Source of the DNA: an uncultured bacterium
GTDB taxonomy: Bacteria > Actinomycetota > Acidimicrobiia > Spongiisociales > ZC4RG35
Assembly: GCA_963825585.1 (NCBI GenBank)
Contig: CAWGTX010000007.1
Coordinates: 1,839 to 65,838 of the forward strand
Reading direction: 5' to 3'
Length of the DNA: 64,000 nucleotides
Below the pieces are notes generated by a model. The model was not told the origin of the DNA. It did not search any database and was given only the letters and a program-made list of their open reading frames with translations. Position 1 is the first letter of the stretch. Each line of letters starts with the position of its first letter. Below, piece by piece: positions 1 through 64,000 of this stretch. The position numbers and the translations under genes were made by a program.

Positions 1-13
1 CCCGCTGCCGGCC

Positions 14-1876
14 GTGGTGTCGATCGAACGGGCGGTCGAAGCCGACGCCCCGCTGGTGCACTCCACGGCCTCATCGAACGTGGTGGCGACCGTTCGAGCG
101 AAGTACGGCGACATCGACGAGGCATTCGCCTCCGCCGACCATGTCATCCCCTTCACACTCCGCCAGCACCGTGGCGCCTGCGCCTCGATGGAACCTCGCG
201 GCGTGCTGGTGGACCCCTCCGGCGACGGCATCACCATGTGGACCTCCAGTCAGGGGCCCTTCGCCGTCAGGAAGATGGTGGCGGCCTACTACGGGCTCGA
301 GGACCTTCGGGTGATCGCCCCCGACGTGGGTGGCGGATTCGGACCGAAGGGTGGGATCTACCCGGAGGAGTACGTGCTTCCCGCCCTGGCCATGCGCCTG
401 GGCAGGCCGGTCAAGTGGATCGAGACCCGCCGCGAGCACCTGCTGGCAACGAACCAGCAGCGCGACATGGTGAGCAATCTGGAGGTAGCGGCCGCCGCCG
501 ACGGACGGTTCCTCGGTCTGCGCGGACACATCCTCCACGACAACGGCGCCTACGTGCCGTACGGCATCCTCCTGCACATGACCGGGTTCCAGCTCATCCA
601 GGGCCCCTACGCCCTCGGTGCCATGGACATCACCCTCGACGCTGTCGCCACCAACGCCGTCGCCACCAGTCCCATCCGGGGAGCGGCCCGACCGAACGCC
701 GCCTTCATCTCGGAGCGCATGGCCGATGCGGTGGCCCGTGCCACCGGGCTCGACCCGTTCGAGGTGCGCAGACGCAACTTCATTCCGGCCGACGCCTTCC
801 CATACGAGTTCGCCCTCGCCGCCCGGTACGGCGGCAACATCACCTACGACTCGGGTGACTATCTGACCTCGATGGAACAGGTGATGGCCCTCGCCGACGT
901 CGCCGGGTTCCCCGACCGCCGGGCTGCGGCCGAAGCCGATGGACGACTACGCGGCATCGGCGTCGCCTCCTACGTCGAGGACACCGGGCTGGGTCCGTTC
1001 GAGGCGGTGCGCATCCACCTCGAGAGCGACGGCACCGTGGTGGTGTCGGTCGGCACCGGCTCCCAGGGTCAGGGACATGCCACCGTGCTCAGCCAGATCG
1101 CAGCCACCCAGCTCGGCGTGGCCCCTTCGTCGGTGGTGGTTCGAGCGGCCGACACCAGCCTTCCCGGCAACGGTGGCAGCACCGTCGCCAGCCGCACCGC
1201 CGTGACAGCCATGTCATCGGCGCAGCTGGCCGCGGTCGACGTGGCCGACCAACTCCGCAAGCTCGCCGCCGAACGGATGGAAGCGGCCGAGGCCGACCTC
1301 GTGCTCGAAGACGGGTTCGTGCGGGTGGCCGGCCAACCCGGCGCCGAGATGAGCCTGGCCGAGCTGGCGGCGGATTCCGAGATCGCCTCCGACCAGGCCT
1401 TCCCCACCCCCCGTCCGCCCTACGCGTTCGGATGCCACATCGCCGAAGTGGAGGTCGACCCCGAAACCGGCCTCATCACGGTCATCGACTACTCGGTGGC
1501 CCACGACTGTGGCACCGTGCTCAATCCCATGATCGTCGACGGCCAAATCGACGGCGGCGTCGCCCACGGCCTGTCGAACGCCCTCTACGAGCAGGTGTCG
1601 TTCGCCGAGGACGGCCAGCCGTTGTCGACCACGTTCATGGACTTCCGCATCCCCACCGCCATGGAGATGCCGCCACTTAAGAAGGTCCACACGGTGACAC
1701 CGTCGCCCGACAACCCCCTCGGCGCCAAAGGCGCCGGTGAGGGAGGGACCATCCCCGCCGCCGCCGCCGTGGTGGCGGCGGTCGAGAACGCCCTCACCGT
1801 CTACGGGATCGTGGTCGATCGCTACCCGCTGTTCCCGTCGACGGTCCGACGCATGATGGAGGATGCTCAGCGATGA
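14..1876 (+). CDS. Xanthine dehydrogenase family molybdopterin-binding large subunit (CoxL/CutL-like), probably 5'-truncated by the window edge
   Basis: Motifs SMEPRG, VGGGFGPKG, GQGHAT, HDCGTVLNPMIVDGQIDGGVAHG, GAKGAGEGG. Active-site loop is IRGAARP, not the AYxCSFR of form I CO dehydrogenase. Confidence 0.9.
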   Translation: MVSIERAVEADAPLVHSTASSNVVATVRAKYGDIDEAFASADHVIPFTLRQHRGACASMEPRGVLVDPSGDGITMWTSSQGPFAVRKMVAAYYGLEDLRVIAPDVGGGFGPKGGIYPEEYVLPALAMRLGRPVKWIETRREHLLATNQQRDMVSNLEVAAAADGRFLGLRGHILHDNGAYVPYGILLHMTGFQLIQGPYALGAMDITLDAVATNAVATSPIRGAARPNAAFISERMADAVARATGLDPFEVRRRNFIPADAFPYEFALAARYGGNITYDSGDYLTSMEQVMALADVAGFPDRRAAAEADGRLRGIGVASYVEDTGLGPFEAVRIHLESDGTVVVSVGTGSQGQGHATVLSQIAATQLGVAPSSVVVRAADTSLPGNGGSTVASRTAVTAMSSAQLAAVDVADQLRKLAAERMEAAEADLVLEDGFVRVAGQPGAEMSLAELAADSEIASDQAFPTPRPPYAFGCHIAEVEVDPETGLITVIDYSVAHDCGTVLNPMIVDGQIDGGVAHGLSNALYEQVSFAEDGQPLSTTFMDFRIPTAMEMPPLKKVHTVTPSPDNPLGAKGAGEGGTIPAAAAVVAAVENALTVYGIVVDRYPLFPSTVRRMMEDAQR

Positions 1877-3069
1877 GCTACGGACCGCCGTATTGGAGTC
1901 CCGGCGACTTCGAGCAGGTGAACGGGTTCCCCCGCTATCCCCGCCGGGAGATCAACCGCCGGCACAGTTGGGCAGCCGACATGCTCATCGCCCATGAACT
2001 CGACGCAGTCGTGGTGGGCGGGGCCACAGGAGCGCTCGAGACCTCGGTGCAGTACTTCTCCAACTGGCCGAGTCAGGTGCAGTCCTACGTGGTGTTCCTC
2101 CCGGCGGAGACACCCCTCATGTTGGTCCGATTGTGGAACCACCTGCCCGACGCCCAACGGATCGCCATGATCGACGACATCCGCTACGGCGGTGACACCC
2201 CGGCGGAGCAGGCCGAGCAGTTGGCAGGCATGCTGGCGCGACACGGCTGTCAGCGGGTCGGTCTGATCGGGGTGGTCCCCCACGCCGACGTCGAAACGCT
2301 GCGCAGGGTCATCGACGACGTGGATCTGGTGGACCTCAACCCGGCCTATCAGTCGTTCCGGCTGGTGAAGACCGAGGACGAGATGACGTTCGTCCGTATC
2401 GCCTCCCGCATGAACGACGCCGCCACCTCCGCACTCGCCACCGAGTTGAAACCGGGCGTCAACGAGCTCGACGTGGCCCGCATCGTCGAAGACGCGTACC
2501 TGGCACACCGAGCCTGGAACCTGATCCACTTCAGCCTGACCACCCCCATGTCGGACCCGTCGATCGTGGTCCCACACCAGTACCACCCCGATCGGGTGAT
2601 CCAAGCGGGTGACGTGTTCGTGACCGAGATCAGCACCACATTCTGGGGTTACTCGGGTCAGATCCTGCGCACCTACACCATCGGCGGCGGGCCGAACGAG
2701 CGATACGCGCGACTCCATCGAGTGGCTCTCGACGCCTATCACGCCATCACCGACGCCCTCCACCCCGGAGCCACGGTGGGTGAAGTCCTCGACGCCGCCG
2801 AGCTGATCGCCGCTGAAGGCTTCGACATCTGGGACGACCTGGTCCACGGGTTCGGCGGCGCCTATCTTCCGCCCATCGTGAGGACCCGGCAGTCCCGTGG
2901 CGCCACCCACGACGACTCGTTCACCTACCCCGACGGCACGCTATTGGTGGTTCAGCCGAACGTGATCGACGGGCAGGCGGGCGTCCAGGTGGGCAACTCG
3001 ATGTGGGTGACGAGTGAAGGCACCGAGTTGACCCAGTCGTTCCCGACCGAGCTGATCGTGTGCGAGTAG
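1873..3069 (+). CDS. M24 (Xaa-Pro peptidase/creatinase) family hydrolase
   Basis: RLVKTEDE, LKPGVNE, GYSGQILRT, LHPGATVGEV, VHGFG; ATGA overlap with the upstream gene. Confidence 0.8.
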   Translation: MSYGPPYWSPGDFEQVNGFPRYPRREINRRHSWAADMLIAHELDAVVVGGATGALETSVQYFSNWPSQVQSYVVFLPAETPLMLVRLWNHLPDAQRIAMIDDIRYGGDTPAEQAEQLAGMLARHGCQRVGLIGVVPHADVETLRRVIDDVDLVDLNPAYQSFRLVKTEDEMTFVRIASRMNDAATSALATELKPGVNELDVARIVEDAYLAHRAWNLIHFSLTTPMSDPSIVVPHQYHPDRVIQAGDVFVTEISTTFWGYSGQILRTYTIGGGPNERYARLHRVALDAYHAITDALHPGATVGEVLDAAELIAAEGFDIWDDLVHGFGGAYLPPIVRTRQSRGATHDDSFTYPDGTLLVVQPNVIDGQAGVQVGNSMWVTSEGTELTQSFPTELIVCE

Positions 3070-3076
3070 GAGAGGT

Positions 3077-4818
3077 ATGAACACCGAGACCCGTGACGGA
3101 ATGACGATCGACTGGGACGTCGAGATCGTGATGGACGACGGCGTCCCCATGGTCGCCGACGTGTTCCGCCCCATCGAGGACGGGCGTTACCCGGTGATCA
3201 TCAGCTACGGGCCGTACGCCAAGGGACTGTCGTTCCAGGAGGGGTACCCCGATCAGTGGAACCGGATGGTCGCCGACTTCCCCGAGGTCGCCGAGGGTTC
3301 CACCAACAAGTACCAGAACTGGGAAGTGGTCGACCCCGAGAAGTGGGTGCCCAACGGCTACGTGGTGGTGCGGGTCGACTCCCGAGGGACCGGCATGTCC
3401 CCGGGCTTCGTCGATCATTTCTCGCCCCGCGAGACCCGTGACTTCTACGACTGCATCGAATGGGCCGCCGCCCAGCCGTGGTCGAACGGCAAGGTTGGCG
3501 CCAACGGCATCAGCTATCTGGCCATCAACCAGTGGCATGTCGCCGCCCTTCAGCCGCCCCATCTGGCTGCCATCTGCGTGTGGGAAGGCGCGGCCGACTG
3601 GTACCGCGACATGACCCACCACGGCGGCATGGTGTCGACGTTCTGGGCCAACTGGTACGACATGCAGGTCAAGACCGTCCAGTACGGGCTCGGTGACCGT
3701 GGCCCCAAGAGCGTGGTCACCGGACGCAATGTCTGTGGGACCGAGACCCTGGGCGAGGAGCAGTTGGCTGCCAACCGCTCGGACTTCGGTGAGCAGATCC
3801 TCGCCCACCCACTCGACGATCAGTACCACCGCGACCGCTCACCGGACTTCGATGCCATCACGACTCCGCTGCTGTCCGCCGGCAACTGGGGTGGGCAGGG
3901 ACTCCACCTTCGCGGCAACGTGGAGGGATATGTCCGCTCGGCAGCATCACAGAAGTGGTTGGAGCTGCACGGCATCGAACACTGGACACACTTCTACACC
4001 GACTACGGCCGTGAGCTCCAGCTGGCCTTCTTCGATCACTTCCTCAAGGGCGAGGAAAACGGGTGGGATCGCCGTCCGCCGGTGCTCCTGCAGGTCCGCC
4101 ACCTCGACGGTTTCGAGGAACGCACCGAGGACGCATGGCCGATTCCTCGGACCCGGTGGACCGAGCTGTATCTGCATTCGGATCTCACGCTCAGCACCGA
4201 ACCTCCTACCGTGGCGGCGGCGCTCGAGTTCGAGGCGTTGGGGGACGGACTGACCTTCCGGTCCGACCCGCTCGACGCCGACACCGAGATCACAGGCCCA
4301 CTCTCGGCCCGCCTGTGGGTGTCGTCGTCGACCACCGACGCCGACCTGTTCGTGGTGTTCCGGGTGTACGACCCCGATGGCAGCGAGGTCACCTTCCAGG
4401 GTGCGCTCGACCCCCGGGCTCCCATCGCCCAGGGTTGGCTGCGGGCCTCGCATCGGGAACTCGACCCGGAGATCTCCCAGCCCTACCGGCCCTATCACAC
4501 CCACGGGCAGGAACAGCCGTTGACGCCCGGCGAGATCTACCAACTCGACATCGAGCTGTGGCCGACGTCGATCGTGGTCCCCGCCGGCTACACACTGGCG
4601 GTGTCGGTGCGCGGGAAGGACTACGAGAACGACGAGATACCCGACGACGGCAAGGGTGACGATCTCGAGCTTCAAGAACAGGTTCAGCGGCTGCGGACCA
4701 TTCCTCCACGACGATCCCGACCGACCGTCCCTCCGACGTGTACGGCGGTATGACGACGCTCCATCTGGGCCCGAACCGGCCGGCGCACGTGCTGGCCCCG
4801 GTCATCCCCCCGGCCTGA
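3077..4818 (+). CDS. CocE/NonD family hydrolase with two frameshifts near the C-terminus (~4655, ~4725)
   Basis: GYVVVRVDSRG, WSNGKVG, GISYLA nucleophile elbow, GWLRASHR. The C-terminus continues in other frames as FSGCGPFLHDDP and then VYGGMTTLHLGPNRPAHVLAPVIPPA, stopping at 4818. Confidence 0.85.
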
Positions 4819-4877
4819 AACGGGATCCGGACACGGACGGGGGCGAGGTGCACGGGTGCTCGGGCGAGCGAGGTCAC

Positions 4878-4892
4878 ATCCTGCAACATATA
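4878..4892 (+). promoter_or_regulatory. Candidate operator ATCCTGCAACATATA
   Basis: Matches the 15-bp motif recurring upstream of catabolic operons in this window. Confidence 0.65.
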
Positions 4893-4927
4893 GAATCGGC
4901 CCTGGCGACGAAGAGGAGAGGTGCGAC

Positions 4928-5705
4928 GTGATCATCGAGACCGACGCCGGCAACGTGTCCCTGGAGCAGGTCGGTGCCGGACCCGACATCGTGCTGTTGC
5001 ACTCGCTCCTCTCGGACCGCAACGTCTTCGCCCCGATCGTCCCCGCACTGGCCGCCAACCACCGGGTCAACCTGGTCGACCTGCCCGGGTTCGGTTCCAC
5101 GAGTCTGATCGAAGCGGACATGAACGCCTACGGCGACATGATCGGCTCCCTCCTCCAAGCCGGGCCGTACGACCCGGCGACCACATGCATACTCGGCAAC
5201 GGTCTGGGCGCATTCGTGGCTCTGGCCACCGCCATCCGCCACGGATCCGCCTTCGACAAGCTGGTGGTGGCGGGAGGCGGAGCCGGGTTCACCGAAGCCG
5301 GCAAGGGTGCCTTCCGCGGCATGATCGGCGGCGTCGAGCAGGGCGGAATGGAAGGCATCATCGAAGTCGCCATCCGGAGGATCTTTCCCGAGGACTACCT
5401 CGGAGCCCATCCCGACCAGGCCGAGGAGCGCCGAGCCGTCTTGCGGCGCACCGACACGACCGCCTTCGTGGCGGCATGCACCGCTCTGCTCGGTCTCGAC
5501 TACTTCGAGGCCTCGAAGAGCCATCGGCAACCCGACGCTGGTGATCGCCGGGTCGGAAGATCAGGCGACTCCGCCGGCGATGGCGATCGATCTGGCCGAC
5601 CGGGTACCCGGCGCCCGACTCGAAATCATGGAGGGCGTGGCACACGCCCCCCAACTCCAGGACCCCGAAGGTTTCCTGACCCTCCTCCAGGGATTTCTGG
5701 ACTGA
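4928..5705 (+). CDS. Alpha/beta-fold hydrolase (enol-lactonase-like), frameshifted near 5520
   Basis: GAGGAG RBS then GTG; LLHSL, DLPGFG, elbow GNGLG. The C-terminus PTLVIAGSEDQATPP...GVAHAPQLQDP lies in another frame and ends at TGA 5705. Confidence 0.8.
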
Positions 5706-5724
5706 CCGACCGAAAGAGGAATCG

Positions 5725-6594
5725 ATGACCACAGTCGTACGGTTCGGGGGCTACGCACCGGCCGAAAGCACCCATGGGCGCGCCCAGATCCACTTCACCG
5801 AACGGATGACCGAACGGCTCGGCGATCGGGTGGAGGTGGAGATCCTCCACAACGTCATGGACCTGGGACGGCCCGCCACCGACCTGTTCACCATGGTCGA
5901 GAGCGGCGAGCTCACCATGTGTTTCTTCTCGACCAGCTACCTGGGCTCCCGCGTCCCCGAGCTCAACGTGTTGGAACGACCGTACCTGTTCTCGGATCTG
6001 CCCGAGGCCCACGCCGCCCTCGACGGTGAGTTCGGGGCGACGCTCACCGAGGCCACCGAACGACAGACCGACTTCGAAGTTCTCGGCTACTGGGACAACG
6101 GCTTCCGCCACTTCACCAACCGGCTCCGCCCGGTGCGACGCCCCGCCGACGTCGCCGGAATGACCGTGCGACTCCAGCCCAACAGCATGCACGAGGCGAT
6201 GGTTGAAGCCTGGGGCGGAACCCCGATCGCCGTGGAGCTGTCAGAGGGTGTTCGCCTCATCCAGGAGTTGAAGGTGGACGCCCAGGAGAACCCGCTCGGC
6301 AACAGCGTCGCCTACGGCGTCGACAAGGTGCACAAGTACGTGACGATGACCGGGCACCTCTACGGCGCCCGCGGCGTGTACGCCAACCGGCAGATGTTGG
6401 CCGACATGCCGGCCGACATCGCCGATGCCGTCCGCGCATCTGCTCGCGACGCCATCGTCCACCAGCGCTCGATCGCCGCCGACTACGAGTTGGAGCTCCG
6501 CGAGCGGCTCACCGCCCAGGGCCTCGAGTTCATCGACCTCACCCCCGACGAGCGCGAAGCCTTCGTCGCTCCCACCCGCCACATCGGAGCGTGA
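5725..6594 (+). CDS. dctP: TRAP transporter substrate-binding protein (DctP family)
   Basis: LGYWDNGFRHFTN, RPVRRPADVAGMTVR, VDAQENP, TGHLY. Confidence 0.85.
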   Translation: MTTVVRFGGYAPAESTHGRAQIHFTERMTERLGDRVEVEILHNVMDLGRPATDLFTMVESGELTMCFFSTSYLGSRVPELNVLERPYLFSDLPEAHAALDGEFGATLTEATERQTDFEVLGYWDNGFRHFTNRLRPVRRPADVAGMTVRLQPNSMHEAMVEAWGGTPIAVELSEGVRLIQELKVDAQENPLGNSVAYGVDKVHKYVTMTGHLYGARGVYANRQMLADMPADIADAVRASARDAIVHQRSIAADYELELRERLTAQGLEFIDLTPDEREAFVAPTRHIGA

Positions 6595-7484
6595 CCATGC
6601 AGGTAGGACTGATCGGGCTCGGGCTCATGGGCACCGCCATGGGACCGAACCTCGCCAACGCCGGATTCTCCATCACCGGCTTCGACGTCGACGAGGACCG
6701 TTGCGCCGAACACGCCGCCCGGGGTGTCACCATCGTCGACACCCCGGCCGCCGCCGCAGCGGTCGGCACGGTGCTGCTGTCGCTGCCCAACAGCGACATC
6801 GGCCGCCAGGTGTGCTTCGGCGCCGACGGCGTCATCGAGGGCAAGCCCGGCCTGGTGATCGACACCACCACCGCCCGTCCGGCCGACACCATCGCTCTCG
6901 GCGAACGGTTCGCCGGGGCCGGGGTCGGATTCGTGGACGCAACGATGAGCGGCAACGCCGCCCAGGCCGCCGAGCGCGACATCGTCGCCATGGTTGGCGG
7001 CACCGAGGCCGATTTCGAGGCCGCCAGGGTGGTGCTCGAGGCTGTGGCACGTTCGGTCCATCACGTCGGTCCGGTCGGCTCGGGCGCGGTCACCAAGCTG
7101 ATCGTCAACCAGGTGCTCGGCATCCACCGGGTGGCCCTGGCCGAAGGACTGGTGATGGGCGAACGCGCCGGGGTCGACCTCAACCGCCTGCTCGGTGTCC
7201 TCAAGGACGGCGCCGCCTACTCCAGGGCGATGGACGTGTGGGGCCAGCGGATGGTCGACGGCGACCACGTGCCGCCGGCGTCACGCATCAAACAGAACCA
7301 CAAGGACTTCCGACTGATCCTCGAACAGGGCCAGGAGCTGGGCTCCCCCACCTGGCTGGCGTCGACGGTGCGTCAGCTACTCGGAACCGCCGAGGCCACC
7401 GGCCTCGCCGACGTCGACAACTCGGGTGTCATCGAGATCCTCCGCCGGCAGGCGGGAATCGGCAGGCTGCCGACGGAGAGCTGA
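6591..7484 (+). CDS. NAD(P)-dependent beta-hydroxyacid dehydrogenase (3-hydroxyisobutyrate DH family)
   Basis: GLIGLGLMG Rossmann motif, FVDATMSG, GSGAVTKLIVN with the catalytic Lys. Confidence 0.9.
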   Translation: MTMQVGLIGLGLMGTAMGPNLANAGFSITGFDVDEDRCAEHAARGVTIVDTPAAAAAVGTVLLSLPNSDIGRQVCFGADGVIEGKPGLVIDTTTARPADTIALGERFAGAGVGFVDATMSGNAAQAAERDIVAMVGGTEADFEAARVVLEAVARSVHHVGPVGSGAVTKLIVNQVLGIHRVALAEGLVMGERAGVDLNRLLGVLKDGAAYSRAMDVWGQRMVDGDHVPPASRIKQNHKDFRLILEQGQELGSPTWLASTVRQLLGTAEATGLADVDNSGVIEILRRQAGIGRLPTES

Positions 7485-7486
7485 GG

Positions 7487-7527
7487 TGCGTGTTGCGTCC
7501 GACGTCCGACGCAACACGCAACACGCA
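7487..7527. repeat. Inverted repeat built of ACGCAAC heptamers; possible terminator
   Basis: TGCGTGTTGCGTC...GACGCAACACGCA directly after the stop codon. Confidence 0.55.
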
Positions 7528-7709
7528 AGGACCCGCGTCGGGGCGTGCGAGGCTCTGCGAGTGCGCCCAATGCCCGAGCCGGTCTACCCGTCAACGTGTG
7601 GGTGACGCCAATGATGTGGGGAGTCCGACGAGGGAGGGCCCAGACTCCGGCGGTTCAGCCCCCGTCACCCTGACGACCACAGGCGAAGTTATCTCAGCGG
7701 CAGACGCGC

Positions 7710-8018
7710 TCAGCATCCGAGCGCATAACCCACGGCGTCGCACACTCGCCGCATCACGTCCGGACCAACCGATCCAACTCGTTCGGCGAGGAGGGCCTGC
7801 GGCACCGTGTGGACACCGTCGCAATTGACGGCCGACTCGTGATCGATGCCGACCGCTTGATGGTCGATCGGCACCTCGACGGCGAGTCCCCGCATCGAGG
7901 TGGTGACCTCTGCCACGGTGACCAGGGCACGCACGTCGGTCACCTCGTTGCGCGTGAGGATGAGGACGGGGCGCCGCTTGCCGCCCACCTCGGCCAGCCA
8001 GATCTCGCCCCGCCTCAC
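7710..8018 (-). CDS. mazF: PemK/MazF family toxin
   Basis: MRRGEIWLA...KRRPVLILTR...VTTSMRG...SAVNCD. Confidence 0.9.
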   Translation of the reverse strand: MRRGEIWLAEVGGKRRPVLILTRNEVTDVRALVTVAEVTTSMRGLAVEVPIDHQAVGIDHESAVNCDGVHTVPQALLAERVGSVGPDVMRRVCDAVGYALGC

Positions 8019-8224
8019 TCTTCACTCCAGGCCTCGGCCTGGTCCCAGAACGAGTCCGTTTGCTCGGGGTGTCGCAGGTAGGCGGCACGGTCGGACTCGG
8101 CCAGGGCAGCTCTCACCGCGGCGATGACACCATCACGGGCAGCAGCCGAGATGTTGACACCGAGGCTCCGAGCCTGCTCGATGAGCGACTCCTCGAGGGT
8201 GAAGGTGGTGCGCGTGGCAGCCAT
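8015..8224 (-). CDS. CcdA-like ribbon-helix-helix antitoxin
   Basis: RTTFTLEESLIEQARSLGVNISAAAR; 69 aa; GTGA overlap with the toxin start. Confidence 0.75.
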   Translation of the reverse strand: MAATRTTFTLEESLIEQARSLGVNISAAARDGVIAAVRAALAESDRAAYLRHPEQTDSFWDQAEAWSEE

Positions 8225-8231
8225 ACAGGTC

Positions 8232-8254
8232 ATGCTAGCGGCTCGCGCTAGCAT
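8232..8254. promoter_or_regulatory. Perfect inverted repeat upstream of the antitoxin (candidate autoregulatory operator)
   Basis: ATGCTAGCG-N5-CGCTAGCAT. Confidence 0.55.
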
Positions 8255-8653
8255 CATGATGCGCCGACTTCGCGACCCGACAGGGTCGGCCAAGTCTTCG
8301 GCGTACCAATCGGTCGCGGCCTCGACGCGCAGGAGGCCGGGTCCCACCCGAAGGCTACGGGCTTTCCCACAGGAGGCTGGGCGTCCTCGCAAAGCCTCGG
8401 CCGCCCCTACCCGGTCATCGGTAGCCGCACGGGCCATCCGCCCTCACTGGGCGGCCCACACCTGATGGGGCGGCCAAACCAACCGCATCCGGACCCAACG
8501 CGGCTTTCAAGCAAGGGCCGAGTCCCACCCGAGGGCCACGGCGGTCCACACGTGTAGGGGCAACGAGCCTTCCCGCAGGAGCCTGGGCGCCGGCACCCTG
8601 AGAACAACCTGCCCGCAGCACGAACGCGCCCGAACCCGGCGGGACTGCGTCGT

Positions 8654-9841
8654 TCAGACCACGCCGCGGGAGCGGAGATCGGCGATCTCGTCGGGGGACA
8701 GTTCGGCGAGCTCCGTCAGGATCTCGTCGGTGTGCTCGCCCAGCATCGGCGGATGCCGACGGATCGAGCCGGGGGTGCCGTCGAACTTGATGGGCAGACC
8801 GAGCATCTTCACCATGCCCACCATCGGGTGTTCGATCTCGGTGACCATCTCCCGACCCATGGTCTGTGGCGAGCTGAGCGCCTCGGCCACGTCGTTGATG
8901 GGTCCCGAGGGGATGCCAACGGCGTCGAGCGCCTCGATCCACTCGGCCCGGGTCTTCGTCACCATGATCTCGGCGATCAGCCCGTCGATGACATCGCGGT
9001 TGTTCACCCGATCACGGTTGCGGGCGAAACGCTCATCGTCGTTCCACTCGGGATGGCCGAGCAGAGCAGCCAGCTTGCGGAACTGCTCGTCGTTGCCCAC
9101 CGCCACGGCCACGTCGCCGTCGGAGGCGGCGAAGGTGCGGTAGGGCACGATGTTCGGGTGGCCGTTGCCGTAGCGGCCGGGAACCTTGCCCGACGCCAGG
9201 TGGTTGGCGGCGACGTTGGCCAGCATCAGCAGGCCGGTGTCGTGCAGGCTGACCTCGGCCCGCTGACCCTTGCCGGTGACCGAACGGCTTGCGAGCCCGG
9301 CCAACGCCGAAATGGTGGCGAGCATGCCGGTGCAGATGTCGACGATCGCCACGCCCAGCTTCATCGCCTCGCCCTCGGGCTCGCCGGTGATCGACATGAG
9401 CCCGGTCTCGGCCTGGAGGATGAAGTCATAGCCCGGCAGACCCGCCTTGGGTCCGGTGGAGCCGTATCCGCTGATCGTCACCCGTACCGCCTGCGGGGCG
9501 TTGGCGTCGAACCAGTCGGCGTCGAAGCCCCACCGTTCCAGGGTGCCGATCTTGAAGTTGTCGAGCACGATGTCGGCCTTGGGGATGAGCCGGGCCAAGA
9601 CCTGGCGCCCATCTTCCGAGCCGATGTCGAGGGTGACACTTCGCTTGTTGCGGTTCACACCCAGGTAGTAGGCGGACTCGTTGCCGACGAAGGGAGGGCC
9701 CCAGGCGCGGGTGTCGTCGCCGGCACCCGGCCGTTCCACCTTGATGACGTCGGCCCCCATGTCGGCCAACAACATGGCCGACAGGGGGCCGGCGAGCACC
9801 CGCGTCAGATCGAGGACGACGATCCCGTCGAGTGCACCCAT
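8654..9841 (-). CDS. CaiB/BaiF family III CoA-transferase
   Basis: VLDLTRVLAGP, LADMGADVIKVERPGAGDDTR, NRNKRS, PGYDFILQAETGLMS. Confidence 0.95.
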   Translation of the reverse strand: MGALDGIVVLDLTRVLAGPLSAMLLADMGADVIKVERPGAGDDTRAWGPPFVGNESAYYLGVNRNKRSVTLDIGSEDGRQVLARLIPKADIVLDNFKIGTLERWGFDADWFDANAPQAVRVTISGYGSTGPKAGLPGYDFILQAETGLMSITGEPEGEAMKLGVAIVDICTGMLATISALAGLASRSVTGKGQRAEVSLHDTGLLMLANVAANHLASGKVPGRYGNGHPNIVPYRTFAASDGDVAVAVGNDEQFRKLAALLGHPEWNDDERFARNRDRVNNRDVIDGLIAEIMVTKTRAEWIEALDAVGIPSGPINDVAEALSSPQTMGREMVTEIEHPMVGMVKMLGLPIKFDGTPGSIRRHPPMLGEHTDEILTELAELSPDEIADLRSRGVV

Positions 9842-9845
9842 CAGG

Positions 9846-10718
9846 TCAGCGCTGCATCTCTCGGGACTTGTCGGACTGGTTGAGGCCCTCGTCGAAGTTG
9901 TGTTTCCAGGTGTCCAGCTCGGCCTTGCGCTCCTCGCGGAACTTCTGGAAGTTGGGCTTGCGCTTCTCGAGGAAGGCGTTCATGCCTTCGAGCGACTCCT
10001 CGGTGCCCCAGATGTTGGCGAGCAACTCCATGCCGTGCTGCCACGCCGGATACAGGGCATCGGAGTCGTAGTTCAGCGCCACCTTGGTGGCCCGGATGGT
10101 CTGGCCGGAGTATCCGACGATCTCCTGGCAGACGGCCTCGGTCTTTGCCCGCAGCTCCGATGCCGGAACGGCGATGTTGGCCAGCCCGATCTCGGCGGCC
10201 TGCTTGCCGGTCCAGGTCTTGCACAGGAAGATCATCTCCTTGGCACGACGCTCACCGATGAGCTTGCCGATGTACTGGGTGGCACCGACCGTCGGGCAGG
10301 CACCGACTCGAGCGCCGGTCTGGCCGAACTTGGCATCCTCGGCGGTGATGACGAGGTCACACCACAACATCAGCTCGTGACCACCACCGACACAGGGACC
10401 CTCGACCATGGCGATCACCGGGATCGGTAGGTTGCGGATGGTCATGGCCACCTGCAGCATGCGATCGTTCCACATGTACGAGTTGGCCTTGTTCAGCTTC
10501 ATCATGGCGTGGAAGTCGCCACCGGCGGAGAAGGCGCCACCGGCTCCGGACACCACCGCAGCGGCGATGGTGGGGTCTTCACGGGTGCGGTTGAAGGCGT
10601 CGGCGAGCTCGTCGAGCGTCTGCTCGCGGAAGGCGTTCTTCACCTCGGGACGGTTGATCGTGATCCAGGCAACGTTGTCCTTGACCTCGTAGAGGATCTC
10701 GCCGTATTCGTCTGACAC
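9846..10718 (-). CDS. Crotonase-family enzyme, BadI/MenB-like
   Basis: AAGGAG RBS then GTG; ITINRPEVKNAF, AFSAGGD, VGGGHELMLWCDL, KFGQTG, EGMNAFLEKRKPNF. Confidence 0.85.
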   Translation of the reverse strand: MSDEYGEILYEVKDNVAWITINRPEVKNAFREQTLDELADAFNRTREDPTIAAAVVSGAGGAFSAGGDFHAMMKLNKANSYMWNDRMLQVAMTIRNLPIPVIAMVEGPCVGGGHELMLWCDLVITAEDAKFGQTGARVGACPTVGATQYIGKLIGERRAKEMIFLCKTWTGKQAAEIGLANIAVPASELRAKTEAVCQEIVGYSGQTIRATKVALNYDSDALYPAWQHGMELLANIWGTEESLEGMNAFLEKRKPNFQKFREERKAELDTWKHNFDEGLNQSDKSREMQR

Positions 10719-10780
10719 CAGAAGGACTCCTTGTTCTCGCGACTCTCTGCTGGTTGCATTCAAGTCGAACGGTATTCGAC

Positions 10781-10799
10781 ATCATATTTGCTATATGAT
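10781..10799. promoter_or_regulatory. AT-rich palindrome in the divergent promoter
   Basis: ATCATAT-N5-ATATGAT between the divergent crotonase and amidohydrolase genes. Confidence 0.5.
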
Positions 10800-10833
10800 C
10801 GACTGCGGTCATCCAGTGAGAGGCTTCCCAAGT

Positions 10834-11829
10834 ATGTCCACCGACGTGATCGACGTCCATGCCCACATCGTGACGACCGGACTGGCGGACATCGCCCAGT
10901 CGGGCGGCACGAAACACGGCATCGAGTTCTTCAGAGACGCCAACGGCCGCATCACCAGCTCCAGCGGCGGCCAGCAGAAGTCGATCGCCTGGCCCACCCC
11001 GCTCGAGACCCCCGACCAGCGGGTTGCCGTGATGAACGCGATCGGCGTCGACGTGCACCTGCTCTCGCTGACGCCCACCATGCACTGGTACAACCTCGCC
11101 CCCGCCGACGGGCTGTCGCTTGCGGTCGAGAGCAACGACGACATGGCCGAGACGATCGCCGCCCACCCCACCAGGTTCAAGGGCCTCGGCTTCCTCCCGC
11201 TCCAGGACGTCGCCGCTTCGGTGGCAGAGATGGAACGCTGCGTGCGCGAGATGGGCTTCGTCGGCTTCCAGGTGGGCACCAACATCAACGGCATCGACTG
11301 GGACTCCGACGAGCTGTATCCGGTGCTGCAGGCCGCCCAGGATCTCAACGCCGTCATGTTCTTCCACCCCACCCGCGGGCGGGGTGACGGGTTCCTCAAG
11401 AAGTACCACCTGGTGAACTTCATCGGCAACCCCCTAGAGACCACCATCGCGGTGGCGTCGATCATCTTCGGCGGGGTCATGGACCGGCTGCCCGACCTCA
11501 AGGCCGTGTTCGCCCACGGAGGCGGTTACGGCTGTCTCGGCATCGCCCGCATGGACCACGGCAAGGAAGTCCGCCCCGAGTCACGCGGCATGGAGCTGAT
11601 GCCGTCGGACTATCTGCGTCAGATGTGGTTCGACTCGCTCGTCCACGGGCATCGCACCCTCGACCAGGTGATCGACTTCGCCGGGATCGACCGGGTGGTC
11701 CTAGGCAGCGACTACCCCGCCGACATGGGCGAGCCCAAGCCGGTGGAGTGGCTCAACGAGCACCCCACGCTGTCGGAAGCCGACAAGGAGAAGATCCTGC
11801 GGGCGAACCCGGCGCAGCTGCTGGCGTGA
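10834..11829 (+). CDS. Amidohydrolase_2 family protein (ACMSD-like decarboxylase/hydratase)
   Basis: IDVHAH, LPLQD, FFHP, IGNPLETT, AHGGG, LGSDYPADMG. Confidence 0.9.
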   Translation: MSTDVIDVHAHIVTTGLADIAQSGGTKHGIEFFRDANGRITSSSGGQQKSIAWPTPLETPDQRVAVMNAIGVDVHLLSLTPTMHWYNLAPADGLSLAVESNDDMAETIAAHPTRFKGLGFLPLQDVAASVAEMERCVREMGFVGFQVGTNINGIDWDSDELYPVLQAAQDLNAVMFFHPTRGRGDGFLKKYHLVNFIGNPLETTIAVASIIFGGVMDRLPDLKAVFAHGGGYGCLGIARMDHGKEVRPESRGMELMPSDYLRQMWFDSLVHGHRTLDQVIDFAGIDRVVLGSDYPADMGEPKPVEWLNEHPTLSEADKEKILRANPAQLLA

Positions 11830-11892
11830 CGCACGGTGGGGCCAGGTCGACGCCCGATTGGCCGCGGTCCGAAGATGTCGACGGGCTTTACA

Positions 11893-11956
11893 CCCCCCTA
11901 CCCCGCAAGCGTCCGACGGCTCTGCGTCGGCGGACCCTTCCCCCGCAAGCGGGGGA
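11893..11956. repeat. REP-like palindromic intergenic element
   Basis: TCCCCCGC-AA-GCGGGGGA hairpin, preceded by CCGACG..CGTCGG and a partial CCCCGCAAGCG copy. Confidence 0.5.
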
Positions 11957-11983
11957 CAAGATGCCTAGCGGAGAGGCGAAGAC

Positions 11984-12424
11984 ATGGATCGTGAACTGAT
12001 CGACGAGATGTACGAGAAGCGGGGGTACCTGTTCGAGTGGCAGGTGTTGCTGGCCGACGCCGCCCCGGACTTCCTGCGGAGCTTCGACGCCACCTGGACC
12101 CAGGTGAACAGCGACCGGCCCGACGGGCTGCACGTCAAATATCGCGAGCTGGTGTATTCGGTTGTCGCCTCGGTCCTGGGCGAGGCCACCGTGGCCAAGA
12201 ACCACATGCACAAGGCCCTCGACAACGGCGCCACCCGCCAGGAGCTCATCGACGGGCTGCTGGTCGGCTGGACCCCGTCGGGGTCGAAGACGCTCATCCA
12301 CGGGCTGCGGGCACTGGTCGACGTGCTGCAGGAACGTGGCGAGTACGAACTGCCCGACGTCGGATACCGGATCACCGACCGACCCGAACACGCCGAACGC
12401 AGCTTCCTGGAGGACAAGCGATGA
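11984..12424 (+). CDS. Carboxymuconolactone decarboxylase/AhpD-like protein
   Basis: LHVKYRELVY...NHMHKALDNGATRQELID. Confidence 0.75.
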   Translation: MDRELIDEMYEKRGYLFEWQVLLADAAPDFLRSFDATWTQVNSDRPDGLHVKYRELVYSVVASVLGEATVAKNHMHKALDNGATRQELIDGLLVGWTPSGSKTLIHGLRALVDVLQERGEYELPDVGYRITDRPEHAERSFLEDKR

Positions 12425-12810
12425 GTGAGTTGGCAGAAGAGTTCGCCGCCCGCCGCGGCAAGCGATATCCCGCCCATGCCTGGATCTCCGAAGCGTTCCC
12501 CGAGTACGTGGAGACCATGCTCCAGCTCGACGAGATCATCCGCCGTCGGCCCCGCCGCTTCGACGAAAAGGGCCACGAACTGTTCCACATCGTCGCCCTG
12601 TCGGTGATGGGCTCAAACCCCCACAACCAGCCCCATCTCACCCAGCACATCAAGAAGGCGCTGGAGTTGGGAGCTCACCCCGAGGAGATCGCCGAGGCGT
12701 TGATGGTGTGCGTGAACCCGGCCGGTGCCCGGGTGCTCACCTACGGTGTCACGTGCATGCTGGAGGCGATCGAACAGCTGGAAGCCGAAGGTTGGGTGGC
12801 GCCGGAGTGA
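12421..12810 (+). CDS. Carboxymuconolactone decarboxylase/AhpD-like protein
   Basis: FDEKGHELFHIV...QHIKKALELGAHPEEIAEAL; ATGA overlap. Confidence 0.75.
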   Translation: MSELAEEFAARRGKRYPAHAWISEAFPEYVETMLQLDEIIRRRPRRFDEKGHELFHIVALSVMGSNPHNQPHLTQHIKKALELGAHPEEIAEALMVCVNPAGARVLTYGVTCMLEAIEQLEAEGWVAPE

Positions 12811-13601
12811 GCGGGACCGCTAGCGAGGATGTCCTCTACGAGATCGACGACCGGGTCGCCTGGGTCACCATCAACCGCCCTGAGGCCGGCAACGGTCTCA
12901 CCAGCGCCACCTACTCGCTGCTAGCAGAGATGCTCCACCGCGCCGAGGCCGATCCGGCGGCCGGGGTGGTGGTGCTCACCGGTGCGGGTGACACCCACTT
13001 CTCGGGGGGTGGCGACACCAAGCATCACAAGCGTCGCACCTCCAACAACCTCCGCCTCCACCTCGGAAAACTGGCCGAGGTGTCGATGGTGATCCGCAAC
13101 ATGGGCAAACCCACCATCGCCGCCGTCAACGGCCGGGCGATCGGCGGTGGCCACCAGCTGCAGCTGTTGTGCGACATCTCGATCGCTTCGGAGTCGGCCA
13201 TCCTCGGTCAGGACGGGTCGCGGCGGGCAGCGGCACCGTTCTTCTGGGGGTTGCAGCTGCTGTCGAGTTACGTCGGCGAGAAGAAGGCCCGGGAGATGTG
13301 CATCCTGTCGCGGGAGTACCCGGCGGCCGAGGCGCTGGATATGGGGCTCGTCACCGCGGTCGTCCCCCACGCCGAGCTCCGGTCCGAGGTGCGCCGCTGG
13401 GCCGACGAACTGCTGACGCTCGACGCCGATTCGTTGCGGGCTTGGAAGACGGCCCTCAACCATCCGTCCGACCTGAACTACGCCGCGCTGTTCGAGGGCA
13501 GGGAGATGCTGGCCCTGTTCGCCGGCACCGAAGAATGGAAGCTCGGCAACGCCGCCTACGGCTCGGGCGAGCTCCCCGACTGGTCGGAGTTCCGCATATG
13601 A
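12807..13601 (+). CDS. Crotonase-family enzyme, BadI/MenB-like
   Basis: VTINRPEAGN, HFSGGGD, KPTIAAVNGRAIGGGHQLQLLCD, VGEKKAREM. Confidence 0.85.
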   Translation: MSGTASEDVLYEIDDRVAWVTINRPEAGNGLTSATYSLLAEMLHRAEADPAAGVVVLTGAGDTHFSGGGDTKHHKRRTSNNLRLHLGKLAEVSMVIRNMGKPTIAAVNGRAIGGGHQLQLLCDISIASESAILGQDGSRRAAAPFFWGLQLLSSYVGEKKAREMCILSREYPAAEALDMGLVTAVVPHAELRSEVRRWADELLTLDADSLRAWKTALNHPSDLNYAALFEGREMLALFAGTEEWKLGNAAYGSGELPDWSEFRI

Positions 13602-15013
13602 GCGCCACGACATACCGGGTGGAGGGAACCACCGCCCGCATCACCGTCAACGACACGAGGTGGGGTCTCGACACCCACCTCGGCATCCTCGAGGGCCTCG
13701 CCAGAGCGTCGGTCGACCGCACCGTCATCGCCGTGCTGGTGGAAAGTGACGGCCCCGATTTCGGAGTGGGCCCCGACTCCCCCAGCGATCCCGCAGAACT
13801 CAAGGTCCTGCTCGACGCCATCGCTCGTGTCCCGGTGGCCATCCGCACCGGTGGCAAGACCGTGGTTGCCTCGGTGAAAGGCCGATGCCGGGGTGCGGCC
13901 AACCAGTTCCAGATGGTGTGTGACCTCACCGTCGCCGCCGAGTCGGCGGTCTTCGCCGTGGACATGGCGCACGGCGCCGAGCCGATGGCGCTCATCGGCG
14001 GGCAGTTCCTGCCCCGCATCGTCGGTGAGAAGCGGGCCAGGGAGATGGTGTTCCTGGGACGCGACCACGGACCGTCCGACCACAAGGCCTTCGTCAACAC
14101 CGTCGTCCCTGACGACGACTTGGAGTCGGCGTCGCTGGCGCTGTGTGAGGAGATCGCCCGACTCAGCCCCACCTCGCTGCGGATGGTGAAGGCGTCGATC
14201 AGCTTCAACACCGATCTGTTGTTCAGCTCGATCTGGCAGGCGGTGGACTACGCCGTGCTGGCCGCCATCGAGAAGGCGCCCATCCCCGAAGGCGAGGCAC
14301 CCACCCCCGCGCTGGCTCCGCTTCCCGACCGGTTCCAGTCACTCGAGTACACGGTCGGAGAGGGCTTCGCCATCGCCCGACTCGTCGACGGTTCGGTCGA
14401 AGCCGCTCTCGACGAGCTGCTGGCGGTGCTGCGCCACTCCGACAGCGATCCTGACATCAGGAGTCTGGTGCTTCGCGTGGCTTCCGGGTGCGGTTGGGCG
14501 GCGGGCAGCAACGCGGGGGGTGCAGGGGGGTCGTCCCCCCGCACAGGTAACGGCTGGATGGCGGCGCTCGTCACGTTGCGCAACATCGCCATGCCCACCA
14601 TCGTCGTCCTCGAGGGCGAGACCACCGCCACCGCCACCGAGTTGGCGGTGGTCGCCGACCTGGTGGTGGCGGCCGACCGGGCCACCATCGGCATGGCCAC
14701 CGACCGGCCTCCGGCGTGGGGTTCCCAGCTGCTGGCCGGAGCGGTCCGGGAGAGACAGGCCCGCCGCATGGGCCTGCTCGGAGCCAGCCTCAGCAGCCGC
14801 GAAGCCAAGGCGGCCGGGCTGGTGAACTGGGTGGTCGACGGCGCCCGGTTGGACGGGTTCGTCGCCGACCTCACTGCCGAGATTGCCGGCCTCGACCAGC
14901 TGGGGATCCAGGTCGCCAAGTCGGTCCTCAACTACGGGGGCAACATGGCGTACCCGTCGATCCTCGGCATCGACAACCGACGACCGTCACCCACGTCGAG
15001 GTCGCGCGGATAG
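13598..15013 (+). CDS. Protein with two tandem degenerate crotonase domains
   Basis: Domain 1: KTVVASVKGRCRGAANQFQMVCDL, IVGEKRAREMVF. Domain 2: MPTIVVLEG...ELAVVADL, REAKAAGLVNWVV. Confidence 0.75.
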   Translation: MSATTYRVEGTTARITVNDTRWGLDTHLGILEGLARASVDRTVIAVLVESDGPDFGVGPDSPSDPAELKVLLDAIARVPVAIRTGGKTVVASVKGRCRGAANQFQMVCDLTVAAESAVFAVDMAHGAEPMALIGGQFLPRIVGEKRAREMVFLGRDHGPSDHKAFVNTVVPDDDLESASLALCEEIARLSPTSLRMVKASISFNTDLLFSSIWQAVDYAVLAAIEKAPIPEGEAPTPALAPLPDRFQSLEYTVGEGFAIARLVDGSVEAALDELLAVLRHSDSDPDIRSLVLRVASGCGWAAGSNAGGAGGSSPRTGNGWMAALVTLRNIAMPTIVVLEGETTATATELAVVADLVVAADRATIGMATDRPPAWGSQLLAGAVRERQARRMGLLGASLSSREAKAAGLVNWVVDGARLDGFVADLTAEIAGLDQLGIQVAKSVLNYGGNMAYPSILGIDNRRPSPTSRSRG

Positions 15014-15060
15014 GGAACGAGCCGAGGAGTTCGTCTGCAGGGGCAAGAAAGGCGCCTGGT

Positions 15061-15175
15061 GCGAGGGGCGAGGAGCCAGAAAGCGGAAGGGATGACCGCA
15101 CAACGTCAACGCTCACTACACCCTCGGCAGCTCAGGTTCCGGCTCCTCGCCCCTCGCCCCTCGCCCCTCGCCCTC
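15061..15175. repeat. Inverted pair of CGAGGGG/CGAGGAG heptamer arrays
   Basis: GCGAGGGGCGAGGAGCC at 15061; reverse-complement array GGCTCCTCGCCCCTCGCCCCTCGCCCCTC at 15141. Confidence 0.7.
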
Positions 15176-15256
15176 AGCTCCTAGCTGGCCTCGACACCTG
15201 TCCGCTCGGCCTCATCAGACATACCGGCGGTTGAAGATCAGCAGTAGCCTCGACCT

Positions 15257-15676
15257 GTGCGTCCGTCGCCTGGCATCGCAGCGTCAATAGCCCTTGGCAC
15301 CATCTCAGCCCTGCATGTCGCATGGGGCCGCGGCTCGTCGTTTCCGTTCCACAGCAGATCAGAGCTCGCCGACGCCGTCGTCGGAACACATGACGTGCCG
15401 CCGCCGGTTGCGTGCTACTCGGTGGCGACCCTGCTGGCGTGCGGTGCGGGCTTGGCGCTCGACATCCCTATCGGGCCGACCGGGCTGCGGAGGGCCGGGC
15501 GCACGACCGTTGCGGCAGTGCTCACGGTACGCGGGTTGCTCGGTGTGGCAGGCCGGACCGATGCGGTGTCACCGGGCAGCACCTCGCCACGATTCCGACG
15601 GATGGACCGGCGTTTCTACTCGCCACTGTGCCTCCTACTGGCAGCCGGAGTTGCGTCTTCACACAGGCAACGCTGA
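15257..15676 (+). CDS. DUF3995-like small membrane protein
   Basis: ALHVAWGRG, FRRMDRRFYSPLCLLL; hydrophobic helices. Confidence 0.7.
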   Translation: MRPSPGIAASIALGTISALHVAWGRGSSFPFHSRSELADAVVGTHDVPPPVACYSVATLLACGAGLALDIPIGPTGLRRAGRTTVAAVLTVRGLLGVAGRTDAVSPGSTSPRFRRMDRRFYSPLCLLLAAGVASSHRQR

Positions 15677-15733
15677 GCGAGTTTGGATCCGACGTCGATC
15701 GGCGCTCCGGCCGGAGGACAACCAGTCAGGCGT

Positions 15734-16075
15734 TCACGCGCGAAGCACCTTCTCCATCTTCCTGCCCTTGGCCACTTCGTCGACCAGCTTGTCGAGATAG
15801 CGGATCTTCTGCATCAACGGGTCTTCGATCTCTTCGACCCGGATACCACAGATCAAGCCGGTGATCAGCCCGGCGTTGGGGTTGAGCCGAGCGTCGGCGA
15901 AGAAGTCCTCGAAGGTCGTCTCCGCCTCGAGATGATTTGCGAGCTCGGCTTCGTCGAAACCGGTCAGCCACCGGATCACCTCGTCGAGCTCCGCTTGGGT
16001 GCGGCCTTTCCGCTCCACTTTGTTCACGTAGTGGGTGTACACCGAGGCGAAGCTCGTCGTGAAGATCCTGCTCAT
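15734..16075 (-). CDS. DUF2200 family protein
   Basis: [18 protein letters not shown]...[30 protein letters not shown]. Confidence 0.9.
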
Positions 16076-16087
16076 GAGATGAGTGTA

Positions 16088-16125
16088 CGGAGGGGCGAGG
16101 AGACAGGAGCGAGGGGCGAGGAGCC
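16088..16125 (+). repeat. CGAGGGG/CGAGGAG heptamer array
   Basis: GGAGGGGCGAGGAGACAGGAGCGAGGGGCGAGGAGCC. Confidence 0.6.
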
Positions 16126-16190
16126 GAAGACCTCGGCGGCGTGAGCAGTGGAAGCGACTCACAACCCTCGTCTGGTGTATGCTTATTTGC

Positions 16191-16388
16191 ATGCAGAGCA
16201 GTACGAGCGTCCGGATCGACGCCGCCACACACGAGGACTTGAAGCGCCTGGCAGCGGAGATGAACACGACTGTGGGACACACCGTCACCATCGCGGTGCG
16301 GGCACTCCGACAGGACCGAATCGGGGCCGAACTCCATGCGGAGCTTCGGGATGACGAGGTCGCCTGGCTCGATGCTGAGCTCGGGTGA
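16191..16388 (+). CDS. Ribbon-helix-helix antitoxin
   Basis: [18 protein letters not shown]; acidic C-terminus WLDAELG; overlaps the toxin. Confidence 0.75.
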
Positions 16389-16710
16389 CATCGTCGATCT
16401 CGATCTCGGTACGCCGAGTGGTCGGGAAACGGGCTTCGCTCACCCTGCCGTGGTGATCACGGCGCAGCACATCCTCGATGCGAACCCGTCGGTGATCCAC
16501 GTCGTACCCCTGACGTCGACGATCCGCCGATTCGGGTCGGAGGTCGTCCTGCAGCCCGACCAACTCAACGCCCTGATGGTCGAATCGGCGGCACAGTGCC
16601 AGCACATCCGAGCCGTCTCGCCGGGCAGGATCCGAGACGCCCGCGGCAACGTCGGGCCGTTGACTCTGACGCAAATCCGCGAAACGGTCGCCGTCATCCT
16701 CGACCTGTGA
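16372..16710 (+). CDS. mazF: PemK/MazF family toxin
   Basis: [43 protein letters not shown]. Confidence 0.9.
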
Positions 16711-16829
16711 CCCCGGACGAAACCGACCGCGCCATAGTCGAGGGCTACCGTCGGACTCCGCCCACCGAGGAGGAGTTCGAGGCAGCAGTCGCCTCCCTTC
16801 GGCAGGCGATCGCCGAGGAGCCGTGGTGA
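16707..16829 (+). CDS. 40-aa peptide resembling an antitoxin C-terminal segment (fragment?)
   Basis: GTGA overlap with the mazF stop; DRAIVEGYRRTPPTEEEFEAAVASLRQAIAEEPW. Confidence 0.45.
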   Translation: MTPDETDRAIVEGYRRTPPTEEEFEAAVASLRQAIAEEPW

Positions 16830-16975
16830 TCGACGGAGGGCGCTTACGACGGCACGCCCGCATCGTGTGTCGTCGGCTTCGATATCGTTGCGATTGACCT
16901 GCTGACTCGCCAGCGTCAGCGGCGCTCGGCGCAAATGTCAGGCCATCGGGCCGCTCAGCGTCGTATCGTCGACCC

Positions 16976-17389
16976 ATGAGTCTCGAGTGGGAGCAGGTCG
17001 TCGTCGATGCACATGACCCGGTGGCGCTCGGTCGCTGGTGGGCAGAGGCGTTGGGATGGGCCATTGTCAACGATGACCCACACGAGTTCGAGATCCAGCC
17101 GGAACCGGACCGGCTCCCCGGCATCATCTTCGAACCGGTCACACACTCGAAGCAGACCAAGAACCGCCTGCACCTCGACTTCCGGCCTGACGACCAGACG
17201 GCCGAGGTGGATCGACTCCTGAAGCTCGGAGCCAATCGGGTCGACATCGGGCAGGGCGACGTGCCATGGGTGGTGCTGGCCGATCCTGAGGGCAACGAGT
17301 TCTGCATTCTCGGGGAGAGAGCGGCCACCGGGACCGACGACCGGGGACCGACCGAGGATTGGTCGGACTGGACGGAGCCGACCTCCTGA
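16976..17389 (+). CDS. VOC/glyoxalase family protein
   Basis: VVVDAHDPVALGRWWAEALGW, KNRLHLDF, WVVLADPEGNEFCIL. Confidence 0.9.
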   Translation: MSLEWEQVVVDAHDPVALGRWWAEALGWAIVNDDPHEFEIQPEPDRLPGIIFEPVTHSKQTKNRLHLDFRPDDQTAEVDRLLKLGANRVDIGQGDVPWVVLADPEGNEFCILGERAATGTDDRGPTEDWSDWTEPTS

Positions 17390-17402
17390 CACCGCGCTGG
17401 TC

Positions 17403-18305
17403 CTACGGCAGGGCAGTCTCCGGGCCTCTGCTCCAAAGATCCGTCTGGCGGTGTGGCTCGAAGCCGACGCTGCGATAGAGGTGACCCGACGCCGGGTTGT
17501 CAGGGTGGAAAGCGATCGAGATGCGCTCGGCTCCGGCCTGGGCGAGCAGTTCCACGCCGGCGGTGAGGATGTGCCGGGCGAGGCCACGGCGCTGGTGGTC
17601 GTCGTGCGTCCGCATGGGCTCCACCACACCGGTCGCGGTGACCGGGTCGAACCAGAACAGCCCGTAGGCGGCGACCTCATCGCTGCAGTCGAGCACGACC
17701 AGGTCGAGATCCGGGCGGTACAGCGACGTCTGCTGGAGCCGCTGCTCGACATCTGGTCGACGTGGATGGGTCATGTGATGGGGACGCCCGGTCGTGTCGC
17801 TCCGCCTGAGGAGCCGGTAGCCGTCGGGCAAGGGGCTGATCCCGGGTCGGGACCCGGCCTCCATCCAGCATTCGATCATGCCGTCACCCTTCCGTGTGAA
17901 CCCGTGGCCCGACAGCATGCCGATCATCACGTCGTCGGCACGGTCCACCTCGAGCTCGACCGCTCCGATCCCGTTTTCGCCGAGCTGGGCGAGTCCCCGT
18001 TCGACGACATGGGCGACCAACGAGGGATCGGTGTCGGGCATGAGCACCACAACCAGGGTGGGGTCCTCGTAGAGGGCGGAGGACCCGTCTCCGAAGTCGG
18101 TGACGACGAACGCCGCCGCCGGGCGACCCAGGTCGTCGAACCAGAACAGCTGGTCGAAGTCATCGGTGGAGCGCCGCACGCCCCACCACCACTGGAGCTC
18201 GGCCGCCTGGTACGACCCGTGTGTGGGATGGGCGCTGCGGACCCGCTGCAGCAGTGTCGTAACGGCATCCAGGTAGTCGAGACCGACTCGGAGTTCTTCT
18301 CGCAC
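17403..18305 (-). CDS. GNAT family N-acetyltransferase
   Basis: EPMRTHDDHQRRGLAR acetyl-CoA motif, NPASGHLYRSVGF. Confidence 0.85.
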   Translation of the reverse strand: MREELRVGLDYLDAVTTLLQRVRSAHPTHGSYQAAELQWWWGVRRSTDDFDQLFWFDDLGRPAAAFVVTDFGDGSSALYEDPTLVVVLMPDTDPSLVAHVVERGLAQLGENGIGAVELEVDRADDVMIGMLSGHGFTRKGDGMIECWMEAGSRPGISPLPDGYRLLRRSDTTGRPHHMTHPRRPDVEQRLQQTSLYRPDLDLVVLDCSDEVAAYGLFWFDPVTATGVVEPMRTHDDHQRRGLARHILTAGVELLAQAGAERISIAFHPDNPASGHLYRSVGFEPHRQTDLWSRGPETALP

Positions 18306-18417
18306 CGGGCGAAGCTACTTCCGCACGATCGCCGGCTGCCAGCCATTTTCAGCAGGAACGGATGTGGCGGATCGGATGTGAGGCACGCCGGTTTCGTGTG
18401 CGACTTCCATCGCGAGA

Positions 18418-18846
18418 CCGTTGGATCCGTTCACCCCATTGAGCTGTGGGTGCCGTCCTGGCGGAGTGAGTCGTTCGGGTGGGCACTCGCCGTCCTCGGT
18501 ACGAAGAGTTCCAGCGCTGGGAGAACGGCCGGAGCTGCGGAACGGTATCACCTACGTCGTCGGCCGAGGAGTCACGCCACCATGGCGGGAGGCGAGCACG
18601 TCGCCTCCGGCCAGGGGTCAACCACCGGCGTTCCACGCAGGATCGGTCGATGACGTCGAGCGGATCGTCGAGGAGGCGCCGCGACACGGATGGACGCTCA
18701 TGTTCGCCGATCGACACCCCCACGCCGGTGGACCTGATCACTACGCCGCGAGCTTCCTCGAGAACGAGGACGGGTTCGAGATCGAACTGGTCGCCGATTG
18801 GTCCCGGCCCCGACCGAATGTTCGCTGGTGCGGGTCGAAGTCGTGA
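18418..18846 (+). pseudogene. VOC/glyoxalase family gene with multiple frameshifts
   Basis: Pieces spread over three frames: IELWVP, FQRWENGRS, PGVNH/AFHAGS, GWTLMFADRHPHAGGPDHYAASFLENEDGFEIELVA. Confidence 0.65.
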
Positions 18847-18859
18847 TATCATTCGCACC

Positions 18860-19072
18860 ATGACCGATATCCTCATACGGGATGTCCCCGACGAGGTGGT
18901 GGCGGCACTCGATGCCAACGCCCAGCGTGCCGGCCTCACGCGTGCCGAGTACCTGCGGCGGGTGCTCGCCGACCAGCAAGGTCCCGCCGTGACCCGTGAG
19001 CACCTCGAGCGCTTCGCCGCACGCACCACCGATCTGGACGATCCACAGGTGATGGCAGCTGCATGGCGGTGA
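18860..19072 (+). CDS. vapB: FitA/VapB-like RHH antitoxin
   Basis: MTDILIRDVPDEVVAALDANAQRAGLTRAEYLRR; TGATATCA palindrome upstream. Confidence 0.85.
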   Translation: MTDILIRDVPDEVVAALDANAQRAGLTRAEYLRRVLADQQGPAVTREHLERFAARTTDLDDPQVMAAAWR

Positions 19073-19468
19073 TCGGCTGGCTCATCGACAAGTCGGCACT
19101 CAACCGCCTCGCCGCAGCCGGCGACGACTGGCTGCTCCGCATCCAGCGGGGCCTGGTGCGAATCTCGACCGTCACGCTGCTCGAGATCGGCTTCTCCACC
19201 CGCAACGGCGACCGATCACCGCGGCACGCTCGGCGAACCGCCCGTGTCGTTGATGCCGGTCGAACACATCACGCCGGCGATCGAAGCCCGCGCCATCGAG
19301 ATCCAGATGTTGCTGGCAGATCGTGGCGAGCACCGCGCTCCGTCGATCCCCGATCTCCTCATCGCGGCGACCGCCGAGCACGCCCGGCTGACCGTGCTCC
19401 ACGTCGACGAGGACTTCGACGTGATCGCCACCATCAGCGGTCAGCCCATCGAGCGCCTGACGGTCTAG
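19063..19468 (+). CDS. vapC: PIN-domain VapC toxin, frameshifted near 19213
   Basis: WLIDKSAL...[10 protein letters not shown] in one frame; [23 protein letters not shown] in another. Confidence 0.8.
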
Positions 19469-19490
19469 GAGTCCGGTCAATCGCTTCGTG

Positions 19491-19787
19491 TCACCCGCCT
19501 GCCATCGCCCCGATGATCAGGTAGGGCTCGCGGCCTTGCACCACGGCGTCGGGCAAGGGCTCGTCCGGGTCTTCGTTCGAGAGGTCCTCCTCGCAGGCGA
19601 AGAACCGCACGAACGGGCGTCGTCGATCGGTGGACCGGTCACGGATGGTGCCGCCCAGCATCGGATAGGCCGCCTCGATGGCGTCGACCACGGCACGCTG
19701 GGTCACAGGCTCGGCGACGTCGAGTTCGATCTCGGCGCCGACACCGGCCAGGGTGCGGAGATGCTGGGGAAGCCTGACCCGGATCAC
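19491..19787 (-). CDS. MoaD/ThiS ubiquitin-like sulfur-carrier family protein
   Basis: Beta-grasp-sized protein (98 aa) ending in GAMAGG; [15 protein letters not shown]. Confidence 0.85.
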
Positions 19788-20902
19788 GGCAGCGTCTGCA
19801 CCTCGACCGAGTACACCGGTGGAAGGTCACGGACGATCGGCATCCAGGAGTCGCCCGCATCGGCCGAGGCGTACACCTGCCCGCCGGTGGTTCCGAAGTA
19901 CACGCCGCACTCGTCGAGGCTGTCGACGGCCATCGAGTCACGCAGGACGTCGACGTAGCAGTCCTGCTGGGGGAGACCATTGGTGAGCGGCTCCCATTCG
20001 TTGCCACCGGTCCGGCTCCGGTACACCCGCAGCTTGCCTTCCGGCGGGAAGTGCTCGGAGTCGCTGGTGATGGGAACCACGTAGACCGTGTCGGGCTCGT
20101 GGGCGTGGACGTCGACGACGAACCCGAAGTCGCTGGGGAGGTTGCCGCTGATCTCGTACCAGTTGTCTCCGGCGTCGTCGGTGCGCATCACGTCCCAGTG
20201 CTTCTGCATGAATATGGTGTCGGGCCTCGACGGATGCATGGCGAGCCGATGGACGCAGTGGCCGGTCTCGGCGTCGGGGTCGGGAAGCTCATAGGGAGAG
20301 ACCAGACCCCGGTTGGTCGCATCCCAGGTCCCGCCACCATCGTCGGTGCGAAACACCCCGGCGGCGGAGATTGCGATGTGCATCCGCTCGGGCCGGTTGG
20401 GGTCGATGACGATGGTGTGGAGCCCCAGACCTCCCGCTCCCGGCTGCCACCCCGGCGCCGACCGGTGCGTTCGAACCCCGGTGAGCTCGGACCAGGTCAT
20501 CCCACCGTCGGTGGACTTGAACAGAGCGGCGTCCTCGATGCCGGCGTACACCGTGTCGGCGTCGACCGGTGAAGGCTCGAGGTGCCACACGCGGGTGAAC
20601 GAGAACGGCCTCGGCGTGCCATCGAACCACAGGTGCTCGCCCGGATCACCGTCATAGAGAAACTCGTTGCCGACCGGGTTCCAGGTCTGGCCGCCGTCAT
20701 CGGAGCGCTGGATCACCTGGCCGAACCAGCCACCCGACTGCGATGCGTAGAGACGGTTGGGGTCCACCGGCGACCCGGTGACGTGAAACATCTCCCAGCC
20801 GCCGAAGAGCGGGCCTTCGACCTTCCAATCCTTGCGGCGTTCATCCGATGCGAGCACGAAGGCACCCTTCTTGGTGCCGACCAACACCCGCACGTCTGTC
20901 AT
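19784..20902 (-). CDS. BNR/Asp-box repeat beta-propeller protein (WD40/YVTN/sialidase-like)
   Basis: Repeated S/T-x-D-G-G-x-T-W boxes ([35 protein letters not shown]); no signal peptide. Confidence 0.85.
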
Positions 20903-20971
20903 CGGTGTCCTCCTCGGTTCAGACTTCCGAAGCTAGTACCGATCGCGTAGGAGTGCGCCGATGACGGACCG

Positions 20972-20997
20972 AGCGAGGAGCGAGGGGCGAGGAGCCG
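20972..20997 (+). repeat. CGAGGAG/CGAGGGG heptamer array
   Basis: GCGAGGAGCGAGGGGCGAGGAGCCGG. Confidence 0.6.
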
Positions 20998-21048
20998 GCA
21001 AGCGGATGCCCACGATCCGCCCCGTCAGCATTCGCCAACGGGCGACAG

Positions 21049-22125
21049 TCAGACGATCCCGGTAAGCGGGGACTCGCCGCTGACTGCGGGTTGATCGGCG
21101 AGTTGTTCGGTGCTGCAGGACTCGGGTTCGCGGTCGGGGCGCCAGCGCACCATCTTGGTGGTGCCACGGAACCGACCGGCGCTGGCCCAGGTGTAGGCGA
21201 CTTCCACCACCCGTTCGGGTCGGAGCGGGATCCAGGTGTGATCACGCTCGCCCGAATTGCTCCACCGGTTGGGGGCTCCCGGCATCGATCCGTCGGTGTT
21301 GGCGGCCGCGTCCATCCAACTACTCCAGGGATGCTCCGACATATCGGTCAGTGCCAGCGGTTCGAGCTCAGCAACCAGTTCCTTCCGTTGTTTGGCGGTG
21401 AAGCTGGCGGCCACGCCGACGTGCCACAACTGCCCGTCGGGGGCGTAGAGGCCGAGGATGAGCGAGCCCACCCCGTCGCCCGACTTGTGGATCCGGTAGC
21501 CGGCCACCACGCAGTCGGCGGTGCGGTTGTGCTTGAGCTTGAACTGGGTCCGCTTGTCGAACACGTAGCGGTCGCCCTTGGGTTTGATGATGAGCCCGTC
21601 GAGGCCGGCCGCCTCGGTGACGTGGAACCACTCCATCGCCAGCTGGGGATCGTCGGTGGCGGGCGCCAGATGCACCGGCGGTGCGAACCCGCCCGAGACG
21701 CCTTCCAACGCCGTCCGCCGTTCGGAGAACGGCAGTTCCAGCAGCGACAGGTCGTCGAGGGCGAGCAGGTCGAAGGCCACGAAGCCGGCGGGCGTCCGTT
21801 CGGCGAGCATGTTGACCCGGGATTCGGCAGGGTGGATGCGCTGGCCGAGAGCGTCGAAGTCGAGCTTGCCGTCGATGCTGACGATGATCTCGCCGTCGAC
21901 CACACACCGCTCGGGCAGGCTCACCTTGAACGGTTCGAGCATCTCCGGGAAGTAGCGGTTGAGCGGCTTCTCGTTGCGCGAGCCCATCACCACCTCGTCA
22001 CCGTCCCGGAACACGATGCAGCGGTATCCGTCCCACTTCGGCTCGTAGGACACGTTGCCGAGTGGGAGCTCGGGCACGGGTTTGGCCAGCATCGGCTTGA
22101 TCGGTGGCATGACGGGAAGATCCAT
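21049..22125 (-). CDS. ligC: ATP-dependent DNA ligase LigC
   Basis: PPIKPMLAK, YEPKWDGYR, VVDGEI, FVAFDLL, KLKHNRTADCVVAGYR, PLRPERVVEVAY, RWRPDR. Confidence 0.9.
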   Translation of the reverse strand: MDLPVMPPIKPMLAKPVPELPLGNVSYEPKWDGYRCIVFRDGDEVVMGSRNEKPLNRYFPEMLEPFKVSLPERCVVDGEIIVSIDGKLDFDALGQRIHPAESRVNMLAERTPAGFVAFDLLALDDLSLLELPFSERRTALEGVSGGFAPPVHLAPATDDPQLAMEWFHVTEAAGLDGLIIKPKGDRYVFDKRTQFKLKHNRTADCVVAGYRIHKSGDGVGSLILGLYAPDGQLWHVGVAASFTAKQRKELVAELEPLALTDMSEHPWSSWMDAAANTDGSMPGAPNRWSNSGERDHTWIPLRPERVVEVAYTWASAGRFRGTTKMVRWRPDREPESCSTEQLADQPAVSGESPLTGIV

Positions 22126-22185
22126 CGTCTGAGCCTATCGTCCTGCGGTAGCCGAGCCCCCGATCCTTCGCGGTAGCCTCCCCGG

Positions 22186-22854
22186 GTGGCGATCACTCTC
22201 GTTCTGGCCGAGGACAGCTTCCTCATGCGCGAAGGCATCACCGCCCTGCTGGCGCTCGACGACCAGCTCGAGCTGCTGGCCGGATGTGCGTCCTACGACG
22301 AGCTGATGGCCGCCGTCGAACTCCACAACCCTGAGGTCGTGATCACCGACATCAGGATGCCGCCGACCCAGACCGACGAGGGAATCCGGGCGGCGAACGC
22401 AATCCGAACGAGCCACCCGGGCACCGGCGTGGTGGTGCTGAGCCAGTACGTGGAACCCGCCTACGCGTTGAAGCTCTTCGAGCAGGGATCGGAGGGTCGG
22501 GCGTACCTCCTCAAGGAACGGGTCGCCGACCTCGACGAACTGGGTGCCGCCATCCGACGCGTCGCCCAGGGCGGATCGGTGGTCGATCCGAAAGTGATGG
22601 ATGCTCTGATCCAGTCGAACTCCGAGGGAGCCTCGACGATCCTCGATCGGCTCACCGATCGGGAGCGGGAGGTCCTCGCCGAGATGGCGAAGGGCGGCAG
22701 CAACGCCGCCATCGGCGAGGCACTCTTCATCTCTGCACGTTCGGTGGAAAAGCACGTCAACACCATCTTCACCAAGCTCGACCTCATTCCGACCGACGAT
22801 GTGAACCGTCGGGTCAGGGCCGTGCTCATCTACCTCGGAGTTGCGGGCGAGTAG
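22186..22854 (+). CDS. NarL/LuxR family DNA-binding response regulator
   Basis: LAED, ITDIRMPP (phospho-Asp), YLLKE, LTDREREVL...SVEKHVNTIFTKL. Confidence 0.95.
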   Translation: MAITLVLAEDSFLMREGITALLALDDQLELLAGCASYDELMAAVELHNPEVVITDIRMPPTQTDEGIRAANAIRTSHPGTGVVVLSQYVEPAYALKLFEQGSEGRAYLLKERVADLDELGAAIRRVAQGGSVVDPKVMDALIQSNSEGASTILDRLTDREREVLAEMAKGGSNAAIGEALFISARSVEKHVNTIFTKLDLIPTDDVNRRVRAVLIYLGVAGE

Positions 22855-22929
22855 CCCGTGCCAGCACCACCCCCGAATGGCGGGTCAGCGCGGTGGTCGA
22901 ACCCCGTCGCCTCCGCCATCATGGGGCGC

Positions 22930-23304
22930 ATGATGTCTGTGCGAGTGCTCATCGTGGATGATCAGAGGCCGTTTCGAGAGGCTTCGCGGATGGTCGTGGA
23001 AATGACCGACGGTTTCGAAGTCGTCGGCGAGGCCGAGAACGGCGAGGATGCCGTTTCCATGGCGTCGGATCTGCGGCCGGACCTGGTTCTCATGGACGTT
23101 CAGATGCCGGGAATCGATGGGCTCGAGGCAACCCGCAGGATCATGAGCCTCGATTCGCCACCTCGGGTGCTGGTGATGTCGACCCACGAATCGGGCAGCT
23201 ACGAAGAGCCGGCGCTGGCGGCCGGTGCCATCGCCTTCATCCCGAAGTCCGAGTTCAGCATGGACGCTCTGGAAACGTCCTGGGCTGCGGCGGTCGGAAC
23301 CTAG
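22930..23304 (+). CDS. Stand-alone receiver-domain response regulator
   Basis: VLIVDD, LVLMDVQMPGIDG, AFIPKS; no output domain. Confidence 0.9.
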   Translation: MMSVRVLIVDDQRPFREASRMVVEMTDGFEVVGEAENGEDAVSMASDLRPDLVLMDVQMPGIDGLEATRRIMSLDSPPRVLVMSTHESGSYEEPALAAGAIAFIPKSEFSMDALETSWAAAVGT

Positions 23305-25370
23305 GACGTACCGGCGACCGCCGCCGATATCGGCACAATCCCTGTGATGGTGGTGCCGACCCCTGGGGTGGAGTCGATGTGGATGGTTCCTCCGACGGTG
23401 TCGAGCCGGTCGGCGATGCCGTTCAGCCCCGCCCCGAGCTTCACCGTCTCCGGATCGAAGCCGTTGCCGTCGTCGGCCACCTCGAAGGTGAGCGCACCGC
23501 CACGTTCTGAAAGGGTGATGGCGACCGAGGAAGCGTCCGCATACTTCGTGGCGTTCTGCACTGATTCGAGGACCGAGAAGTACACGGCGGCCTCCACCTC
23601 CCGGGGGAACCGACCGCACCCCTCGCCCGAGATGGACACCGGAAGCGCGGCCGATCGCACCTGCTGGCGGATCGCCATCACCAGTCCCTCGGCCTCCAAC
23701 GTGGGCGGATAGATCCCGCCGGCGAAATCGCGCACCGCCTTGATGGCGTCTCCCGCCTGCTGCTCCAACTGACCCAACAGACTCGCGGTCTTCTCCGCCC
23801 CCGACTTCTCCGCCAACATCCGGGTCGGCCCCAACTTCACCTTCAACGCCACCAACTGCTGCTGCGGTCCGCTGTCCAGCGTGTGCTCCAACTCACGACG
23901 CGCCGCATCCGCCGCCACCAGCACCCGCTCACGCGACGCTTCCAACTCGGTCACCTGACGACGCAACTCACCCGTCAGCTGGGCGTTACGCAACGCCAAG
24001 CCCAACCCTGATGCCAAATCGGACAGCAGTCCCTCCTCGGCCGGTGTCACCGCCTCGCCCGCTTCCTTGACCAACGACAATCCGCCCAACAGCTCATCGT
24101 CGTGGAACACCCCCAGCGACCAATCCGCCTCGGGATCTGTGAAGGCATCGCCGCCGTCCAGTCGACGCAACCCCGCATCAGACGGCCAAACCGCCGCCGT
24201 TTCGAAGTGGTCGCCGCGTCGGGTCCACAGGGTCGCCGATCTCGCCCCGGTTCCGTCCACCATCCACTGGGGGATGCGTTCCAGCAGCTCCTCATCGGAC
24301 AGCTCGGACGAGCGATGAGAGAACCGGACCAGGATCTCGTGTGGTGTCGCCCGTTCGCCATAGACCAACCGGTTCGCCCAGCGCTGCAACCGTCGACGCG
24401 CCGGCTGGAAGGCCAACGCCACCACGACCGTCGCCACGATCGACAGCCCGAACCCGGCTTCGCCGCCGAGCAACCGACCCAATCCAACGACAGTGGCCAC
24501 GTACACCCCTCCGATGAACAGCGCCAACCCTCCGAAGGTCACCGACCGGGACAGGATGCGATCGATCTCGTACAACCGAAACCGAAAGATGGCGATGGCG
24601 ATGGCAATCGGAATCGCCAGGTAGATGACGGCGTCGAAGAAGGCGAAACCGCTCTCGTACGCTCCGAGCGGATCGAAGATGCCGTTGGAGATGCCGAGCA
24701 CGAAGTACAGCGCGCAGGCGAATCCGACCCATCCGATCTGTCGGCGTTCGACCGGCTCACTCCGGCGAGCCCTCATGATCAACCTGACTGCTGCCACGAG
24801 GAAGAAGATCAGGATGGGAAAGAACAAGACTTCGACGACTGGCCCCAGTGGATCTGCGATCTCGGCGTCGACGAACGGATGGGGGTAGCCCGAGCCACCG
24901 GGCTCCCCCAGGGCGCGGGGGCTCGCAACCAGTGCCAGGAGCGCCACCATCGACGTGTAGATCGCCGTCGCGCGGATGAACCTACGGTCCCACTCCGATG
25001 AAACCCGCCCGTAGGGAAACAGGAGGATCATCGGCACCTGGATCCAGGTGGCGAACTTGTCGATCGGACTGAACGCCCACGCGATCCAACTGGCGACTTC
25101 GACGTCACCCGCCTGGGCGTACCAGGCCGCCGCCACGTCTGCCGCGTGGATCGCATTCCACAGCACCCCGAGTGTCAAGAGCAGCGCACCAACGACGTTG
25201 CCGGGCTTCCGCACGACGATGATCGCCCCGATCGCCATGAAGGCACCGTTGGCAACGGCTTGTCCCCACGCAAGTGGCGTCCCCAGGAGCACGAGCGTCA
25301 CGGCCGCGGCGAGATACACGACCACTGCGGCCACCAGTGCGATCCGAACGCGTCGACTGAGAGTCGTCAT
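23301..25370 (-). CDS. Multi-TM HisKA_3-type sensor kinase with intact HATPase_c but no canonical phospho-His
   Basis: About 9 TM helices and a GAF-like region; H-box reads RELEHTLDSGPQQ; N box ESVQNATKYA, G1 ADDGNGFD, G2 GAGLNGIADR, STPGVGTTI. Confidence 0.85.
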   Translation of the reverse strand: MTTLSRRVRIALVAAVVVYLAAAVTLVLLGTPLAWGQAVANGAFMAIGAIIVVRKPGNVVGALLLTLGVLWNAIHAADVAAAWYAQAGDVEVASWIAWAFSPIDKFATWIQVPMILLFPYGRVSSEWDRRFIRATAIYTSMVALLALVASPRALGEPGGSGYPHPFVDAEIADPLGPVVEVLFFPILIFFLVAAVRLIMRARRSEPVERRQIGWVGFACALYFVLGISNGIFDPLGAYESGFAFFDAVIYLAIPIAIAIAIFRFRLYEIDRILSRSVTFGGLALFIGGVYVATVVGLGRLLGGEAGFGLSIVATVVVALAFQPARRRLQRWANRLVYGERATPHEILVRFSHRSSELSDEELLERIPQWMVDGTGARSATLWTRRGDHFETAAVWPSDAGLRRLDGGDAFTDPEADWSLGVFHDDELLGGLSLVKEAGEAVTPAEEGLLSDLASGLGLALRNAQLTGELRRQVTELEASRERVLVAADAARRELEHTLDSGPQQQLVALKVKLGPTRMLAEKSGAEKTASLLGQLEQQAGDAIKAVRDFAGGIYPPTLEAEGLVMAIRQQVRSAALPVSISGEGCGRFPREVEAAVYFSVLESVQNATKYADASSVAITLSERGGALTFEVADDGNGFDPETVKLGAGLNGIADRLDTVGGTIHIDSTPGVGTTITGIVPISAAVAGTS

Positions 25371-27463
25371 GAGAGCTCCGCCACCAGTTGGGTGGTCGAC
25401 GACACGGCGTCGATCGACTGGGGTGTCGGGAATCGCGCGGTGAGTTCGATGGCCTGATCCGCCGCATGAATCGAGAGGGTTCCACCGGCGGCGTCGACTC
25501 GGTCGTGGACGACGGTGACGTCGAGGTCTGTCGTTCCTTTCACATCGACTGTCATCACCAACTCACCGGCGAGGCCGGTGAGACCGACCGTCATCTGCGT
25601 CGCTCCCGACATGCGGGCCCGTTCGATCATCTCGAGCACCGAGAAGTAAACGGTCTCCTCGATCGGGCGTGGAAACCTGGCGACGTCATCGGCGCCGACG
25701 GTGAGGGGTATCTGCGAGGTTCGTTCGACCGCACGCAGGGCAGCCTCGAGACCCTCGGACTCCAACAACGGCGGATAGATCCCGTGGGCGACCGCCCTGA
25801 GCGCATCGACCGCCTGTTGGGTCTCCTCGGCCAACACCGACACCCGGGCGACGATGTCGTCGGCGCCTTCCCGTTCGGCGATGGTCCTGGCGATCCCCAA
25901 CTTCACCTTCAACGCGACGACCTGCTGTTGGGCACCGTCGTGGAGATTCCGTTCGAGACGATGACGCTCGGAGTCCTGCGCAGCGATCAGCCGCCGCCGC
26001 GACTCCCGCACCTCTTCCGCCCGCTTCTCCAACTCACGATTCAACGAGATGTTGCGCAACACCAACCCCGCACCGGCAGCGACATCCGCCAGCAAATCCC
26101 GATCGTTCGGACTGATCGGATCGTCGGGCGGTTTGGTGATGCTCACTGCACCGAACACGTCACCCCGATACACCACCGGCCGTGATGCTGTCAGCTCGTC
26201 GTCGACCAGACCACCAACAGAAACCGGTTCGATCGACTGGGATTCCCCACGGAAGAAGACCCCGTCAGGTGACAGCACGTCGTCGATCTTCAACCAGACG
26301 ACCGCCCGCTCGGCACCGGTCCCCTGGGCAAGCAACTGAGCGAGGTCGTCGGTGCCGTTGCCGATCGTCGACTCAGCCAGCCGGGAGGTGAGCTTTGAAA
26401 GCACCTCGTGTGGCGTGGCTCGCTCGCCGTAGACCAGACGGTCGGCCCAGCGCTGCATTCGGTCCCGGACAGGCTCGAACACCACCGCCACCACAGCCGC
26501 CGCCACGATCGGGAGCACCAGACCCGGCCCCTCACCATCCGACCGCCCAACCACGAGCAGCGGCAACACCACCACCGTTGCGTACAAGCCGGCGATCGTC
26601 ACAGCCAAAGCGAGGTAGGTCACCGACTTGGAAACGATGACGTCGATGTCGTAGAGGCGGTATCGGAAGATCGAGACGCTGATCCCGAGTGGTATCAACA
26701 CGATCGCCACGGCGTCGATCAGCAGGAAGGCGCTGTCTTCATTGCCGAGCGGGGCGATGGACACGTTGGCGATGAGAATCGTCAGGTTGAGGACGACTGC
26801 TGCGGCGATCCAGCCCACCTGGCGGCGCTCGATCGGATCGCCGTGACGCAGCCTGAGGACCAGCCTCACGGCGACGAAGTATCCGAACGCGAAGAACAGA
26901 AAGGTCAAGCCTTGAACGACGACGTAGAGGGGTTGAGCGATCTCGCTCGGGACGAAGGGGTGCGGGTACGCCTGGGTCTCGGGTAAGAGTTGGGGGGTGG
27001 CGAAGACGGTGGCGACCGTCACCACGGCCGCGAGTGCCCCGCTTGCCTGGAGGAGCCTCCGGTCTGTCTCCGTGGTGGGCCGACCATTGGGGAAGACCAA
27101 CCAGATGGCGGCGAGCAGCCAGAACGTAGGAGCGACCGGTACGACCGCTGCGAGGGTCATCCAGGCGGCGGCATCAAGACGTCCCGCCTGGTCGAGGGCG
27201 TCGGCCATGACGCCCAGCGCTGTCGACAGGGCCCACAGCGAGCCGTATGCCACGAGCATGAGCCCCAGCCGATTCTCCCGGCGCACCACGATCAGCCCAC
27301 CGACCAGGACGAAGGTACCGAAAGCGGTGAGGGTGGCGATCTCGTAGCTCCGTGACAGGACCAGGGAAACCACGACCGAAACGAGGTAGACGGCCACGCC
27401 GGCACGGAGAAGACGTCTCTGCCGAGTCCGGGGACCGGTGACCCGACCATCCGTCGGCATCAT
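25367..27463 (-). CDS. Multi-TM HisKA_3-type sensor kinase with intact phospho-His but degenerate HATPase_c
   Basis: Paralog of the neighbour (shared RLVYGERATPHE). H-box RLERNLHDGAQQ; N box reads EMIERARMS; no DDGxG or GxGL. Confidence 0.85.
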   Translation of the reverse strand: MMPTDGRVTGPRTRQRRLLRAGVAVYLVSVVVSLVLSRSYEIATLTAFGTFVLVGGLIVVRRENRLGLMLVAYGSLWALSTALGVMADALDQAGRLDAAAWMTLAAVVPVAPTFWLLAAIWLVFPNGRPTTETDRRLLQASGALAAVVTVATVFATPQLLPETQAYPHPFVPSEIAQPLYVVVQGLTFLFFAFGYFVAVRLVLRLRHGDPIERRQVGWIAAAVVLNLTILIANVSIAPLGNEDSAFLLIDAVAIVLIPLGISVSIFRYRLYDIDVIVSKSVTYLALAVTIAGLYATVVVLPLLVVGRSDGEGPGLVLPIVAAAVVAVVFEPVRDRMQRWADRLVYGERATPHEVLSKLTSRLAESTIGNGTDDLAQLLAQGTGAERAVVWLKIDDVLSPDGVFFRGESQSIEPVSVGGLVDDELTASRPVVYRGDVFGAVSITKPPDDPISPNDRDLLADVAAGAGLVLRNISLNRELEKRAEEVRESRRRLIAAQDSERHRLERNLHDGAQQQVVALKVKLGIARTIAEREGADDIVARVSVLAEETQQAVDALRAVAHGIYPPLLESEGLEAALRAVERTSQIPLTVGADDVARFPRPIEETVYFSVLEMIERARMSGATQMTVGLTGLAGELVMTVDVKGTTDLDVTVVHDRVDAAGGTLSIHAADQAIELTARFPTPQSIDAVSSTTQLVAELS

Positions 27464-28764
27464 GTCTGCCTCGGTGGGAAGCGGTGGGCACCGACGGCGG
27501 TATCACGGCCTTTGACCAGCGCCGGCTCCAGCACGTCCGCTTCGGGTTGCCACTCGATCGCCTGCCACGTCGGCTCACTGAGGACCGTCTCGCCGGGCTC
27601 GGCCCACTGCTGCAGCCGCTGGGTGAGGTTCACGGTGTCGCCGACGACCGAGTACTCCAGCCGCTCCTCGGATCCGAGCAGGGCCGCCGCCACCAACCCG
27701 GTCGACAGCCCGATGCCCAGTCCGAAGGGATCAAGCCCATCGGATTCCCACCGCTGATTGAGGTCGGACTGGGCTGTGTGCATGGCGATGGCGGCAGCGA
27801 CCGCCCGATCGGCGTGGTCGGTTTGGGCTACCGGCGCCCCGAACACCGCCATGACGGCGTCGCCGACGAACTGCATGACCGTCCCCCCCTCCCCGAGGAT
27901 GGCGCGGTTCATCGCCGCCCGATGTTCGTGGAGCTGGCCGGCCAGGGCGCTCGGTTCGGCGTGCTCTGCGATGGTGGTATACCCCCGGATGTCGGACATG
28001 AGCACTGTGACGATCAGTTCCTCGGTCTCACCGGGGCGGCGGCCCTCGCCGATGATCTGTGCCGCCACCCCGCCGGGTAGGAGCCGGCCGAGCGCTTCGC
28101 CCTGCTCCCGACCGTCGACTATGGCCCGCTGGAGCATCTTGAGACGGTCGAGACTGTCGGAACGCCCGGCGGCGAGCCCCTCGGCGAGCTTGCCGAACAA
28201 CGCCTCGATGGCGGCGTTGGCATCGGAGGGGGTGGTGGCGAGGTGGGCCGCGATCGCCTTCACCGTCCGCCCCTCGGCCACCAGCCTCAACAACTCCTCC
28301 TCACCGCTCGACAGTGAGCCGTCGGCCCTGACCGGGTTGACCAGGCCCTCGACGATCTTGGAGTCGAGCAGCGACCCGCCGGCCGCCACCTCACGCACCG
28401 CCCGCGCCAGCTGATCGCCTTCACCCACCCGGTCCTTCAGCAGGTAGGCGTATCCGGCGGCGCCCTCGGACAGCAACGAGACGGCGTAGTCGGGGTCGTC
28501 GAACTGCGAGAGGATCACGACGCCGGTTCCCGGGTGGCGCTTTCGGACCTCCTTGGCGGCATCGATTCCCTCACGCGAGAAGTTGGGCGGCATGCGGATG
28601 TCGGTGACGATCACCTGCGGACCGGTGGCCTCGGCGCCGGCCACGAGCTCGTCGTAGGCGCCGGCTTGACCCACGACCTCGAAGTCGTCCTCGAGCTCGA
28701 GCAGGGCCTTGACTCCCTCCCGCACGATGAGATTGTCATCGGCCAGGAACACGGTGATCGGCAT
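27460..28764 (-). CDS. Receiver / LuxR-like HTH / class III nucleotidyl cyclase fusion
   Basis: REC: FLADD, VTDIRMPP, YLLKD. HTH-like: LSSGEEELLRLVAEGRTVKAIA. Cyclase: MSDIRGYT, MQFVGDAVMAVFG, GIGLSTG, EYSVVGDTVNLTQRLQ. Confidence 0.9.
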   Translation of the reverse strand: MPITVFLADDNLIVREGVKALLELEDDFEVVGQAGAYDELVAGAEATGPQVIVTDIRMPPNFSREGIDAAKEVRKRHPGTGVVILSQFDDPDYAVSLLSEGAAGYAYLLKDRVGEGDQLARAVREVAAGGSLLDSKIVEGLVNPVRADGSLSSGEEELLRLVAEGRTVKAIAAHLATTPSDANAAIEALFGKLAEGLAAGRSDSLDRLKMLQRAIVDGREQGEALGRLLPGGVAAQIIGEGRRPGETEELIVTVLMSDIRGYTTIAEHAEPSALAGQLHEHRAAMNRAILGEGGTVMQFVGDAVMAVFGAPVAQTDHADRAVAAAIAMHTAQSDLNQRWESDGLDPFGLGIGLSTGLVAAALLGSEERLEYSVVGDTVNLTQRLQQWAEPGETVLSEPTWQAIEWQPEADVLEPALVKGRDTAVGAHRFPPRQT

Positions 28765-28968
28765 GACAGACCTCTCGGGACGATGGAACGTGTCGCCATC
28801 TTGGCCGGTCACCGGGCGATTGCCCAGCGTGCGGGCTCGCAGTCTCGAGGTGGTGCCAGCACCCATGCGTCGAAGGGCCATCACCCTGGCGCGGATCCGA
28901 CGAGGGGCGCACATTGGGACCTACAACCCGAGCCCGACATCACCGGCCGACCACGAGAGGAGAGGGCG

Positions 28969-29376
28969 ATGAGCGATCTGAAGGCGCTGTCACAGCGCAT
29001 GTACGACGAGATGGCGGCGGGTGCCGACATCGATGCGATGGCAGAGCGGTATCTGGCGGAGGACTACGTCGACCACGAGCTTCCCGGGTCGAACCGCGAG
29101 GCTGCGGTCGAGATGTTCAACATGGCGCACGCGGCGTTCCCCGACTTCCGTATGGAGGTCGTCGAGATGCTGCAGGACGGTGACAAGGTCGTTGCCCGTC
29201 TCAGGATGCGGGGAACCCACCAGGGCGAGTTCATGGGCATACCGGCCAGCGGCAACCCGATCGACGTGGCCGGGATCGACATCAACCAGTGGCGGGACGG
29301 CAAGTGCATCGCCCACTGGGGCGTCACGGACTTCGCGGCAATGATGCAACAGATCGGCGACGGGGCTCCTGCCTAG
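28969..29376 (+). CDS. SnoaL-like ester cyclase (NTF2 fold)
   Basis: AFPDF...GDKVVARLRMRGTHQGEFMGIPASGN...DGKCIAHW. Confidence 0.9.
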   Translation: MSDLKALSQRMYDEMAAGADIDAMAERYLAEDYVDHELPGSNREAAVEMFNMAHAAFPDFRMEVVEMLQDGDKVVARLRMRGTHQGEFMGIPASGNPIDVAGIDINQWRDGKCIAHWGVTDFAAMMQQIGDGAPA

Positions 29377-29400
29377 AGCACCCCGACCAGGAGGCCAGCC

Positions 29401-30405
29401 ATGCGCATCGAACACACCATCGCCACCGTGTCGTGGATCCCATCCGACCTGCTCGAAGGCATGGGCAAGGCGGCCACCCGGATGAAGCTGGCTCATCACG
29501 ATCCGCCGCCGCCCGACGATCTCGGCGACGACGCGCACGCCACGCTCGAGGGGCTGCGGGCCAACGACCGTTTCCGCTTCGCCAACGAGCTGCGGGCCTA
29601 CATCGAGGTCGACGACAGCGGGACCATCACCGATTCCGGCTACTCCGGTGGAGGCCTGATGGGGGCCACCACCGTGGGGCTGGGCGTGGGCTCGATCACG
29701 GTGCCGGCGGTCAGCCTCCCCGACCTCCGGTCAGAACCCGAGGCCGCGCCGGGAGCGGTCCGCTTCACCCAGACCACTGGGGGCAGGACCGGCGCACCCA
29801 TGCCCCGGGCGGTGAAACATCCGCCATTCGTGCAGTTCTTCGCCCCGAACGTGTGGACGACGGTGGAACTGACGATCAACGCCGACGGCACCCACACCGG
29901 CGGCCTGATCGGGGCATCGGGTTTCCCGCGGCATTGGGTGTTCGACGACGGCACCCTGGTAGCCAAGAGCAGCGTGGCGGAGTACAAGAAGTGGATGAAC
30001 GAGTCGTTCGGACGGAGAACGCCGTGGGGTGACGAGGACTCACCGGCCCTCGTCACCGAAGTGGAGACCCTGCTCGAGCGGCAGTTGCAGGAGCGGATCA
30101 TGCGAGGCGACCACAAGCCCGAGATCCGGCGGATCTCCCAGGGAGACACCCTGGTGGAACAAGGGTCGGCGAGCGAGGAACTGTTCCTCCTGCTCAACGG
30201 GGTGCTGGTGGTGGAGGTCGATGGCGAGAAGCTGGCCGAGCTGGGTCCGGGGGCGGTACTCGGTGAGCGGGCGGTCCTGGAAGGAGGGTCCCGGACGGCG
30301 ACGCTGCGAGCGGTGACCGACTGCAAGGTGGCGGCGGTTCCGCCGGACGGGATCGACCGTCAGAAGCTGGTCGAGCTGTCGACGGGCCATCGGCGCGAGG
30401 AGTAG
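29401..30405 (+). CDS. cNMP-binding domain protein with an unrecognised N-terminal domain
   Basis: C-terminal GDTLVEQG, LFLLLNG, LGPGAVLGERAVLEGGSRTATLRA phosphate-binding cassette. Confidence 0.85.
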   Translation: MRIEHTIATVSWIPSDLLEGMGKAATRMKLAHHDPPPPDDLGDDAHATLEGLRANDRFRFANELRAYIEVDDSGTITDSGYSGGGLMGATTVGLGVGSITVPAVSLPDLRSEPEAAPGAVRFTQTTGGRTGAPMPRAVKHPPFVQFFAPNVWTTVELTINADGTHTGGLIGASGFPRHWVFDDGTLVAKSSVAEYKKWMNESFGRRTPWGDEDSPALVTEVETLLERQLQERIMRGDHKPEIRRISQGDTLVEQGSASEELFLLLNGVLVVEVDGEKLAELGPGAVLGERAVLEGGSRTATLRAVTDCKVAAVPPDGIDRQKLVELSTGHRREE

Positions 30406-31250
30406 TGCGGATCCATGTGTGCGGCGTCCGGGGGTCCACCCCGGCGCCCGGCCCCGAGTTCGTTGAAGTTGGTGGCAACACGTCGTGTCTCGCCATCGCC
30501 CACGACGACGAGGACGCCCCTCGCCTGATCCTGGATGCCGGGACCGGCATCCGACGGGTTGACGCGCTCCTGGAGGGTGGGCCATTCGCCGGCACGATCC
30601 TGCTCGGTCATCTCCATTGGGACCACACGCAGGGCCTGCCGTTCTTCCGGAGCGCTGACCGTCCGGACGCCACGACCCGCCTGCTGGTGCCCGAGCAGGG
30701 CGCCCCGGCGATCGACCTGCTCCGGCGGTTCATGTCACCTCCGGCCTTCCCGATCGAACCGACCGGGCTCAACGGTTCGTGGTCGTTCGACTCGATCGCC
30801 GAAGGGACACACGCCATCGAAGGCTTCGAGGTGGTCGCCCGAGAGATCCCACACAAGGGCGGGCGGACGTTCGGGTATCGCATCAGCGATGGCCACGCCG
30901 GCTTCGCCTATCTCTCCGACCACGGCCCGGCGGGCGTGCTCGGACCCGGACCGGACGGGTGGGGGCCCTACCACGAGGCGGCGATGGACCTGTGCCGCGG
31001 GGTCGACCTGTTGATCCACGATGCCCAGCACACCTCCCAGGAACTGCCTACCCAGGCGGCATACGGGCACTCAGCCCTCGACTACCCGGTGGCGCTGGCG
31101 GAACGATGTGGTGTCCCACGGGTTCTCCTGTTCCATCACGCCCCGGGCCGCACCGATGCCGAGGTCTCCGACATCGAACGGTCAATGGCCGACAGAGGTA
31201 CGGTCGCCACCGAAGCGGCTCGCGAGGGCACGACGATCGAGCTCGCCTAG
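30405..31250 (+). CDS. MBL-fold metallo-hydrolase, putative cyclic-nucleotide phosphodiesterase
   Basis: GVRGSTP, GGNTSC, LDAGTG, HLHWDHTQG, LIHDAQ, GHS, LFHHAP; stop/start overlap with the cNMP gene. Confidence 0.85.
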   Translation: MRIHVCGVRGSTPAPGPEFVEVGGNTSCLAIAHDDEDAPRLILDAGTGIRRVDALLEGGPFAGTILLGHLHWDHTQGLPFFRSADRPDATTRLLVPEQGAPAIDLLRRFMSPPAFPIEPTGLNGSWSFDSIAEGTHAIEGFEVVAREIPHKGGRTFGYRISDGHAGFAYLSDHGPAGVLGPGPDGWGPYHEAAMDLCRGVDLLIHDAQHTSQELPTQAAYGHSALDYPVALAERCGVPRVLLFHHAPGRTDAEVSDIERSMADRGTVATEAAREGTTIELA

Positions 31251-31281
31251 GGCCCGAGCCTCGCATCGCTACGCTCGGTCG

Positions 31282-31998
31282 ATGGACGCTCAGGCCCGAC
31301 GATTCATGGACATGCACGACGACGGTTTCTTCGTGCTGCCAAACCCGTGGGACGTGGGGTCGGCGGTGATGTTGGAGAGGATGGGGTTCGCCGCCCTCGC
31401 CACCACCAGCGCCGGGTTCGCCGCCACTTGGGGGCGCGACGACTACGAGATCACGTTCGACGAGTTGTGCGCCCACGTCGAGGTGATGGCGGCGGCCGTG
31501 TCGGTGCCGCTCAACGTCGACGCCGAGCGCCTCTTCGCCGCCACACTCGACGAGGTCGCCGCCAACGTGGACACGTTGCGATCCCTGGGTGCCGCCGGGG
31601 TGTCGATCGAGGACTACGACCCCGTGACCGACGGCATCGACGACATCGCAGTCGCCGCCGAACGGGTGGCGGCCGCCGCCGGTCGAGGCGTGGTGCTGAC
31701 CGCCCGCGCCGAGAACCACCTCAATGGCGTCGACGACCTCGACGACACCATCGAGCGCCTCCGGGCCTATCGGGCCGCCGGCGCCGACGCCGTGTACGCC
31801 CCCGGTCTCACCGCCGAGGCAGACATGGCCCGGGTCGTCGACGAGGTCGGAGCCCCCGTCAATGTGCTGCTGCTTCCCGGCGGGCCGCCTCCCCGCCGCC
31901 TCGCCGAACTCGGCGTCCGCCGCGCTTCCACCGGGTCCACCCTGGCCCGTCTGGCATACGCCGCCGCCGAAGAGCAGGCCCGATCACTGCTGTACTGA
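31282..31998 (+). CDS. Isocitrate lyase/PEP mutase family protein
   Basis: LPNPWDVGSA, ALATTSAG, GVSIED, LTARAE, AGADAVYAPG. Confidence 0.9.
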   Translation: MDAQARRFMDMHDDGFFVLPNPWDVGSAVMLERMGFAALATTSAGFAATWGRDDYEITFDELCAHVEVMAAAVSVPLNVDAERLFAATLDEVAANVDTLRSLGAAGVSIEDYDPVTDGIDDIAVAAERVAAAAGRGVVLTARAENHLNGVDDLDDTIERLRAYRAAGADAVYAPGLTAEADMARVVDEVGAPVNVLLLPGGPPPRRLAELGVRRASTGSTLARLAYAAAEEQARSLLY

Positions 31999-32032
31999 CG
32001 AGAAGTCCTGGTTCCTCCGCCTTCCCCTAATA

Positions 32033-32068
32033 CCCAGGGGGGACGACCCCCCTTCGACCCCCCGCCGG
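32033..32068. repeat. REP-like GC-rich element
   Basis: CCCAGGGGGGACGACCCCCTTCGACCCCCCG nested palindrome in intergenic DNA. Confidence 0.45.
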
Positions 32069-32211
32069 TCCTCGTCGCGACGGATCGCGGGTTGGGCCGG
32101 GGGGTGCAGATCCGAACCGGTACTCCGTCGCCACGTCAAACGGTGAACGGTTTCCGGTCCGCCCTCCGCTGCCATCCTCCGCCTTCCTCTCTATAGACTG
32201 CATCACACATC

Positions 32212-33228
32212 ATGTTTGACCCAACATCGCTCTCCGTCATCGACATGCACGCCCACCTGCTGCCTCGCTCGGCCATCGCCGCCGCCGAGAGCGGGACCGA
32301 CTGGTTCGGCTCACGGGTCGAACGCGACGAGTTGGGGAGACCCCGCATCGTCACCGGCGACTATGAGGTGTCGCTGGGCGGCAAGGTGCACTGGGAGTCG
32401 ATGGAACAGCGCATGCAACGAATGGACGCCGCCGGCGTCGACATGCAGGTGCTGTCGCTCAACCCGATCCTGTTCCGCTACTACGTCGACGCCGGTCACG
32501 CCGTGGAGGGCAACCGGGCGATCAACGACGAGATCGCCGGATTCGTGCACCAGTGGCCCAACCGGTTCGCCGGGTTCGCCGCACTCCCCCTCCAGGACCC
32601 GGCTGCGGCTGTTGCCGAGCTGGAGCGGACGATGGCGATCGAAGGCATGGTCGGCGCCGCCGTCGGCTCCCACGTCAACGGGTCCAACTGGGACGAGCCA
32701 CACCTCTTCCCAGTGCTGGAGGCGGCTGCCGACCTGGGCGCCACCGTGTTCCTCCATCCCTCGGCGTCCCGCCTGAAGGAGGCGTTGCCCCGGTATCACA
32801 TGCGCAATTACATCGCCAACCCCACCGAGACCACCATCGCCATCGGGTCACTGATCTTCGGCGGAGTGATCGAGCGGCTCCCCCACCTCAAGATGATGTT
32901 CGCCCACGGCGGCGGGTACGCCTGCTGGGCGTACGCCCGCTTCGACCACGGCCACGGCATTCGCCCCGAAGCACGCGAGCACATCGAGACGGCGCCGTCG
33001 GAGTACCTGCGTCACCTGTGGTACGACTCGCTCGTGCACGGCTACGGCAACCTGCGCCGGGTGTTGGAAGTCGCCGGCGGCGACCGGGTGGTGCTCGGGA
33101 CCGACTTCCCCGCCGACATGGGCCAGCCCGATCCGGTCACCTGGATCAACGGCAGCGACCTCGACGAGGCCGAGCGCAAAGCGGTCCTCGGTGACAACGC
33201 CAAGAAACTGATCGGGTGGGCGTCGTGA
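32212..33228 (+). CDS. Amidohydrolase_2 family protein (ACMSD-like)
   Basis: IDMHAH, LPLQD, FLHP, IANPTETT, AHGGG, LGTDFPADMG. Confidence 0.9.
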   Translation: MFDPTSLSVIDMHAHLLPRSAIAAAESGTDWFGSRVERDELGRPRIVTGDYEVSLGGKVHWESMEQRMQRMDAAGVDMQVLSLNPILFRYYVDAGHAVEGNRAINDEIAGFVHQWPNRFAGFAALPLQDPAAAVAELERTMAIEGMVGAAVGSHVNGSNWDEPHLFPVLEAAADLGATVFLHPSASRLKEALPRYHMRNYIANPTETTIAIGSLIFGGVIERLPHLKMMFAHGGGYACWAYARFDHGHGIRPEAREHIETAPSEYLRHLWYDSLVHGYGNLRRVLEVAGGDRVVLGTDFPADMGQPDPVTWINGSDLDEAERKAVLGDNAKKLIGWAS

Positions 33229-34163
33229 GCGAGCTCGAGACCTTCATCCCCCAGAGCTCGGCCCGTCTCGGTGAGCTGTTCGGCCGCCTCGACCCCGCCT
33301 TCGAGCAGGTGTGGCGCACCCACCTGGGCCGGCTCATCACCCGACCGGGGCTCGACTCCCGCAGCCGATTACTGGTGCTCACCGCCCAGTACACGGTGTC
33401 GAAGATGCCCGCACAGCTGGAGGAGAACATCGTCGCCGGCATCGACGCCGGCGTGCCCGCCGCCGAGATGCTGGAGGTGATCTTCCAGTGCTACGTCTAC
33501 ACCGGACCGTGGGTGGTGGCGGCCGGGTGCGAGGCGTTCGAGCGGGCGCTGGCCCAGCGCCCCGACGCCGTCAACGACCTGAACGAGCGGATCGCAGACA
33601 ACTCCACCCGCAGTCTCGACGAGGAACGACAGCGGTGGGGTGCCAACGACCAGTCCGATCCCCGCATCGAGCGGTTGCTCGACACCTACGGATGGTGGGG
33701 GTTCTCTACCGGGCTGCGACTCCGTCCCGGCCACCACATCAACCTGGTGGACACCCTCGACGCCCTCGACCCTGACTTCGGCAAGGCGTGGCTCGACTCG
33801 GTGTACGAAGGGATGTACAGCCGCAAGGTGCTGTCCGACCGCGACCGTCTGCTGGCGGTGGTGGGGGCGACGCTGTCGATCGGCGAAACCCACCAGTCGC
33901 GCCGGCATATGCGGGCCGCGCTCCGCGCCGGGGCGACCCCGAAGGAACTGCTCGAGGTGATCATCCACACGACGTCCATCTTCGGTCACCCCCACCTGAT
34001 GCCTGCCGCCCTGGATGACCTCATCCGCATCGCCGACGACGAAGGGAAGCTCGACGAACTGGTGGCGCCCGAGCGGCAGGAGCAGATCCTCGAGATCGTC
34101 TCGGCCCGGGTCGCCCGTCGCGGCGGTATCCAGGATGACATCAGCGGAGCGATCAACTCGTGA
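33225..34163 (+). CDS. Two-domain CMD/AhpD-like protein
   Basis: RPGLDSRSRLL...AEMLEVIFQCYVYTG and RKVLSDRDRLL...HMRAALRAGATPKELLEVI. Confidence 0.8.
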   Translation: MSELETFIPQSSARLGELFGRLDPAFEQVWRTHLGRLITRPGLDSRSRLLVLTAQYTVSKMPAQLEENIVAGIDAGVPAAEMLEVIFQCYVYTGPWVVAAGCEAFERALAQRPDAVNDLNERIADNSTRSLDEERQRWGANDQSDPRIERLLDTYGWWGFSTGLRLRPGHHINLVDTLDALDPDFGKAWLDSVYEGMYSRKVLSDRDRLLAVVGATLSIGETHQSRRHMRAALRAGATPKELLEVIIHTTSIFGHPHLMPAALDDLIRIADDEGKLDELVAPERQEQILEIVSARVARRGGIQDDISGAINS

Positions 34164-35191
34164 GCAAAGGGATCGCCATCCTCGGCTGCGGGGCGATCGG
34201 CTCCAGCGTTGGCGCCGACATGACTGATGCCGGCGAGGACGTCACCCTCATCGACCAGTGGCCCGCCCACGTCGACGCCATGAAGACCAAGGGCTTACGG
34301 GTGGTGATGCCCGGCCTCGACCTCCACGTCCAGCCCAAAGCGATGCACCTCTTCGAGCTGGCCACCGACAGGCCCGAGTTCGACATCGTGTTCCTGGCCG
34401 CCAAGAGCTACGACACCGCCTGGCTCACCCAGCTCATCAAGCCCTACCTGAAGCCTGGCGGCATGTTCGTGGGCCTGCAGAACGGGATGAACGACGATCT
34501 CATCTCGTCGATTCTCGGCCCTGAAAGGGTGGTCCCATCGGTGGTGGAGCTGTCGGCCGAGATCTGGGAGCCGGGCGAGATCAAGCGTGACACCACCCGC
34601 ACGGGAACCTGGTTCGGGGTGGGCGAGATCGACGGCACCACCACGCCCCGGGTGGAGGAAGCAGCCCGGCTGCTCGGCCATGCCGCCAAGGTGGGCATCA
34701 GCGACAACATCCTCGGTTCCAAGTGGACCAAGCTGCTGGCCAACTCGATGACGATGGGCCCCTTCAGCCTGTTCGGGTTGAAGAACTGGGACGCCGCCAA
34801 GCTGCCCGGCATCTTCGAGATCTCGGTGGCGATCGGCCGCGAGACCGTGGCAGTCGGCGCCGCCCAGGGGCTCCGGCTCCAGCCGATCTTCGGCCTCACC
34901 GCCGAGGAGTTCGCCGGGGCCGGCGACGAGGTGCTGGTCACCGCCATGAAGACACTGTTGGAGCACGTCGGCGAGCACTCCATGACCGCCACCGTCCAGG
35001 ACGCCCACAAGGGCCGACGCACCGAGATCGAGTCGATCACCGGCACCGTTGTGCGCAAGGGCCGCGAGTTCGGGGTGCCCACCCCCTACAACGATGCGGT
35101 GCTGGAGATCGCCCTCGAGATCAGCAACGGCAAACGGAAGATGGACCCCGCCAACCTCGATCTGCTGAAGGAGCGGTTGAACATCGCCTGA
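34160..35191 (+). CDS. Ketopantoate reductase (PanE/ApbA) family oxidoreductase
   Basis: ILGCGAIG, FLAAKSYDT, GLQNG, KWTKLLAN, QDAHKGRRTEIESITG, VPTPYN. Confidence 0.9.
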   Translation: MSKGIAILGCGAIGSSVGADMTDAGEDVTLIDQWPAHVDAMKTKGLRVVMPGLDLHVQPKAMHLFELATDRPEFDIVFLAAKSYDTAWLTQLIKPYLKPGGMFVGLQNGMNDDLISSILGPERVVPSVVELSAEIWEPGEIKRDTTRTGTWFGVGEIDGTTTPRVEEAARLLGHAAKVGISDNILGSKWTKLLANSMTMGPFSLFGLKNWDAAKLPGIFEISVAIGRETVAVGAAQGLRLQPIFGLTAEEFAGAGDEVLVTAMKTLLEHVGEHSMTATVQDAHKGRRTEIESITGTVVRKGREFGVPTPYNDAVLEIALEISNGKRKMDPANLDLLKERLNIA

Positions 35192-35212
35192 CCTGGACCG
35201 ACACCACGTGGA

Positions 35213-35597
35213 TCAGGAGCGCACCAGCGTGATGGGACAGGTGGGCCCGGGGGCACCGCCGAGGCGCCGATCCGCTGTGACGAGGGCACATTCGAGAGCC
35301 TCCGCCAGCGCCACATAGGTGGCGTCGTAGCCGGTCAGGTTCTCACGCAACGACCACACGCGGCCGAGCAGGCCTACCGCCGCCACCCGCCCCATCCCAA
35401 GTCTGCGCCAGCGGTCGAGTGCCCGGGCCGCATCGGCTTCCGCCACCGACCCGCGCGAACACCTGGCCGCGCAAGGCGTGGGTCAACTCGGAGTCGATCA
35501 GGTGAGGAACCACGACGACCTCCGTAGCGAGGAGCCGTCGTGCGTCTCCGTCCTTCAGCAAGCCGTAGACGGCGGCTGAAGCGTCGAACACGATCAC
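35213..35597 (-). CDS. vapC: PIN-domain VapC toxin, frameshifted near 35455
   Basis: MIVFDASA...[14 protein letters not shown] in one frame; [30 protein letters not shown] in another. Confidence 0.8.
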
Positions 35598-35815
35598 GGC
35601 CTGGACCGGCCCTCGTCGATATCGGCGAGCACCGAATCGATGTCGACACTCAGGTCGGGGAGGTCTGCCAAGAGATCGGGATTGTCGGCCCGCCGGGAGA
35701 TCCCCGCCAACTCGCGCACGACGTAGGCCGACAGCGAGATCCCCTCACGGGCGGACAGCCGCTCGAGCCGTACCGCAACCTCATCGGGAACATTTCTCAG
35801 ATACAGCGTCCGCAT
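35594..35815 (-). CDS. vapB: FitA/VapB-like RHH antitoxin
   Basis: [36 protein letters not shown]. Confidence 0.85.
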
Positions 35816-36007
35816 GTTGCAGAATGCTAGCTCTCCGCAAGCATCAGCGCCAGACCCTTGCGGGCTTCGTGGACGCCGTGCCCGGAAGCGACGCCACTCG
35901 CATCAGCACCCGTTCGGCCTCGATCCCCGGCCGCTACCGTGCAGATCGCCCCATCCAATAAATCACCGGAACGGTGGATTCCGGCCAGAACGCGCAGGAG
36001 GAACTGC

Positions 36008-36857
36008 ATGCAACCGGCGAAAGCCCCCACGGTTTCGGCCCATGGCGCCGAGATTCCCGTCGTTGGGTACGGCACCATGCAGTATCCCCAGCCCGAGCGG
36101 GCGGTGGAACTCGTCACGCACGCCCTCCTCAATGGATACCGCCACATCGACACGGCCCGCAAGTACGGGTCGGAACATTGGGTCGGCGAGGGCATCAAGG
36201 CCGCCGGCCTACCCCGCCAGGACCTGTGGGTCACCACCAAGGTGACCGAAGAGGACGCCACCGCCGACGCCTTCGCCCGTTCGGTGGAGACCAGCCTGGA
36301 GACCCTCGGACTCGACTACGTCGACCTTCTCCTCATCCACTGGCCGCAGCCACGGGTGCCGCTCGCCGAAACGGTCGGCGCCCTCGTGAAGGCGAAACGG
36401 GACGGACTGACACGCAACATCGGCGTGTCGAACTTCACCGTCGCCCTGCTCGACGAAGCGGTGGCGCTCAGTGACGAACCGCTGATGGTGAACCAGGTCG
36501 AGTACCACGCCTATCTGCGCCAGGACAAGGTCCTCGCTGCGGCCGCCCGCCACGGCATGATCACCACCGCCCACGTTCCGCTGGCGCGCGGCCGGGTCCT
36601 CGACGATCCGGTGATCGTCGAGATCGCCGCCACCCACTCCAAGTCGCCCGCCCAGGTGGCACTCCGCTGGCTCATCCAGCAGCCGACAGGTGGTCGCGGT
36701 GCCACGGGCGCTGGAGCACCACGAGATCGAGGAGAACATCGATCTGTTCGACTTCGAACTGACCGACGACGAGATGGACCGGATCGGCGCACTGCGCGAC
36801 CGGAACATGCGAGTCGTGGACCCCGAGGTTCGTCGCCCGGTCTGGGACGAGGGCTGA
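36008..36857 (+). CDS. Aldo/keto reductase, frameshifted near 36688
   Basis: GYRHIDTARKYGSE, VTTKV, LDYVDLLLIHWP, IGVSNF, NQVEYH, AQVALRWLIQ; C-terminus ENIDLFDFELTDDEMDRI in another frame. Confidence 0.85.
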
Positions 36858-36944
36858 ACAGCGACCGTTCATGGGCAACTCACGAATCACCGAGCCCTCG
36901 AACTGCTCGGCGAAGTCGGCCCACACCGACCTACGCTCGCCGAC

Positions 36945-37509
36945 ATGCCTGAGTTCACGTTCCGTCGGGTGGAGCGATCCGACTTCCCGCTCCTCCGGCG
37001 CTGGCTGCGCCGAACCACACGTCGCCAGGTGGTGGAACCACGAGTTCAGCTCCGAGGCGGTCGAGCGCGACTTCGGGCCCCGCGTCGATGGCGAGGAGCC
37101 GGGTGAGGATCACCTCGCGTTCATGGGTGGCGCAGCCCTCGGGCTCATCCAGTTCCTTCGGTTCGAGGACTATCCCGAATACGTCGAGGAAGTCGAGGAC
37201 GTGGTTCCTGTCCCGGCGGGCGCCGTGAGTGTCGACTACCTGATCGGTGAGGCGGCGCTCATCGGCCGGGGTCACGGGAGAGCCATGCTGACGGCCTTCG
37301 TCGAGAGGATCTGGGCCGAGGAACCCGCCGCCACCTGCGTCATCGTCCCGGTCAACTCCGTCAACGTCGCCTCGTGGAAGGCGCTGCTGGCGGCCGGGTT
37401 CCATCTCGCCGGGCGCGGCGAGATGGAACCGGACAACCCACTCCACGAGTGGATGCACGAGGTCCTTCGTCTCGACCGGCCGGGGTTGAGCCACGTGGAG
37501 ACGGGGTAG
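36945..37509 (+). CDS. GNAT acetyltransferase (AAC(6')-Ib/Acetyltransf_8-like), frameshifted near 37008
   Basis: MPEFTFRRVERSDFPLLRRWL, then EPHVARWW...VDYLIGE..IGRGHG...NVASWKALLAAGF. Confidence 0.75.
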
Positions 37510-37518
37510 ATCCTGCTC

Positions 37519-37743
37519 ATGGATGAACGACCTCTCGAACTCCAGGACGCGCTCGCCGGCCTCGACTATCCGGCTGTGAAGGCCGATGTGGTGGCGCAGG
37601 CGGAACACAACGGCAGCGACGCCACGATGGTGCAGACGCTCAAGGATCTGCCCGAGCGGACCTACTCGGGGCCCGAGGATGTGACCGGGGGCATACGCGA
37701 CCGGGTGTCCGACGAAATGCCTCCCCCTCCGGGTGGCGACTGA
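37519..37743 (+). CDS. DUF2795 family protein
   Basis: LQDALAGLDYPAVKADVV..AEHNG...LPERTYSGPEDV. Confidence 0.8.
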   Translation: MDERPLELQDALAGLDYPAVKADVVAQAEHNGSDATMVQTLKDLPERTYSGPEDVTGGIRDRVSDEMPPPPGGD

Positions 37744-37757
37744 ATCCCGGAGGGGGA
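37722..37757. terminator. GC hairpin at a convergent gene junction
   Basis: TCCCCCTCCGGG...CCCGGAGGGGGA. Confidence 0.45.
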
Positions 37758-37771
37758 AGATCTGGGGGGAG

Positions 37772-38863
37772 CTAGCGGAGATCGACCCTGACCGGCGTAC
37801 TCGTATGGGACGCCTCCTCGATGGCGAGGGTGGCCGCCAGGGTCACCAGCGCTTCGGGACCGGTGGTCAGGTGGCACGGGGCACCCACCGTCAGATGGTC
37901 GAGCCAGGCGCGGGTCTCGTCTGCAATGCGCCCGAACATCTTGCCCTGTGCCCACTCACCGGAGGTTCGGCTGCCGAGGAAGGCGAACTTGAGTTCCTGA
38001 TTGGTGGCGTAGGCGTTGGTGTATCCCTGCTCGGAGAACAACATCTGGTCGCGGTGATCGTCGTCGATGAGGATTGCGCCTTCCGAACCGAACATCTCGA
38101 AGCGGATGCTCTGCCCGGTGGTGGGGAACCCCAGCGGCAACGAGTAACAGACGTCGAATCCGAAGGAGGTCCCGTCGGAATAGGTGACGGTGGCGGTTGT
38201 GACGTCGTCGACGTCGAAACCGTGTTCCCGGAACACCACACCGTGACCGCGAGCAAACGCCTCGACCGGGACGACATCGGGCGCGAGATACCACCCGACC
38301 AGATCGACGAGATAGGTCATGATGTCCATGACGGGCGTGGCGTGGACACTACGACCGAGGATGGCGAGCCCCTGGGACCGACTCGAGTAGACCCGGCTCC
38401 ACCCGCCCACCACGGTGCCGATCTTGCCCTGCTGCACCAGGTCACGCGACACGAAGTACTTCTGCAGGTAGCGGGCGCTGTATCCCACCCGGAGATCCAC
38501 CCCAGCGGCGACCGCCTCTTCAACCATCTTCGTGCCACCGGGAATGTCGAGAGACAGGGGCTTTTCGACCAGCACGGGCTTGCCCGATGCGATCGCGGCC
38601 AGGGTGGCGTCGACGTGGGAGTCCTCGGGAGTCGACACGATGACCGCATCGACCCTGGGGTCGTTGATGACCGCGAACGAATCGTCGCCCACCGCGTCAG
38701 CCTCGGTGGCGGCGCCGAGTCGTTCCGCCGCCGCGCCATCGATGTCGGCGATGCGCAGGTAGTCGACACCGGGATGATCGGTGACGAGGCGGGCTCGGTG
38801 GGTGCCGATCCTGCCGGCACCCACCACGCCGACGCCGATGCTCCGGCGTCGCCCTCTCGTCAC
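37772..38863 (-). CDS. Gfo/Idh/MocA family oxidoreductase
   Basis: GVVGAGRIG, VIVSTPEDSH, GKPVLVEKP; GTGA overlap with the TauD gene. Confidence 0.9.
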   Translation of the reverse strand: MTRGRRRSIGVGVVGAGRIGTHRARLVTDHPGVDYLRIADIDGAAAERLGAATEADAVGDDSFAVINDPRVDAVIVSTPEDSHVDATLAAIASGKPVLVEKPLSLDIPGGTKMVEEAVAAGVDLRVGYSARYLQKYFVSRDLVQQGKIGTVVGGWSRVYSSRSQGLAILGRSVHATPVMDIMTYLVDLVGWYLAPDVVPVEAFARGHGVVFREHGFDVDDVTTATVTYSDGTSFGFDVCYSLPLGFPTTGQSIRFEMFGSEGAILIDDDHRDQMLFSEQGYTNAYATNQELKFAFLGSRTSGEWAQGKMFGRIADETRAWLDHLTVGAPCHLTTGPEALVTLAATLAIEEASHTSTPVRVDLR

Positions 38864-39888
38864 GAGGCGACCCGTGCGGGAATGCCGCCCATCTCGACCA
38901 CGCGGTAGCGCTCGGCCAGTTCGGCGGCGAGCGTGCGACGACGCTCGGGCGGGAAGGCAACCCAGATGCGCAACAGGTGGCGCTTGAGGTCCTCGTCGTC
39001 GTAGTCCTCGAACTCGGTACGGGCGTGGAGGATGGCGTGGTTGTTGATGAACTGCATGTCGCCTTCCTGGAACATCATCGACAGGCGCAGCTCGGGTCGG
39101 TTGCACACCTCCTGGACGAAGTCCAGCGCTTCGCGCTGGATGTCGGTGAGAGCGAGTTCCTCCCCGAAGCGGGTCACGGTGTTGAAGTACTGGCGGCTGG
39201 TGACCCGGGAGGTCACCTTGCCGTCGGTGTAGCTGAACATCGCCGAGGTGTACCAGCCCGGGTCACCTTCGGGCTCCTCACCGCGCCAATCGAGGTTGAA
39301 CGGCTGGTAGAGCACCTCGAGCAGGTCGGGGCGCTCCTCGAGGATGACGTTGTGGACCGTGTCCACCGCCACCAGCGCGCTCTCACCGCCGGACTTGGCG
39401 GTGCGCACGCAGAACAACCCGAGGATGTCGACGGGAAGCTGGTCGGCGTGGAAGTCCATCTTGGCGCTGGTCTGATACCCGCGCACCGTGGGATCGTCGA
39501 AGTTCTTCCCCTCGTCCCGCACGTGGCCGAGCAGGTGACCGCGGGTGTTCTGAGAGATCGGGGTGCCAAGGTTGACGGCGATCCCCCAGTAGATCATCTC
39601 GCATTCCTCGACCGTGTAGCGATCACGGGGCACGCCCCGCACCAGGACCATGCATCGGCCGTTCTCGAGCTGATCGGGGATCGAGTCGAGCAATCCGCCC
39701 ATCGAGGGAAGCTGGAAGTCCTCCTTCCCGAAGGGGATGCTCAGGCCTTTGGCCTGGACGCCGCGGAGTGCGGCGTCGATGTCGGCGATGGCGGCATCGT
39801 CGAGGTGGACGATCCAATCGGTGTCGTCCTGAATCTCGGGACCCACCCAAGCGGACGGTCCGCTGAGGGGTGTGCGGCGTACTTCCAT
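38860..39888 (-). CDS. TauD/TfdA family Fe(II)/2-oxoglutarate dioxygenase
   Basis: GPSAWVG, RGYQT, FHAD (HxD), SGGES, GDMQFINNHAILHART, RHLLRIW. Confidence 0.9.
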   Translation of the reverse strand: MEVRRTPLSGPSAWVGPEIQDDTDWIVHLDDAAIADIDAALRGVQAKGLSIPFGKEDFQLPSMGGLLDSIPDQLENGRCMVLVRGVPRDRYTVEECEMIYWGIAVNLGTPISQNTRGHLLGHVRDEGKNFDDPTVRGYQTSAKMDFHADQLPVDILGLFCVRTAKSGGESALVAVDTVHNVILEERPDLLEVLYQPFNLDWRGEEPEGDPGWYTSAMFSYTDGKVTSRVTSRQYFNTVTRFGEELALTDIQREALDFVQEVCNRPELRLSMMFQEGDMQFINNHAILHARTEFEDYDDEDLKRHLLRIWVAFPPERRRTLAAELAERYRVVEMGGIPARVAS

Positions 39889-39912
39889 GATCGACCTCCT
39901 CGGGGTTCTGAC

Positions 39913-39927
39913 ATCTTGCACGATATA
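39913..39927 (+). promoter_or_regulatory. Candidate operator ATCTTGCACGATATA
   Basis: Recurring motif, upstream of the TauD gene. Confidence 0.7.
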
Positions 39928-39957
39928 TGACTGAGAGAGCAGCGGAGCCGCCGATGG

Positions 39958-41139
39958 TCACTTTTTCGTGACCGCACCCAGTCGCTCCACCGGTGTCGCC
40001 GTGAACATGAGCCCACCAAGCACCAACGGGAGGCCGGCCACCACGAAGGCGAGCCCGTACTGGGAGCTGTCGGCCATGAACCCGAGCACGGTGGGACCCA
40101 CGATCCAACCCAGGTCGTTGGCCATGCGGTAGAGACCGCTGGCGAGCCCCTCTGTGCCGGGAGGTGCCATGTCGCCGATCATGGTCGGCAGCGCCACCGC
40201 AGCCATCCCCGCCCCCACCCCGTTGAGGGCCGCAACGAAGGCGATCTGGGCGGTGCCGTTGGCGAGGCCGTAGGCCGCCACCATGAAGGCCGATACGAAC
40301 ACACCAGCCATCGCCACCGGACGCCGGCCGACGGTGTCGGTGAGTCGCCCGGCCACCGCCATGACGAACAGCGACACGATCGAACCGAGTGAGATGATGA
40401 TGCCGATCTGGCCCGGTGAGAGATTCAGCACGTCATCGGCATAGGCGGGGACGAGGACGTTGGTGGCTCCGGCCCTCACGAAGAAGAGGCCGAACGCCAA
40501 CACCATCACCAGCTTGAAGCCACCCAGGGCGAGCAGCGAGCGAATCGGCTTGGCCACCACCTCCTTGGCGGCGTCTTCGACGATGTCATCGGCGATGAAC
40601 CGCCAGCTGGCCACGACGATCCCGAAGGTGATCACGGCCTGCACGCGGAACGGTGCGAAGATCCCGAACCGGTCGGCGACGAGTCCGCCGATCAACGGCC
40701 CCATCGTGTTGCCCAGCAGGATGCCCGATTGGAATCCGGCGGTCGCCTTGCCCAGTTCGGCCTTCTCGGTCATCACCAGCAGGTGCCGGTTCACGGCGGT
40801 GCCGAACATCGACGAGCCAATGCCCTGCATGAGGCGAGCACCCAACAGGATGCCGAAGGCGGGAGCGACCGCCGCCAACACAGCCCCGGCGGTCTGCACC
40901 ACCCCCCCGGCCGTGCACACGATCCGGGAGCCGTGTTTGTCCGAGAGCTTGCCGGAGATGAGCCGCATGCTCATGCGGGCGAGGGCGAAGGCGGTGAGCA
41001 GCGACGAGGCGATGCCTATCCCCACCCCGTAGTGGGCGGCGTAGGCGGGCAGGGTCGGTGCAACCAGGTTGACGCCGATCACGTTGAGGGCGACGAGCCA
41101 GGCTGCCGAAGAGCCGTAGGAGTGTCGTCCCCGTTTCAC
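39958..41139 (-). CDS. MFS transporter
   Basis: About 12 hydrophobic helices; motif A variants GKLSDKHGSR and GRLTDTVGRR. Confidence 0.9.
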   Translation of the reverse strand: MKRGRHSYGSSAAWLVALNVIGVNLVAPTLPAYAAHYGVGIGIASSLLTAFALARMSMRLISGKLSDKHGSRIVCTAGGVVQTAGAVLAAVAPAFGILLGARLMQGIGSSMFGTAVNRHLLVMTEKAELGKATAGFQSGILLGNTMGPLIGGLVADRFGIFAPFRVQAVITFGIVVASWRFIADDIVEDAAKEVVAKPIRSLLALGGFKLVMVLAFGLFFVRAGATNVLVPAYADDVLNLSPGQIGIIISLGSIVSLFVMAVAGRLTDTVGRRPVAMAGVFVSAFMVAAYGLANGTAQIAFVAALNGVGAGMAAVALPTMIGDMAPPGTEGLASGLYRMANDLGWIVGPTVLGFMADSSQYGLAFVVAGLPLVLGGLMFTATPVERLGAVTKK

Positions 41140-41153
41140 GTCGCATCTGCCAT

Positions 41154-41168
41154 ATCCTGCATAATGTA
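41154..41168 (+). promoter_or_regulatory. Candidate operator ATCCTGCATAATGTA
   Basis: Recurring motif in the 40-bp gap between divergent MFS genes. Confidence 0.6.
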
Positions 41169-41179
41169 TTCTCCAGAGG

Positions 41180-42371
41180 ATGGCGGGTGCAATCCGGGCT
41201 CGACCCGTCCAATTCCTCACGGCCCACCCGATGGCCACCGCCGTGCTGTACGTGACGACCGGAGTACTCCCGCTCTACCTGACGAGCTCTCAGATCATCT
41301 CCCTCAACGACGACCTGGGATTCGAGCGCGGCCCGCCTGGGTCTTGCCACCTCGACGTACTTCGGAGTCGGGGCACTCGCTTCCCCCTATGCGGGCAGGC
41401 TGGTCCAGCGCCGGAGCGCCACCTTCGGCCTCCACGCCGGCTCATTGTTCGCGGCGGGCGCCTGCTTGGTCAGCGCCGCCGCTGGGCGATGGTGGCTGCT
41501 TCCGATCGCCACGGCATTGAGCGGCATCTCGAATTCGTTCATGCAGGTGGGATCGAACATCGTGCTGGTGCGAGTGGCCGCCTTCGAACGTCAGGGCGTA
41601 TCGTTCGGCGCCAAGCAGGGCGCCATCCCGCTCGCCAGCATGCTCGCCGGAGTGCTGCTCCCGGTGATCGGCGTCGCCGTCGGCTGGCGCGTCACGTTTC
41701 TGATGGCGGCGGCGCTGGCGTTGATCACCTTCGCCATCGCTCCACCGGTGCCAGGCGCACCCACCCAGGTGGCGCCACCCGCCGTGCGCACGGGGAAGGT
41801 GCCGAGACCGTTGCTGTTCCTGGCGATCGGCGGCGCCTGCGGCGGTGCCGCCGGCAACGCCGTCTCGTTGTTCGTGGTTCCTTCCGCCGTACACGAAGGC
41901 GTCTCCGAGGCGGTGGCGGGCACCATCCTGGCGGTGTGCTCTGCGATGGTGGTCGGTATCAGGATCGGATCCGGATGGTTGGCGGACCGGTCGCGGAGCA
42001 GCGGTCATCGCGAGATGGCGTGGCTGCTCGGTCTCGGGGTGATCGGGTGCTCGACTCTGGCGGTGGTGTCCGGGGTTCCGCTCTACCTGGTCGCCATGCC
42101 CCTCGCCATGATGGGATCGTGGGGATGGCCCGGCTTGGTGTACTTCACGGTGACCAGCACCAATGCCGACAACCCGGCCCGAGCCTCGGGGGTCGTGTTG
42201 GGCGGCAACCTGACCGGCACGCTGCTGGGTCCACTGGTGGTCAGCCAGCTCGCCGAGCGTGAGATGTACCCGGCGGCGTGGGCGTTCTGCGCCGTCATAT
42301 CAGCCGGAGCGATGACTGCCATGATCCTCAGCAATCGCGCATGGAAACGGGTTGGCGCCGCCGCGGTGTGA
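41180..42371 (+). CDS. MFS transporter, frameshifted near 41326
   Basis: Hydrophobic N-terminus (VLPLYL), continuing in another frame with RQGVSFGAKQGAIP, GWLADR, GSWGWPGL. Confidence 0.75.
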
Positions 42372-42400
42372 GCGTCGCTCCCCCCGGGCGACCCGGTGCC

Positions 42401-42415
42401 ATCGTGCAACATATA
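42401..42415 (+). promoter_or_regulatory. Candidate operator ATCGTGCAACATATA
   Basis: Recurring motif, upstream of the cupin-monooxygenase genes. Confidence 0.7.
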
Positions 42416-42447
42416 GGATCGGATCAACACGTAGACAAGGAGCGATC

Positions 42448-42825
42448 ATGGAAGCCGGCACAGAACTGGTCGACCAAGGCACCTACGACCCCGCCGAGTA
42501 TGCCGAAGAGCTCGAGGCAGCCCCCCACAACCTCGACGTGGGCACGTCGATCCTGTTCGAGAACCACAGGATCCGGGTGTGGGACATCATCCTCAAGCCG
42601 GGCGAGCGCGGTCCGTTCCACGCCCACACCCGCAATTACTTCTGGACCGTGGTCGAGGGTTCCCGCGGCCTCCAGCGGTTCGCCGACGGCACCTTCGCAG
42701 TCCGTGACTACCTCGAGGGCGAGACCAAGTGGCTCGAGCACACCCCCGAGACCGCCCTCATCCACGACCTGGAGAACATCGGCAACACCGATCTCCGCTT
42801 CGTCACCGTCGAACTGTTCGACTGA
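42448..42825 (+). CDS. Cupin domain protein
   Basis: AAGGAG RBS; VGTSILFENHRIRVW, PGERGPFHAH, IHDLENIG..LRFVTVEL. Confidence 0.85.
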   Translation: MEAGTELVDQGTYDPAEYAEELEAAPHNLDVGTSILFENHRIRVWDIILKPGERGPFHAHTRNYFWTVVEGSRGLQRFADGTFAVRDYLEGETKWLEHTPETALIHDLENIGNTDLRFVTVELFD

Positions 42826-42835
42826 ACAACGCTTC

Positions 42836-44029
42836 GTGACAGCACCAAGAGTCCTCATCGCCGGCGGCTCGATCGGCGGTCTCACCGCCGGTCTGCTGCT
42901 CGCCGACCTGGGCTACGACGTCCAGATCTTCGAGCGGTCCAGCGCCGCTCTGCAGGAACGGGGAACGGGGATCGTGGTGCTGCCGATCACCGAGCGTTAC
43001 TTCACCGAGAAGGGCGGCGACGACGACCGGCCCAGCCTCGAGCTGACCTACTGGAGCTACATCGACGGCGATGGCCGGATCACCCACGCCGACGCCGATC
43101 ACTTCCGGTTCTCCGGATGGAACACCGTGTACCGGGCGATGCTCGACGTGTTCCCCCGGGAGCGGTACCACCTGGACTCCGAGATGGTGGGCTTCGACCA
43201 ACGAAGCGACGGAGTGACCCTGCACCTCGCCGACGGCCGCTCGGTCGACGGCGACCTGTTGGTGTGTTCGGACGGGATCGCCTCGACGGCACGACGCATC
43301 CTGCTGCCTGATTGCAGCCCGACCTACTCCGGTTACGTCGCCTGGCGGGGCATCACCGACGAACGGGACCTGAGTGCCGAGACACTCGAGACGGTGCGCG
43401 ACGCCATGGTCTATCAGGTGCTCGACCACAGTCACATCCTGGTCTACGCCATCCCTGATCACGACGGTGACGCCACGCCGGGCAAGCGGACGATCAACTC
43501 GGTGTGGTACCGCAACTACCCCGACCACGGCGACGGCTTCGGCTCCTTCGCCGGGCTCATGACAGGCAACGATGGGCAACGGCGCGCCACCACCATGCCA
43601 CCGGGAATCCTGCGTGATGAGTACGTCGAAGAGATGCTGGCTGCCGCCCGCTCCACCTTGGCGCCCCAGCTGCGCGAGATCGTCGAGAAGTGCCCGGGGC
43701 CGCTCGTCCAGGCCATCTACGACCTCGAGGTGCCGCAGATGGCCTTCGGTCGGGTCGTCATCATGGGCGACGCCGCCTTCGGGTTGCGGCCCCACGTCGC
43801 AGCCGGCCAGGCAAAAGCCTGTGCAGACGCCTGGGCGCTCAAGGAGTCGATGATGGAGACGGACGGCGACATCGACGCCGCCCTGGCTCTGTGGGAGCCC
43901 CGCCAGTTGGCCCTGGGTCGGATGGCGGTCGCCAAGACCAGAGGAATGGGGATCCGCTCGCAGATCGAAGGGGTGATGGAGCCAGGCGATCCGGCGTGGA
44001 AGTTCGGGCTCTGGGAGCCGGGCAATTGA
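42836..44029 (+). CDS. FAD-dependent monooxygenase (2,6-dihydroxypyridine 3-hydroxylase-like)
   Basis: IAGGSIGGL, FERS, SDGIAS, YSGYVAWRG, NSVWYRN, GRVVIMGDAAFGLRPHVAAGQAKA. Confidence 0.85.
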   Translation: MTAPRVLIAGGSIGGLTAGLLLADLGYDVQIFERSSAALQERGTGIVVLPITERYFTEKGGDDDRPSLELTYWSYIDGDGRITHADADHFRFSGWNTVYRAMLDVFPRERYHLDSEMVGFDQRSDGVTLHLADGRSVDGDLLVCSDGIASTARRILLPDCSPTYSGYVAWRGITDERDLSAETLETVRDAMVYQVLDHSHILVYAIPDHDGDATPGKRTINSVWYRNYPDHGDGFGSFAGLMTGNDGQRRATTMPPGILRDEYVEEMLAAARSTLAPQLREIVEKCPGPLVQAIYDLEVPQMAFGRVVIMGDAAFGLRPHVAAGQAKACADAWALKESMMETDGDIDAALALWEPRQLALGRMAVAKTRGMGIRSQIEGVMEPGDPAWKFGLWEPGN

Positions 44030-44042
44030 GGAGAGACCAAAC

Positions 44043-45182
44043 GTGATCGTGGAAATCATCGCTGTCGGAACCGAGTTGCTGATCGGTCAGATCATCAACT
44101 CCAACGTCGCATTCATCGGACAACGGCTGGCCGACGAAGGGTTCGACTCGCACTACCAGGTGACGGTGGGTGACAACCTCGACCGACTCTCGTCGGCGAT
44201 CACCACAGCCCTCGGTCGGGCCGACGCGGTCATCCTCACCGGCGGGGTCGGCCCAACCCAGGATGACCTCACCCGCGAGGCGATCTGCGCCGCCACCGGA
44301 CGCGATATGCGCCGAGACGAGGCCCACGCCCAGCGTATCCACGACCGGATCATGGCCCGGCGCGGGTTCGTGGCCGACAGCGTGTTGAGGATGGCGGACT
44401 ACCCCGCAGGTGCCGAACCGCTCCCCAACACCCAGGGAGTGGCGCTCGGTGTCGCCCTGCTCCAGGACGGCAAGTGGATCTGCGCCGTACCGGGTGTACC
44501 CCGTGAGATGTCGGCCATGGTCGACATGGAGGTGATGCCACGACTGAGGGCCGCTTCCGGCAAGGCGGCCGTCATCCGGAGTCGTGTGCTGCATACATGG
44601 GGATACGGCGAGTCGCAGGTGGCCGAGATCCTCGACGACCTCTACGCCTCGACGAACCCCTCGATCGCCTTTCTCATCTCGGACATGGAGGTGAAGGTAC
44701 GCATCACCGCCAAGGCAGACGATGCAGGATCGGTCGAAGCCCTGATCGCCCCGGTCGAGGCGGAGGTCCGGAACAGGCTCGGCGAGGTGGTGTTCGCCAC
44801 CGACGACGAGACCAATCTCGATGTCATCGGGCGCGACCTCGGTCGCCGCCAGGTCGGCGTGTTCGAGGTGGCAACCGCAGGGATGGTCACCCACCGGCTC
44901 AGCGGCGTGATGGGCTTCGCCGGTGGTACCACAGTGCCGATCGGACCTGACGCCGTGGATCTCGCTCGCCGGGCCGTTGCGGTATTCGGCGCCGAGATCG
45001 GACTGGGGGTATCCGAACCGCGGATCGTGGAAGACTCCGGTGAGCAGGCCACCGAAGTCACCTTCGCCGTGGTCACGCCCGACGGGGAGACCAGTCGCGA
45101 CATGCGCTTCTTCGGGACCGGCGAGAGGGCCCGGTCGTATGCGGTGATCGCCGCACTCCACGTGCTCCGTGAATCACTCTGA
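44043..45182 (+). CDS. cinA: CinA family protein (MocF-like N-terminal domain, degenerate C-terminal domain)
   Basis: IIAVGTELLIGQIINSN, VGDN, LTGGVGPTQDDLTRE, PGVPREM, GYGES. Confidence 0.85.
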   Translation: MIVEIIAVGTELLIGQIINSNVAFIGQRLADEGFDSHYQVTVGDNLDRLSSAITTALGRADAVILTGGVGPTQDDLTREAICAATGRDMRRDEAHAQRIHDRIMARRGFVADSVLRMADYPAGAEPLPNTQGVALGVALLQDGKWICAVPGVPREMSAMVDMEVMPRLRAASGKAAVIRSRVLHTWGYGESQVAEILDDLYASTNPSIAFLISDMEVKVRITAKADDAGSVEALIAPVEAEVRNRLGEVVFATDDETNLDVIGRDLGRRQVGVFEVATAGMVTHRLSGVMGFAGGTTVPIGPDAVDLARRAVAVFGAEIGLGVSEPRIVEDSGEQATEVTFAVVTPDGETSRDMRFFGTGERARSYAVIAALHVLRESL

Positions 45183-45263
45183 CCCGGCCGGGGTCGGGGT
45201 TAGAGGCCCGAACGTGAGACAATGAAACAAGGCCGCCTCTCGGCGGCCGGCCTGGAGGCACGC

Positions 45264-45389
45264 ATGGGAAGCAAGGAAAAGGGCGGCAGAAGCACCAAGA
45301 AGGTGGCCGCCAAGGATCTGAAGCAGAAACGAGCCGACAAGCAGGCCAAGAAGGACTCGGTGGCAGGCAAGCCCACCAAGGTCGTTTGA
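45264..45389 (+). CDS. 41-aa Lys-rich small basic protein (not in the ORF track)
   Basis: GGAGG RBS; MGSKEKGGRSTKKVAAKDLKQKRADKQAKKDSVAGKPTKVV. Confidence 0.6.
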   Translation: MGSKEKGGRSTKKVAAKDLKQKRADKQAKKDSVAGKPTKVV

Positions 45390-45437
45390 TGCCGGCACTC
45401 GCCCCGGCGAACCATCGCCGAAACGGGAGTATCTGAC

Positions 45438-45701
45438 ATGGCGCAACGCGGCCGCGAAGGCATGGCGAAACGCGCCCGAGAACGGGCCCGCCAGGAACGC
45501 CAGGAGAACAAGCGGGCCAAACGTGAGCTCGAGCCGGACGAGCAGTCGGCCGAAGCGATCGACGGGCCCGACGAGGCCGCTCTGATGGAGGAGTTCCGAC
45601 TTCTCAGCGAACGTCATGCAGCCGGACAGGTGAGCATTGACAACTACCTCGAAGAGAAGAAGCGGATCTTCGTGGAGCTCGGGTTGGAGTCCGACGACTG
45701 A
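45438..45701 (+). CDS. Hypothetical protein with a basic N-half and acidic C-half
   Basis: GGGAG RBS; KRARERARQERQENKRAKRE coiled segment; coding-like codon usage. Confidence 0.65.
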   Translation: MAQRGREGMAKRARERARQERQENKRAKRELEPDEQSAEAIDGPDEAALMEEFRLLSERHAAGQVSIDNYLEEKKRIFVELGLESDD

Positions 45702-45789
45702 TTCTGGGCGGGACCGGCTCACACGGTCCGGCTGACATCGTGTCGGGTTTGTTCAAGACGCCGGCGCCGCCGTTTCGTAGGGTCGGGTC

Positions 45790-46368
45790 ATGACCGATCC
45801 CATCGAACTCATCGACGCCATGCTCACGGAGGCTCACCGACTCATCGAAGGTGTCGCGCCTGAACACCTGTCCTCGGCGACCCCGTGTGACTCCTTCGAT
45901 GTGCGTGGCATACTCGACCACATGTGCACGTGGGTGGCCGTCTTCGATGGCACCGCCAACAACCGTGCCCTCGACTTCGATCCTGAGTCCTTCGCCCTCG
46001 ATGCCGGATGGTCGGAGTGGTTCGCCAAGGCGGCCTCCGGCATGGTGGCCGGGCTGCGCCAGCACGGATACGACCGCCCCATGGTGATGACCTCCGACCC
46101 CCTCCCCGGGTTCGTGGTCATCGACATGCTCTCGATGGAGTACATCGGCCACGGGCTCGACATCGCAGTCTCGACCGGCCAGGTCCACCGCTTCACGGTC
46201 GAACAGGCCGAGGCCGCTCTGGCCGCCTCGGAGCGCCTGATCCAACCCGAGTATCGCGGCCTCGGGGAGGGACAGTTCCACCCCGTCGTCGCGGTCGCTC
46301 CCAACGCCAGCGCGTTCGACCGGTTCGTGGGGTTCCTCGGACGGGATCCGGGCTGGTCCCCCGCATGA
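45790..46368 (+). CDS. TIGR03086-like DinB/MDMPI family metal-binding protein
   Basis: ATPCDSFDVRGILDHM, EYIGHGLDIAVSTGQ, DRFVGFLGRDP. Confidence 0.85.
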   Translation: MTDPIELIDAMLTEAHRLIEGVAPEHLSSATPCDSFDVRGILDHMCTWVAVFDGTANNRALDFDPESFALDAGWSEWFAKAASGMVAGLRQHGYDRPMVMTSDPLPGFVVIDMLSMEYIGHGLDIAVSTGQVHRFTVEQAEAALAASERLIQPEYRGLGEGQFHPVVAVAPNASAFDRFVGFLGRDPGWSPA

Positions 46369-46391
46369 GACGGTGACCCAGTCCACGTGGG

Positions 46392-47240
46392 ATGATCGTC
46401 GTCGATATGCCCACGGCCTCGACGTCAGAACATCCCGACCACCGGGCGCACCTCACCGGTACGCACGCGCCCACCCCGCCCATCCATCGTTACGCGCCAT
46501 CCGCGCCCCTGGCCGGCCTCATCCGCAGCTTCTGGATCCCTGAGTGGGATCTGGCCCACGGCGTCACCCAGATCCAACGGGTGTTGCAGTACCCGGTGTG
46601 CCTCATGGTTGTCTCCGACCAGTACGCCAGGTTGTACGGCGTCACCACCGTTCTCTCCCAGGTGGAGTTGACCGGGACCGGGTGGGCGGCCGGAGTGATG
46701 TTGCAGCCGGCGGCGGGGTGGCTCATCTGGAATCAGCCGGTCTCCACCCTCACGGACCGCCACGTTCCGCTCGAGTCCGTTCCGACCTTCGACGGTGCCG
46801 GTCTCACCGATCAGATCCGGGCGATCATGGAGACCCGGTCGGTGGTCACCGGCGCCCACCTCGCGGTGACGGCTACGTATGAACGGACTCTCCGCCACCT
46901 GGGCGAGATCGACGACGAGGGGCACGTGATCAATCGCCTGGTGGAGCAGGTCGAGTCCGACCCTCATCTGGTCAGGGTGGAGCAGTTGGCCGAAGCAGCA
47001 GCCATGAGCGAGCGGGCCCTGCAACGGCTGACCCGCCATCGCCTCGGGCTCACACCGAAGTGGCTCATCCAACGCAGGCGCCTCCATGATGCCGTCGAGC
47101 ACCTCAAGACGGGAGAGGTGGCGTTGGCCAATCTGGCCCACACCCTCGGATACACCGATCAGGCGCACTTCACTCGTGACTTCGCCCGAGCGACCGGGCT
47201 CACACCGGGGGCATACCTGGCGACTCAACCGGGGGTGTGA
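46392..47240 (+). CDS. AraC family transcriptional regulator
   Basis: FWIPEWDL...QRVLQYP; SERALQRL..LGLTPKWLIQRRRL; LGYTDQAHFTRDF. Confidence 0.9.
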   Translation: MIVVDMPTASTSEHPDHRAHLTGTHAPTPPIHRYAPSAPLAGLIRSFWIPEWDLAHGVTQIQRVLQYPVCLMVVSDQYARLYGVTTVLSQVELTGTGWAAGVMLQPAAGWLIWNQPVSTLTDRHVPLESVPTFDGAGLTDQIRAIMETRSVVTGAHLAVTATYERTLRHLGEIDDEGHVINRLVEQVESDPHLVRVEQLAEAAAMSERALQRLTRHRLGLTPKWLIQRRRLHDAVEHLKTGEVALANLAHTLGYTDQAHFTRDFARATGLTPGAYLATQPGV

Positions 47241-47320
47241 GCCGTGTGACCTGCCGGACTGCGGTGGTGCCCGACTCTGTGCCGGACACCACCGCGTCCC
47301 CCCCCGGGAAGGAACCGGGC

Positions 47321-48235
47321 TCAGTCCGGCGAACCGGTGTTGGTGAAGGTGAACACCTTGCGATCGCCGTCGCTGGTCTCGATCGTCACATCGAAGGTCT
47401 CGCCGACGGGAGCGCCTTCGAAGAACACCTTCAGGTCCCAGTGACCCGTCTTGCCGACCTCGACCCGGCCGGATCCGTACGGGGAGCCCACCTCGACCAC
47501 GAGCCCGGTGCGGCCGGTCCCGTAGAAGACGTCGTAGGGCGGGTCCTCATCACACGAGCCGTACTTCTGGGCGGCCGAGAAGGCGAGCACAGCCTCTTCG
47601 TCGTCGCCCTTGCCGTCGTCGCCCTTGCCGTCGTCGCCCTTGCCGTCATCACCCTTGCCGTCATCACCCTTGCCTTCATCACCCTTGCCTTCATCATCCT
47701 TCGGCTTCTCGCCCTCGTTGTCGCCGCCTGCCAGCACCACGGTGACCGAGGCCTTGGAGATGTTCCCAGCCGAGTCGATTGCCTTCAGTGTGGCAACGTT
47801 CTGGCCGGGTGAGAGCCACAGAACGATCGACCACGAGCCGTCGTCGGCAACCGTTGCCTCGAACTCGCCCGCGAACACCCGGGCACCGGGCTCGGTGGTC
47901 CCTTCGAACACCACCTCCCTCTGCTCGAACACCTGTCCTTCGGACGGCGACGAGATCACGATCCCGGGGGCGGACGTGTCGACCGGGACCGTGGTCGTGT
48001 TCTTCGGTTCGCTGGTGGTGGTGGTTTCGGGTTTGGTCGTGGTCGTGGTCTCCGGCTTGGTCGTGGTCGTGGTCTCCGGCTTCGTCGTCGAGGTGGTCTC
48101 GGAGACATCGGCCTCCGGCTGCGCCAGGGCCGGTGGCACTGGTTCGTCGTCCAACAGCCCACCGATCTGGGCGGTCGCCATCCCGGCGACAAGCATCACC
48201 GAGAAGCCGGCGAAGAACATCACTGCTCGTCTCAT
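47321..48235 (-). CDS. Exported protein with Thr-rich linker, Ig-like domain, GDDGK repeats and a C-terminal beta domain
   Basis: Signal peptide MRRAVMFFAGFSVMLVAGMATAQ; KPETTTTT repeats; DTSAPGIVISSP..GTTEPGA. Confidence 0.75.
   Translation of the reverse strand: MRRAVMFFAGFSVMLVAGMATAQIGGLLDDEPVPPALAQPEADVSETTSTTKPETTTTTKPETTTTTKPETTTTSEPKNTTTVPVDTSAPGIVISSPSEGQVFEQREVVFEGTTEPGARVFAGEFEATVADDGSWSIVLWLSPGQNVATLKAIDSAGNISKASVTVVLAGGDNEGEKPKDDEGKGDEGKGDDGKGDDGKGDDGKGDDGKGDDEEAVLAFSAAQKYGSCDEDPPYDVFYGTGRTGLVVEVGSPYGSGRVEVGKTGHWDLKVFFEGAPVGETFDVTIETSDGDRKVFTFTNTGSPD
47601..47700 (-). repeat. In-frame 15-bp tandem repeat encoding (GKGDD/E)n
   Basis: About 6-7 copies of TCGTCGCCCTTGCCG / TCATCACCCTTGCCT. 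Confidence 0.9.
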
Positions 48236-48382
48236 CTTCTTCACTCCCTGTTGTTGCGGCACGGTTCGTACCGCGCCTTCCCCCGCCGGGATCCGGTCCT
48301 TCGACCGCGACCCGGGCGCTGATTCACCGCCAGGCCCCGAGCGCCGCCCCAGCGCATCGACACCTGCCATCCACTACCGGCA

Positions 48383-48414
48383 CACTCGTCTGCGGGCGGC
48401 GGACGGTTTACCGG
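48383..48414 (-). promoter_or_regulatory. Candidate ECF-sigma promoter facing the exported-protein gene
   Basis: CCGGTAAACC-N15-ACGAGTG on the minus strand. Confidence 0.65.
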
Positions 48415-48442
48415 TCCGGGAGAAATCATCGAAAAAGCGCTC

Positions 48443-48475
48443 CCGGTAAACCTGGGACGGCCGATGGAACGAGTG
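48443..48475 (+). promoter_or_regulatory. Candidate ECF-sigma autoregulatory promoter
   Basis: CCGGTAAACC-N16-ACGAGTG on the plus strand. Confidence 0.65.
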
Positions 48476-48494
48476 ACACTGAAGACCAAATCAG

Positions 48495-49043
48495 ATGCTC
48501 GATAGCGCACGAAACCAGCGACGTGTTCGCATGACTTCCGAGGAACCGGTGGTGCTGGGGCTCGAATCGTTCGAGTCCTTCTATCGGCGCGAGTTCCGGC
48601 CGATGGTGGCACTCGCCTTCGCCCTCTCGGGGAGCCGTCTGGCCGCCGAAGATCTGGCCCAGGAGGCGATGATGGTTGCGCACCGGCGCTGGGCCGAGGT
48701 TGCCCGGCTCGAGCGGCCCGACGCCTGGGTTCGCCGGGTGGTGTCGAACATGTCGGTGTCGGCATACCGGAAGCGGGCCTCGGAAGCCCGGGCGCTCGCT
48801 CGCCTTGCCGGACGCCGACAAGAGGTGCTGCCTGCCATGGAGCCGGCAGACGACGAATTCTGGAAGGCGGTTCGCGCCCTGCCCACCCGGCAGGCGCAGG
48901 CCTTGGCCCTTCACTATCTCGAGGACCTCCCCGTTGCCGAGATCGCCGAAGTGCTCGACTGCAGCCCTTCGACTGCGAAGGTCCATCTGTTTCGGGGCCG
49001 CAAGAACCTGGCTGCCGCACTTGGCATGGAGGAAGGGCGATGA
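48495..49043 (+). CDS. ECF RNA polymerase sigma-70 factor
   Basis: AEDLAQEA, PDAWVRRVVSN, LPTRQAQALALHYLEDLPVAEIAEVL..STAKVHLFRGR. Confidence 0.95.
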   Translation: MLDSARNQRRVRMTSEEPVVLGLESFESFYRREFRPMVALAFALSGSRLAAEDLAQEAMMVAHRRWAEVARLERPDAWVRRVVSNMSVSAYRKRASEARALARLAGRRQEVLPAMEPADDEFWKAVRALPTRQAQALALHYLEDLPVAEIAEVLDCSPSTAKVHLFRGRKNLAAALGMEEGR

Positions 49044-49978
49044 TCGATCTCGACGCACGGGCGCGGGCTGCGGCCGATGGTCTGAAGGCCTCGGTCGGGT
49101 CGGCGGATCTCAGGCTGGCGTCGGCGCTTCCCGGAACTGTGACGTCATGGCCACCGTGGGCGATGTTCGCGGCGGGGGCTGCCGTGGCCGGTGCCGTCGT
49201 CGTCGCAACCGTTGTGGATGTGCCGGAGATGGAGGAGCCGGTCACGGCCACGACCGTGACCACCACCGTCGCCGAGTCGACCACCACCGTGGATACGGCG
49301 CCCACCAGTGCGGGAACGGTCCCGCCGGCTACCGGTGCGCCTGTCGTCACCGCTCCAGCCACGACGGCGCCCACCCTCGACACCACTCCACCACCGATCA
49401 CCATCACCGATCCGGCCGATGGGAGCGAAACCGACGAGTCCAGGATCACCTTCCGGGGCACCACCGAGCCGGGAGCCAGCGTGTTCGCCGGCGACTTCGA
49501 GGCCACGGTCGCCGACGACGGCTCATGGTCGATCGTGCTGCTGCTGTCGCCTGGTGAGACCACGGCCCGCTTCGTCGCCGTCGATGCCGCAGGGAACGAG
49601 GCGTCGGCGTCAGTCACCGTCACCCTGATCGTCCCCGAACCCGAGACCACCACAACGACGAAACCGAAGGACGAACCCGAGACCACCACGACCACCAAGC
49701 CGGTGGAGGAGGAGGTGGCACCCTTCACCGCCGTCGCCTCCTTCGGGGTCTGCGCCGAGGAACCCCCCTGGGACGTCTACTTCGGCACCGGCGAGCCCGG
49801 GACGGCGGTACAGATCACCTCGCCGTACGGTTTGGGCAGCACGGTGGTCCGCTCCGACGGATCATGGGAGGTCAAGGTGTTCTTCCCCGACGCCCCGATC
49901 GGCAAGTCCTTCGACGTGACCGTGACCGACGAACTCGGCCGCACGAAGGGCTTCGGATTCACCCACACGGAGGCGTAG
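49040..49978 (+). CDS. Putative single-pass anti-sigma factor with an Ig-like ectodomain
   Basis: ATGA overlap with the sigma gene; short cytoplasmic N-terminus, one TM helix, Thr/Pro linker, ectodomain paralogous to 47321..48235. Confidence 0.7.
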   Translation: MIDLDARARAAADGLKASVGSADLRLASALPGTVTSWPPWAMFAAGAAVAGAVVVATVVDVPEMEEPVTATTVTTTVAESTTTVDTAPTSAGTVPPATGAPVVTAPATTAPTLDTTPPPITITDPADGSETDESRITFRGTTEPGASVFAGDFEATVADDGSWSIVLLLSPGETTARFVAVDAAGNEASASVTVTLIVPEPETTTTTKPKDEPETTTTTKPVEEEVAPFTAVASFGVCAEEPPWDVYFGTGEPGTAVQITSPYGLGSTVVRSDGSWEVKVFFPDAPIGKSFDVTVTDELGRTKGFGFTHTEA

Positions 49979-50055
49979 ACCGGCAACTCGACACCGGCGC
50001 CATACGTTGACGGCGCCGCAGGCGGCCGTTCCGGAACCTGTCCCCGACGAGAAGA

Positions 50056-50075
50056 GCCCCCGGCGGACCGGGGGC
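50056..50075. terminator. Hairpin between convergent genes
   Basis: GCCCCCGG-CGGA-CCGGGGGC. Confidence 0.5.
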
Positions 50076-50099
50076 CCTCAGCACTCGGGTGCACGCCGC

Positions 50100-51170
50100 T
50101 CAGCTGGAGGCGACCGCTCCCAGCGCTTCTGCGATGTCGGCCTGGGACAACGGAAGCTCCACCACCTGGTTGCGCTCGGCCGACAGGTCGGCGGCCAGGT
50201 AAACCTCCATCGTCTGGCGGGCCAGCCGGGGCTCCACCATCACGTCACGATCGAAGGCCACCGCCTCGAGGAAGTGGATGGTCTCGCGCTCCATGGGACC
50301 GGCGTAGACGTGATCCACGTACTCGCCGGGCATGGTGGAGAGCGGGAACTGCACACCCTTGTCGACGGTGTTGAAGATGATGTCCTTGTGGGACGCATCC
50401 ATCAGCAGGGCTCCGTCGGTGCCCAGCACCTCGATCCAGGTCGAGGCGAAGTTGGGATAGCCGGGGGGTAGCGACCATCCGCCGCCCACGTTCACCACCA
50501 CGCCGTCATCCATGGTCACCGTGATGTACTGGACATCGGGCACGCCCTGGTCACGACGTGCGCCCCACGCCACCTGGCTGTAGACACGCACCGGGCGGCG
50601 TGGCTCGAGCAACCAGAACGAGAAGTCGAGGTCGTGGGTGGCCTCCATCGCCGCCGGCGACAGCTTGGTGCGGCTGCCGATCTTGGCGCCCAGCGAACGG
50701 GCGATGTGTCGGCTCACCAGCACGCTCACCGGATCACCCAGCGACCCGTCGTTGAGGCTCCGCTTGGCGAGCGCCTGCTTGGCGTTGAACCGCTGCGAAT
50801 AGCCGATCGTGAACTTGAGTCCCTTGGCCTCGGCGATCTCGATCAGCTCGTCGGCCTCTTCCAGGGTGATGGCGATCGGCTTCTCGAGCAGCACGTGCTT
50901 GCCTGCCTCGAGCGCCGCCTTCGTCATCGGGTAGTGGGTGGTCTCGGGGGTGGCCGAGATCATCAACACCTGGATGTCGGGGTTGGTGATGAGCGCCTGC
51001 CAGTCGGTGGTGGCGGTGACCGCACCGGTCATCGCCGCCACCTCGGCCAGTCTGGCCTCGTTGGTTTCGGCGATGTGCAGATCGCCCACGAGTGCGCTGT
51101 TGGCACAGGCCACGGCGCGGATGCCTCCGCACCAGCCGGGACCGATGACGCCTACGTTGAGTGGTTCCAT
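50100..51170 (-). CDS. Gfo/Idh/MocA family oxidoreductase
   Basis: GVIGPGWCG, ISATPETTH, GKHVLLEKP, EATHDLD. Confidence 0.9.
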   Translation of the reverse strand: MEPLNVGVIGPGWCGGIRAVACANSALVGDLHIAETNEARLAEVAAMTGAVTATTDWQALITNPDIQVLMISATPETTHYPMTKAALEAGKHVLLEKPIAITLEEADELIEIAEAKGLKFTIGYSQRFNAKQALAKRSLNDGSLGDPVSVLVSRHIARSLGAKIGSRTKLSPAAMEATHDLDFSFWLLEPRRPVRVYSQVAWGARRDQGVPDVQYITVTMDDGVVVNVGGGWSLPPGYPNFASTWIEVLGTDGALLMDASHKDIIFNTVDKGVQFPLSTMPGEYVDHVYAGPMERETIHFLEAVAFDRDVMVEPRLARQTMEVYLAADLSAERNQVVELPLSQADIAEALGAVASS

Positions 51171-51195
51171 GAGCCGGGTCCTTTCGTCGTCTGGT

Positions 51196-52314
51196 CTAGG
51201 TGAGGTCGGAGGGTTGGATCGGCAGCTTCACCGGGAGACCGGTTCGGGCCGACTTGTCCATCGCCATGGTCAGCAGCAGGTTGCGGTGACCTTCGGCGGC
51301 GGTGGCATGCGGGGTCTTGATGCCGGTGGTGAGCTTGTTGTACCAGGTCAGGGTCTCCTCGCGCATCGGGCCCCACAGCATCCCGTCTGAGAGGTCTCCG
51401 GGCGGATAGCTGCCGATGAAGTCGACGTGCCGGGGCGCCGGCGGCTTGAAGCCCTTGGATGTGTATCCGGCCGGCTGGCCAATCTCCGAGGCCAGGATGA
51501 CGTCGCGGTGGGTGTCCTCGATGTCGATGACGCCCTTGGTGCCGACGATGCCGATCTCGAGGCCGTACACCGCTCCCGGCCACTCGGTGGGCAGTGCCCA
51601 GTTGATGTTCATCGAGAAGATCGTGCCGTCGTGCATCGTGAAGACACCGAACGTGGCGTCCTTGGTGCCGAGCTCGGCCAGCGTCTTGTCGACCGACCGG
51701 GCGTACACCTCGACCGGCTCCTTGCCCTCCAACAGCCACATCGACATGTCGAGGCTGTGGGTGCCCGACACCACCATCGGTGTGAGGTTGCCCCGGTCCT
51801 CGGTTTTGATGAGGGTGGCGATCGGCACCATCCGGTTCATGAACGCCCGGGTGACCACCGAGGTGACCTCACCGATCTGGCCGTCGCGGAGCCGCTGTTT
51901 GACGGTGAGGAACCGGCGACGGAACCGCTGGGTGTAGCCCATGACGGCGTCGATGCCGTTGGCCTCGATGGCGGCGAGCACTTCGGCCGACTCGTGGGGG
52001 TTGGTGGCGAGGGGCTTTTCGATGAAGAGCGGCACACCCCGCTCCACCGACAGCATGATCGGCTCGACGTGTTCGTTCTCGGCGGTGGCGACGATGACCG
52101 CCGTCACCTCCGGACGGGCGAGCAACGTCTTCACATCGGTGGTCACGAAGTCGGCGTTGACGTCGGCGGCCAGCTTCTGGGCGGTCTCCTCGTGCATGTC
52201 ACACAGGCCGATCCACCCAACGGCCCGGGTCTCCCGAGCGAGCACCGCCCGGATGCGCCCAATGGTGCCGCACCCGATGATGGCGAGTCCAATGGGTTCA
52301 GACATGTCCGTCAC
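51196..52314 (-). CDS. Gfo/Idh/MocA family oxidoreductase
   Basis: IIGCGTIG, LFIEKP, GYTQRF, SGTHSLD. Confidence 0.9.
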   Translation of the reverse strand: MTDMSEPIGLAIIGCGTIGRIRAVLARETRAVGWIGLCDMHEETAQKLAADVNADFVTTDVKTLLARPEVTAVIVATAENEHVEPIMLSVERGVPLFIEKPLATNPHESAEVLAAIEANGIDAVMGYTQRFRRRFLTVKQRLRDGQIGEVTSVVTRAFMNRMVPIATLIKTEDRGNLTPMVVSGTHSLDMSMWLLEGKEPVEVYARSVDKTLAELGTKDATFGVFTMHDGTIFSMNINWALPTEWPGAVYGLEIGIVGTKGVIDIEDTHRDVILASEIGQPAGYTSKGFKPPAPRHVDFIGSYPPGDLSDGMLWGPMREETLTWYNKLTTGIKTPHATAAEGHRNLLLTMAMDKSARTGLPVKLPIQPSDLT

Positions 52315-53375
52315 TCCAATCCGAGCAGTCGGGCGGCGTTACCGCTGGTGATGGCGGCCAGCGCCGCCAGGTCGTCTCCCACCGCACGGGAGATGAGGCC
52401 GACCGGGTCCACCTCGCCCATGTCATAGGGGTAGTCGGTGCCGAGCACGATGCGCTCTGCGCCGTACTTCTGGATCAGGAACGACAGCTGGTCCTCGGCG
52501 AACACCATCGAGTCGAGGTAGAACTGCTTCATGTACTCGCTGGGCGGCTTGGGCAGCCCTTCGCGTACGTCCGCCCGGGCGTGATAGGCGTGATCCATGC
52601 GAGCGGCGTAGGCGGGGAGGTATCCGCCACCATGCACCAGCACGATCTTGATGTCGGGATGCCGCTCCATGACACCGTTGAAGATCAGGTGACCGGCGGC
52701 GAGTGTCGCTTCGATGGGATGGCCGAACACGTTGATCATGTAGTGGTGGCCGAGACGCGCCTGGTTGTCGTGGCCGTTGGAGTGGATCACCACGACCGCA
52801 CCCAGCCGCTCGACCTCGTCCCAGAACGGCTCGAGACGCGGGGCGGAGAGCTCTTCGTCCTCGACCCGGGTGGCGACCTGGATGCCGGGGAACCCGAGGT
52901 CGGTGACGCAGCGCCGCAGCTCGGCGATGGCCATCTCGGTGTTCTGGAGCGGCATGTTGCCCATGCCCATCAACCGGTCCGGTGCGGCGGCCACAAGGTT
53001 GGCGAGGTCGTCGTTCATGCTGGGGAAGACGTCGGCGGCGACGTCATCGGCCGCCCAGTAGTACATCTGCGGGGGGAAGTGGGCGACGCACTGGATGTCC
53101 ACGCCCATCTTGTCCATGTCGCCGAGGCGAACGTCCAGCGACTCCATCTGGGGCCGAATCGACGCCATGTGCTTCTTGTTCACCTCGCGGGTGAGGTCAC
53201 TTCCGATGGTGAGCGACACCTTGCCGCGGCGATCCGCCTCGGCGTGCATCCGCTCCATCACCGGCTTGCTCTCCCAATGGCAATGAAGGTCGACGACACG
53301 ACCGGTCTTGCCGTTCCGGGCGCCGGAGCCTCCCCCGGCGGGCATGGCAGCCCGGTTGACACATGAGATGAACAA
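52311..53375 (-). CDS. Amidohydrolase_2 family protein (ACMSD-like)
   Basis: AGGAGG RBS then TTG; VDLHCH, MPLQN, FGHPIEAT, VHGGGYLP, LGTDYPYDMG. Confidence 0.9.
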   Translation of the reverse strand: MFISCVNRAAMPAGGGSGARNGKTGRVVDLHCHWESKPVMERMHAEADRRGKVSLTIGSDLTREVNKKHMASIRPQMESLDVRLGDMDKMGVDIQCVAHFPPQMYYWAADDVAADVFPSMNDDLANLVAAAPDRLMGMGNMPLQNTEMAIAELRRCVTDLGFPGIQVATRVEDEELSAPRLEPFWDEVERLGAVVVIHSNGHDNQARLGHHYMINVFGHPIEATLAAGHLIFNGVMERHPDIKIVLVHGGGYLPAYAARMDHAYHARADVREGLPKPPSEYMKQFYLDSMVFAEDQLSFLIQKYGAERIVLGTDYPYDMGEVDPVGLISRAVGDDLAALAAITSGNAARLLGLE

Positions 53376-53402
53376 ACTCAGTCCTCCTGAACTCAACGCT
53401 CG

Positions 53403-53417
53403 ATCCTGCAGGATATA
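53403..53417 (+). promoter_or_regulatory. Candidate operator ATCCTGCAGGATATA
   Basis: Perfect palindromic core ATCCTGCAGGAT. Confidence 0.75.
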
Positions 53418-53447
53418 TGTTATCGGGCGGGAGCGTCGGGGCGAAGC

Positions 53448-54341
53448 TCAGGTTGCGGGGACGATGGTGGGGACGTCTCCGGTGTCCGGGCCGGGACCCC
53501 AGGCGCCGATCTCATCGGCAACGTCGACATCGGCGTTCATGAGGATCTCGACCGCCCAGGCGTTGAACAGGTCGGGTCCCTGGCTCTCCACCCCATAGAT
53601 CAGGACCTCCTCGCGTACCGAGTCGGCCGAAGGGGCGTCACGCTCGGTGACCTTGGCGACGAAGATGGCACCGTCGCCGGCCGGTCTGGCATAGGACACT
53701 CCGACCTCGCCATCGAGTGCCACCGGCGCCAGTGCCTGACCGTGATCGATGGGCGAGGCACACCCCATGTCGAGTCGCGCCGTACGGTCCGGGTAGACAT
53801 CGAAGATGGCGTCGAGGTCTTCGCCGGCGTCAACCCGTGCCTGGATGTCGGGTACCAGCTCGGCGTCGGCCAGGTTCAGGACCACCATGCACACCCGCGA
53901 GTTCACCGAGAGGAATCCCCGGTACGCCTCGTCGAAGTCGAACCCGTGACCGTCGGAACGGACGAGCTTCTCTTCGAGCTCGCTTCGGATCACATCGAGT
54001 TCGGCTTCGAGCATGATCCGGTCACGGGTGACGCCCCGCTCCTGGAGCACCGCATCGATGTCCTCACCCAGCCCCCGAGTCCGATTGTCGAAGGCCTCGG
54101 TGAGCTCGGCCTCGGGGACGGCATACTGGAAGTCGGCCTGCGCCCCGGCGGTGAGCAGCCGGTGGAGCACGAGCAGGTAAAGGCTCGATGCCCGCTCCTC
54201 GACCACCGTCGAGTCACCGGCGGCGTTGAGAGCGCTCAGCTCATCGGCCGACACATCGACACCGTCGACCGTTGCCACAACCCCGGGAGCGGACGTACAG
54301 GCGGCGAGCAGCAGCATCAGGGCGACGATCGAAGATCTCAT
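53448..54341 (-). CDS. Lipoprotein, SurA/PrsA foldase-like
   Basis: Lipobox LLAAC; VVATVDGVDVS; helical body; C-terminal ADVDV..IGAW. Confidence 0.55.
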   Translation of the reverse strand: MRSSIVALMLLLAACTSAPGVVATVDGVDVSADELSALNAAGDSTVVEERASSLYLLVLHRLLTAGAQADFQYAVPEAELTEAFDNRTRGLGEDIDAVLQERGVTRDRIMLEAELDVIRSELEEKLVRSDGHGFDFDEAYRGFLSVNSRVCMVVLNLADAELVPDIQARVDAGEDLDAIFDVYPDRTARLDMGCASPIDHGQALAPVALDGEVGVSYARPAGDGAIFVAKVTERDAPSADSVREEVLIYGVESQGPDLFNAWAVEILMNADVDVADEIGAWGPGPDTGDVPTIVPAT

Positions 54342-54563
54342 GGATCGCCGATGGTATCGACCGAGACCGACTGTGCACTCGCTCCTCTGGTTCCGGGCAC
54401 TCAACGAGACCGAGCTGACAGGGACCGCCGACCAGACCTGTCCGGGGATGGTCAACACGTCGACAGGCCAGGACCCGGACTCCGGTCCTGTTGACCCGTA
54501 GACCCGTGGACCTGTCGACCGCTCTGCGAGTGGATCCACTGCCCCATCCCCAGCTGGTCGACC

Positions 54564-55082
54564 TCAACAGGCGTCGCAGGCGCCCATGATGAACCCGAGC
54601 ATGGTGTAGTACCCGACGGTGGCTGCGAGTTCGACCACCCCACCGTCGCCGAGCAGGTCCTTTGCCCGGGCGAACGTCGCGTCGGACACGGTTGCCGTCC
54701 CGCTCAGCTCGTTGACGAAGTCCATGAGCGTGGCTTCGGCATCGGTCAGCACCACCGAGCTGCCCTTCTCGAGATAGTCCATCACCTCGGGCCTGACGCC
54801 GGCCTTGCGGGCGAGAGGAGCGTGACTGTCCCATTCGAAGGCACACCCGAGGGCGATGGCGGCGGTCACGATCACCAGCTCCCGATCGTGATCCGAGAGC
54901 GACGACTCGTAGCGGATCTTGCCGCCGAGCTCCGCCATCGGCTGGGCGATACCGGGTGCGTGCAACATCACCTCGTAGGGGCGGATCATCGAGCCGCGGC
55001 TCTCCACCACCCAGTTGAAGGTGGCCCGCTGGTCCTCGGTCATGTCGTCGGTCAGCTCTGTGAACAAGCGGATCCGTGCCAT
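54564..55082 (-). CDS. Carboxymuconolactone decarboxylase/AhpD family protein
   Basis: PYEVMLHAP, IRYESSL...RELVI...FEWDSH...ARKAGV, VVELAATVGYY. Confidence 0.85.
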   Translation of the reverse strand: MARIRLFTELTDDMTEDQRATFNWVVESRGSMIRPYEVMLHAPGIAQPMAELGGKIRYESSLSDHDRELVIVTAAIALGCAFEWDSHAPLARKAGVRPEVMDYLEKGSSVVLTDAEATLMDFVNELSGTATVSDATFARAKDLLGDGGVVELAATVGYYTMLGFIMGACDAC

Positions 55083-55083
55083 C

Positions 55084-56145
55084 TCAGCCTCCGATTCGGA
55101 ATAGACGATGCGCGTTGCCGCCCACGATCAGATCGCGGTCGGTCTCCGTCAGGCGGGTCTCGGCGACCATCGCCAGCGGATCGGTCAACCCCATGTCGAA
55201 GGGGTAGTCGGTGCCCAGGAGCACCCGATCAGCACCATAGTTCGCCACGAGCTGTTCGATCATGCCCGGGTCGAAGACGGTGATGTCGTAGTAGAGCTGC
55301 TTGAGGTACTCCGACGGGGGACGGTCGATGTGCTGACGCAGCTCGGGCCGGTGCTTGAAGGCGTGGTCGGTCCGGGCCGAGTAGAAGGTCAGGTACCCGC
55401 CACCGTGCACCACCAGCATCTGAAGGCGCGGGTGTCGCTCGAACACGCCGCTCAGAATCATCCGGGTCACCGTCAACGTCGACGACAACGGCATGCCGAT
55501 CACATTCACCAGGTAGTAATCGGTGAGGCGTTCCGCCTGGGTGAAGCCGGCCGGGTGCAGGATGATCACCAGCCCCAACTCCTCGAGCACCTCCCAAACG
55601 GGTTCGAACCGGGTGTCGTCGAGGTCGAGCCCGTTGATGTCGGCGCCCATGTAGACGCCCGGGAACCGGTACTCAGCAGCCAGTCGACGGGCTTCGACCA
55701 CGGCCGCCTCGGGATGGTTGAACGGGAGCGTCCCGATCCCCACCAACCGGGCCGGGTCGAATCCGGCGAACTCGGCGATCCTCTCGTTCTGGAGTGCTGC
55801 CACCCTGGGCGAGAGCTGGGCGTCGGCCCAGTAGAAGTAGTGGAAGGGGGACAGACCCACCAGCTGGCAGTCGAGACCGAGGGCATCCATGTCTGCCAGT
55901 CGGGTTTCCGGATCGGTGTACTTGGCCGCCGTCAGCTTGTAGAACTCGGCGTTGAGTTCCTTGGTCATCGGCGACGAGAAGAACGTCCGAGGATCCATCT
56001 CCGGCTTGAAGTGGGGCGCCGTGAGCTCTGCCGACTCGGGGACGAGCATGTGGGCGTGCACGTCGACGGTCCTCACCGGCGGCTTGGGTACCGACGAAGG
56101 CCCCCACCGCTCGGCCCATCCCTGGGGTGTGGTCAGATCTGCCAT
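55084..56145 (-). CDS. Amidohydrolase_2 family protein (ACMSD-like)
   Basis: VDVHAH, ILHP, IGMPLSST, VHGGGY, LGTDYPFDMG. Confidence 0.9.
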   Translation of the reverse strand: MADLTTPQGWAERWGPSSVPKPPVRTVDVHAHMLVPESAELTAPHFKPEMDPRTFFSSPMTKELNAEFYKLTAAKYTDPETRLADMDALGLDCQLVGLSPFHYFYWADAQLSPRVAALQNERIAEFAGFDPARLVGIGTLPFNHPEAAVVEARRLAAEYRFPGVYMGADINGLDLDDTRFEPVWEVLEELGLVIILHPAGFTQAERLTDYYLVNVIGMPLSSTLTVTRMILSGVFERHPRLQMLVVHGGGYLTFYSARTDHAFKHRPELRQHIDRPPSEYLKQLYYDITVFDPGMIEQLVANYGADRVLLGTDYPFDMGLTDPLAMVAETRLTETDRDLIVGGNAHRLFRIGG

Positions 56146-56146
56146 G

Positions 56147-57037
56147 TCACTCCTCCGGTACCCGCCCGATCCCCGCCCGACGTCGTATGACCTCGATGGC
56201 CGAGGAGTTGTCCTTGTCGGCCAGACCCCGCGTCTCGCCCTCGTCGAGCGCCGCCTCGACCAACCGGATGTGATCGGCGGGCGCACCCAGTCCCACGGCC
56301 TGTTCCAGGATGAGCTTGGAGTCCTTGTGACTCTGACGCAGACGGGCGTTGGGGCGCTCGTGGTCTCCCGCCACCATGCGATCGCCCCACAGATCCATCG
56401 CCTTCGAATAGGCGGCACTGTCACGCAACACCGCCAGCGTCGACTCGAGACCGAGCCCGGCCATCTCGGCCACCACGAGCCCTTCGGCCAGCGACGCCCG
56501 GTTGACGGCGAGCACGTGGTTGACGATCAGTTTCATGCGCGCCCCGGAGCCCACCGGTCCGACGTGGTGGTGGGACCTCCCCAGCGCCTCCATGACCGGT
56601 ATCGCCTGGCGGTAGGCGTCTACCGATCCGCCGAGCATCATCACCAGACCACCCTGCTCTGCCACGGCGGCGTTTCCACTCACCGTCATGTCGGCGTATC
56701 CGATCCCCAACGCCGCCAGTCCTTCGGCGGTGGCCATGGAATCCTCGGGCCGCCCGGTGGTGGCGTCGAGGACGAGCAGGGGCCGGTGCGAGGACGAGGC
56801 AACACCGTTCGAACCGAGGCACACCTCGCGGGCGATGTCGGATGTGAGCAGCGACAACAGCGCTATCTCGCACCCCGTCACCGCCTCTGCCGGTGACTCC
56901 GCCGGTATCCCACCCATCTCCTGGAACGCAGCCATCGCATGCGAGGAGATGTCGAACCCCCGCACCTCGAAGCCCGCATCGATCAGCCGCCGAGCCAGTC
57001 GCGAGCCCATGATCCCGAGACCGATGACGGCAATCAT
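56147..57037 (-). CDS. NAD(P)-dependent beta-hydroxyacid dehydrogenase, paralog of 6591..7484
   Basis: VIGLGIMG, DMTVSGN, GSGARMKLIVN, AAYSKAMDLWG. Confidence 0.9.
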   Translation of the reverse strand: MIAVIGLGIMGSRLARRLIDAGFEVRGFDISSHAMAAFQEMGGIPAESPAEAVTGCEIALLSLLTSDIAREVCLGSNGVASSSHRPLLVLDATTGRPEDSMATAEGLAALGIGYADMTVSGNAAVAEQGGLVMMLGGSVDAYRQAIPVMEALGRSHHHVGPVGSGARMKLIVNHVLAVNRASLAEGLVVAEMAGLGLESTLAVLRDSAAYSKAMDLWGDRMVAGDHERPNARLRQSHKDSKLILEQAVGLGAPADHIRLVEAALDEGETRGLADKDNSSAIEVIRRRAGIGRVPEE

Positions 57038-57066
57038 CGCTGGGACCCCTGGAAGTGAAGCCCGGT

Positions 57067-57309
57067 AAGAACGTAGAACGTAGAACGTAGAACGTACCGC
57101 TCCCCTCCCGGCAAGTTCGTTCGGGGTCGGACGTTCTGCGTCGAACCGTGTCGCCACCAGGTCCGTCACTATTGGGTACGCCTCTTCTGCTGCGCAGTTC
57201 ATGAGAACGACCCCCCGTGAGAACGATCACCGCGCACCATCGCAACGTCAGCCTGACGACGTGCTGACAGCACGAGGTTCGATACGTTGTACGTTCTACG
57301 TTCTACGTT
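57067..57309. repeat. Inverted AGAACGT heptamer arrays bracketing about 185 bp of non-coding DNA
   Basis: (AGAACGT)x4 at ~57068-57095; TACGTTGTACGTTCTACGTTCTACGTT at 57283-57309. Confidence 0.8.
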
Positions 57310-57338
57310 GAACCGCCCAACCACCGGAAAGCCCGACA

Positions 57339-58211
57339 TCAATCGAACCGGTAGAACGCGCTCGGATTGTCCACGAAGATCGCTTGCCTGATCGCCGGGT
57401 CCGGTGCCCACAGGGCCATCTGCTCGATACAGTCGGCGTCGTTGGGCTGGGCGTTGAACTTGTTGGGGTGCGGCCAGTCGCTGCCCCAGAACAGGTGGTC
57501 GGAGTTGGCTTCGATGAGGGCGTGGGCCAGCGGGACGATGTCGGGCCACGGCGGCCGATCGCCGACCCGCAGACGGTTGGGACCCGACAACTTCACCCAG
57601 GTGTTGCCCTCCTTCACGAGGTCGACGAGGACCTGGAACGGCGGGAAACCGACGCCTTCGGCGGCGGGCATGTAGGCGAAGTGTCCGATGGTCACCGGCA
57701 CGGGGAGTGAGCGGAACAGCGGAGCGAGCTCGGGAAGCGCCTCACCCATGAACAGGAACTCGAGATGCCATCCAAGCTCAACGATGCGGTCGGCGAGCAC
57801 CGGAACGTCGTCCATGGAGATGGGCATGCCGCCCTTGTTGTCGAGGTTGAGCCTCACACCTCGCACGCCGATGCGATCCATGTCGGCCAGCTCATCGTCG
57901 GTCACCGACATGTCGAGCGCCACCACCGCCCGTGCCCGGTCGGGGATCTCGGCCATGGCGTCGAGGATGGCGGAGTTGTCGGTCCCGTACACCGAGGGCT
58001 GGGTGAACACCACCCGCTCGATGCCGAGCTGTGAATGCATGTGGAGCATGTCGGCCAGCGTCGAGTCGGGCGGGTTGTAGCCACGATCGGCCGACAGGGG
58101 GTATCCGGTCACGAAGACGTGGGTGTGCGTGTCGACCGCCCCGTCGGGGAGCTCCAGCGTCGACTTCCGCGGATTGCGGTCAGGCGGAAGGCAGGTGGGG
58201 ATGTCGCTCAT
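57339..58211 (-). CDS. Amidohydrolase, LigI/2-pyrone-4,6-dicarboxylate lactonase-like
   Basis: LPDGAVDTHTHVF, TQPSVYGTDN, GVRGVRLN, WVKLSG, WGSDWPHP. Confidence 0.85.
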   Translation of the reverse strand: MSDIPTCLPPDRNPRKSTLELPDGAVDTHTHVFVTGYPLSADRGYNPPDSTLADMLHMHSQLGIERVVFTQPSVYGTDNSAILDAMAEIPDRARAVVALDMSVTDDELADMDRIGVRGVRLNLDNKGGMPISMDDVPVLADRIVELGWHLEFLFMGEALPELAPLFRSLPVPVTIGHFAYMPAAEGVGFPPFQVLVDLVKEGNTWVKLSGPNRLRVGDRPPWPDIVPLAHALIEANSDHLFWGSDWPHPNKFNAQPNDADCIEQMALWAPDPAIRQAIFVDNPSAFYRFD

Positions 58212-58241
58212 GTCGCTCCTCGTCGGCGGGTGGGAGGATCA

Positions 58242-58256
58242 TATATCCTGCAGGAT
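58242..58256 (-). promoter_or_regulatory. Candidate operator ATCCTGCAGGATATA
   Basis: Identical to the 53403 site; upstream of the LigI-like gene. Confidence 0.75.
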
Positions 58257-58276
58257 CAGGCGTGCGAGGCTGCTGA

Positions 58277-58930
58277 TCAATGGGTCGCGAAGGGCAGCGC
58301 CAGATGCTCGAGGGTGATAGACACGGCCCGTTCCACATCACCGGCCCGAAAGGCGTCGAGCAGTTGCCCGTGATCCTCGTGTGCCTGCTCGACCAACACT
58401 GGGCGAGCGTCGAGCGCATTGCTCACAAACATCATCGTGAGATCCTGGAGGCTCGAGATCATCGCGATCAGCCGCTTCGACGGCGTTGCCTGGTAGAAGG
58501 TGTTGTGATATTCCCTGTTGTCCTGCACCCACTGGTTGCCACCGGCACCGGGGTCCATCCGCTGGAGCACCTCAGCGGCCCGACTGAGTATCTCCGGCGT
58601 CATGCTCTCCATGGCCTCACGAACGGCAAGTGGCTCGAGCACCTGGCGGATCCGGACGATCTCGCGCATGTCCTCCTCGGTGACGGCGTTGACGGTCCCT
58701 CCGCGATAGGAGTCGAACTGGACGAGACCCTCGAACGACAGCTCACGGAGCGCCTCACGGACCGGTGTGGTGCTCACCTCCATGCCGGCGGCCACCTCGG
58801 CCAGACCCAGACGGGTGCCGGCCCGGAGCTCACCGTTGAGGATGGAACGGCGCAGGGTCTCGGCGACGAACTCGGCGGCGGTCTGCGGGCGCCGACGCGC
58901 CTGGGATGCGAGCACTCCATCACCGGCCAT
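58277..58930 (-). CDS. GntR family (FadR/FCD) transcriptional regulator
   Basis: LRRSILNGELRAGTRL...VSTTPVREALRELSFEGLV; FCD motifs RQVLE, NREYH, EDH, LEHL. Confidence 0.95.
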   Translation of the reverse strand: MAGDGVLASQARRRPQTAAEFVAETLRRSILNGELRAGTRLGLAEVAAGMEVSTTPVREALRELSFEGLVQFDSYRGGTVNAVTEEDMREIVRIRQVLEPLAVREAMESMTPEILSRAAEVLQRMDPGAGGNQWVQDNREYHNTFYQATPSKRLIAMISSLQDLTMMFVSNALDARPVLVEQAHEDHGQLLDAFRAGDVERAVSITLEHLALPFATH

Positions 58931-58957
58931 CGAACCGCTCCACGATCAAGCCCTCCA

Positions 58958-59827
58958 TCAGCGAACGGGGTTGCGCAACGTGCCAACGCCATCCACCGAC
59001 ACCTCGACGACGTCGCCGGGCTGGAGGTAGATGGGTGGGTCGAATCCGATGCCCACACCGACGCCGGTGCCGGTGGCGATCACGTCACCGGGCTCCAACG
59101 TCATCACCTCGGACAGGGTGGCGATCAACGTCGGAACGTCGAAGATGAGCGCCGAGATCGGGGCCTCCTGTCGTTTCTCCCCGTTCACGTGAGTGCGAAG
59201 CCACGACTGGGTGATGTCGGGGAGTTCGTCGGTGGTGGTGATGCAGGGCCCGATCGGGCAGAAGGTGTCGGGGCTCTTGCCGACGAACCACTGGATGTGC
59301 CGCTTCTGAAGGTCACGGGCGGTCACGTCGTTGACGACGGTCCAGCCGAACACGTGCTCGAGTGCGTCCTCTGCCGAGACGTTCCTGGCGGCCTTGCCGA
59401 TGACCACGCCCATCTCGCCCTCGTAGTCGGTGGTGCCGGTGGGGTCGTTGGCCAGCACGATGGCCTCGTCTGGGCCGATCACCGAGGTGGGCGGCTTGGT
59501 GAAGATCATCGGATTGTCCGGGATGGTCTGCTGGGTGGAGGCGTCGAAACCCGAATCGGAGAACTCCTGGGCGTGGTCGCGGTAGTTGCGACCCACCGCG
59601 AAGACGTTCTTGCGCATGCGGAGCGGGGCCCTGATAGTCACATCGACCAGAGGGATCCGTGTTCCTGCTGCGACTGCTGCCGAGACCCGGTCGAGATCCC
59701 AATCGGCGATCAGATCCACCATGTCCGTCGGGAGCCCCGAGTCGCCGGAGGCGAGGTCGATCACGGAGTCTTCGGTCAGTGCGCCCAGGCGGTCGGCGCC
59801 GTCATGGTGGAAGGTCACGAGTCTCAT
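58958..59827 (-). CDS. Fumarylacetoacetate hydrolase family protein
   Basis: VGRNYRDHA, IFTKPP, DYEGEMGVVIGK, NDVTARD, GKSPDTFCPIGP, PGDVIATGT. Confidence 0.95.
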   Translation of the reverse strand: MRLVTFHHDGADRLGALTEDSVIDLASGDSGLPTDMVDLIADWDLDRVSAAVAAGTRIPLVDVTIRAPLRMRKNVFAVGRNYRDHAQEFSDSGFDASTQQTIPDNPMIFTKPPTSVIGPDEAIVLANDPTGTTDYEGEMGVVIGKAARNVSAEDALEHVFGWTVVNDVTARDLQKRHIQWFVGKSPDTFCPIGPCITTTDELPDITQSWLRTHVNGEKRQEAPISALIFDVPTLIATLSEVMTLEPGDVIATGTGVGVGIGFDPPIYLQPGDVVEVSVDGVGTLRNPVR

Positions 59828-59840
59828 AGGTCATGCATCA

Positions 59841-59855
59841 TATCTGTTGCACGAT
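59841..59855 (-). promoter_or_regulatory. Candidate operator ATCGTGCAACAGATA
   Basis: Recurring motif upstream of the FAH-gntR operon, consistent with autoregulation. Confidence 0.65.
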
Positions 59856-59906
59856 CCGCAGGCTGGAGGGACGCCCATGGTTGCCGTTCCAGGGTGTCCT
59901 GGCGGA

Positions 59907-61130
59907 TCACGGCCGCGAGTTCACCCGGCGACGGATCGGGCGCCACACCAGGCTCCCGATCGTCACGGCCACCGCCGCTGCTCCGAAGGTGAACCGCGGA
60001 CCGAGGCCCTCGGACGTGAACGACCCGGTGGGCGGTCCGATCACCTGCGCGATCCGCACGAACGTCACCCAGGTGAGCACCATCAGGCCCCTGTACACGG
60101 TCCCACCCATGGTGGCGGCCCGATCCTGTGCGAGTGGGATGAACAACCCGAAGCCAACGCCTCCGAGCCCGAGGCCGAGCGCCACGGCCCACCACGCAGG
60201 AGCGAAGGCGGTGACAGCAGCCCCTGCCGCCATACACCAGAAGGCGATCGTCACCACGTTGGACCCGGTGCGTTTGGCGCGTATGCGCCCGATCTGCACG
60301 GCGGCGACGACACTGCCCACCTGGAAGGCGGCGATGATCAGCCCCCGTCCGGCCGATTCGATGCCGAACTCCGAGTCGAGGAAGAGCGGAGCGACCGTGT
60401 AGCCGAACCCGTGCAGGAGCACGGTGGTGGCCACGGTGGCGACCAGCACCCCCAGGAAGTCCGCGAGCTGGCGCTTCTCCCGCAGCATCGCCACCGCCGA
60501 CGCGAGATGGCGAAGTGGCGATTCGACATTGCGTGTCGGATCCGATGGCATCCGTGAGGCCCACATCGCCAACGGGTACCCGATCAGGAAGATCAGGAAC
60601 GGCCGGAAGACTCCTCCTGCGCCGATCGTGCCCGAGGCCACCGGTCCGACCATGTTGACCACGGTGACGCCGGTCAGGTTCCATCCCATCACCTTGGTGC
60701 GTTCCTTCCCCTCGAACAGGTCGCCCACCAGCACGATCCCGAGGCCGAGGATTCCCGAGGTTCCGACACCCTGGAGGAAACGGACGCCCACGAGGGCCCA
60801 GTAATCACGAGCCAGGAACCCGGCTGCACCGAAGGTGGCGAATATCAGCAGGCTGGCCAGCACGACGCGTCGTCGCCCGAGCCGGTCGGCCAGATAGCCG
60901 ATCAGCATCGACAGCAGAACCCCCGGCACCGACACCGCTGCCTGCACGACGCCGATAGATCCCCGATCCACACCGAGGGCGTCCGCCAGGTCGGGGAGGA
61001 GCGGCGAGGTGATAGAGAATCCGAGCGTTCCCATGGCTCCCACCGAGATTGCGATGGCGAGCCGCTCCCAACGCGAGGCTGCCACCCCCAGGGGATGGTG
61101 CCATGCCCAATTCGATCTCCGTTCCGACAT
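59907..61130 (-). CDS. MFS transporter
   Basis: Motif A GYLADRLGRRRV, RFLQGVG; about 12 TM helices. Confidence 0.9.
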   Translation of the reverse strand: MSERRSNWAWHHPLGVAASRWERLAIAISVGAMGTLGFSITSPLLPDLADALGVDRGSIGVVQAAVSVPGVLLSMLIGYLADRLGRRRVVLASLLIFATFGAAGFLARDYWALVGVRFLQGVGTSGILGLGIVLVGDLFEGKERTKVMGWNLTGVTVVNMVGPVASGTIGAGGVFRPFLIFLIGYPLAMWASRMPSDPTRNVESPLRHLASAVAMLREKRQLADFLGVLVATVATTVLLHGFGYTVAPLFLDSEFGIESAGRGLIIAAFQVGSVVAAVQIGRIRAKRTGSNVVTIAFWCMAAGAAVTAFAPAWWAVALGLGLGGVGFGLFIPLAQDRAATMGGTVYRGLMVLTWVTFVRIAQVIGPPTGSFTSEGLGPRFTFGAAAVAVTIGSLVWRPIRRRVNSRP

Positions 61131-61290
61131 CTGCCCGCCTCTGCACTCGAGATCCCTCGCCAACCCGTCAACAGGTGACGTTCAACAGTCCGAGCACGAT
61201 CAGACCGAAGGATGCCGGTCCGGTTGACTCGTAGACCGGTTGACTGGTCGACCCGATCGGCGAGGTGCGCCCGACCGACCCATCCTGGTA

Positions 61291-61305
61291 ATCATGCAGG
61301 ATATA
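61291..61305 (+). promoter_or_regulatory. Candidate operator ATCATGCAGGATATA
   Basis: Recurring motif upstream of the amidohydrolase gene. Confidence 0.7.
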
Positions 61306-61330
61306 TTCGATCTAACCCGGAAGGAGCCAC

Positions 61331-62320
61331 ATGGTCATCGACGTCCACGCACACATCGGCCTCGAGGCCGGCCTCGACGAAATGGCCCAGGTATATCCGG
61401 AAGGAACGCCCCGCCTGGTCGAACGCAACGGTGGCCGGTACTTCGAGTTCCCCAACGGGGTGGTGAACGGTCCACTCCCACCCGGTATGGTCGACCTCGA
61501 CCACCGGATCTCGGAGATGGACGAGGCGGGCGTCGATCTGCAGATCGTGAGCGTGCGACCCCAGATCTTCTCGTATGCCGCCGGAGCCGAGCTGGTCACC
61601 AAGCTGGCGGCAATCCAGAACGAGGCGATGCTCGACACCATCGCCGGCCGTACCGACCGGCTCCAGGGGATGCTCTCGCTGCCGTTGACCGACGCTGCCG
61701 CCTCGGTTGCCGAGATCCGTCGCCACGTCGACAACCCCGCCGTGCGGGGGGTGCTCCTCGACTCCAACATCGGGGGCATCAACCTCGACGACGAGTCCTT
61801 CGATCCGGTGTGGGCGGCCCTCTCGGAGGCCAACCTCCCCGTGCTGGTCCACCCGTATCAGGCCGACGTGGCCGGCCAGGAGCGGATGACCCGGTACTAC
61901 CTGTTCAATCTGATCGGCAACCCGCTCGACTCCACCATCGCCCTCGCCTCGGTGATCTTCGGCGGTGTGCTCGACCGCTACCCCAACCTGCGCTGGTGTT
62001 TCGTGCACGGCGGCGGCTACGCCCCGTATCAGCTGGCCCGCTGGGACCACGGCTGGAAGGTGCGCAAGGAGCCCAAAGCCCACCTCGACGAGCCGCCCTC
62101 GACCCGGTTCGGTCGCCTCTTCTTCGACTCGCTCACCCACTCCGCCGGACCACTCCACCTGCTGGCCGACATGGTCGGCTGGTCCCAGATCATGGTGGGT
62201 ACCGACTACCCCTTCGACATGGGCGACATGACCCCGGTCGAGTCGATCGACCGGCTCGAGCTGGACGACGAGGAGCGACGGGCGGTCCTGTCGGGCAATG
62301 CGGTACGATTCCTGAGATAG
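61331..62320 (+). CDS. Amidohydrolase_2 family protein (ACMSD-like)
   Basis: IDVHAH, LVHP, IGNPLDST, VHGGGY, VGTDYPFDMG. Confidence 0.9.
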   Translation: MVIDVHAHIGLEAGLDEMAQVYPEGTPRLVERNGGRYFEFPNGVVNGPLPPGMVDLDHRISEMDEAGVDLQIVSVRPQIFSYAAGAELVTKLAAIQNEAMLDTIAGRTDRLQGMLSLPLTDAAASVAEIRRHVDNPAVRGVLLDSNIGGINLDDESFDPVWAALSEANLPVLVHPYQADVAGQERMTRYYLFNLIGNPLDSTIALASVIFGGVLDRYPNLRWCFVHGGGYAPYQLARWDHGWKVRKEPKAHLDEPPSTRFGRLFFDSLTHSAGPLHLLADMVGWSQIMVGTDYPFDMGDMTPVESIDRLELDDEERRAVLSGNAVRFLR

Positions 62321-62321
62321 C

Positions 62322-62426
62322 CGGGGGCGAGGAGCGAGGAGCCGGCAGCAGCCTCCAATTGGGGACAGAATCGACCCTCTGGCGGTCGATTCTGTCCCCA
62401 GTTGAGCTCGTAGCTCGTAGCTCGTA
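62322..62426. repeat. Composite intergenic repeat: CGAGGAG heptamers, 17-bp perfect hairpin, (AGCTCGT)x3
   Basis: TGGGGACAGAATCGACC-N7-GGTCGATTCTGTCCCCA at 62360-62400. Confidence 0.8.
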
Positions 62427-62436
62427 TCCTTCACCG

Positions 62437-62925
62437 ATGACTCGATCTGCTCGCAGTCCCGACGACAGCTCGGTGGCGTTCGCCCGCATCATGACCCAGC
62501 TCGACGCCAACATGCTCGGCAACGTCCACGGCGGCGTGATCATGCGCGAGGTGGACTCGGCCGCCGGGACCGCCGCCATCCGTCACGCCGGGAGGCCGTG
62601 CGTCACCGCCGCTATCGACGAGCTGTCGTTCCTCGGTCCCGTCCACGTCGGCGACATCCTCCACGTGTCGGCCCGGGTCAACGATGTCGGCCGCACCTCG
62701 CTCGAGGTGGGCGTGAAGGTCGAGGCCGAGCCCCTGGCCGGCGGCGAGCGACGCCACACCACCAGCGCCTACATCGTCATGGTCGGGCTCGACGAGGAGG
62801 GACACCCGGTCGAGGTGCCCGGTCTGATCGTCGAGACCCCAGACGACGAGCGCCGCCAACGCCAGGCCCGCATCCGTCGCCAGATCCGAGCGGAGCGTTT
62901 GGATCGAATCCGCGCCCACGACTGA
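62437..62925 (+). CDS. HotDog-fold acyl-CoA thioesterase (YciA-like)
   Basis: DANMLGNVHGGVIMREVD, CVTAAIDELSF, VGRTSLEVGVKV. Confidence 0.9.
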   Translation: MTRSARSPDDSSVAFARIMTQLDANMLGNVHGGVIMREVDSAAGTAAIRHAGRPCVTAAIDELSFLGPVHVGDILHVSARVNDVGRTSLEVGVKVEAEPLAGGERRHTTSAYIVMVGLDEEGHPVEVPGLIVETPDDERRQRQARIRRQIRAERLDRIRAHD

Positions 62926-62987
62926 CCGCTCCAGCGAGAGGACCTCTGGGCGCTTTCATATCCAAACGACCTCGACACCTTCGAGCA

Positions 62988-63509
62988 TCAATCGAGTCGC
63001 AGGCTGCGGTGGATGTCTTTCATGAGGAGGACGAGATGGAGAGGGTCGCTCGGGGAAGCCTCGAAGCCAGGGACGAGGTGGAGATAGAAGCTACGCGCCT
63101 GTTCACTCTCAGCATGGACGATGAGACCACGGCATCCGATCGTGGCTCCGAGCTCGGCAACTCTCGCGATCACATCCTGGAGTAGTCCGGCACCAAGCCC
63201 ATGGCCCTCGTGATCGACGTCGACTCCGAGACGGGCCAACAACGCAATCGGCTGTCGGTACCGCCCGGCACCTCGGCGCAGCCGCGCAGGGGCGTCGTCG
63301 AGGGCGATGCTCCCCATCGACCATGCGTAGTAGGCCACTACCTCGACCGAATCCGGCTCGGTGACGACGAGCACTTTGGCGGTGCCAACCGAATGGGGCT
63401 GGCGGGCGTGATCGTGGAACCACGACGTCTGCTCGGGCGAGCGGCACTCGAAGCCCTCGAGGGCGTCCCCGGCATCGAGGAGCCGAGGGTGCCGGTACCG
63501 GGCCGCCAC
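62988..63509 (-). CDS. GNAT toxin (TacT/AtaT-like)
   Basis: FECRSPEQTSWF, VVAYYA, PIALLARLGVD, GHGLGAGLL, VHAESEQARSFY. Confidence 0.85.
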   Translation of the reverse strand: MAARYRHPRLLDAGDALEGFECRSPEQTSWFHDHARQPHSVGTAKVLVVTEPDSVEVVAYYAWSMGSIALDDAPARLRRGAGRYRQPIALLARLGVDVDHEGHGLGAGLLQDVIARVAELGATIGCRGLIVHAESEQARSFYLHLVPGFEASPSDPLHLVLLMKDIHRSLRLD

Positions 63510-63790
63510 TATTCGACGAACGGCGACGGCCGCTCCATCAACTGGCGTAGTCCGTCGACATCGCGGGGTGCCCGATCGTTGATCGCTTCCCAGGCGGCCA
63601 GCATTGCGCCGTCGAGAACGAAGTCGGTCCGGTCTGCGAGCACCCGATTGGCAGCCACGGTGAGCGTCGAGGTGACGAAGCTGGTCAGATCGGTGTTCAA
63701 CGCCGCTACGGCGCGATCGATGAGGGCACGATCTTCGGTGGTGGCCCTCACCTCGATCCGTTCACTCCTCGCCCGTTTGGTTGGCGTCAT
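63509..63790 (-). CDS. DUF1778 antitoxin (TacA/AtaR-like)
   Basis: SERIEVRATTEDRALIDRA...ANRVLADRTDFVL; TGTACGG direct repeat upstream (~63805-63821). Confidence 0.85.
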   Translation of the reverse strand: MTPTKRARSERIEVRATTEDRALIDRAVAALNTDLTSFVTSTLTVAANRVLADRTDFVLDGAMLAAWEAINDRAPRDVDGLRQLMERPSPFVE

Positions 63791-63887
63791 CGTGCATCAC
63801 TCATGTACGGACACTGTACGGCCACGGTGGAACTACAACAACCCTACCGAGCAACGACGAGGGACCAGGCCGTACCCGGCGGGCCTA

Positions 63888-64000
63888 CTAGAGCTGCTCC
63901 ACGTCCATCGGCTGCCCACCGGCCGAGGCGCTCCGACCCATCGCCTCCATCACGGCCACCACCGCGAACGCCTCTGGACCGCCGGTTTCGGGCTGGGTAC
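63888..64000 (-). CDS. 3' end of a probable Gfo/Idh/MocA oxidoreductase (partial)
   Basis: ...QPETGGPEAFAVVAVMEAMGRSASAGGQPMDVEQL* resembles the family C-terminal helix. Confidence 0.5.
   Translation of the reverse strand, partial: TQPETGGPEAFAVVAVMEAMGRSASAGGQPMDVEQL

What the first reader, a model, noticed from the sequence alone, without database searches (positions are those of the whole stretch)
22186..31250. Self-contained circuit: two-component input, cyclase, cNMP receptor and phosphodiesterase
Seen: the operon REC-HTH-cyclase > kinase > kinase converges on a NarL-type and a receiver-only regulator, and all three receivers keep the phospho-Asp. The divergent operon encodes SnoaL, a cNMP-binding protein and a coupled MBL hydrolase (HLHWDH). 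Inference: phosphorylation switches on the cyclase, the cNMP protein reads the signal and the MBL enzyme degrades it. The lone receiver could be a phosphate sink. A candidate writer, reader and eraser sit in one 9-kb locus, and I do not recognise this as a characterised system.
Basis: partly seen in the sequence, partly recalled or inferred. Interest (0 to 1): 0.85.

Follow-up and report, generated by a model that had tools for sequence, protein, structure and literature searches.

The report
Kinase-gated cyclic-nucleotide signalling gene module
This is a conserved gene module of uncultured soil and sediment Actinomycetota in which a two-component sensor system appears to switch on a cyclic-nucleotide-making enzyme, whose signal is probably read by a neighbouring protein carrying a domain of unknown function.

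Summary
The core recurs. Among 80 fetched loci that encode a relative of the 334-aa cNMP-binding protein, 63 also hold an orthologous REC-cyclase, and in 46 it is the divergent neighbour. 55 hold kinases, 44 the NarL-type regulator and 45 the lone receiver. The MBL hydrolase is an accessory part (29 of 80 loci, 20 directly downstream). SnoaL is a recent insertion (2 of 80).

Four points are new:
- The reader protein's first 228 residues match no Pfam family or PDB sequence, yet 1457 50%-identity representatives carry the domain.
- The cyclase keeps all catalytic residues but has Gln and Ser/Thr at the substrate-specifying positions, so its product is open.
- The two kinases are complementary half-kinases: one lacks the phospho-His, the other has a degenerate ATP-binding domain.
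- The cyclase's HTH is degenerate.

The MBL enzyme is only a distant relative of Rv1339-type cNMP phosphodiesterases.

No biochemistry is shown. I read this as a new variant of two-component-controlled cNMP signalling; it is not a defence system.

The parts
27460..28764 (-). REC - degenerate LuxR-type HTH - class III nucleotidyl cyclase (434 aa from MPITV; the longest ORF runs to 28914). Candidate 'writer'.
   Evidence: Pfam Response_reg E 5e-16 and Guanylate_cyc E 1e-20. PDB hits to Cya2, CyaB and CyaC cyclase domains at E 6e-30 to 5e-24. In 73 homologues both metal Asp, the Asn and the Arg are invariant; the Lys position is Gln in 72 of 73 and the Asp position is Thr in 48 and Ser in 24. No GerE hit.
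25367..27463 (-). Membrane kinase HK2: multi-TM N-terminus, weak GAF-like region, HisKA_3 with the phospho-His, degenerate ATP-binding domain (no N-box Asn, no DxGxG).
   Evidence: HisKA_3 E 3e-9, GAF E 8e-4 (below cut-off), no HATPase_c hit. Alignment columns. 4-nt overlap with the cyclase gene.
23301..25370 (-). Membrane kinase HK1: paralogue of HK2 with an intact ATP-binding domain (N-box Asn, DDGNG, G2) but Asp at the phospho-His position.
   Evidence: HATPase_c E 4e-11 and a weak HisKA_3 hit at E 6e-4. H-box column is D. 4-nt overlap with HK2.
22186..22854 (+). NarL/LuxR-type response regulator (REC + GerE HTH); presumed transcriptional output.
   Evidence: Response_reg E 1e-12 and GerE E 2e-13. 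About 40% identical to the REC-HTH part of the cyclase protein. Present in 44 of 80 loci.
22858..23304 (+). Stand-alone receiver (148 aa as the ORF is called; the true start may be about 25 codons later).
   Evidence: Response_reg E 5e-25. Present in 45 of 80 loci.
28765..28968 (.). Divergent intergenic (promoter) region between the cyclase operon and the SnoaL/CNB operon. It holds a partly conserved stretch (GGTGGTGCCAGCACC ... CACCCTGGC).
   Evidence: MAFFT alignment of 49 such intergenic regions. The consensus scan found no sigma-70-like promoter. No function is shown.
28969..29376 (+). SnoaL-like protein (135 aa). A lineage-specific insertion between the promoter and the CNB gene; not part of the module.
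   Evidence: SnoaL E 3e-32. Found beside the CNB gene only in L037 (96%-identical CNB gene). Absent from 16 of 16 loci; present in 2 of 80 loci.
29401..30405 (+). Candidate 'reader': 228-aa N-terminal domain of unknown family + cyclic-nucleotide-binding domain with an intact phosphate-binding cassette (GERA...RTAT) + conserved GHRREE tail.
   Evidence: cNMP_binding E 1e-15. Alignment A1 of 35 sequences. The N-domain has no Pfam hit, no PDB hit and no relation to CNB or MBL by hhalign. 7382 90%-identity clusters and 1457 50%-identity representatives carry it.
30405..31250 (+). MBL-fold (Lactamase_B_2) metallo-hydrolase, translationally coupled to the CNB gene. Candidate cNMP phosphodiesterase ('eraser') or cNMP-regulated output enzyme.
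   Evidence: Lactamase_B_2 E 1e-14. All five MBL motifs are invariant in 31 sequences. NF041851 'cyclic nucleotide-degrading phosphodiesterase' is matched full-length but far below cut-off in 31 of 31 members. hhalign to a genomic NF041851-like protein gives probability 95.5% over 226 columns.

Best explanation
This is a conserved signalling module in which a two-component system controls a cyclic mononucleotide second messenger alongside transcription.

Proposed mechanism (every step is inferred; only the sequences and the gene linkage are shown):
1. Two paralogous membrane kinases sense an unknown, probably membrane-associated, cue. In this lineage they work as one unit. HK1 supplies the ATP-binding catalytic domain and HK2 supplies the phospho-accepting His.
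2. The phosphoryl group goes to three receivers: a NarL-type DNA-binding regulator, a lone receiver, and the receiver of the REC-HTH*-cyclase protein.
3. Phosphorylation drives dimerisation of the NarL-like REC/helical module and so assembles the obligately dimeric class III cyclase. The nucleotide made is not predictable. The catalytic residues are intact, but the base-specifying pair is Gln + Ser/Thr, which is neither Lys/Asp (cAMP) nor Glu/Cys (cGMP).
4. The divergently encoded 334-aa protein binds the nucleotide in its canonical CNB domain and changes the state of its conserved N-terminal domain. That domain is the still unknown output.
5. Where present, the coupled MBL hydrolase most likely hydrolyses the cNMP and resets the signal.

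SnoaL is a passenger.
For: - Domains and residues are as described.
- Operon structure: 4-nt overlaps cyclase/HK2 and HK2/HK1, and a 1-nt overlap CNB/MBL.
- Linkage: 63 of 80 loci hold the cyclase ortholog, 46 as divergent neighbour at roughly 150-250 bp. 36 of 80 hold cyclase + kinase + NarL regulator + lone receiver together. In the loci fetched from relatives' genomes the figure is 8 of 16.
- Phyletic pattern in 41 related genomes (hand-tabulated from the place lists): both genes in 9, CNB protein only in 5, cyclase only in 3, neither in 24.
- The genome has only 3 cyclase genes and 9 CNB genes, so chance adjacency is unlikely.
- Complementary degeneracy of the two kinases was recovered in 15 loci. 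39 of the 76 kinases scored are canonical, and the loci with only one scored kinase mostly carry that type.
- The MBL keeps every metal-binding motif and is homologous over its full length to the atypical class-II PDE branch. Members of that branch (Rv1339, YhfI, Apyc1) hydrolyse cNMPs (PMC9293780 and PMC9117128, passages read).
- More distant paralogues of this MBL lie within 2.5 kb of other CNB-domain genes at 6 of 33 places. I estimate under 1 by chance (my tally).
- The flanks are metabolic genes; none is a defence or mobile gene.
Against: - Nothing biochemical is shown.
- 5 loci with at least 3.4 kb of upstream DNA lack the orthologous cyclase (L086, L090, L098, L107, L109).
- 5 of 41 genomes have the CNB protein without the cyclase and 3 the reverse, so the pairing is not obligatory.
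- The MBL is absent from 51 of 80 loci. It scores 25 bits against a 400-bit cut-off for NF041851, has Gly where the Rv1339 family has Thr/Ser, and scores about as well against RNase Z models. The genome has two far better Rv1339-like genes elsewhere.
- The function of the N-terminal domain is unknown, so 'reader' describes only its CNB half.
- The loci are mostly from related MAGs, so the counts are not independent events.
- Gene-start and half-kinase calls rest on alignments; no experimental data back them.
Confidence: 0.6

Rival explanations
1. The MBL hydrolase (and, in other lineages, other downstream enzymes) is the output and does not erase the signal. On this reading the N-domain-CNB protein is a cNMP-dependent regulator of whatever enzyme is encoded after it, and the MBL acts on RNA or another phosphodiester.
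For: - The MBL scores as well against RNase Z models as against the cNMP phosphodiesterase model (PDB RNase Z hits at E 3e-12).
- The gene after the CNB gene varies: MBL in 20 loci and an FAD amine-oxidase-like gene in 22 loci.
- Long predicted proteins join N-domain-CNB to an endonuclease/exonuclease/phosphatase domain (P0271) or to an AidB-like acyl-CoA dehydrogenase (P0275).
- The 1-nt overlap suggests stoichiometric co-production.
Against: - RNase Z matches cover only the C-terminal third, whereas the phosphodiesterase model and the hhalign match are full-length.
- Paralogues of this MBL sit beside unrelated small CNB proteins. That fits a nucleotide-centred role better than a partner-specific one.
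- The long fused forms are few, and two of them look like frameshifted assemblies.
- No complex prediction could be run.
Confidence: 0.17
2. The N-domain-CNB protein is a product-sensing feedback regulator of the cyclase or the kinases. Its N-domain would bind them. It would not be a downstream effector.
For: - Tight divergent pairing with the cyclase in 46 of 80 loci.
- One long protein (P0273, a cluster of 5 member sequences) carries cyclase-like domains, AAA_16 and TPR, and ends in N-domain-CNB. That links the module to cyclases of another architecture.
- No other conserved effector gene was found in the neighbourhood.
Against: - The CNB protein occurs without the orthologous cyclase in 5 of 41 genomes and in 5 well-flanked loci.
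- The first cyclase-like domain of P0273 looks degenerate.
- No interaction test was possible.
- The many invariant polar residues in the N-domain would suit an enzyme or ligand site at least as well.
Confidence: 0.15
3. A Pycsar-like anti-phage system: the cyclase makes a cyclic nucleotide on infection and the CNB protein is a toxic effector.
For: - PADLOC PycC models match the cyclase domain (best E 2e-20), and Pycsar effector models match the CNB domain (best E 2e-10).
- The non-canonical substrate residues leave a pyrimidine product possible.
- An MBL phosphodiesterase family (Apyc1) degrades Pycsar signals (PMC9117128, passages read).
- The module is found in only 2 of the 5 genomes searched in its genus.
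Against: - The PADLOC matches cover only the generic cyclase and CNB domains; the best PycC hit (71.3 bits) is no better than Pfam's generic cyclase model (74.3 bits).
- The effector half has no PADLOC or Pfam match, TIR included, and I see no membrane-spanning stretch in its sequence (by eye).
- The cyclase is fused to a receiver and co-transcribed with membrane kinases, and a DNA-binding regulator is part of the set. That is signalling logic.
- The neighbours are metabolic genes with no defence or mobile genes.
- The MBL has no PADLOC hit and only E 0.76 to Apyc1.
Confidence: 0.05
4. Unrelated signalling genes that merely lie side by side.
For: Two-component, cyclase and CNB genes are common in Actinomycetota, and no functional data exist.
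Against: The same set recurs in 36 of 80 loci, and the cyclase-CNB pair in 63 of 80, down to 53% identity and across differently labelled phyla. This genome has only 3 cyclases.
Confidence: 0.02

Closest known systems
Xanthomonas campestris XC_0250 / XC_0249 cyclic GMP pathway (PMC3770947; abstract and passages read)
   Same: A class III cyclase with non-canonical residues is encoded next to a protein whose CNB domain binds the product and controls an attached output domain. The gene pair is conserved among relatives.
   Different: - There the cyclase carries TPR repeats, not a receiver, and lacks the Asn/Arg pair.
- There the output domain is a known GGDEF.
- Here the input is a two-component system, the output domain is unknown, and a hydrolase often follows.
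Dictyostelium GbpA/GbpB (MBL-type class IIb phosphodiesterases with two CNB domains) and RegA (receiver-controlled phosphodiesterase) (PMC11988041; passages read)
   Same: MBL-fold catalytic domain combined with CNB domains, and two-component control of cyclic-nucleotide levels.
   Different: - In GbpA/B the MBL and CNB domains are one polypeptide, with the CNB domains after the catalytic domain. Here they are separate coupled genes in the order CNB then MBL.
- In RegA the receiver controls breakdown; here it would control synthesis.
- No sequence comparison with these proteins was made here.
Atypical class-II phosphodiesterases: Rv1339, YhfI/YfhI, CpdA (PMC9293780; passages read) and phage Apyc1 (PMC9117128; passages read)
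   Same: Pfam PF12706, an HxHxDH metal site, about 250-280 aa. Full-length profile match to a genomic relative of NF041851 (probability 95.5%).
   Different: - 25 bits against a 400-bit cut-off.
- GHLHWDH in place of [T/S]HxHxDH.
- E 0.76 to Apyc1 and E 5e-4 to BA1088; I recall BA1088 as YhfI-like, which was not checked.
- It forms a separate subfamily with its own PHKGGRT motif.
- Activity is untested.
Pycsar (cyclase + CNB-domain effector)
   Same: A class III-type cyclase gene next to a gene for a CNB domain fused to another domain.
   Different: No TIR or membrane effector, receiver and kinases attached, no defence context.
Receiver-fused second-messenger synthases such as WspR/PleD (REC-GGDEF) and cyanobacterial CyaC (recalled; WspR titles seen only in the listing)
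   Same: Logic: phosphorylation of a receiver controls an obligately dimeric nucleotide cyclase.
   Different: A different catalytic domain (WspR/PleD) or a hybrid kinase architecture (CyaC). None is described with this CNB partner or with a vestigial LuxR HTH between receiver and cyclase.
Mycobacterial cyclase Rv0386 with Gln/Asn substrate residues (recalled; I read no passage about it, although its name occurs in papers listed)
   Same: Gln replaces the substrate-specifying Lys of a class III cyclase.
   Different: The second residue is Asn there and Ser/Thr here. The architecture is cyclase-ATPase-HTH, without a receiver.

Membership tests
Class III nucleotidyl cyclase (PF00211) | Two metal-binding Asp | tested here: met
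   D258 and D302 of the 434-aa protein; 73 of 73 homologues.
Class III nucleotidyl cyclase (PF00211) | Transition-state Asn and Arg | tested here: met
   N379 and R383; 73 of 73.
Adenylate cyclase subtype | Substrate-specifying Lys plus Asp (or Thr) | tested here: not met
   The Lys position is Gln in 72 of 73. The second position is Thr in 48 and Ser in 24. Positions were assigned from the HMMER alignment to Cya2 and CyaB and from my recollection of the motif.
Guanylate cyclase subtype | Substrate-specifying Glu plus Cys/Gly/Ser | tested here: not met
   Gln, not Glu, at the first position.
Response-regulator receivers (all three) | Acidic pair, phospho-Asp, Ser/Thr, Lys | tested here: met
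   Pfam hits. Residues read by eye: DD9-10 / D55 / S86 / K110 in the cyclase, ED9-10 / D54 / S86 / K110 in the NarL regulator, DD34-35 / D80 / S108 / K130 in the lone receiver.
LuxR/GerE HTH in the cyclase protein | Recognisable GerE domain with a DNA-contacting recognition helix | tested here: not met
   No GerE hit at E <= 0.01. The segment aligns to NarL-family models, but the recognition-helix residues are replaced while the segment stays conserved within the family.
Cyclic-nucleotide-binding domain (PF00027) | Phosphate-binding cassette Gly-Glu ... Arg-Thr/Ser-Ala | tested here: met
   GERAVLEGGSRTAT. G288, E289 and A291 are invariant; R298 and T299 are kept in at least 90% of 35 sequences.
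HisKA_3 histidine kinase (HK1) | Phospho-accepting His in the H-box | tested here: not met
   Asp at that column in HK1 and in 14 homologues; N-box Asn and DxGxG are present.
HisKA_3 histidine kinase (HK2) | ATP-binding N-box Asn and G1 DxGxG | tested here: not met
   Arg at the Asn column and no DxGxG; His is present; no HATPase_c Pfam hit.
Atypical class-II cNMP phosphodiesterase (Rv1339/YhfI/CpdA; NF041851) | PF12706 fold with all metal ligands | tested here: met
   Lactamase_B_2 E 1e-14. D44, H69, H71, D73, H74, H150, D172 and H244/H245 are invariant in 31 sequences.
Atypical class-II cNMP phosphodiesterase (Rv1339/YhfI/CpdA; NF041851) | Signature [T/S]HxHxDH (PMC9293780) and score over the NCBIfam cut-off | tested here: not met
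   GHLHWDH. 25.1 bits against a 400-bit cut-off; the best family member reaches E 2e-13.
Atypical class-II cNMP phosphodiesterase (Rv1339/YhfI/CpdA; NF041851) | Hydrolysis of 3',5'-cNMP | not testable with these tools
   Needs an enzyme assay.
Pycsar | CNB effector fused to a TIR or transmembrane killing domain | tested here: not met
   PADLOC matches cover only residues 239-323. No Pfam family in residues 1-228.
SnoaL-like (PF07366) | Belongs to the conserved module | tested here: not met
   Domain E 3e-32, but present in 0 of 16 loci and 2 of 80 loci.

The most novel reading that the evidence does not exclude
The Gln + Ser/Thr cyclases make a nucleotide other than cAMP (cGMP, or a pyrimidine or mixed product). 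The 228-aa N-terminal domain is a new cNMP-gated catalytic or effector domain. Together with split half-kinases they would form an orthogonal, kinase-gated second-messenger channel. It would be widespread in uncultured Acidimicrobiia and Dormibacterota (thousands of sequence clusters) and has no characterised member.
Probability: 0.2. Interest if true: 0.8.

Novelty: new variant of a known kind. Interest (0 to 1): 0.55.

Why it matters
Cyclic mononucleotide signalling in bacteria is known mainly from CRP-type transcription factors and a few special cases. Here a complete input-to-messenger pathway appears as one conserved gene set in abundant but uncultured soil, sediment and freshwater Actinomycetota.

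The pathway runs from sensor kinases through a receiver-gated cyclase to a dedicated binding protein, often followed by a hydrolase.

It raises three concrete, testable questions:
- What does a large orphan domain family do (1457 representatives at 50% identity, no Pfam or PDB relative)?
- Which nucleotide does a cyclase with a Gln-Ser/Thr specificity pair make?
- Do two degenerate kinases complement each other as an obligate heteromer?

Any of the three would add a new part to the catalogue of bacterial signalling.

Tried and rejected

**ESM Atlas.** It did not hold the window's protein or P0117. The stored homologue P0034 had no model, and its feature search gave only 'hypothetical protein' clusters.

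**Remote homology of the N-domain.**
- Pfam at E <= 10 on 35 members: only scattered single hits.
- PDB profile searches: only CNB-domain hits, or one chance hit at E 0.91.
- hhalign against the CNB part and against the MBL family: probabilities 0.1% and 0.3%. This rejects the idea that the N-domain is a degenerate CNB or MBL domain.

**Fused forms as Rosetta stones.** P0272 and P0277 (N-domain-CNB-MBL) align to the window's MBL over only part of its length, residues 1-208 and 87-254. They are single-member clusters. I take them as probable frameshifted assemblies that confirm adjacency only.

**Other checks.**
- Synteny test for a clean insertion or deletion of the module within the genus: G001 is syntenic on both sides, but G002 and G003 share only the ligase gene, so no conclusion.
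- Promoter and terminator scan: nothing above the shuffles.
- Expression: no RNA holder was listed; read laying was not used.

**Literature searches** found no description of this module. That covers only the held open-access library. The held text of PMC2447327 was too short to use. Supplements were not consulted.

**Unpublished genomes.** The tallies include the unpublished genomes G027 and G038.

Full report
**What is in the window.** The window is part of a 4.7-Mb, 10-contig genome (G000, 97.8% complete). Its closest public relatives are MAGs labelled Acidimicrobiia or Ilumatobacteraceae. GC content is 65-70% throughout, with no compositional break at the locus.

On the minus strand, 27460-28764 encodes a receiver, a NarL-like helical segment and a class III cyclase domain. 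It is followed, with 4-nt overlaps, by two about 690-aa membrane kinases of the HisKA_3 type (25367-27463 and 23301-25370). On the plus strand, 22186-22854 (REC + GerE) and 22858-23304 (receiver only) run towards them; the last kinase and the lone receiver overlap tail to tail by 4 nt.

Divergent from the cyclase lie SnoaL (28969-29376), a 334-aa protein with a cNMP-binding domain at residues 243-318 (29401-30405), and an MBL-fold protein (30405-31250). The MBL's GTG start shares one base with the preceding TAG stop.

The flanks encode an ATP-dependent DNA ligase and a BNR-repeat protein on one side. On the other side are a PEP-mutase-family protein, an amidohydrolase, a CMD-family protein, a ketopantoate reductase and an aldo-keto reductase. 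I saw no defence or mobile genes.

**Is the arrangement conserved?** The 334-aa protein found full-length or near-full-length relatives in 14 of 41 related genomes, and 240 stretches in the species-level genome collection, of which 80 loci were fetched.

tblastn with the eight window proteins gave these counts over the 80 loci (the criteria are in the script):

| Part | Loci of 80 |
|---|---|
| Orthologous REC-cyclase | 63 |
| Cyclase as divergent neighbour within 400 bp | 46 |
| Kinase(s) | 55 |
| NarL-type regulator | 44 |
| Lone receiver | 45 |
| Cyclase + kinase + regulator + lone receiver together | 36 |
| MBL | 29 |
| MBL directly downstream | 20 |
| SnoaL | 2 |

Of the 17 loci without a strict cyclase hit:
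- three (L044, L057, L065) have one by the looser criteria;
- nine have under 900 bp of upstream DNA;
- five (L086, L090, L098, L107, L109) have at least 3.4 kb upstream and no ortholog. L086 has a different, 32%-identical cyclase.

In 16 loci cut from relatives' genomes the cyclase was adjacent in 8, the MBL in 4 and SnoaL in none.

The phyletic pattern over the 41 genomes, hand-tabulated from the place lists, is: both genes in 9, CNB protein only in 5, cyclase only in 3, neither in 24. These genomes and loci are related, so the counts are not independent events. Even so, the pairing holds down to 53% identity of the CNB protein. It also extends to contigs labelled Dormibacterota (seven, plus one Candidatus Aeolococcus), Nitriliruptorales, Acidobacteriota and Saccharimonadales. 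Those labels are as deposited, and single odd labels may be binning errors.

G000 itself has only three class III cyclase genes and nine CNB genes. The core is therefore a real, conserved module.

SnoaL is not part of it. It is missing even from the 87%-identical locus of the same genus, where cyclase and CNB genes are 187 bp apart. Beside the CNB gene it is present only in a 96%-identical twin (L037).

**The cyclase.** The best solved relatives are the cyclase domains of Cya2, CyaB and CyaC (E 6e-30 to 5e-24).

In 73 sequences (the window plus 72 hits; two or three are the same contig fetched twice), both metal-binding Asp, the transition-state Asn and the Arg are invariant. The position that is Lys in adenylate cyclases and Glu in guanylate cyclases is Gln in 72 of 73. 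The second specificity position is Thr in 48 and Ser in 24. I assigned these positions from the HMMER alignments and from my recollection of class III motifs.

The enzyme should therefore be active, but its product cannot be read from the sequence. The only Gln precedent I know, Rv0386, I recalled and did not check.

The receiver has all phospho-acceptor residues. The segment between receiver and cyclase descends from a LuxR HTH: NarL-family models align through it. However, it gives no GerE hit and its recognition helix is replaced, while the segment stays conserved within the family. It probably serves as a structural or dimerising linker and not as a DNA-binding domain.

**The kinases.** HK1 and HK2 are paralogues (about 38% identical). 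Each has an N-terminal half that looks multi-membrane-spanning by eye, followed by a central stretch that gives only a weak, below-cut-off GAF hit in HK2.

In an alignment of 76 kinases from these loci:
- HK1 and 14 others have Asp at the phospho-His column but an intact N-box Asn and DxGxG;
- HK2 and 19 others keep the His but have lost the N-box Asn and the G1 box;
- 39 kinases are canonical.

Both partners were recovered together in 15 loci, including the window. The loci with only one scored kinase mostly carry the canonical type, with a few exceptions where I suspect the partner was missed by my gene filter. The simplest reading is sub-functionalisation into an obligate pair, in which HK1's catalytic domain phosphorylates HK2's His. 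This is inference from sequence. HK2 could instead act as a phosphotransferase or a phosphatase.

**The 'reader'.** The CNB domain has a textbook phosphate-binding cassette (GERAVLEGGSRTAT) that is almost invariant in 35 sequences. Its best PDB matches are PKG and PKA regulatory domains, which does not settle the ligand.

The first 228 residues are the surprise:
- They are highly conserved: 66% mean column identity, with 32 invariant positions including H32, D34, R59, N62, Q124, R136, R177, K189, E222 and E226.
- They match no Pfam family, no PDB sequence and no Atlas cluster with a name.
- They are unrelated to CNB or MBL profiles.
- They occur in at least 7382 clusters at 90% identity, a capped search, and in 1457 representatives at 50% identity. 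Nearly all are in the same N-domain + CNB format. A few have two CNB domains, or appear as the N-domain alone.

Longer predicted proteins attach the module to other parts: cyclase-like domains with AAA_16 and TPR (P0273), an endonuclease/exonuclease/phosphatase domain (P0271), or an AidB-like dehydrogenase (P0275). The two N-domain-CNB-MBL 'fusions' look like frameshifted assemblies.

**The MBL enzyme.** All MBL metal-binding motifs are invariant in 31 sequences.

- The family matches NCBIfam NF041851, 'cyclic nucleotide-degrading phosphodiesterase', over its full length in 31 of 31 members, but far below the cut-off (best E 2e-13; the window's protein scores 25 bits against 400). RNase Z models match about as well, but only over the C-terminal third.
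- A profile comparison with a genomic NF041851-like protein gives 95.5% probability over 226 columns.
- The Rv1339 paper defines atypical class-II phosphodiesterases (Rv1339, YfhI, CpdA; PF12706) by [T/S]HxHxDH and shows broad cNMP hydrolysis (PMC9293780, passages read). The window's protein has GHLHWDH.
- G000 has two much closer NF041851-like genes elsewhere (157.7 and 147.6 bits) and a 35%-identical paralogue of the window's MBL.

There is independent support for a nucleotide-related role. Close orthologues (at least 50% identity) occur in 5 of 41 genomes, always beside the CNB gene. Of 33 more distant paralogue sites, 6 lie within 2.5 kb of some other CNB-domain gene. I estimate fewer than one by chance, given at most about a dozen CNB hits per 2-4 Mb genome (my tally).

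MBL-fold cNMP phosphodiesterases combined with CNB domains are known from Dictyostelium GbpA/GbpB (PMC11988041, passages read). Phage Apyc1 and bacterial YhfI show that this fold hydrolyses cNMPs (PMC9117128, passages read).

I therefore consider 'cNMP phosphodiesterase' the most likely role. It is an accessory to the module, and the alternative that it is a regulated output enzyme is not excluded.

**Mechanism and rivals.** My best reading (confidence 0.6) has five steps:
1. The kinase pair senses a cue.
2. It phosphorylates a DNA-binding regulator, a lone receiver and the cyclase's receiver.
3. Phosphorylation assembles the cyclase dimer.
4. The nucleotide is bound by the CNB domain of the divergently encoded protein, whose N-domain executes an unknown output.
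5. The MBL enzyme, where present, resets the signal.

The rivals are:
- the MBL or other downstream enzymes are the output, regulated by the CNB protein (0.17);
- the CNB protein is a feedback regulator of the cyclase or kinases (0.15);
- a Pycsar-like defence system (0.05). PADLOC hits cover only the generic cyclase and CNB domains, there is no TIR or membrane effector, and there is no defence context;
- chance juxtaposition (0.02).

**Novelty.** Each domain family is known, except the N-domain. So is the logic of a receiver controlling a second-messenger synthase.

I found no description of this module, of the N-domain, of the Gln-Ser/Thr cyclase group or of the complementary kinase pair in seven full-text searches of the held library. 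That library omits most subscription journals, and supplements were not consulted.

I rate it a new variant of a known kind, with moderate to good interest. All biochemical claims are still untested.

Noticed in passing
window 23301-27463 (-), and 14 related loci such as L038-L041, L054, L060, L064, L070, L072-L074, L100, L105, L028: The two tandem kinases are complementary half-kinases. One has Asp (or Asn) in place of the phospho-His but an intact ATP-binding domain. The other keeps the His but has lost the N-box Asn and the DxGxG box. 39 of the 76 kinases scored are canonical, and loci with a single scored kinase mostly carry that type.
   Followed up: partly
window 28969-29376 (+): The SnoaL-like gene sits between the shared divergent promoter region and the CNB gene only in this genome and a 96%-identical twin (L037). 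In the same-genus genome G001 the cyclase and CNB genes are 187 bp apart with no SnoaL. This looks like a recent insertion into the operon leader.
   Followed up: yes
window 28765-28968 and 48 orthologous intergenic regions: A partly conserved stretch (GGTGGTGCCAGCACC, about 18 nt, CACCCTGGC) lies in the divergent intergenic region. It might be a regulator-binding site or promoter element. No sigma-70-like promoter was found by the consensus scan.
   Followed up: partly
G000:C1:841490-842233 and G000:C4:126833-127573 (loci L117, L118); G000:C1:505471-506274 (L119): The genome has two genes much closer to the Rv1339-type cNMP phosphodiesterase model (157.7 and 147.6 bits) and one 35%-identical paralogue of the window's MBL. 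These are other candidate cNMP erasers outside the window.
   Followed up: partly
G032:C4:11340-12555, G020:C182:3914-5019, G006:C5:32307-34758, G036:C3:38206-41078, G039:C56:9110-11775, G028:C126:52552-56539: Distant paralogues of the MBL gene lie next to other, differently built cNMP-binding-domain genes in six related genomes. This suggests a recurrent MBL-CNB gene pair beyond this module.
   Followed up: partly
L043:11037-12509 (+), L043:7533-9911 (-), L025:4065-5108 (-) and 21 similar loci each: In one Ilumatobacteraceae clade, an FAD amine-oxidase-like gene follows the CNB gene in place of the MBL. An FtsX-type permease plus ABC ATPase pair is inserted between the cyclase and the CNB gene.
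   Followed up: partly
G036:C8:167062-169509 (locus L036): A second copy of the cyclase-CNB pair in genome G036 is decaying. The CNB gene is in three frames, and the cyclase match has an in-frame TGA and is split in two pieces. An intact copy sits on contig C7.
   Followed up: no
window 22858-23304 (+): The lone receiver's ORF has a roughly 27-residue N-terminal extension before the receiver fold. Homologue alignments mostly begin near residue 25-28, so the true start is probably downstream of the GTG at 22858.
   Followed up: no
window 31021-31998 (+): The PEP-mutase-family gene after the MBL is not found in G001-G004 of the same genus. In G001 a different 1.1-kb stretch lies between the MBL and the conserved amidohydrolase gene.
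   Followed up: partly

What the first reader, a model, noticed from the sequence alone, without database searches (positions are those of the whole stretch)
23301..27463. Two tandem sensor kinases with complementary defects: a candidate obligate-heterodimer split histidine kinase
Seen: two full-length, translationally coupled, paralogous multi-TM HisKA_3 proteins. The upstream one (25367-27463) keeps the H-box ERNLHDGAQQ (His codon 25940-25942). Its HATPase lacks the N-box Asn (EMIERARMS), the DDGxG and GxGL boxes and part of the ATP lid. The downstream one (23301-25370) keeps N, G1 and G2, but its H-box reads EHTLDSGPQQ, with Asp (23874-23876) where the His belongs. Several in-frame substitutions are involved in each gene, so one sequencing error cannot explain it. 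Known: the HisKA_3 kinase DesK autophosphorylates in trans, and the soluble split kinase CheA3/CheA4 of R. sphaeroides is a precedent. Inference: only the heterodimer autophosphorylates, acting as an AND-gate over two membrane sensor domains.
Basis: partly seen in the sequence, partly recalled or inferred. Interest (0 to 1): 0.9.

Follow-up and report, generated by a model that had tools for sequence, protein, structure and literature searches.

The report
Conserved two-gene split sensor histidine kinase
Two neighbouring membrane sensor kinases each lack what the other keeps, one the phosphorylated histidine and the other the ATP site, and this pairing is conserved across a bacterial order, so they very probably work only together.

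Summary
HK-A (25367-27463, minus strand) keeps the H-box His508 but has no N, G1 or G2 box. HK-B (23301-25370, minus strand) has Asp499 in place of the His but an intact ATP-binding domain. The genes overlap by ATGA.

This is not decay. I found 23 complete A-then-B pairs in 22 genomes of an Acidimicrobiia order, plus one genome outside it. The His is present in 25 of 25 A proteins and the N-box Asn in 0 of 25. Asp replaces the His in 28 of 28 B proteins and the Asn is present in 28 of 28. Both genes are under purifying selection (omega 0.15-0.29; both DHp domains 0.02-0.08).

The pair sits in a conserved five-gene cassette: receiver-cyclase, A, B, then a convergent single receiver and a NarL-type regulator. 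A paralogous cassette shows other states, but none lacks all His or all ATP sites.

Best reading (about 0.6): a natural split kinase in which B phosphorylates A in trans. The heterodimer itself has only weak model support, and the AND-gate idea is untested. It is a new variant of a known kind (CheA3/CheA4). Interest 0.7.

The parts
27460..28914 (-). Response regulator fused to a class III nucleotide cyclase (REC, then a degenerate GerE-like linker, then Guanylate_cyc). It is the first gene of the operon and its stop overlaps A's start (ATGA). The true start is probably Met51 (about 28764).
   Evidence: Pfam: Guanylate_cyc 1.2e-20, Response_reg 5.1e-16, GerE 0.012, which is below the cut-off. 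ATGA junction. A homologue lies directly upstream of the A gene in 18 of 18 A/B loci with at least 1300 nt of flank. Receiver DD/D/S/K and cyclase metal Asp, Asn and Arg are conserved in 30-32 of 32 homologues. Homologue alignments start at query residues 46-52.
25367..27463 (-). HK-A, the His-bearing and ATP-site-less subunit. It has a multi-TM N-terminal sensor (~1-332), a weakly GAF-like linker, an intact DHp and a CA-like domain without N, G1 or G2.
   Evidence: In the A clade (25 sequences) His, Asp+1 and Gln+4/+5 are invariant and the N-box Asn is present in 0 of 25.
25739..26056 (-). DHp of A (about residues 470-575), with H-box ERNLHDGAQQ. The phospho-acceptor is His508 (25940-25942). 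The D-x-x-x-Q phosphatase motif is intact (motif recalled).
   Evidence: H54 and D55 of alignment A2 are invariant. Omega 0.04-0.08. Best fold matches are DesK cytoplasmic structures.
25370..25714 (-). Degenerate CA-like domain of A (about residues 584-698). Arg615 (25619-25621) sits at the N-box Asn position, G1 and G2 are lost, and the lid is shortened.
   Evidence: The AlphaFold2 model has mean pLDDT 83.9, keeps the alpha/beta sandwich, and leaves only 7 residues between strand 180-188 and helix 196-204. The match to the VraS CA domain has TM-score 0.69 normalised to the target. Omega 0.37-0.43, so relaxed but not neutral.
23301..25370 (-). HK-B, the His-less and ATP-binding subunit. It has a multi-TM N-terminal sensor (~1-325), a linker, a DHp with Asp499 at the His position, and an intact CA domain.
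   Evidence: In the B clade (28 sequences) Asp is present in 28 of 28 and the N-box Asn in 28 of 28; D188, G190, G192, F193, G201 and G203 are invariant.
23673..23978 (-). DHp of B (about residues 465-566), with H-box EHTLDSGPQQ. Asp499 (23874-23876) replaces the His and Ser500 replaces the Asp of the phosphatase motif.
   Evidence: Omega 0.02-0.03 against G001 and G136, as constrained as A's DHp.
23304..23648 (-). Intact CA (HATPase_c) domain of B. N606 is at 23553-23555, G1 reads DDGNG and G2 reads GAGL.
   Evidence: Pfam HATPase_c 3.8e-11. A profile of the B clade matches the CA domains of VraS, DevS and DesK. Omega 0.14-0.24.
22858..23304 (+). Single-domain receiver, convergent with B. The two stop codons overlap by 4 bases (CTAG).
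   Evidence: Pfam Response_reg 4.6e-25. Junction read. A homologue is present downstream of B in 21 of 22 loci with flank.
22186..22854 (+). NarL/LuxR-type response regulator (REC plus GerE HTH), upstream of the single-domain receiver.
   Evidence: Pfam GerE 1.5e-13 and Response_reg 1.1e-12. Present in 20 of 22 loci with flank. Its receiver is a paralogue of the cyclase protein's receiver (E 1e-44).

Best explanation
HK-A and HK-B are the two halves of one natural split histidine kinase. B is the ATP-binding catalytic subunit. Its CA domain phosphorylates His508 of A in trans within a heteromeric membrane complex, most simply an A:B heterodimer whose four-helix DHp bundle is built from one hairpin of each. 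A~P then serves the receivers of the cassette: the receiver-cyclase, the NarL-type regulator and the single receiver. Only A keeps the acidic residue next to the His together with the downstream Gln, so A probably also carries the phosphatase activity.

Shown: the motif states, their conservation, purifying selection and the conserved cassette.
Inferred: physical association, the trans reaction, which receivers are served, and any logic over the two sensor domains.
For: 1. The reciprocal defects are exact and conserved. There are 23 complete upstream-A, downstream-B pairs: 22, including the window, plus G342. They come from 22 genomes spanning 7 families of the order and 1 family outside it (family codes).
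2. The A clade has His in 25 of 25, Asp+1 in 25 of 25 and the N-box Asn in 0 of 25. The B clade has Asp in 28 of 28 and Asn in 28 of 28, with G1 and G2 glycines invariant.
3. In every locus where both flanks are on the contig, A and B occur together.
4. Selection is purifying. Omega is 0.24-0.29 for A and 0.15-0.23 for B. The His-less DHp of B is at 0.02-0.03 and the DHp of A at 0.04-0.08.
5. A and B are co-inherited. Pairwise identities of A and B across 22 shared loci correlate with r = 0.91, and the A clade (25 rows, SH-aLRT 99) and B clade (24 rows, 100) are each monophyletic (both 100).
6. The same five-gene cassette surrounds pairs in which one kinase is fully intact. Among the 46 adjacent family-gene pairs classified, 5 are both intact, 5 are intact followed by His-less, and 1 is intact followed by CA-degenerate. 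In loci whose whole array is on the contig, no array lacks all His or all ATP sites, and no single gene lacks both. The A/B cassette therefore has three phosphorylatable receivers but a kinase only if A and B complement each other.
7. The window's genome has no other close family member. The next hits are E 1e-10 and 4e-4.
8. G007 shows the reciprocal state with the roles assigned the other way round among the paralogues: the upstream gene keeps His with a degenerate N-box, and the downstream gene has His replaced by Asn with an intact CA.
9. The genes are translationally coupled.
10. Complex prediction of the two cytoplasmic parts gave weak support. The score was 0.54 and the best of 3 controls 0.00. 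The mark was reached by 58 of 80 solved complexes and 2 of 110 mismatched pairs, but at 0.60 or under by only 7 of those 80 and by both mismatches that passed. The runs agree in at least 94% of contacts and the partner's pLDDT is at least 82.
11. Precedents exist. The split kinase CheA3/CheA4 needs both proteins to autophosphorylate (PMC3591291, passages read). The actinobacterial kinase paralogues ChrS and HrrS heterodimerise in two-hybrid assays (PMC9491836, passages read); that they are of the HisKA_3 type is my recollection.
Against: - There is no biochemical or expression evidence.
- The complex score is weak by the tool's own calibration. DesK dimers are solved, so the pass may reflect likeness only. 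It does not compare A:B with A:A or B:B.
- Trans-autophosphorylation in this family is assumed. The DesK precedent is recalled, and a text search of one DesK paper did not find it. If the family works in cis, a heterodimer would not help.
- Histidine-kinase paralogues are generally thought to avoid heterodimerising (recalled).
- In most paralogous cassettes the His-less partner sits beside a fully intact kinase (5 pairs). His-less members therefore have some role that does not depend on complementation, and B could share that role.
- A's CA remnant is still under selection (omega 0.37-0.43), and its function is unexplained.
- Two extra copies look broken. In G036:C8 the A gene and the cyclase gene are each split over two frames, and in G197:C22 the B gene is split.
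Confidence: 0.6

Rival explanations
1. The chemistry is the same split kinase but the architecture differs. A and B each form homodimers, and the B2 CA domains phosphorylate A2 between dimers in a higher-order membrane complex. There is no mixed DHp bundle.
For: All the comparative evidence for complementation fits this equally well. Homodimerisation is the default for histidine kinases. In CheA3/CheA4 the kinase subunit dimerises by itself and acts on a separate His-bearing protein (PMC3591291). The complex prediction is only weak.
Against: B's His-less DHp is as constrained as A's (omega 0.02-0.03). That is easier to explain if it is part of the catalytic bundle that presents A's His. Translational coupling favours 1:1 co-assembly. 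Neither point is decisive.
Confidence: 0.15
2. There is no kinase activity in the pair. B is an ATP-binding pseudokinase or regulator, as DivL and RetS are for other kinases. A is a phosphatase or phosphotransfer hub whose phosphoryl groups come from another kinase or from small-molecule donors through the receivers.
For: His-less members with an intact CA sit beside fully intact kinases in 5 pairs of the paralogous cassette, so they have a role other than complementation. Outside this order, canonical kinases of the family are often followed by paralogues with His replaced by R, G or S, some of them fully degenerate. A keeps the acidic residue and Gln of the phosphatase motif (motif recalled). 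Bacterial pseudo-histidine-kinases are known (DivL and RetS; the DivL papers PMC4211667 and PMC5361649 and the RetS paper PMC8498467 were seen as search listings only).
Against: The cassette then holds three conserved, phosphorylatable receivers and no kinase, whereas the homologous cassettes always hold one. The window's genome has no other close member of the family. All ATP-binding residues of B are invariant in 28 of 28 and its CA is under strong constraint. His508 and its surroundings in A are invariant in 25 of 25, which fits a phospho-acceptor that is actually used.
Confidence: 0.15
3. B autophosphorylates by itself on another residue, for example the His three residues upstream (EHT) or Asp499.
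For: The window's B has His496 about one helical turn before position 499.
Against: Position -3 is H in 18, R in 7, N in 2 and K in 1 of 28 B proteins, and Ile in G342. No His is invariant or nearly invariant in the 244-residue cytoplasmic part of B. The His-less paralogues of the other cassette have R, G or Q at -3.
Confidence: 0.03
4. The defects are decay of redundant paralogues, or assembly or sequencing artefacts, and have no function.
For: The window comes from a metagenome-assembled genome (title of L040, which is the contig of G001, the same genus). Two extra copies elsewhere do look broken (L034, L137).
Against: The ORFs are full-length and uninterrupted in 23 pairs. The motif states are identical across 22 genomes. 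Omega is 0.15-0.29 overall and 0.02-0.08 in the DHp domains.
Confidence: 0.01

Closest known systems
CheA3/CheA4 split chemotaxis kinase of Rhodobacter sphaeroides
   Same: The phospho-acceptor and the ATP-binding catalytic function are on two proteins. Neither autophosphorylates alone. The His-bearing protein also carries the phosphatase (PMC3591291, passages read). In the window only A keeps the phosphatase-motif residues.
   Different: The CheA proteins are soluble and each lacks whole domains (P1, or P3-P4). They are not membrane receptors. Here both proteins are full-length paralogous transmembrane sensors that keep every domain as a fold and lose only the active-site residues. The family is HisKA_3, not CheA.
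Intermolecular complementation of defective EnvZ or CheA mutants (laboratory experiments)
   Same: A His-site mutant and an ATP-site mutant restore activity together. This is the same logic as A plus B. The EnvZ case is recalled. The CheA case I saw only as a reference-list entry in PMC5956149.
   Different: Those are engineered point mutants of a single protein. Here the state is natural, fixed, and conserved across an order.
HK1/HK2 (Rv0600c/Rv0601c) three-protein two-component system of Mycobacterium tuberculosis
   Same: An actinobacterial kinase whose ATP-binding and His-containing parts are encoded by adjacent genes. This is recalled; only lists three papers that name the genes, and I did not read them.
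   Different: As I recall it, that system is one kinase cut into two short proteins. It is not two complete sensor paralogues with reciprocal pseudo-domains.
ChrS/HrrS of Corynebacterium glutamicum
   Same: Paralogous actinobacterial kinases (HisKA_3 type by my recollection) that heterodimerise in two-hybrid assays. A CA-less ChrS variant still affects signalling that depends on HrrS (PMC9491836, passages read).
   Different: Both native proteins are complete kinases. The CA-less form arose in laboratory evolution, its His was not needed, and no heterodimer was detected for the truncated form.
Pseudo-histidine-kinases DivL (with CckA) and RetS (with GacS)
   Same: A kinase-like protein that does not use its own catalytic residues and acts through contact with another kinase (search listings only; DivL is also mentioned in passages of PMC9491836).
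   Different: Their partners are fully active kinases and the pseudokinase is a regulator. Here neither partner is complete, so the defects are reciprocal.

Membership tests
HisKA_3-type sensor histidine kinase (Pfam PF07730 with PF02518) | DHp domain scoring above the Pfam HisKA_3 gathering threshold | tested here: met
   Met for A only: 37.6 bits against a cut-off of 24. B scores 20.8 bits, below the cut-off, and matches only profile positions 14-67.
HisKA_3-type sensor histidine kinase (Pfam PF07730 with PF02518) | Phospho-acceptor His in the H-box | tested here: not met
   Not met for B: Asp499, and Asp in 28 of 28 orthologues. Met for A: His508, in 25 of 25.
HisKA_3-type sensor histidine kinase (Pfam PF07730 with PF02518) | HATPase_c domain with the N-box Asn and the G1 and G2 glycines | tested here: not met
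   Not met for A: no HATPase family at E<=0.1, the Asn in 0 of 25, and G1 and G2 lost. Met for B: 43.8 bits, with all boxes invariant. So neither protein alone is a complete member; the pair together is.
HisKA_3-type sensor histidine kinase (Pfam PF07730 with PF02518) | Phosphatase motif: acidic residue at His+1 and Gln at His+5 (motif recalled from the NarX literature) | tested here: inconclusive
   A has D+1 and Q+5 in 25 of 25. B has S, M or R at +1 and Q+5 in 28 of 28. The motif definition comes from memory, not from a call.
Split histidine kinase (CheA3/CheA4 kind) | Phospho-acceptor site and ATP-binding catalytic site on separate polypeptides encoded together | tested here: met
   for the sites; for the coupled genes.
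Split histidine kinase (CheA3/CheA4 kind) | Neither protein autophosphorylates alone, but the mixture does | not testable with these tools
   This needs an ATP-labelling or Phos-tag assay.
Split histidine kinase (CheA3/CheA4 kind) | Physical complex of the two proteins | tested here: inconclusive
   Complex prediction gave weak support: 0.54 against a best control of 0.00. It may reflect likeness to solved kinase dimers.
Pseudokinase regulator of an intact kinase (DivL or RetS kind) | The partner is a catalytically complete kinase | tested here: not met
   The only partner in the cassette, A, lacks the ATP site. No other close family member is in the genome.

The most novel reading that the evidence does not exclude
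This is an evolutionarily locked, obligate heteromeric transmembrane receptor kinase. Two different multi-TM sensor domains feed one shared catalytic centre (B's ATP site and A's His) that drives three receivers, one of them fused to a nucleotide cyclase with unusual specificity residues.

The paralogous cassettes of the same order preserve the intermediate states: both kinases intact; one without an ATP site; one without His; and the reciprocal state assigned either way round. That would make the system a natural record of how a homodimeric kinase becomes an obligate heteromer by complementary degeneration. It would also be a bacterial counterpart of eukaryotic kinase/pseudokinase receptor pairs.
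Probability: 0.4. Interest if true: 0.8.

Novelty: new variant of a known kind. Interest (0 to 1): 0.7.

Why it matters
Sensor histidine kinases are treated as homodimers, and paralogues are thought to evolve so as not to cross-dimerise. Split kinases are known mainly from soluble CheA proteins and from laboratory mutants.

A conserved pair of complete membrane sensors that can only make one active site between them would be a natural heteromeric receptor kinase. It would let two sensor domains control one phosphorylation reaction. It would put kinase and phosphatase functions on different subunits, an arrangement predicted to give switch-like responses (PMC3591291).

The related cassettes, which show intermediate states, make the evolutionary route testable by comparing natural proteins. 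Every claim can be tested with standard biochemistry on soluble cytoplasmic fragments from a non-pathogenic environmental actinobacterium.

Tried and rejected
Displaced His. Rejected as a conserved phospho-acceptor.

Decay or artefact. Rejected.

Named families. No NCBIfam model comes near its cut-off. The best is MctS at 56-64 bits against a cut-off of 700. Pfam finds nothing in the N-terminal membrane domain.

Paralogue assignment. I asked whether A belongs with the downstream genes of the other cassette (group Y1, often His-less) and B with its upstream His-bearing genes (group X). Quick trees gave 98-99 SH-aLRT for A with Y1. The careful LG+G4 tree gave only 89/68 for A with Y1 and 91/83 for B with X. 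An AU test rejects A with X at p = 0.026, but I named those groups after seeing a tree. I treat this as moderately supported and do not rest the main claim on it.

Sampling limit. Its best 80 loci were mostly canonical kinases of other Actinomycetota and Dormibacterota, and only L040 was an A/B locus. The orthologues came from the genome search instead.

Expression. The look-up of sequencing runs listed no RNA holder.

DesK trans-autophosphorylation. A text search of PMC5231405 found no such passage and PMC5956149 does not mention DesK. The precedent stays recalled.

Literature. Searches covered Creative Commons PubMed Central papers and bioRxiv only. They found no description of a natural pair of full-length membrane kinases with reciprocal loss of the His and the ATP site. 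Subscription journals and supplements were not searched.

Homodimer versus heterodimer.

Full report
WHAT IS THERE

The minus strand carries three translationally coupled genes.
- A receiver-cyclase gene, 27460-28914.
- HK-A, 25367-27463, 698 aa.
- HK-B, 23301-25370, 689 aa.

Both junctions are ATGA overlaps. Two genes converge on B from the plus strand: a NarL-type regulator (22186-22854) and a single-domain receiver (22858-23304). The receiver's stop overlaps B's stop by four bases.

A and B are paralogues, 38% identical over 642 columns with E 7e-131. Each has about 9-10 hydrophobic segments in the first ~330 residues, then a linker with a sub-threshold GAF match in A, then a DHp and a CA region.

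A has the canonical H-box ERNLHDGAQQ, with His508 at 25940-25942. Its CA region has Arg where the N-box Asn belongs, no DxGxG, and a deletion where G2 and the lid lie. Pfam sees HisKA_3 in A (37.6 bits) and no ATPase family.

B reads EHTLDSGPQQ, with Asp499 at 23874-23876. It keeps N606, DDGNG and GAGL. Pfam sees HATPase_c in B (43.8 bits), and HisKA_3 only below threshold.

An AlphaFold2 model of A's cytoplasmic part, built on 25 orthologues, is confident (mean pLDDT 83.9). It keeps the helical hairpin and the alpha/beta sandwich of a CA domain. Only seven residues remain where the ATP lid should be. Its best structural matches are DesK cytoplasmic structures and the VraS CA domain.

IT IS A CONSERVED SYSTEM, NOT DECAY

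The title of the nearest public record (L040, which is the contig of G001, same genus) calls the organism an Acidimicrobiia metagenome-assembled genome.

Searches of the window's own genome, of 40 relatives, of 251 genomes of the order and of 301 genomes of the class found many tandem arrays of this kinase family. I fetched 57 regions. I aligned every family ORF to a profile of the cytoplasmic part and read off the H, N, G1 and G2 positions.

Of 46 adjacent same-strand family-gene pairs in the order, 23 are an upstream gene with His but no N-box Asn, followed by a downstream gene with no His but an intact CA. Twenty-two of these are A/B pairs with His replaced by Asp, including the window's. 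The remaining pair is in G007. With G342 from another order, that makes 23 complete A/B pairs in 22 genomes, from 7 families of the order and 1 family outside it.

In alignments of the cytoplasmic parts:
- A has His, Asp+1 and Gln+4/+5 in 25 of 25, and the N-box Asn in 0 of 25.
- B has Asp in 28 of 28 and Asn in 28 of 28, with the G1 and G2 glycines invariant.
- B has no invariant His anywhere in this part.

It is Ile in G342.

Nei-Gojobori estimates against three orthologues give these omega values.

| Region | Omega |
|---|---|
| A, whole gene | 0.24-0.29 |
| B, whole gene | 0.15-0.23 |
| A, DHp | 0.04-0.08 |
| B, His-less DHp | 0.02-0.03 |
| B, CA | 0.14-0.24 |
| A, CA remnant | 0.37-0.43 |

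Pairwise identities of A and of B across 22 shared loci correlate with r = 0.91. The A and B clades are each monophyletic. The genes have therefore been inherited as a pair.

Real decay looks different. One extra copy in G036 has the A gene and the cyclase gene each split over two frames. One extra copy in G197 has B split.

THE CASSETTE

A receiver-cyclase homologue lies directly upstream of A in 18 of 18 loci with at least 1300 nt of flank. The convergent single receiver lies downstream of B in 21 of 22 loci, and the NarL-type regulator in 20 of 22. In the two exceptions, one B is followed by a second B gene and the other has a short flank.

By my reading of the sequences, all three window receivers have the acidic pair, the phospho-acceptor Asp, the Ser/Thr and the Lys. 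One search counts these positions for the cyclase protein's homologues.

The same five-gene cassette also surrounds a paralogous pair, which I call X (upstream) and Y (downstream). It occurs mostly in the window's own GTDB family. Its states among the 46 pairs are:
- both kinases intact: 5 pairs, one of them an X-X pair in G010;
- X intact, Y His-less (Asp, Asn or Ile) with an intact CA: 5 pairs, plus one in which X has a weakened G2;
- X intact, Y with His but a degenerate CA: 1 pair, in G168;
- X with His but a degenerate N-box, Y with Asn for His and an intact CA: 1 pair, in G007.

G008 also has a Y-type gene with Glu at the His position, alone on a short contig (L030).

No single gene lacks both the His and the Asn. 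No array whose whole length is on the contig lacks all His or all ATP sites. One genome, G171, has both an A/B cassette and an X/Y cassette, so the two are paralogous systems.

Trees place A with the Y genes and B nearer the X genes. This is supported only moderately: 98-99 SH-aLRT in two quick trees, 89/68 and 91/83 in a careful tree, and AU p = 0.026 against the alternative, with groups named after seeing a tree. If it is right, the division of labour has been fixed in opposite directions in different lineages.

MECHANISM

The A/B cassette has three phosphorylatable receivers. The homologous cassettes always contain a complete kinase. The window's genome has no other close member of the family. 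The simplest reading is therefore that A and B together are the kinase: B binds ATP and phosphorylates A's His508 in trans.

Only A keeps the acidic residue next to the His together with the downstream Gln. I recall these as the HisKA_3 phosphatase motif, so A probably also carries the phosphatase activity. This mirrors the CheA3/CheA4 split kinase, for which such a separation was predicted to give ultrasensitive or bistable responses (PMC3591291, passages read).

The extreme constraint on B's His-less DHp fits a role inside the catalytic four-helix bundle. A complex prediction of the two cytoplasmic parts gave weak support. The score was 0.54 and the best control 0.00. By the tool's calibration, a pass at 0.60 or under was reached by only 7 of 80 solved complexes and by both mismatched pairs that passed. 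The runs agree in at least 94% of contacts and the partner's pLDDT is at least 82. DesK dimers are solved, so this may be likeness only, and it does not rank A:B against A:A or B:B.

Shown: the sequence states, their conservation, purifying selection, and the cassette.
Inferred: association of A and B, the trans reaction, which receivers are served, and any AND-gate logic over the two sensor domains.

RIVALS

- An inter-dimer version of the same chemistry cannot be separated from the heterodimer with these tools.
- A non-kinase reading has B as an ATP-binding regulator and A as a phosphatase or phosphotransfer hub. It has some support, because His-less members also sit beside intact kinases in the sister cassette and in other Actinomycetota. 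It leaves the cassette without a kinase, and it does not explain the invariance of both half-sites.
- Autophosphorylation of B on another residue is contradicted by the data above, and so is decay.

COMPARISON WITH WHAT IS KNOWN

Neither protein alone meets the definition of a complete HisKA_3 kinase. The pair does.

The logic is that of CheA3/CheA4 and of the classical complementation of His-site and ATP-site mutants. The EnvZ case is recalled. The CheA case I saw only as a reference entry.

Heterodimerisation of actinobacterial kinase paralogues has been reported for ChrS and HrrS (PMC9491836, passages read).

What differs here is that both partners are full-length transmembrane sensors that keep all their domains as folds. 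The defects are reciprocal and the state is fixed across an order.

Eight literature searches found no description of such a natural pair. They covered Creative Commons PubMed Central papers and bioRxiv only.

VERDICT

The heterodimer and the AND gate remain hypotheses. This is a new variant of a known kind, with interest 0.7.

Noticed in passing
window 27460-28914 (-), cyclase part (about residues 300-484): The receiver-fused class III cyclase keeps both metal Asp, the Asn and the Arg in 31-32 of 32 homologues. At the two positions I recall as substrate-specifying (Lys/Asp for ATP, Glu/Cys for GTP) it has Gln (30 of 32) and Ser or Thr (12 and 20 of 32). The nucleotide it cyclises is therefore unclear. 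The site assignment is from memory.
   Followed up: partly
L025 (G010:C40), L027 (G006:C30), L028 (G023), L029 (G007:C53), L148 (G168:C4), L144, L147, L149, L150, L151: A paralogous cassette (receiver-cyclase, X, Y, convergent receiver and NarL-type regulator) shows a series of states: both kinases intact; Y His-less (Asp, Asn or Ile); Y without an ATP site (G168); and X without an N-box beside a His-less Y (G007). G010 has four kinase genes in a row: two with His, then two His-less.
   Followed up: partly
L046 10527-12155, L050 7884-10109, L053 3403-5922, L063 7344-8879, L065 5174-7744, L072 5243-7768; also L056, L085, L088, L093, L097, L101, L119: In other Actinomycetota and in Dormibacterota, canonical kinases of this family are often followed by a paralogue with the His replaced by Arg, Gly or Ser. 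Some keep the N, G1 and G2 boxes and others are fully degenerate. One such group reads R/S-E-G-P and shares the Gly-Pro after the His position with the B clade (27 of 28), although they are separate clades in the tree.
   Followed up: no
G030:C3 about 37862-51205; also G006:C2 45372-50890 and G010:C39 33984-38724: There are tandem arrays of ORFs of about 400 aa that match only the N-terminal membrane part (query residues ~13-410) of HK-A, without a kinase part. The sensor domain may also exist as a stand-alone family.
   Followed up: no
L034 (G036:C8 167000-176000) and L137 (G197:C22): Extra copies of the A/B cassette look broken. In L034 the A gene's H-box and CA lie in different frames and the cyclase gene is split in two ORFs. 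In L137 the B gene is split, with one in-frame TGA listed.
   Followed up: no
window 23301-27463 versus L120 (G136:C62) and L122 (G135:C57): Within the window's GTDB family, only its own genus has the A/B cassette; the other genera have X/Y. Its nearest orthologues outside the genus are in genomes of other families (G136, where B's residues 330-689 are 87% identical, and G135). This suggests lateral transfer of the cassette or a misplaced bin.
   Followed up: no
L126 7535-7852 (G110:C7 end) and L140 2-319 (G049:C6 start): A fragment of a further B-like CA domain (intact N, G1 and G2) lies upstream of the A gene at a contig end. Some genomes may therefore carry B-A-B arrays.
   Followed up: no

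Follow-up and report, generated by a model that had tools for sequence, protein, structure and literature searches.

The gene at 27460..28764 on the minus strand of the window—the entire stretch of 64,000 nucleotides analyzed here—is predicted to encode a two-component response regulator fused to an intact cyclic-nucleotide synthase. It anchors a signaling cassette that is widespread in Actinomycetota, and its likely role is to answer a kinase signal by making cAMP, perhaps together with some cGMP. More specifically, chances are roughly even that the protein is a phosphorylation-switched fusion of a NarL-type regulator and a class IIIb cyclase, which would make mainly cAMP, with a probable side activity on GTP, for a dedicated receptor. 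Such a switch is supported by the catalytic and receiver residues, which are invariant across 80 loci wherever these are covered, by the fold match, by the loss of DNA-contact residues from the helix–turn–helix (HTH) and by the conserved cassette. All parts are already familiar; in the open-access literature on cyclase families, Rv0386, and split kinases, we found nothing on this REC–HTH–cyclase family.

The reading frame runs without a stop over 434 codons, and Pfam together with a structure model orders the product as receiver, relic LuxR HTH, helix with C-terminal-extension (CTE)-like element, and class IIIb cyclase. Pfam matches Response_reg to residues 5–105 and Guanylate_cyc to residues 252–422, whereas the same scan of the 434 residues returns no GerE match. 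A GAGAGG motif stands 5' of the ATG at 28764. A longer frame starting at 28914 was ruled out, since most close homologues have 434 residues and align from residue 1.

The cyclase domain (residues 250–430; 27475..28017, minus strand) matches PF00211 (E 9e-21) and bears the motifs SDIRG (D258), MQFVGD (Q298, D302), EYSVVG (S372), NLTQR (N379, R383), and VKGR (K418). The first-pass annotation had listed the metal-binding Asp pair and the NxxxR pair as intact, and both are indeed in place: D258, D302, N379, and R383 occur in 80/80 loci, and K418 in all 77 that cover this site. Hence, the domain combines the class III homology fold and its two metal Asp residues with the transition-state Asn/Arg pair and the phosphate-binding Lys of class IIIb. 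In Foldseek searches, the structure model superimposes on Cya2, CyaC, and CyaB with an rmsd of 1.6–2.3 Å; Cya2 is the best match in both sequence and structure, with CyaB and CyaC scoring nearly as well.

The site that specifies the base carries Gln298 (codon CAG, 27871..27873, minus strand). Gap-free alignments place this residue on the Lys of DKFVGD in CyaB (3r5g) and CyaC (1wc0) and on the Glu of DEFMGD in Cya2 (2w01), which upholds the earlier assignment of Gln to the adenine-selecting Lys position and leaves the domain with neither the Lys of canonical adenylate cyclases nor the Glu of canonical guanylate cyclases. Gln is fixed in 121/121 aligned close homologues and in 80/80 genome loci—encoded by CAG in 74 and CAA in six of the latter—and is therefore not a matter of chance or assembly error. 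The second specificity site, Ser372 (27649..27651, minus strand), sits on the Thr of CyaB and CyaC and on a Gly in Cya2. Here, the proposal that Ser is a second noncanonical residue falls away: Thr and Ser interchange freely, each in about half of the family (Thr 62 and Ser 59 among 121 proteins; Ser 42 and Thr 38 among 80 loci), and either is the expected class IIIb residue.

A sister clade of identical architecture bears Lys/Thr at the two sites in 25/27 loci, and one of its loci (L084) has Glu at the first. Two members of the Gln clade carry Ala, which suggests that this side chain may not be essential; in the wider family, this first site is thus K, Q, E, or A. In a quick tree of 148 of 202 rows, kept after removal of near-duplicates, a long branch parts the Gln clade from its Lys relatives (SH-aLRT 99); two of the rows (P0241 and P0219) appear to contain frameshifts or to be chimeras, and a third (P0263) distorts the midpoint root.

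Several of these observations favor cAMP as the main product. The same-architecture sister clade is of the Lys/Thr type, and in the close family the second site stays Thr or Ser and is never Cys. The family resembles Cya2 of Synechocystis in its non-Lys residue at the first site, yet differs in the combination: Cya2 has Glu, Gly, and Tyr where the present family has Gln, Thr/Ser, and Gln. The Tyr replaced by Gln here boosts guanylate cyclase activity in Cya2, according to PMC4215837, which also gives an ATP preference for the K101E/D157T variant of Ma1120 (kcat/Km 3.16 versus 0.23)—a variant that hence retains the preference for ATP after both substitutions. The first-pass suggestion that the product may extend beyond cAMP survives in part. 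With Gln fixed at the purine-specifying site, the product may not be cAMP alone. Use of CTP or UTP appears unlikely because, among solved structures, purine cyclases match best (E ~1e-30, against 0.003 for the Pycsar cyclase 7r65).

The product question is tied to a neighboring protein with a cyclic-nucleotide-binding (CNB) domain, a predicted receptor encoded divergently upstream of the cyclase (29401..30405, plus strand) and present in 70/80 loci. Its phosphate-binding cassette is intact, and the GE-R and R-T elements of this cassette match the CNB-D domain of Plasmodium PKG, with R290 and T299 (66/66 covered loci) falling on R484 and T493 of PfPKG—a PKG-like Thr plus Arg cap. Unlike Plasmodium PKG, the receptor lacks the guanine-reading β5 Arg (R473), missing in 96/96 rows and a further reason to favor cAMP, and it has an unrelated output domain. 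Scans of the receptor detected neither a TIR match nor a membrane segment, and structure searches with its N-terminal domain retrieved no function.

The strongest rival, which we consider possible though unlikely, holds that the same switch became a GTP-preferring enzyme through the Lys-to-Gln exchange, giving a private cGMP channel that its own receptor would read and that is insulated from the cAMP of the cell. Gln has the same shape as the Glu by which guanine N1/N2 are recognized, and PMC7384201 lists Ser among the second residues of guanylate cyclases; the guanylate cyclase Cya2 is also the best PDB match, but this likeness is at the level of the fold, with CyaB and CyaC nearly equal in score. 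The receptor tracks the Gln clade, being present in 17/19 Gln-clade genomes versus 2/30 Lys-clade genomes (6/7 versus 0/8 within one family, f23), and the genome encodes a separate Lys-type cyclase. The Arg cap, which likewise speaks for cGMP, is described in the PfPKG paper as not cGMP-specific, and the missing β5 Arg counts against a guanine-reading receptor. Position 290 is Arg beside Gln-type REC cyclases (14/14, and 66/66 in the survey of loci) and Met beside Lys-type ones (4/4). Co-evolution at this position was nevertheless dropped as proof: the tree groups its three Lys-linked receptors in a single clade, and other Arg-less receptors sit beside Gln-type cyclases (G213, G187, and G257; L252, L256, L257, and L259).

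Some of the same evidence weighs against a mainly cAMP-producing switch. Plain cAMP synthesis does not obviously need a clade-wide invariant Gln, and the dedicated receptor of the Gln clade, mostly absent from Lys-clade genomes, the separate Lys-type cyclase and the PKG-like cap all fit this reading less well, as do the two Ala-bearing members and the low modeling confidence of the linker helix discussed below. It is doubtful that Gln/Thr(Ser) constitutes an unrecognized guanine-favoring class IIIb code within a self-contained cGMP pathway of Actinomycetota and Dormibacterota, comprising a two-input split-kinase AND gate, a converted transcription factor and a PKG-like Arg-cap receptor. To our knowledge, bacterial cGMP pathways have seldom been described. 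The Lys/Glu rule is the basis for annotating class III cyclases as makers of cAMP or cGMP, and the large fixed-Gln clade, its Lys sister clade and the natural Glu and Ala variants form a ready series for testing this rule.

It is improbable that the cyclase has little or no activity and that the phosphorelay uses it as an output for binding nucleotides or for scaffolding. Across the wider family, the base site tolerates Lys, Gln, Glu, or Ala, and Ma1120 K101E lost about 92% of its adenylate cyclase activity at pH 7.5 (PMC4215837); against this stand the invariant catalytic residues, K418 included, and the linkage in 70/80 loci to a receptor whose phosphate-binding cassette is intact.

The N-terminal half was noted at first pass as a whole NarL-type regulator with an eroded recognition helix, and this description is well founded. 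Residues 3–193 share 42% identity (E 9e-54) with the intact NarL-type regulator of the cassette (REC plus GerE; 22186..22854, plus strand; 50/80 loci), a paralogue of this half, which also aligns with DevR, DesR, and NarL. The receiver (residues 3–128; 28381..28758, minus strand) bears the full set of a phosphorylatable domain, namely D9, D10, the phospho-acceptor D55 (28600–28602), S86, and K110, and D55, S86, and K110 are kept in 80/80 loci. The HTH (residues 151–193; 28186..28314, minus strand) retains its hydrophobic core and, in the model, its helices (153–163, 168–174, and 179–198), whereas the surface residues of the recognition helix are gone. Within the HTH, R159, N173, R185, E188, K189, H190, and N192, found in 47–48 of 48 cassette NarL regulators, are all replaced. 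The charge of the recognition helix moves from +0.4 in those regulators to −2.3 in the cyclase, and it is the least conserved segment (0.64 versus 0.80–0.84 for cyclase and receiver). With seven conserved surface residues lost and no GerE match, the HTH is, on sequence grounds, a relic, and the gene shows a transcription factor reused as an enzyme switch.

There is only a slight chance that the protein is bifunctional, its HTH still binding DNA, for instance at a palindrome upstream, and coupling transcription to cyclase output. The fold persists, as does a GerE match in 2/120 homologues, and a symmetric conserved element—a candidate operator—lies upstream of the cyclase (28825..28888), with a GGTG-N4-CACC palindrome at its center (28852–28863) and inverted CAG(C/G)GTG arms on both sides; a sigma-70 promoter scan of 28700–29000 found nothing. 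Yet the recognition helix is acidic and poorly conserved, and the intact NarL paralogue is the simpler binder. It is very improbable that the enzyme makes cyclic pyrimidines within an anti-phage defense of the Pycsar kind, as the PADLOC PycC and PycTIR matches to the cyclase and CNB domains are confined to shared domains, the PycC structure 7r65 matches far less well than purine cyclases, the context is two-component, and scans of the neighboring CNB protein detected neither the TIR nor the membrane effector domain that would accompany a PycC-clade cyclase.

The final helix of the HTH is continued in register by a long helix (residues 202–226), itself in register with LuxR helix 10, followed by a CTE-like element (residues 227–240; both within 28045..28161, minus strand), which we name so from its position, by comparison with PMC9552081. 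The linker region has a low pLDDT (40–63); in the alignment, it falls on the segment of 6fht that precedes the cyclase. Judging by the register of the helices, the HTH may act as a dimerization linker, and receiver activation would align the cyclase homodimer via the helix pair; a dimer prediction of residues 148–232 (median 0.40, mark 0.42) was counted neither for nor against this. The Gln/Thr(Ser) pocket could hydrogen-bond either purine, with ATP favored.

CyaB of P. aeruginosa and CyaC of S. platensis share with this protein the fold, the metal Asp pair, the N/R pair, and the Thr-type second site, and CyaC is under receiver-domain control. Both have Lys in place of Gln, and the regulatory half here is instead an entire NarL-type regulator whose HTH is a relic. 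Rv0386 of M. tuberculosis is a class IIIc cyclase that has Gln in place of the Lys and Asn at the second site; the present one is class IIIb with Gln/Thr(Ser). The parallel drawn earlier with Rv0386 holds insofar as both join a cyclase to a LuxR HTH, but it is weak: according to PMC3466318 and PMC9552081, Rv0386 has an N-terminal cyclase, a C-terminal HTH, no receiver, and an alternative substrate-binding mode, as opposed to REC–HTH–cyclase here.

Across the 80 loci, the cassette comprises HisKA_3 kinases (72/80), the receptor, regulators—among them a stand-alone receiver assigned by Pfam (22930..23304, plus strand; 53/80)—and often an MBL-fold hydrolase (HLHWDH; 30405..31250, plus strand; 29/80). 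The latter is a candidate phosphodiesterase that might remove the cNMP signal which the CNB protein would read; its profile matches to RNase Z and cyclic-nucleotide phosphodiesterase models are weak and all below cut-off. Both kinases are membrane HisKA_3 proteins on the minus strand. Kinase 1 (25367..27463), whose start overlaps the cyclase stop (ATGA), has the H-box His508 (LHDG, 25940–25942) but lacks the ATPase N and G boxes, whereas kinase 2 (23301..25370) has Asp499 in place of His (LDSG, 23874–23876) and an intact ATPase domain. Such complementary halves occur in 23/66 loci, so that acceptor His and ATPase reside on separate proteins, as in a split histidine kinase. The two might heterodimerize, with kinase 2 phosphorylating the His of kinase 1 and the phosphate then reaching the cyclase at D55 as well as the other two receivers; the acceptor residues are intact. 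Rv0600c/Rv0601c of M. tuberculosis is a split histidine kinase, and R. sphaeroides CheA3/CheA4 likewise places phospho-acceptor and ATPase on separate proteins (PMC3591291). Unlike these, the present pair consists of two full-length paralogous membrane sensors, each with both domains, one of them degenerate, and may be a clean natural example of a heterodimeric two-sensor kinase.

The cyclase of the window is encoded by an ORF at 27460-28764 (-), whose translation yields a protein of 434 aa containing every cyclase motif quoted in the first-pass annotation. Pfam assigns a receiver (5-105) and a class III cyclase domain (252-422) but no GerE match to this protein, and none of the NCBIfam models matches it at cut-off. 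The AlphaFold model (pLDDT 81.6, pTM 0.49) superimposes on Cya2, CyaC, and CyaB with an rmsd of 1.6-2.3 Å. In gap-free alignments with these solved structures, Q298 coincides with Lys in CyaB and CyaC and with Glu in Cya2—Gln hence does occupy the specificity position, as first proposed—and S372 with Thr in CyaB and CyaC and Gly in Cya2. According to PMC7384201, ATP is selected by Lys plus Asp or Thr, and GTP by Glu plus Cys or Ser. Sequence tests place the protein neither among canonical ACs or GCs nor with the Rv0386 type or Pycsar, and a pyrimidine cyclase is a most improbable reading. It would behave like a receiver-regulated class IIIb cyclase. No account of its own family was found in the literature searched, subscription journals being outside the reach of that search.

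This cyclase is a real, conserved variant. A homologue search placed 6990 of 7998 scored candidates under an E of 0.001, and the best 120 of these 6990 share 65-97% identity. Together with the query, they carry Gln at the first base site without exception (121/121), and Thr (62) or Ser (59) at the second. A pattern search of named genomes gave the same picture: 304 of 596 among the matches listed encode a relative, and the best 80, kept as loci, stem mostly from Acidimicrobiia and other Actinomycetota, and also from Dormibacterota. All 80 bear Gln, with Ser (42) or Thr (38) at the second site, and D55, S86, K110, D258, D302, N379, and R383 are each present in 80/80; that the cyclase is inactive appears quite improbable. 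Since Gln is fixed in both sets, it is a clade character. The near-even mixture of Thr and Ser, on the other hand, makes Ser372 an ordinary residue and not the noncanonical one it had been taken for. Among the 150 cluster representatives listed, Gln occurs in 64 of the 78 alignments that cover the site. In some Gln-type proteins of ~600 aa, the receiver is replaced by a membrane N-terminal half, and one of these proteins has a HisKA_7TM match; in P0150, P0153, P0157, and others of this length, the Gln-type cyclase domain is joined to a HisKA_3-kinase-like membrane sensor half.

The homologues P0134, P0135, and P0147 share the REC-HTH-cyclase architecture and bear Lys at the first base site; further such loci came from a search of 401 genomes. 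Over 27 sister-type loci, this site is Lys in 25, Glu in one, and Gln in one; within the Gln clade itself, two members carry Ala instead. Site variants within this architecture (Glu, Gln, Ala) are found at loci L084 (G365), L097 (G196), L108 (G051), and L165 (G231). In a quick tree, a long branch (0.97, SH-aLRT 99) separates the Gln clade from its Lys relatives. Outside that clade, the tree shows Gln twice more, in L097 and in a family of GAF cyclases whose representative, L256, sits on a long branch. Hence, Gln/Thr is probably a recurring state. A separate family of membrane-GAF class IIIb cyclases (L252:2260-4014; L256, L257, L259) is also Gln/Thr and is encoded close to receptors of the same family (GEM type); here, Gln was probably gained independently.

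In the 80 loci, with short contigs scored as misses, a HisKA_3 kinase accompanies the cyclase in 72, a cNMP-binding gene in 70, a lone receiver in 53, a NarL regulator in 50, and an MBL hydrolase in 29. Lys-clade loci retain kinases and regulator (20/20), with a full receptor in 2/20. Genome-wide, the receptor is present in 17/19 Gln-clade versus 2/30 Lys-clade genomes, and within one family, f23, in 6/7 versus 0/8—related genomes being nonindependent and some incomplete in both comparisons. A conserved symmetric element lies upstream of the cyclase (28825-28888). Its core occurs in 56/78 upstream regions, compared with 8.5 on average (max 17) in shuffles, a partly circular count as the pattern was drawn from the same regions; the full pattern is found in the genome only here, plus one loose site on contig C9. 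The element is a candidate operator of the cassette NarL regulator (22186-22854, +). Between cyclase and receptor sits a SnoaL-like ester cyclase gene (28969-29376), common to 1/80 loci (L015), and beyond the cassette lie an ATP-dependent DNA ligase and a BNR-repeat gene (19784-22125), the ligase being linked in just 1/80 loci.

The receptor (29401-30405, +) is modelled confidently (pLDDT 91, pTM 0.88). Its C-terminal CNB domain resembles numerous cAMP- and cGMP-binding proteins to a similar degree. For the N-terminal domain (~220 aa, 29401-30100), which has many invariant residues, no Pfam family was found, and the sole match among 50 rows listed is 3c5p (Z 12.4, rmsd 3.6, 173 aligned), that is BAS0735, a protein of unknown function. 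G288-E289-R290 and R298-T299 are present in 66/66 loci where covered, and match E483, R484, and T493 of PfPKG (PMC4412288). The guanine-specific β5 Arg of PfPKG, R473, falls on A279 of the receptor, a position that is Arg in 0/96 rows. An apparent co-variation of R290 with the cyclase Gln failed once the tree was considered.

Mainly cAMP, with relaxed specificity, is the leading reading of the product, and is about as likely as not. Counted for cAMP are the Lys sister clade, Thr/Ser at the second site, the lack of the Cya2 Tyr in the cyclase and of the β5 Arg in the receptor, and the Ma1120 E/T mutant, which still prefers ATP (PMC4215837). Mainly cGMP is a tentative alternative: the fixed Gln is isosteric with Glu, the dedicated receptor bears a Thr and Arg cap, and the same genome encodes a separate Lys-type cyclase (C1:987243-989249) and six other CNB proteins. 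The PfPKG cap, however, is described as not specific to cGMP (PMC4412288). Further cyclases of this genome are a tandem-domain cyclase-ATPase (C10:372864-375836) and a cyclase-like gene divided between two frames (C1:1047808-1051222).

Residues 3-193 of the cyclase share 42% identity with the cassette NarL regulator. Comparing 48 cassette regulators with 80 cyclases, the HTH hydrophobic core is retained, whereas R159, N173, R185, E188, K189, H190, and N192 (47-48/48 regulators each) are all substituted in the cyclases and the charge of the recognition helix—the least conserved segment of the cyclase—shifts from +0.4 to -2.3. This bears out the earlier description of an eroded recognition helix. 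With the surface residues lost and the helix acidic, DNA binding by the cyclase HTH is predicted to be unlikely, and a bifunctional, DNA-binding cyclase is very improbable. The last helix of the regulators, RRVRAVL, aligns gap-free with DSLDRLK of the cyclase, from which the modelled helix runs on to residue 226, followed by a CTE-like element, in a low-confidence stretch. CTEs are described as needed for transmitting the signal (PMC9552081). In the cyclase, relay might occur via helix 10.

HisKA_3 kinases, e.g., DesK, phosphorylate in trans. The tandem membrane kinases at 23301-27463 form complementary halves, a pair found mostly in Acidimicrobiia: kinase 1 (25367-27463, -) has LHDG without ATPase motifs, and kinase 2 (23301-25370, -) has LDSG, with Asp in place of the His, and intact N, G1, and G2 boxes. 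Split kinases are already known (PMC3591291). H-boxes were scored in 66 loci. In 23 of these, the two halves occur together in the absence of any intact kinase; in 29, kinases are intact and neither half-type is seen; the remaining 14 are incomplete or mixed. Asp substitutes in 30/36 His-less H-boxes. Where a His+/ATPase- call was made, a partner was found in 23/27 loci, the other four comprising one contig end and three apparent frameshifts. Pfam bears out the complementary halves for three pairs examined alongside one intact kinase, which served as control.
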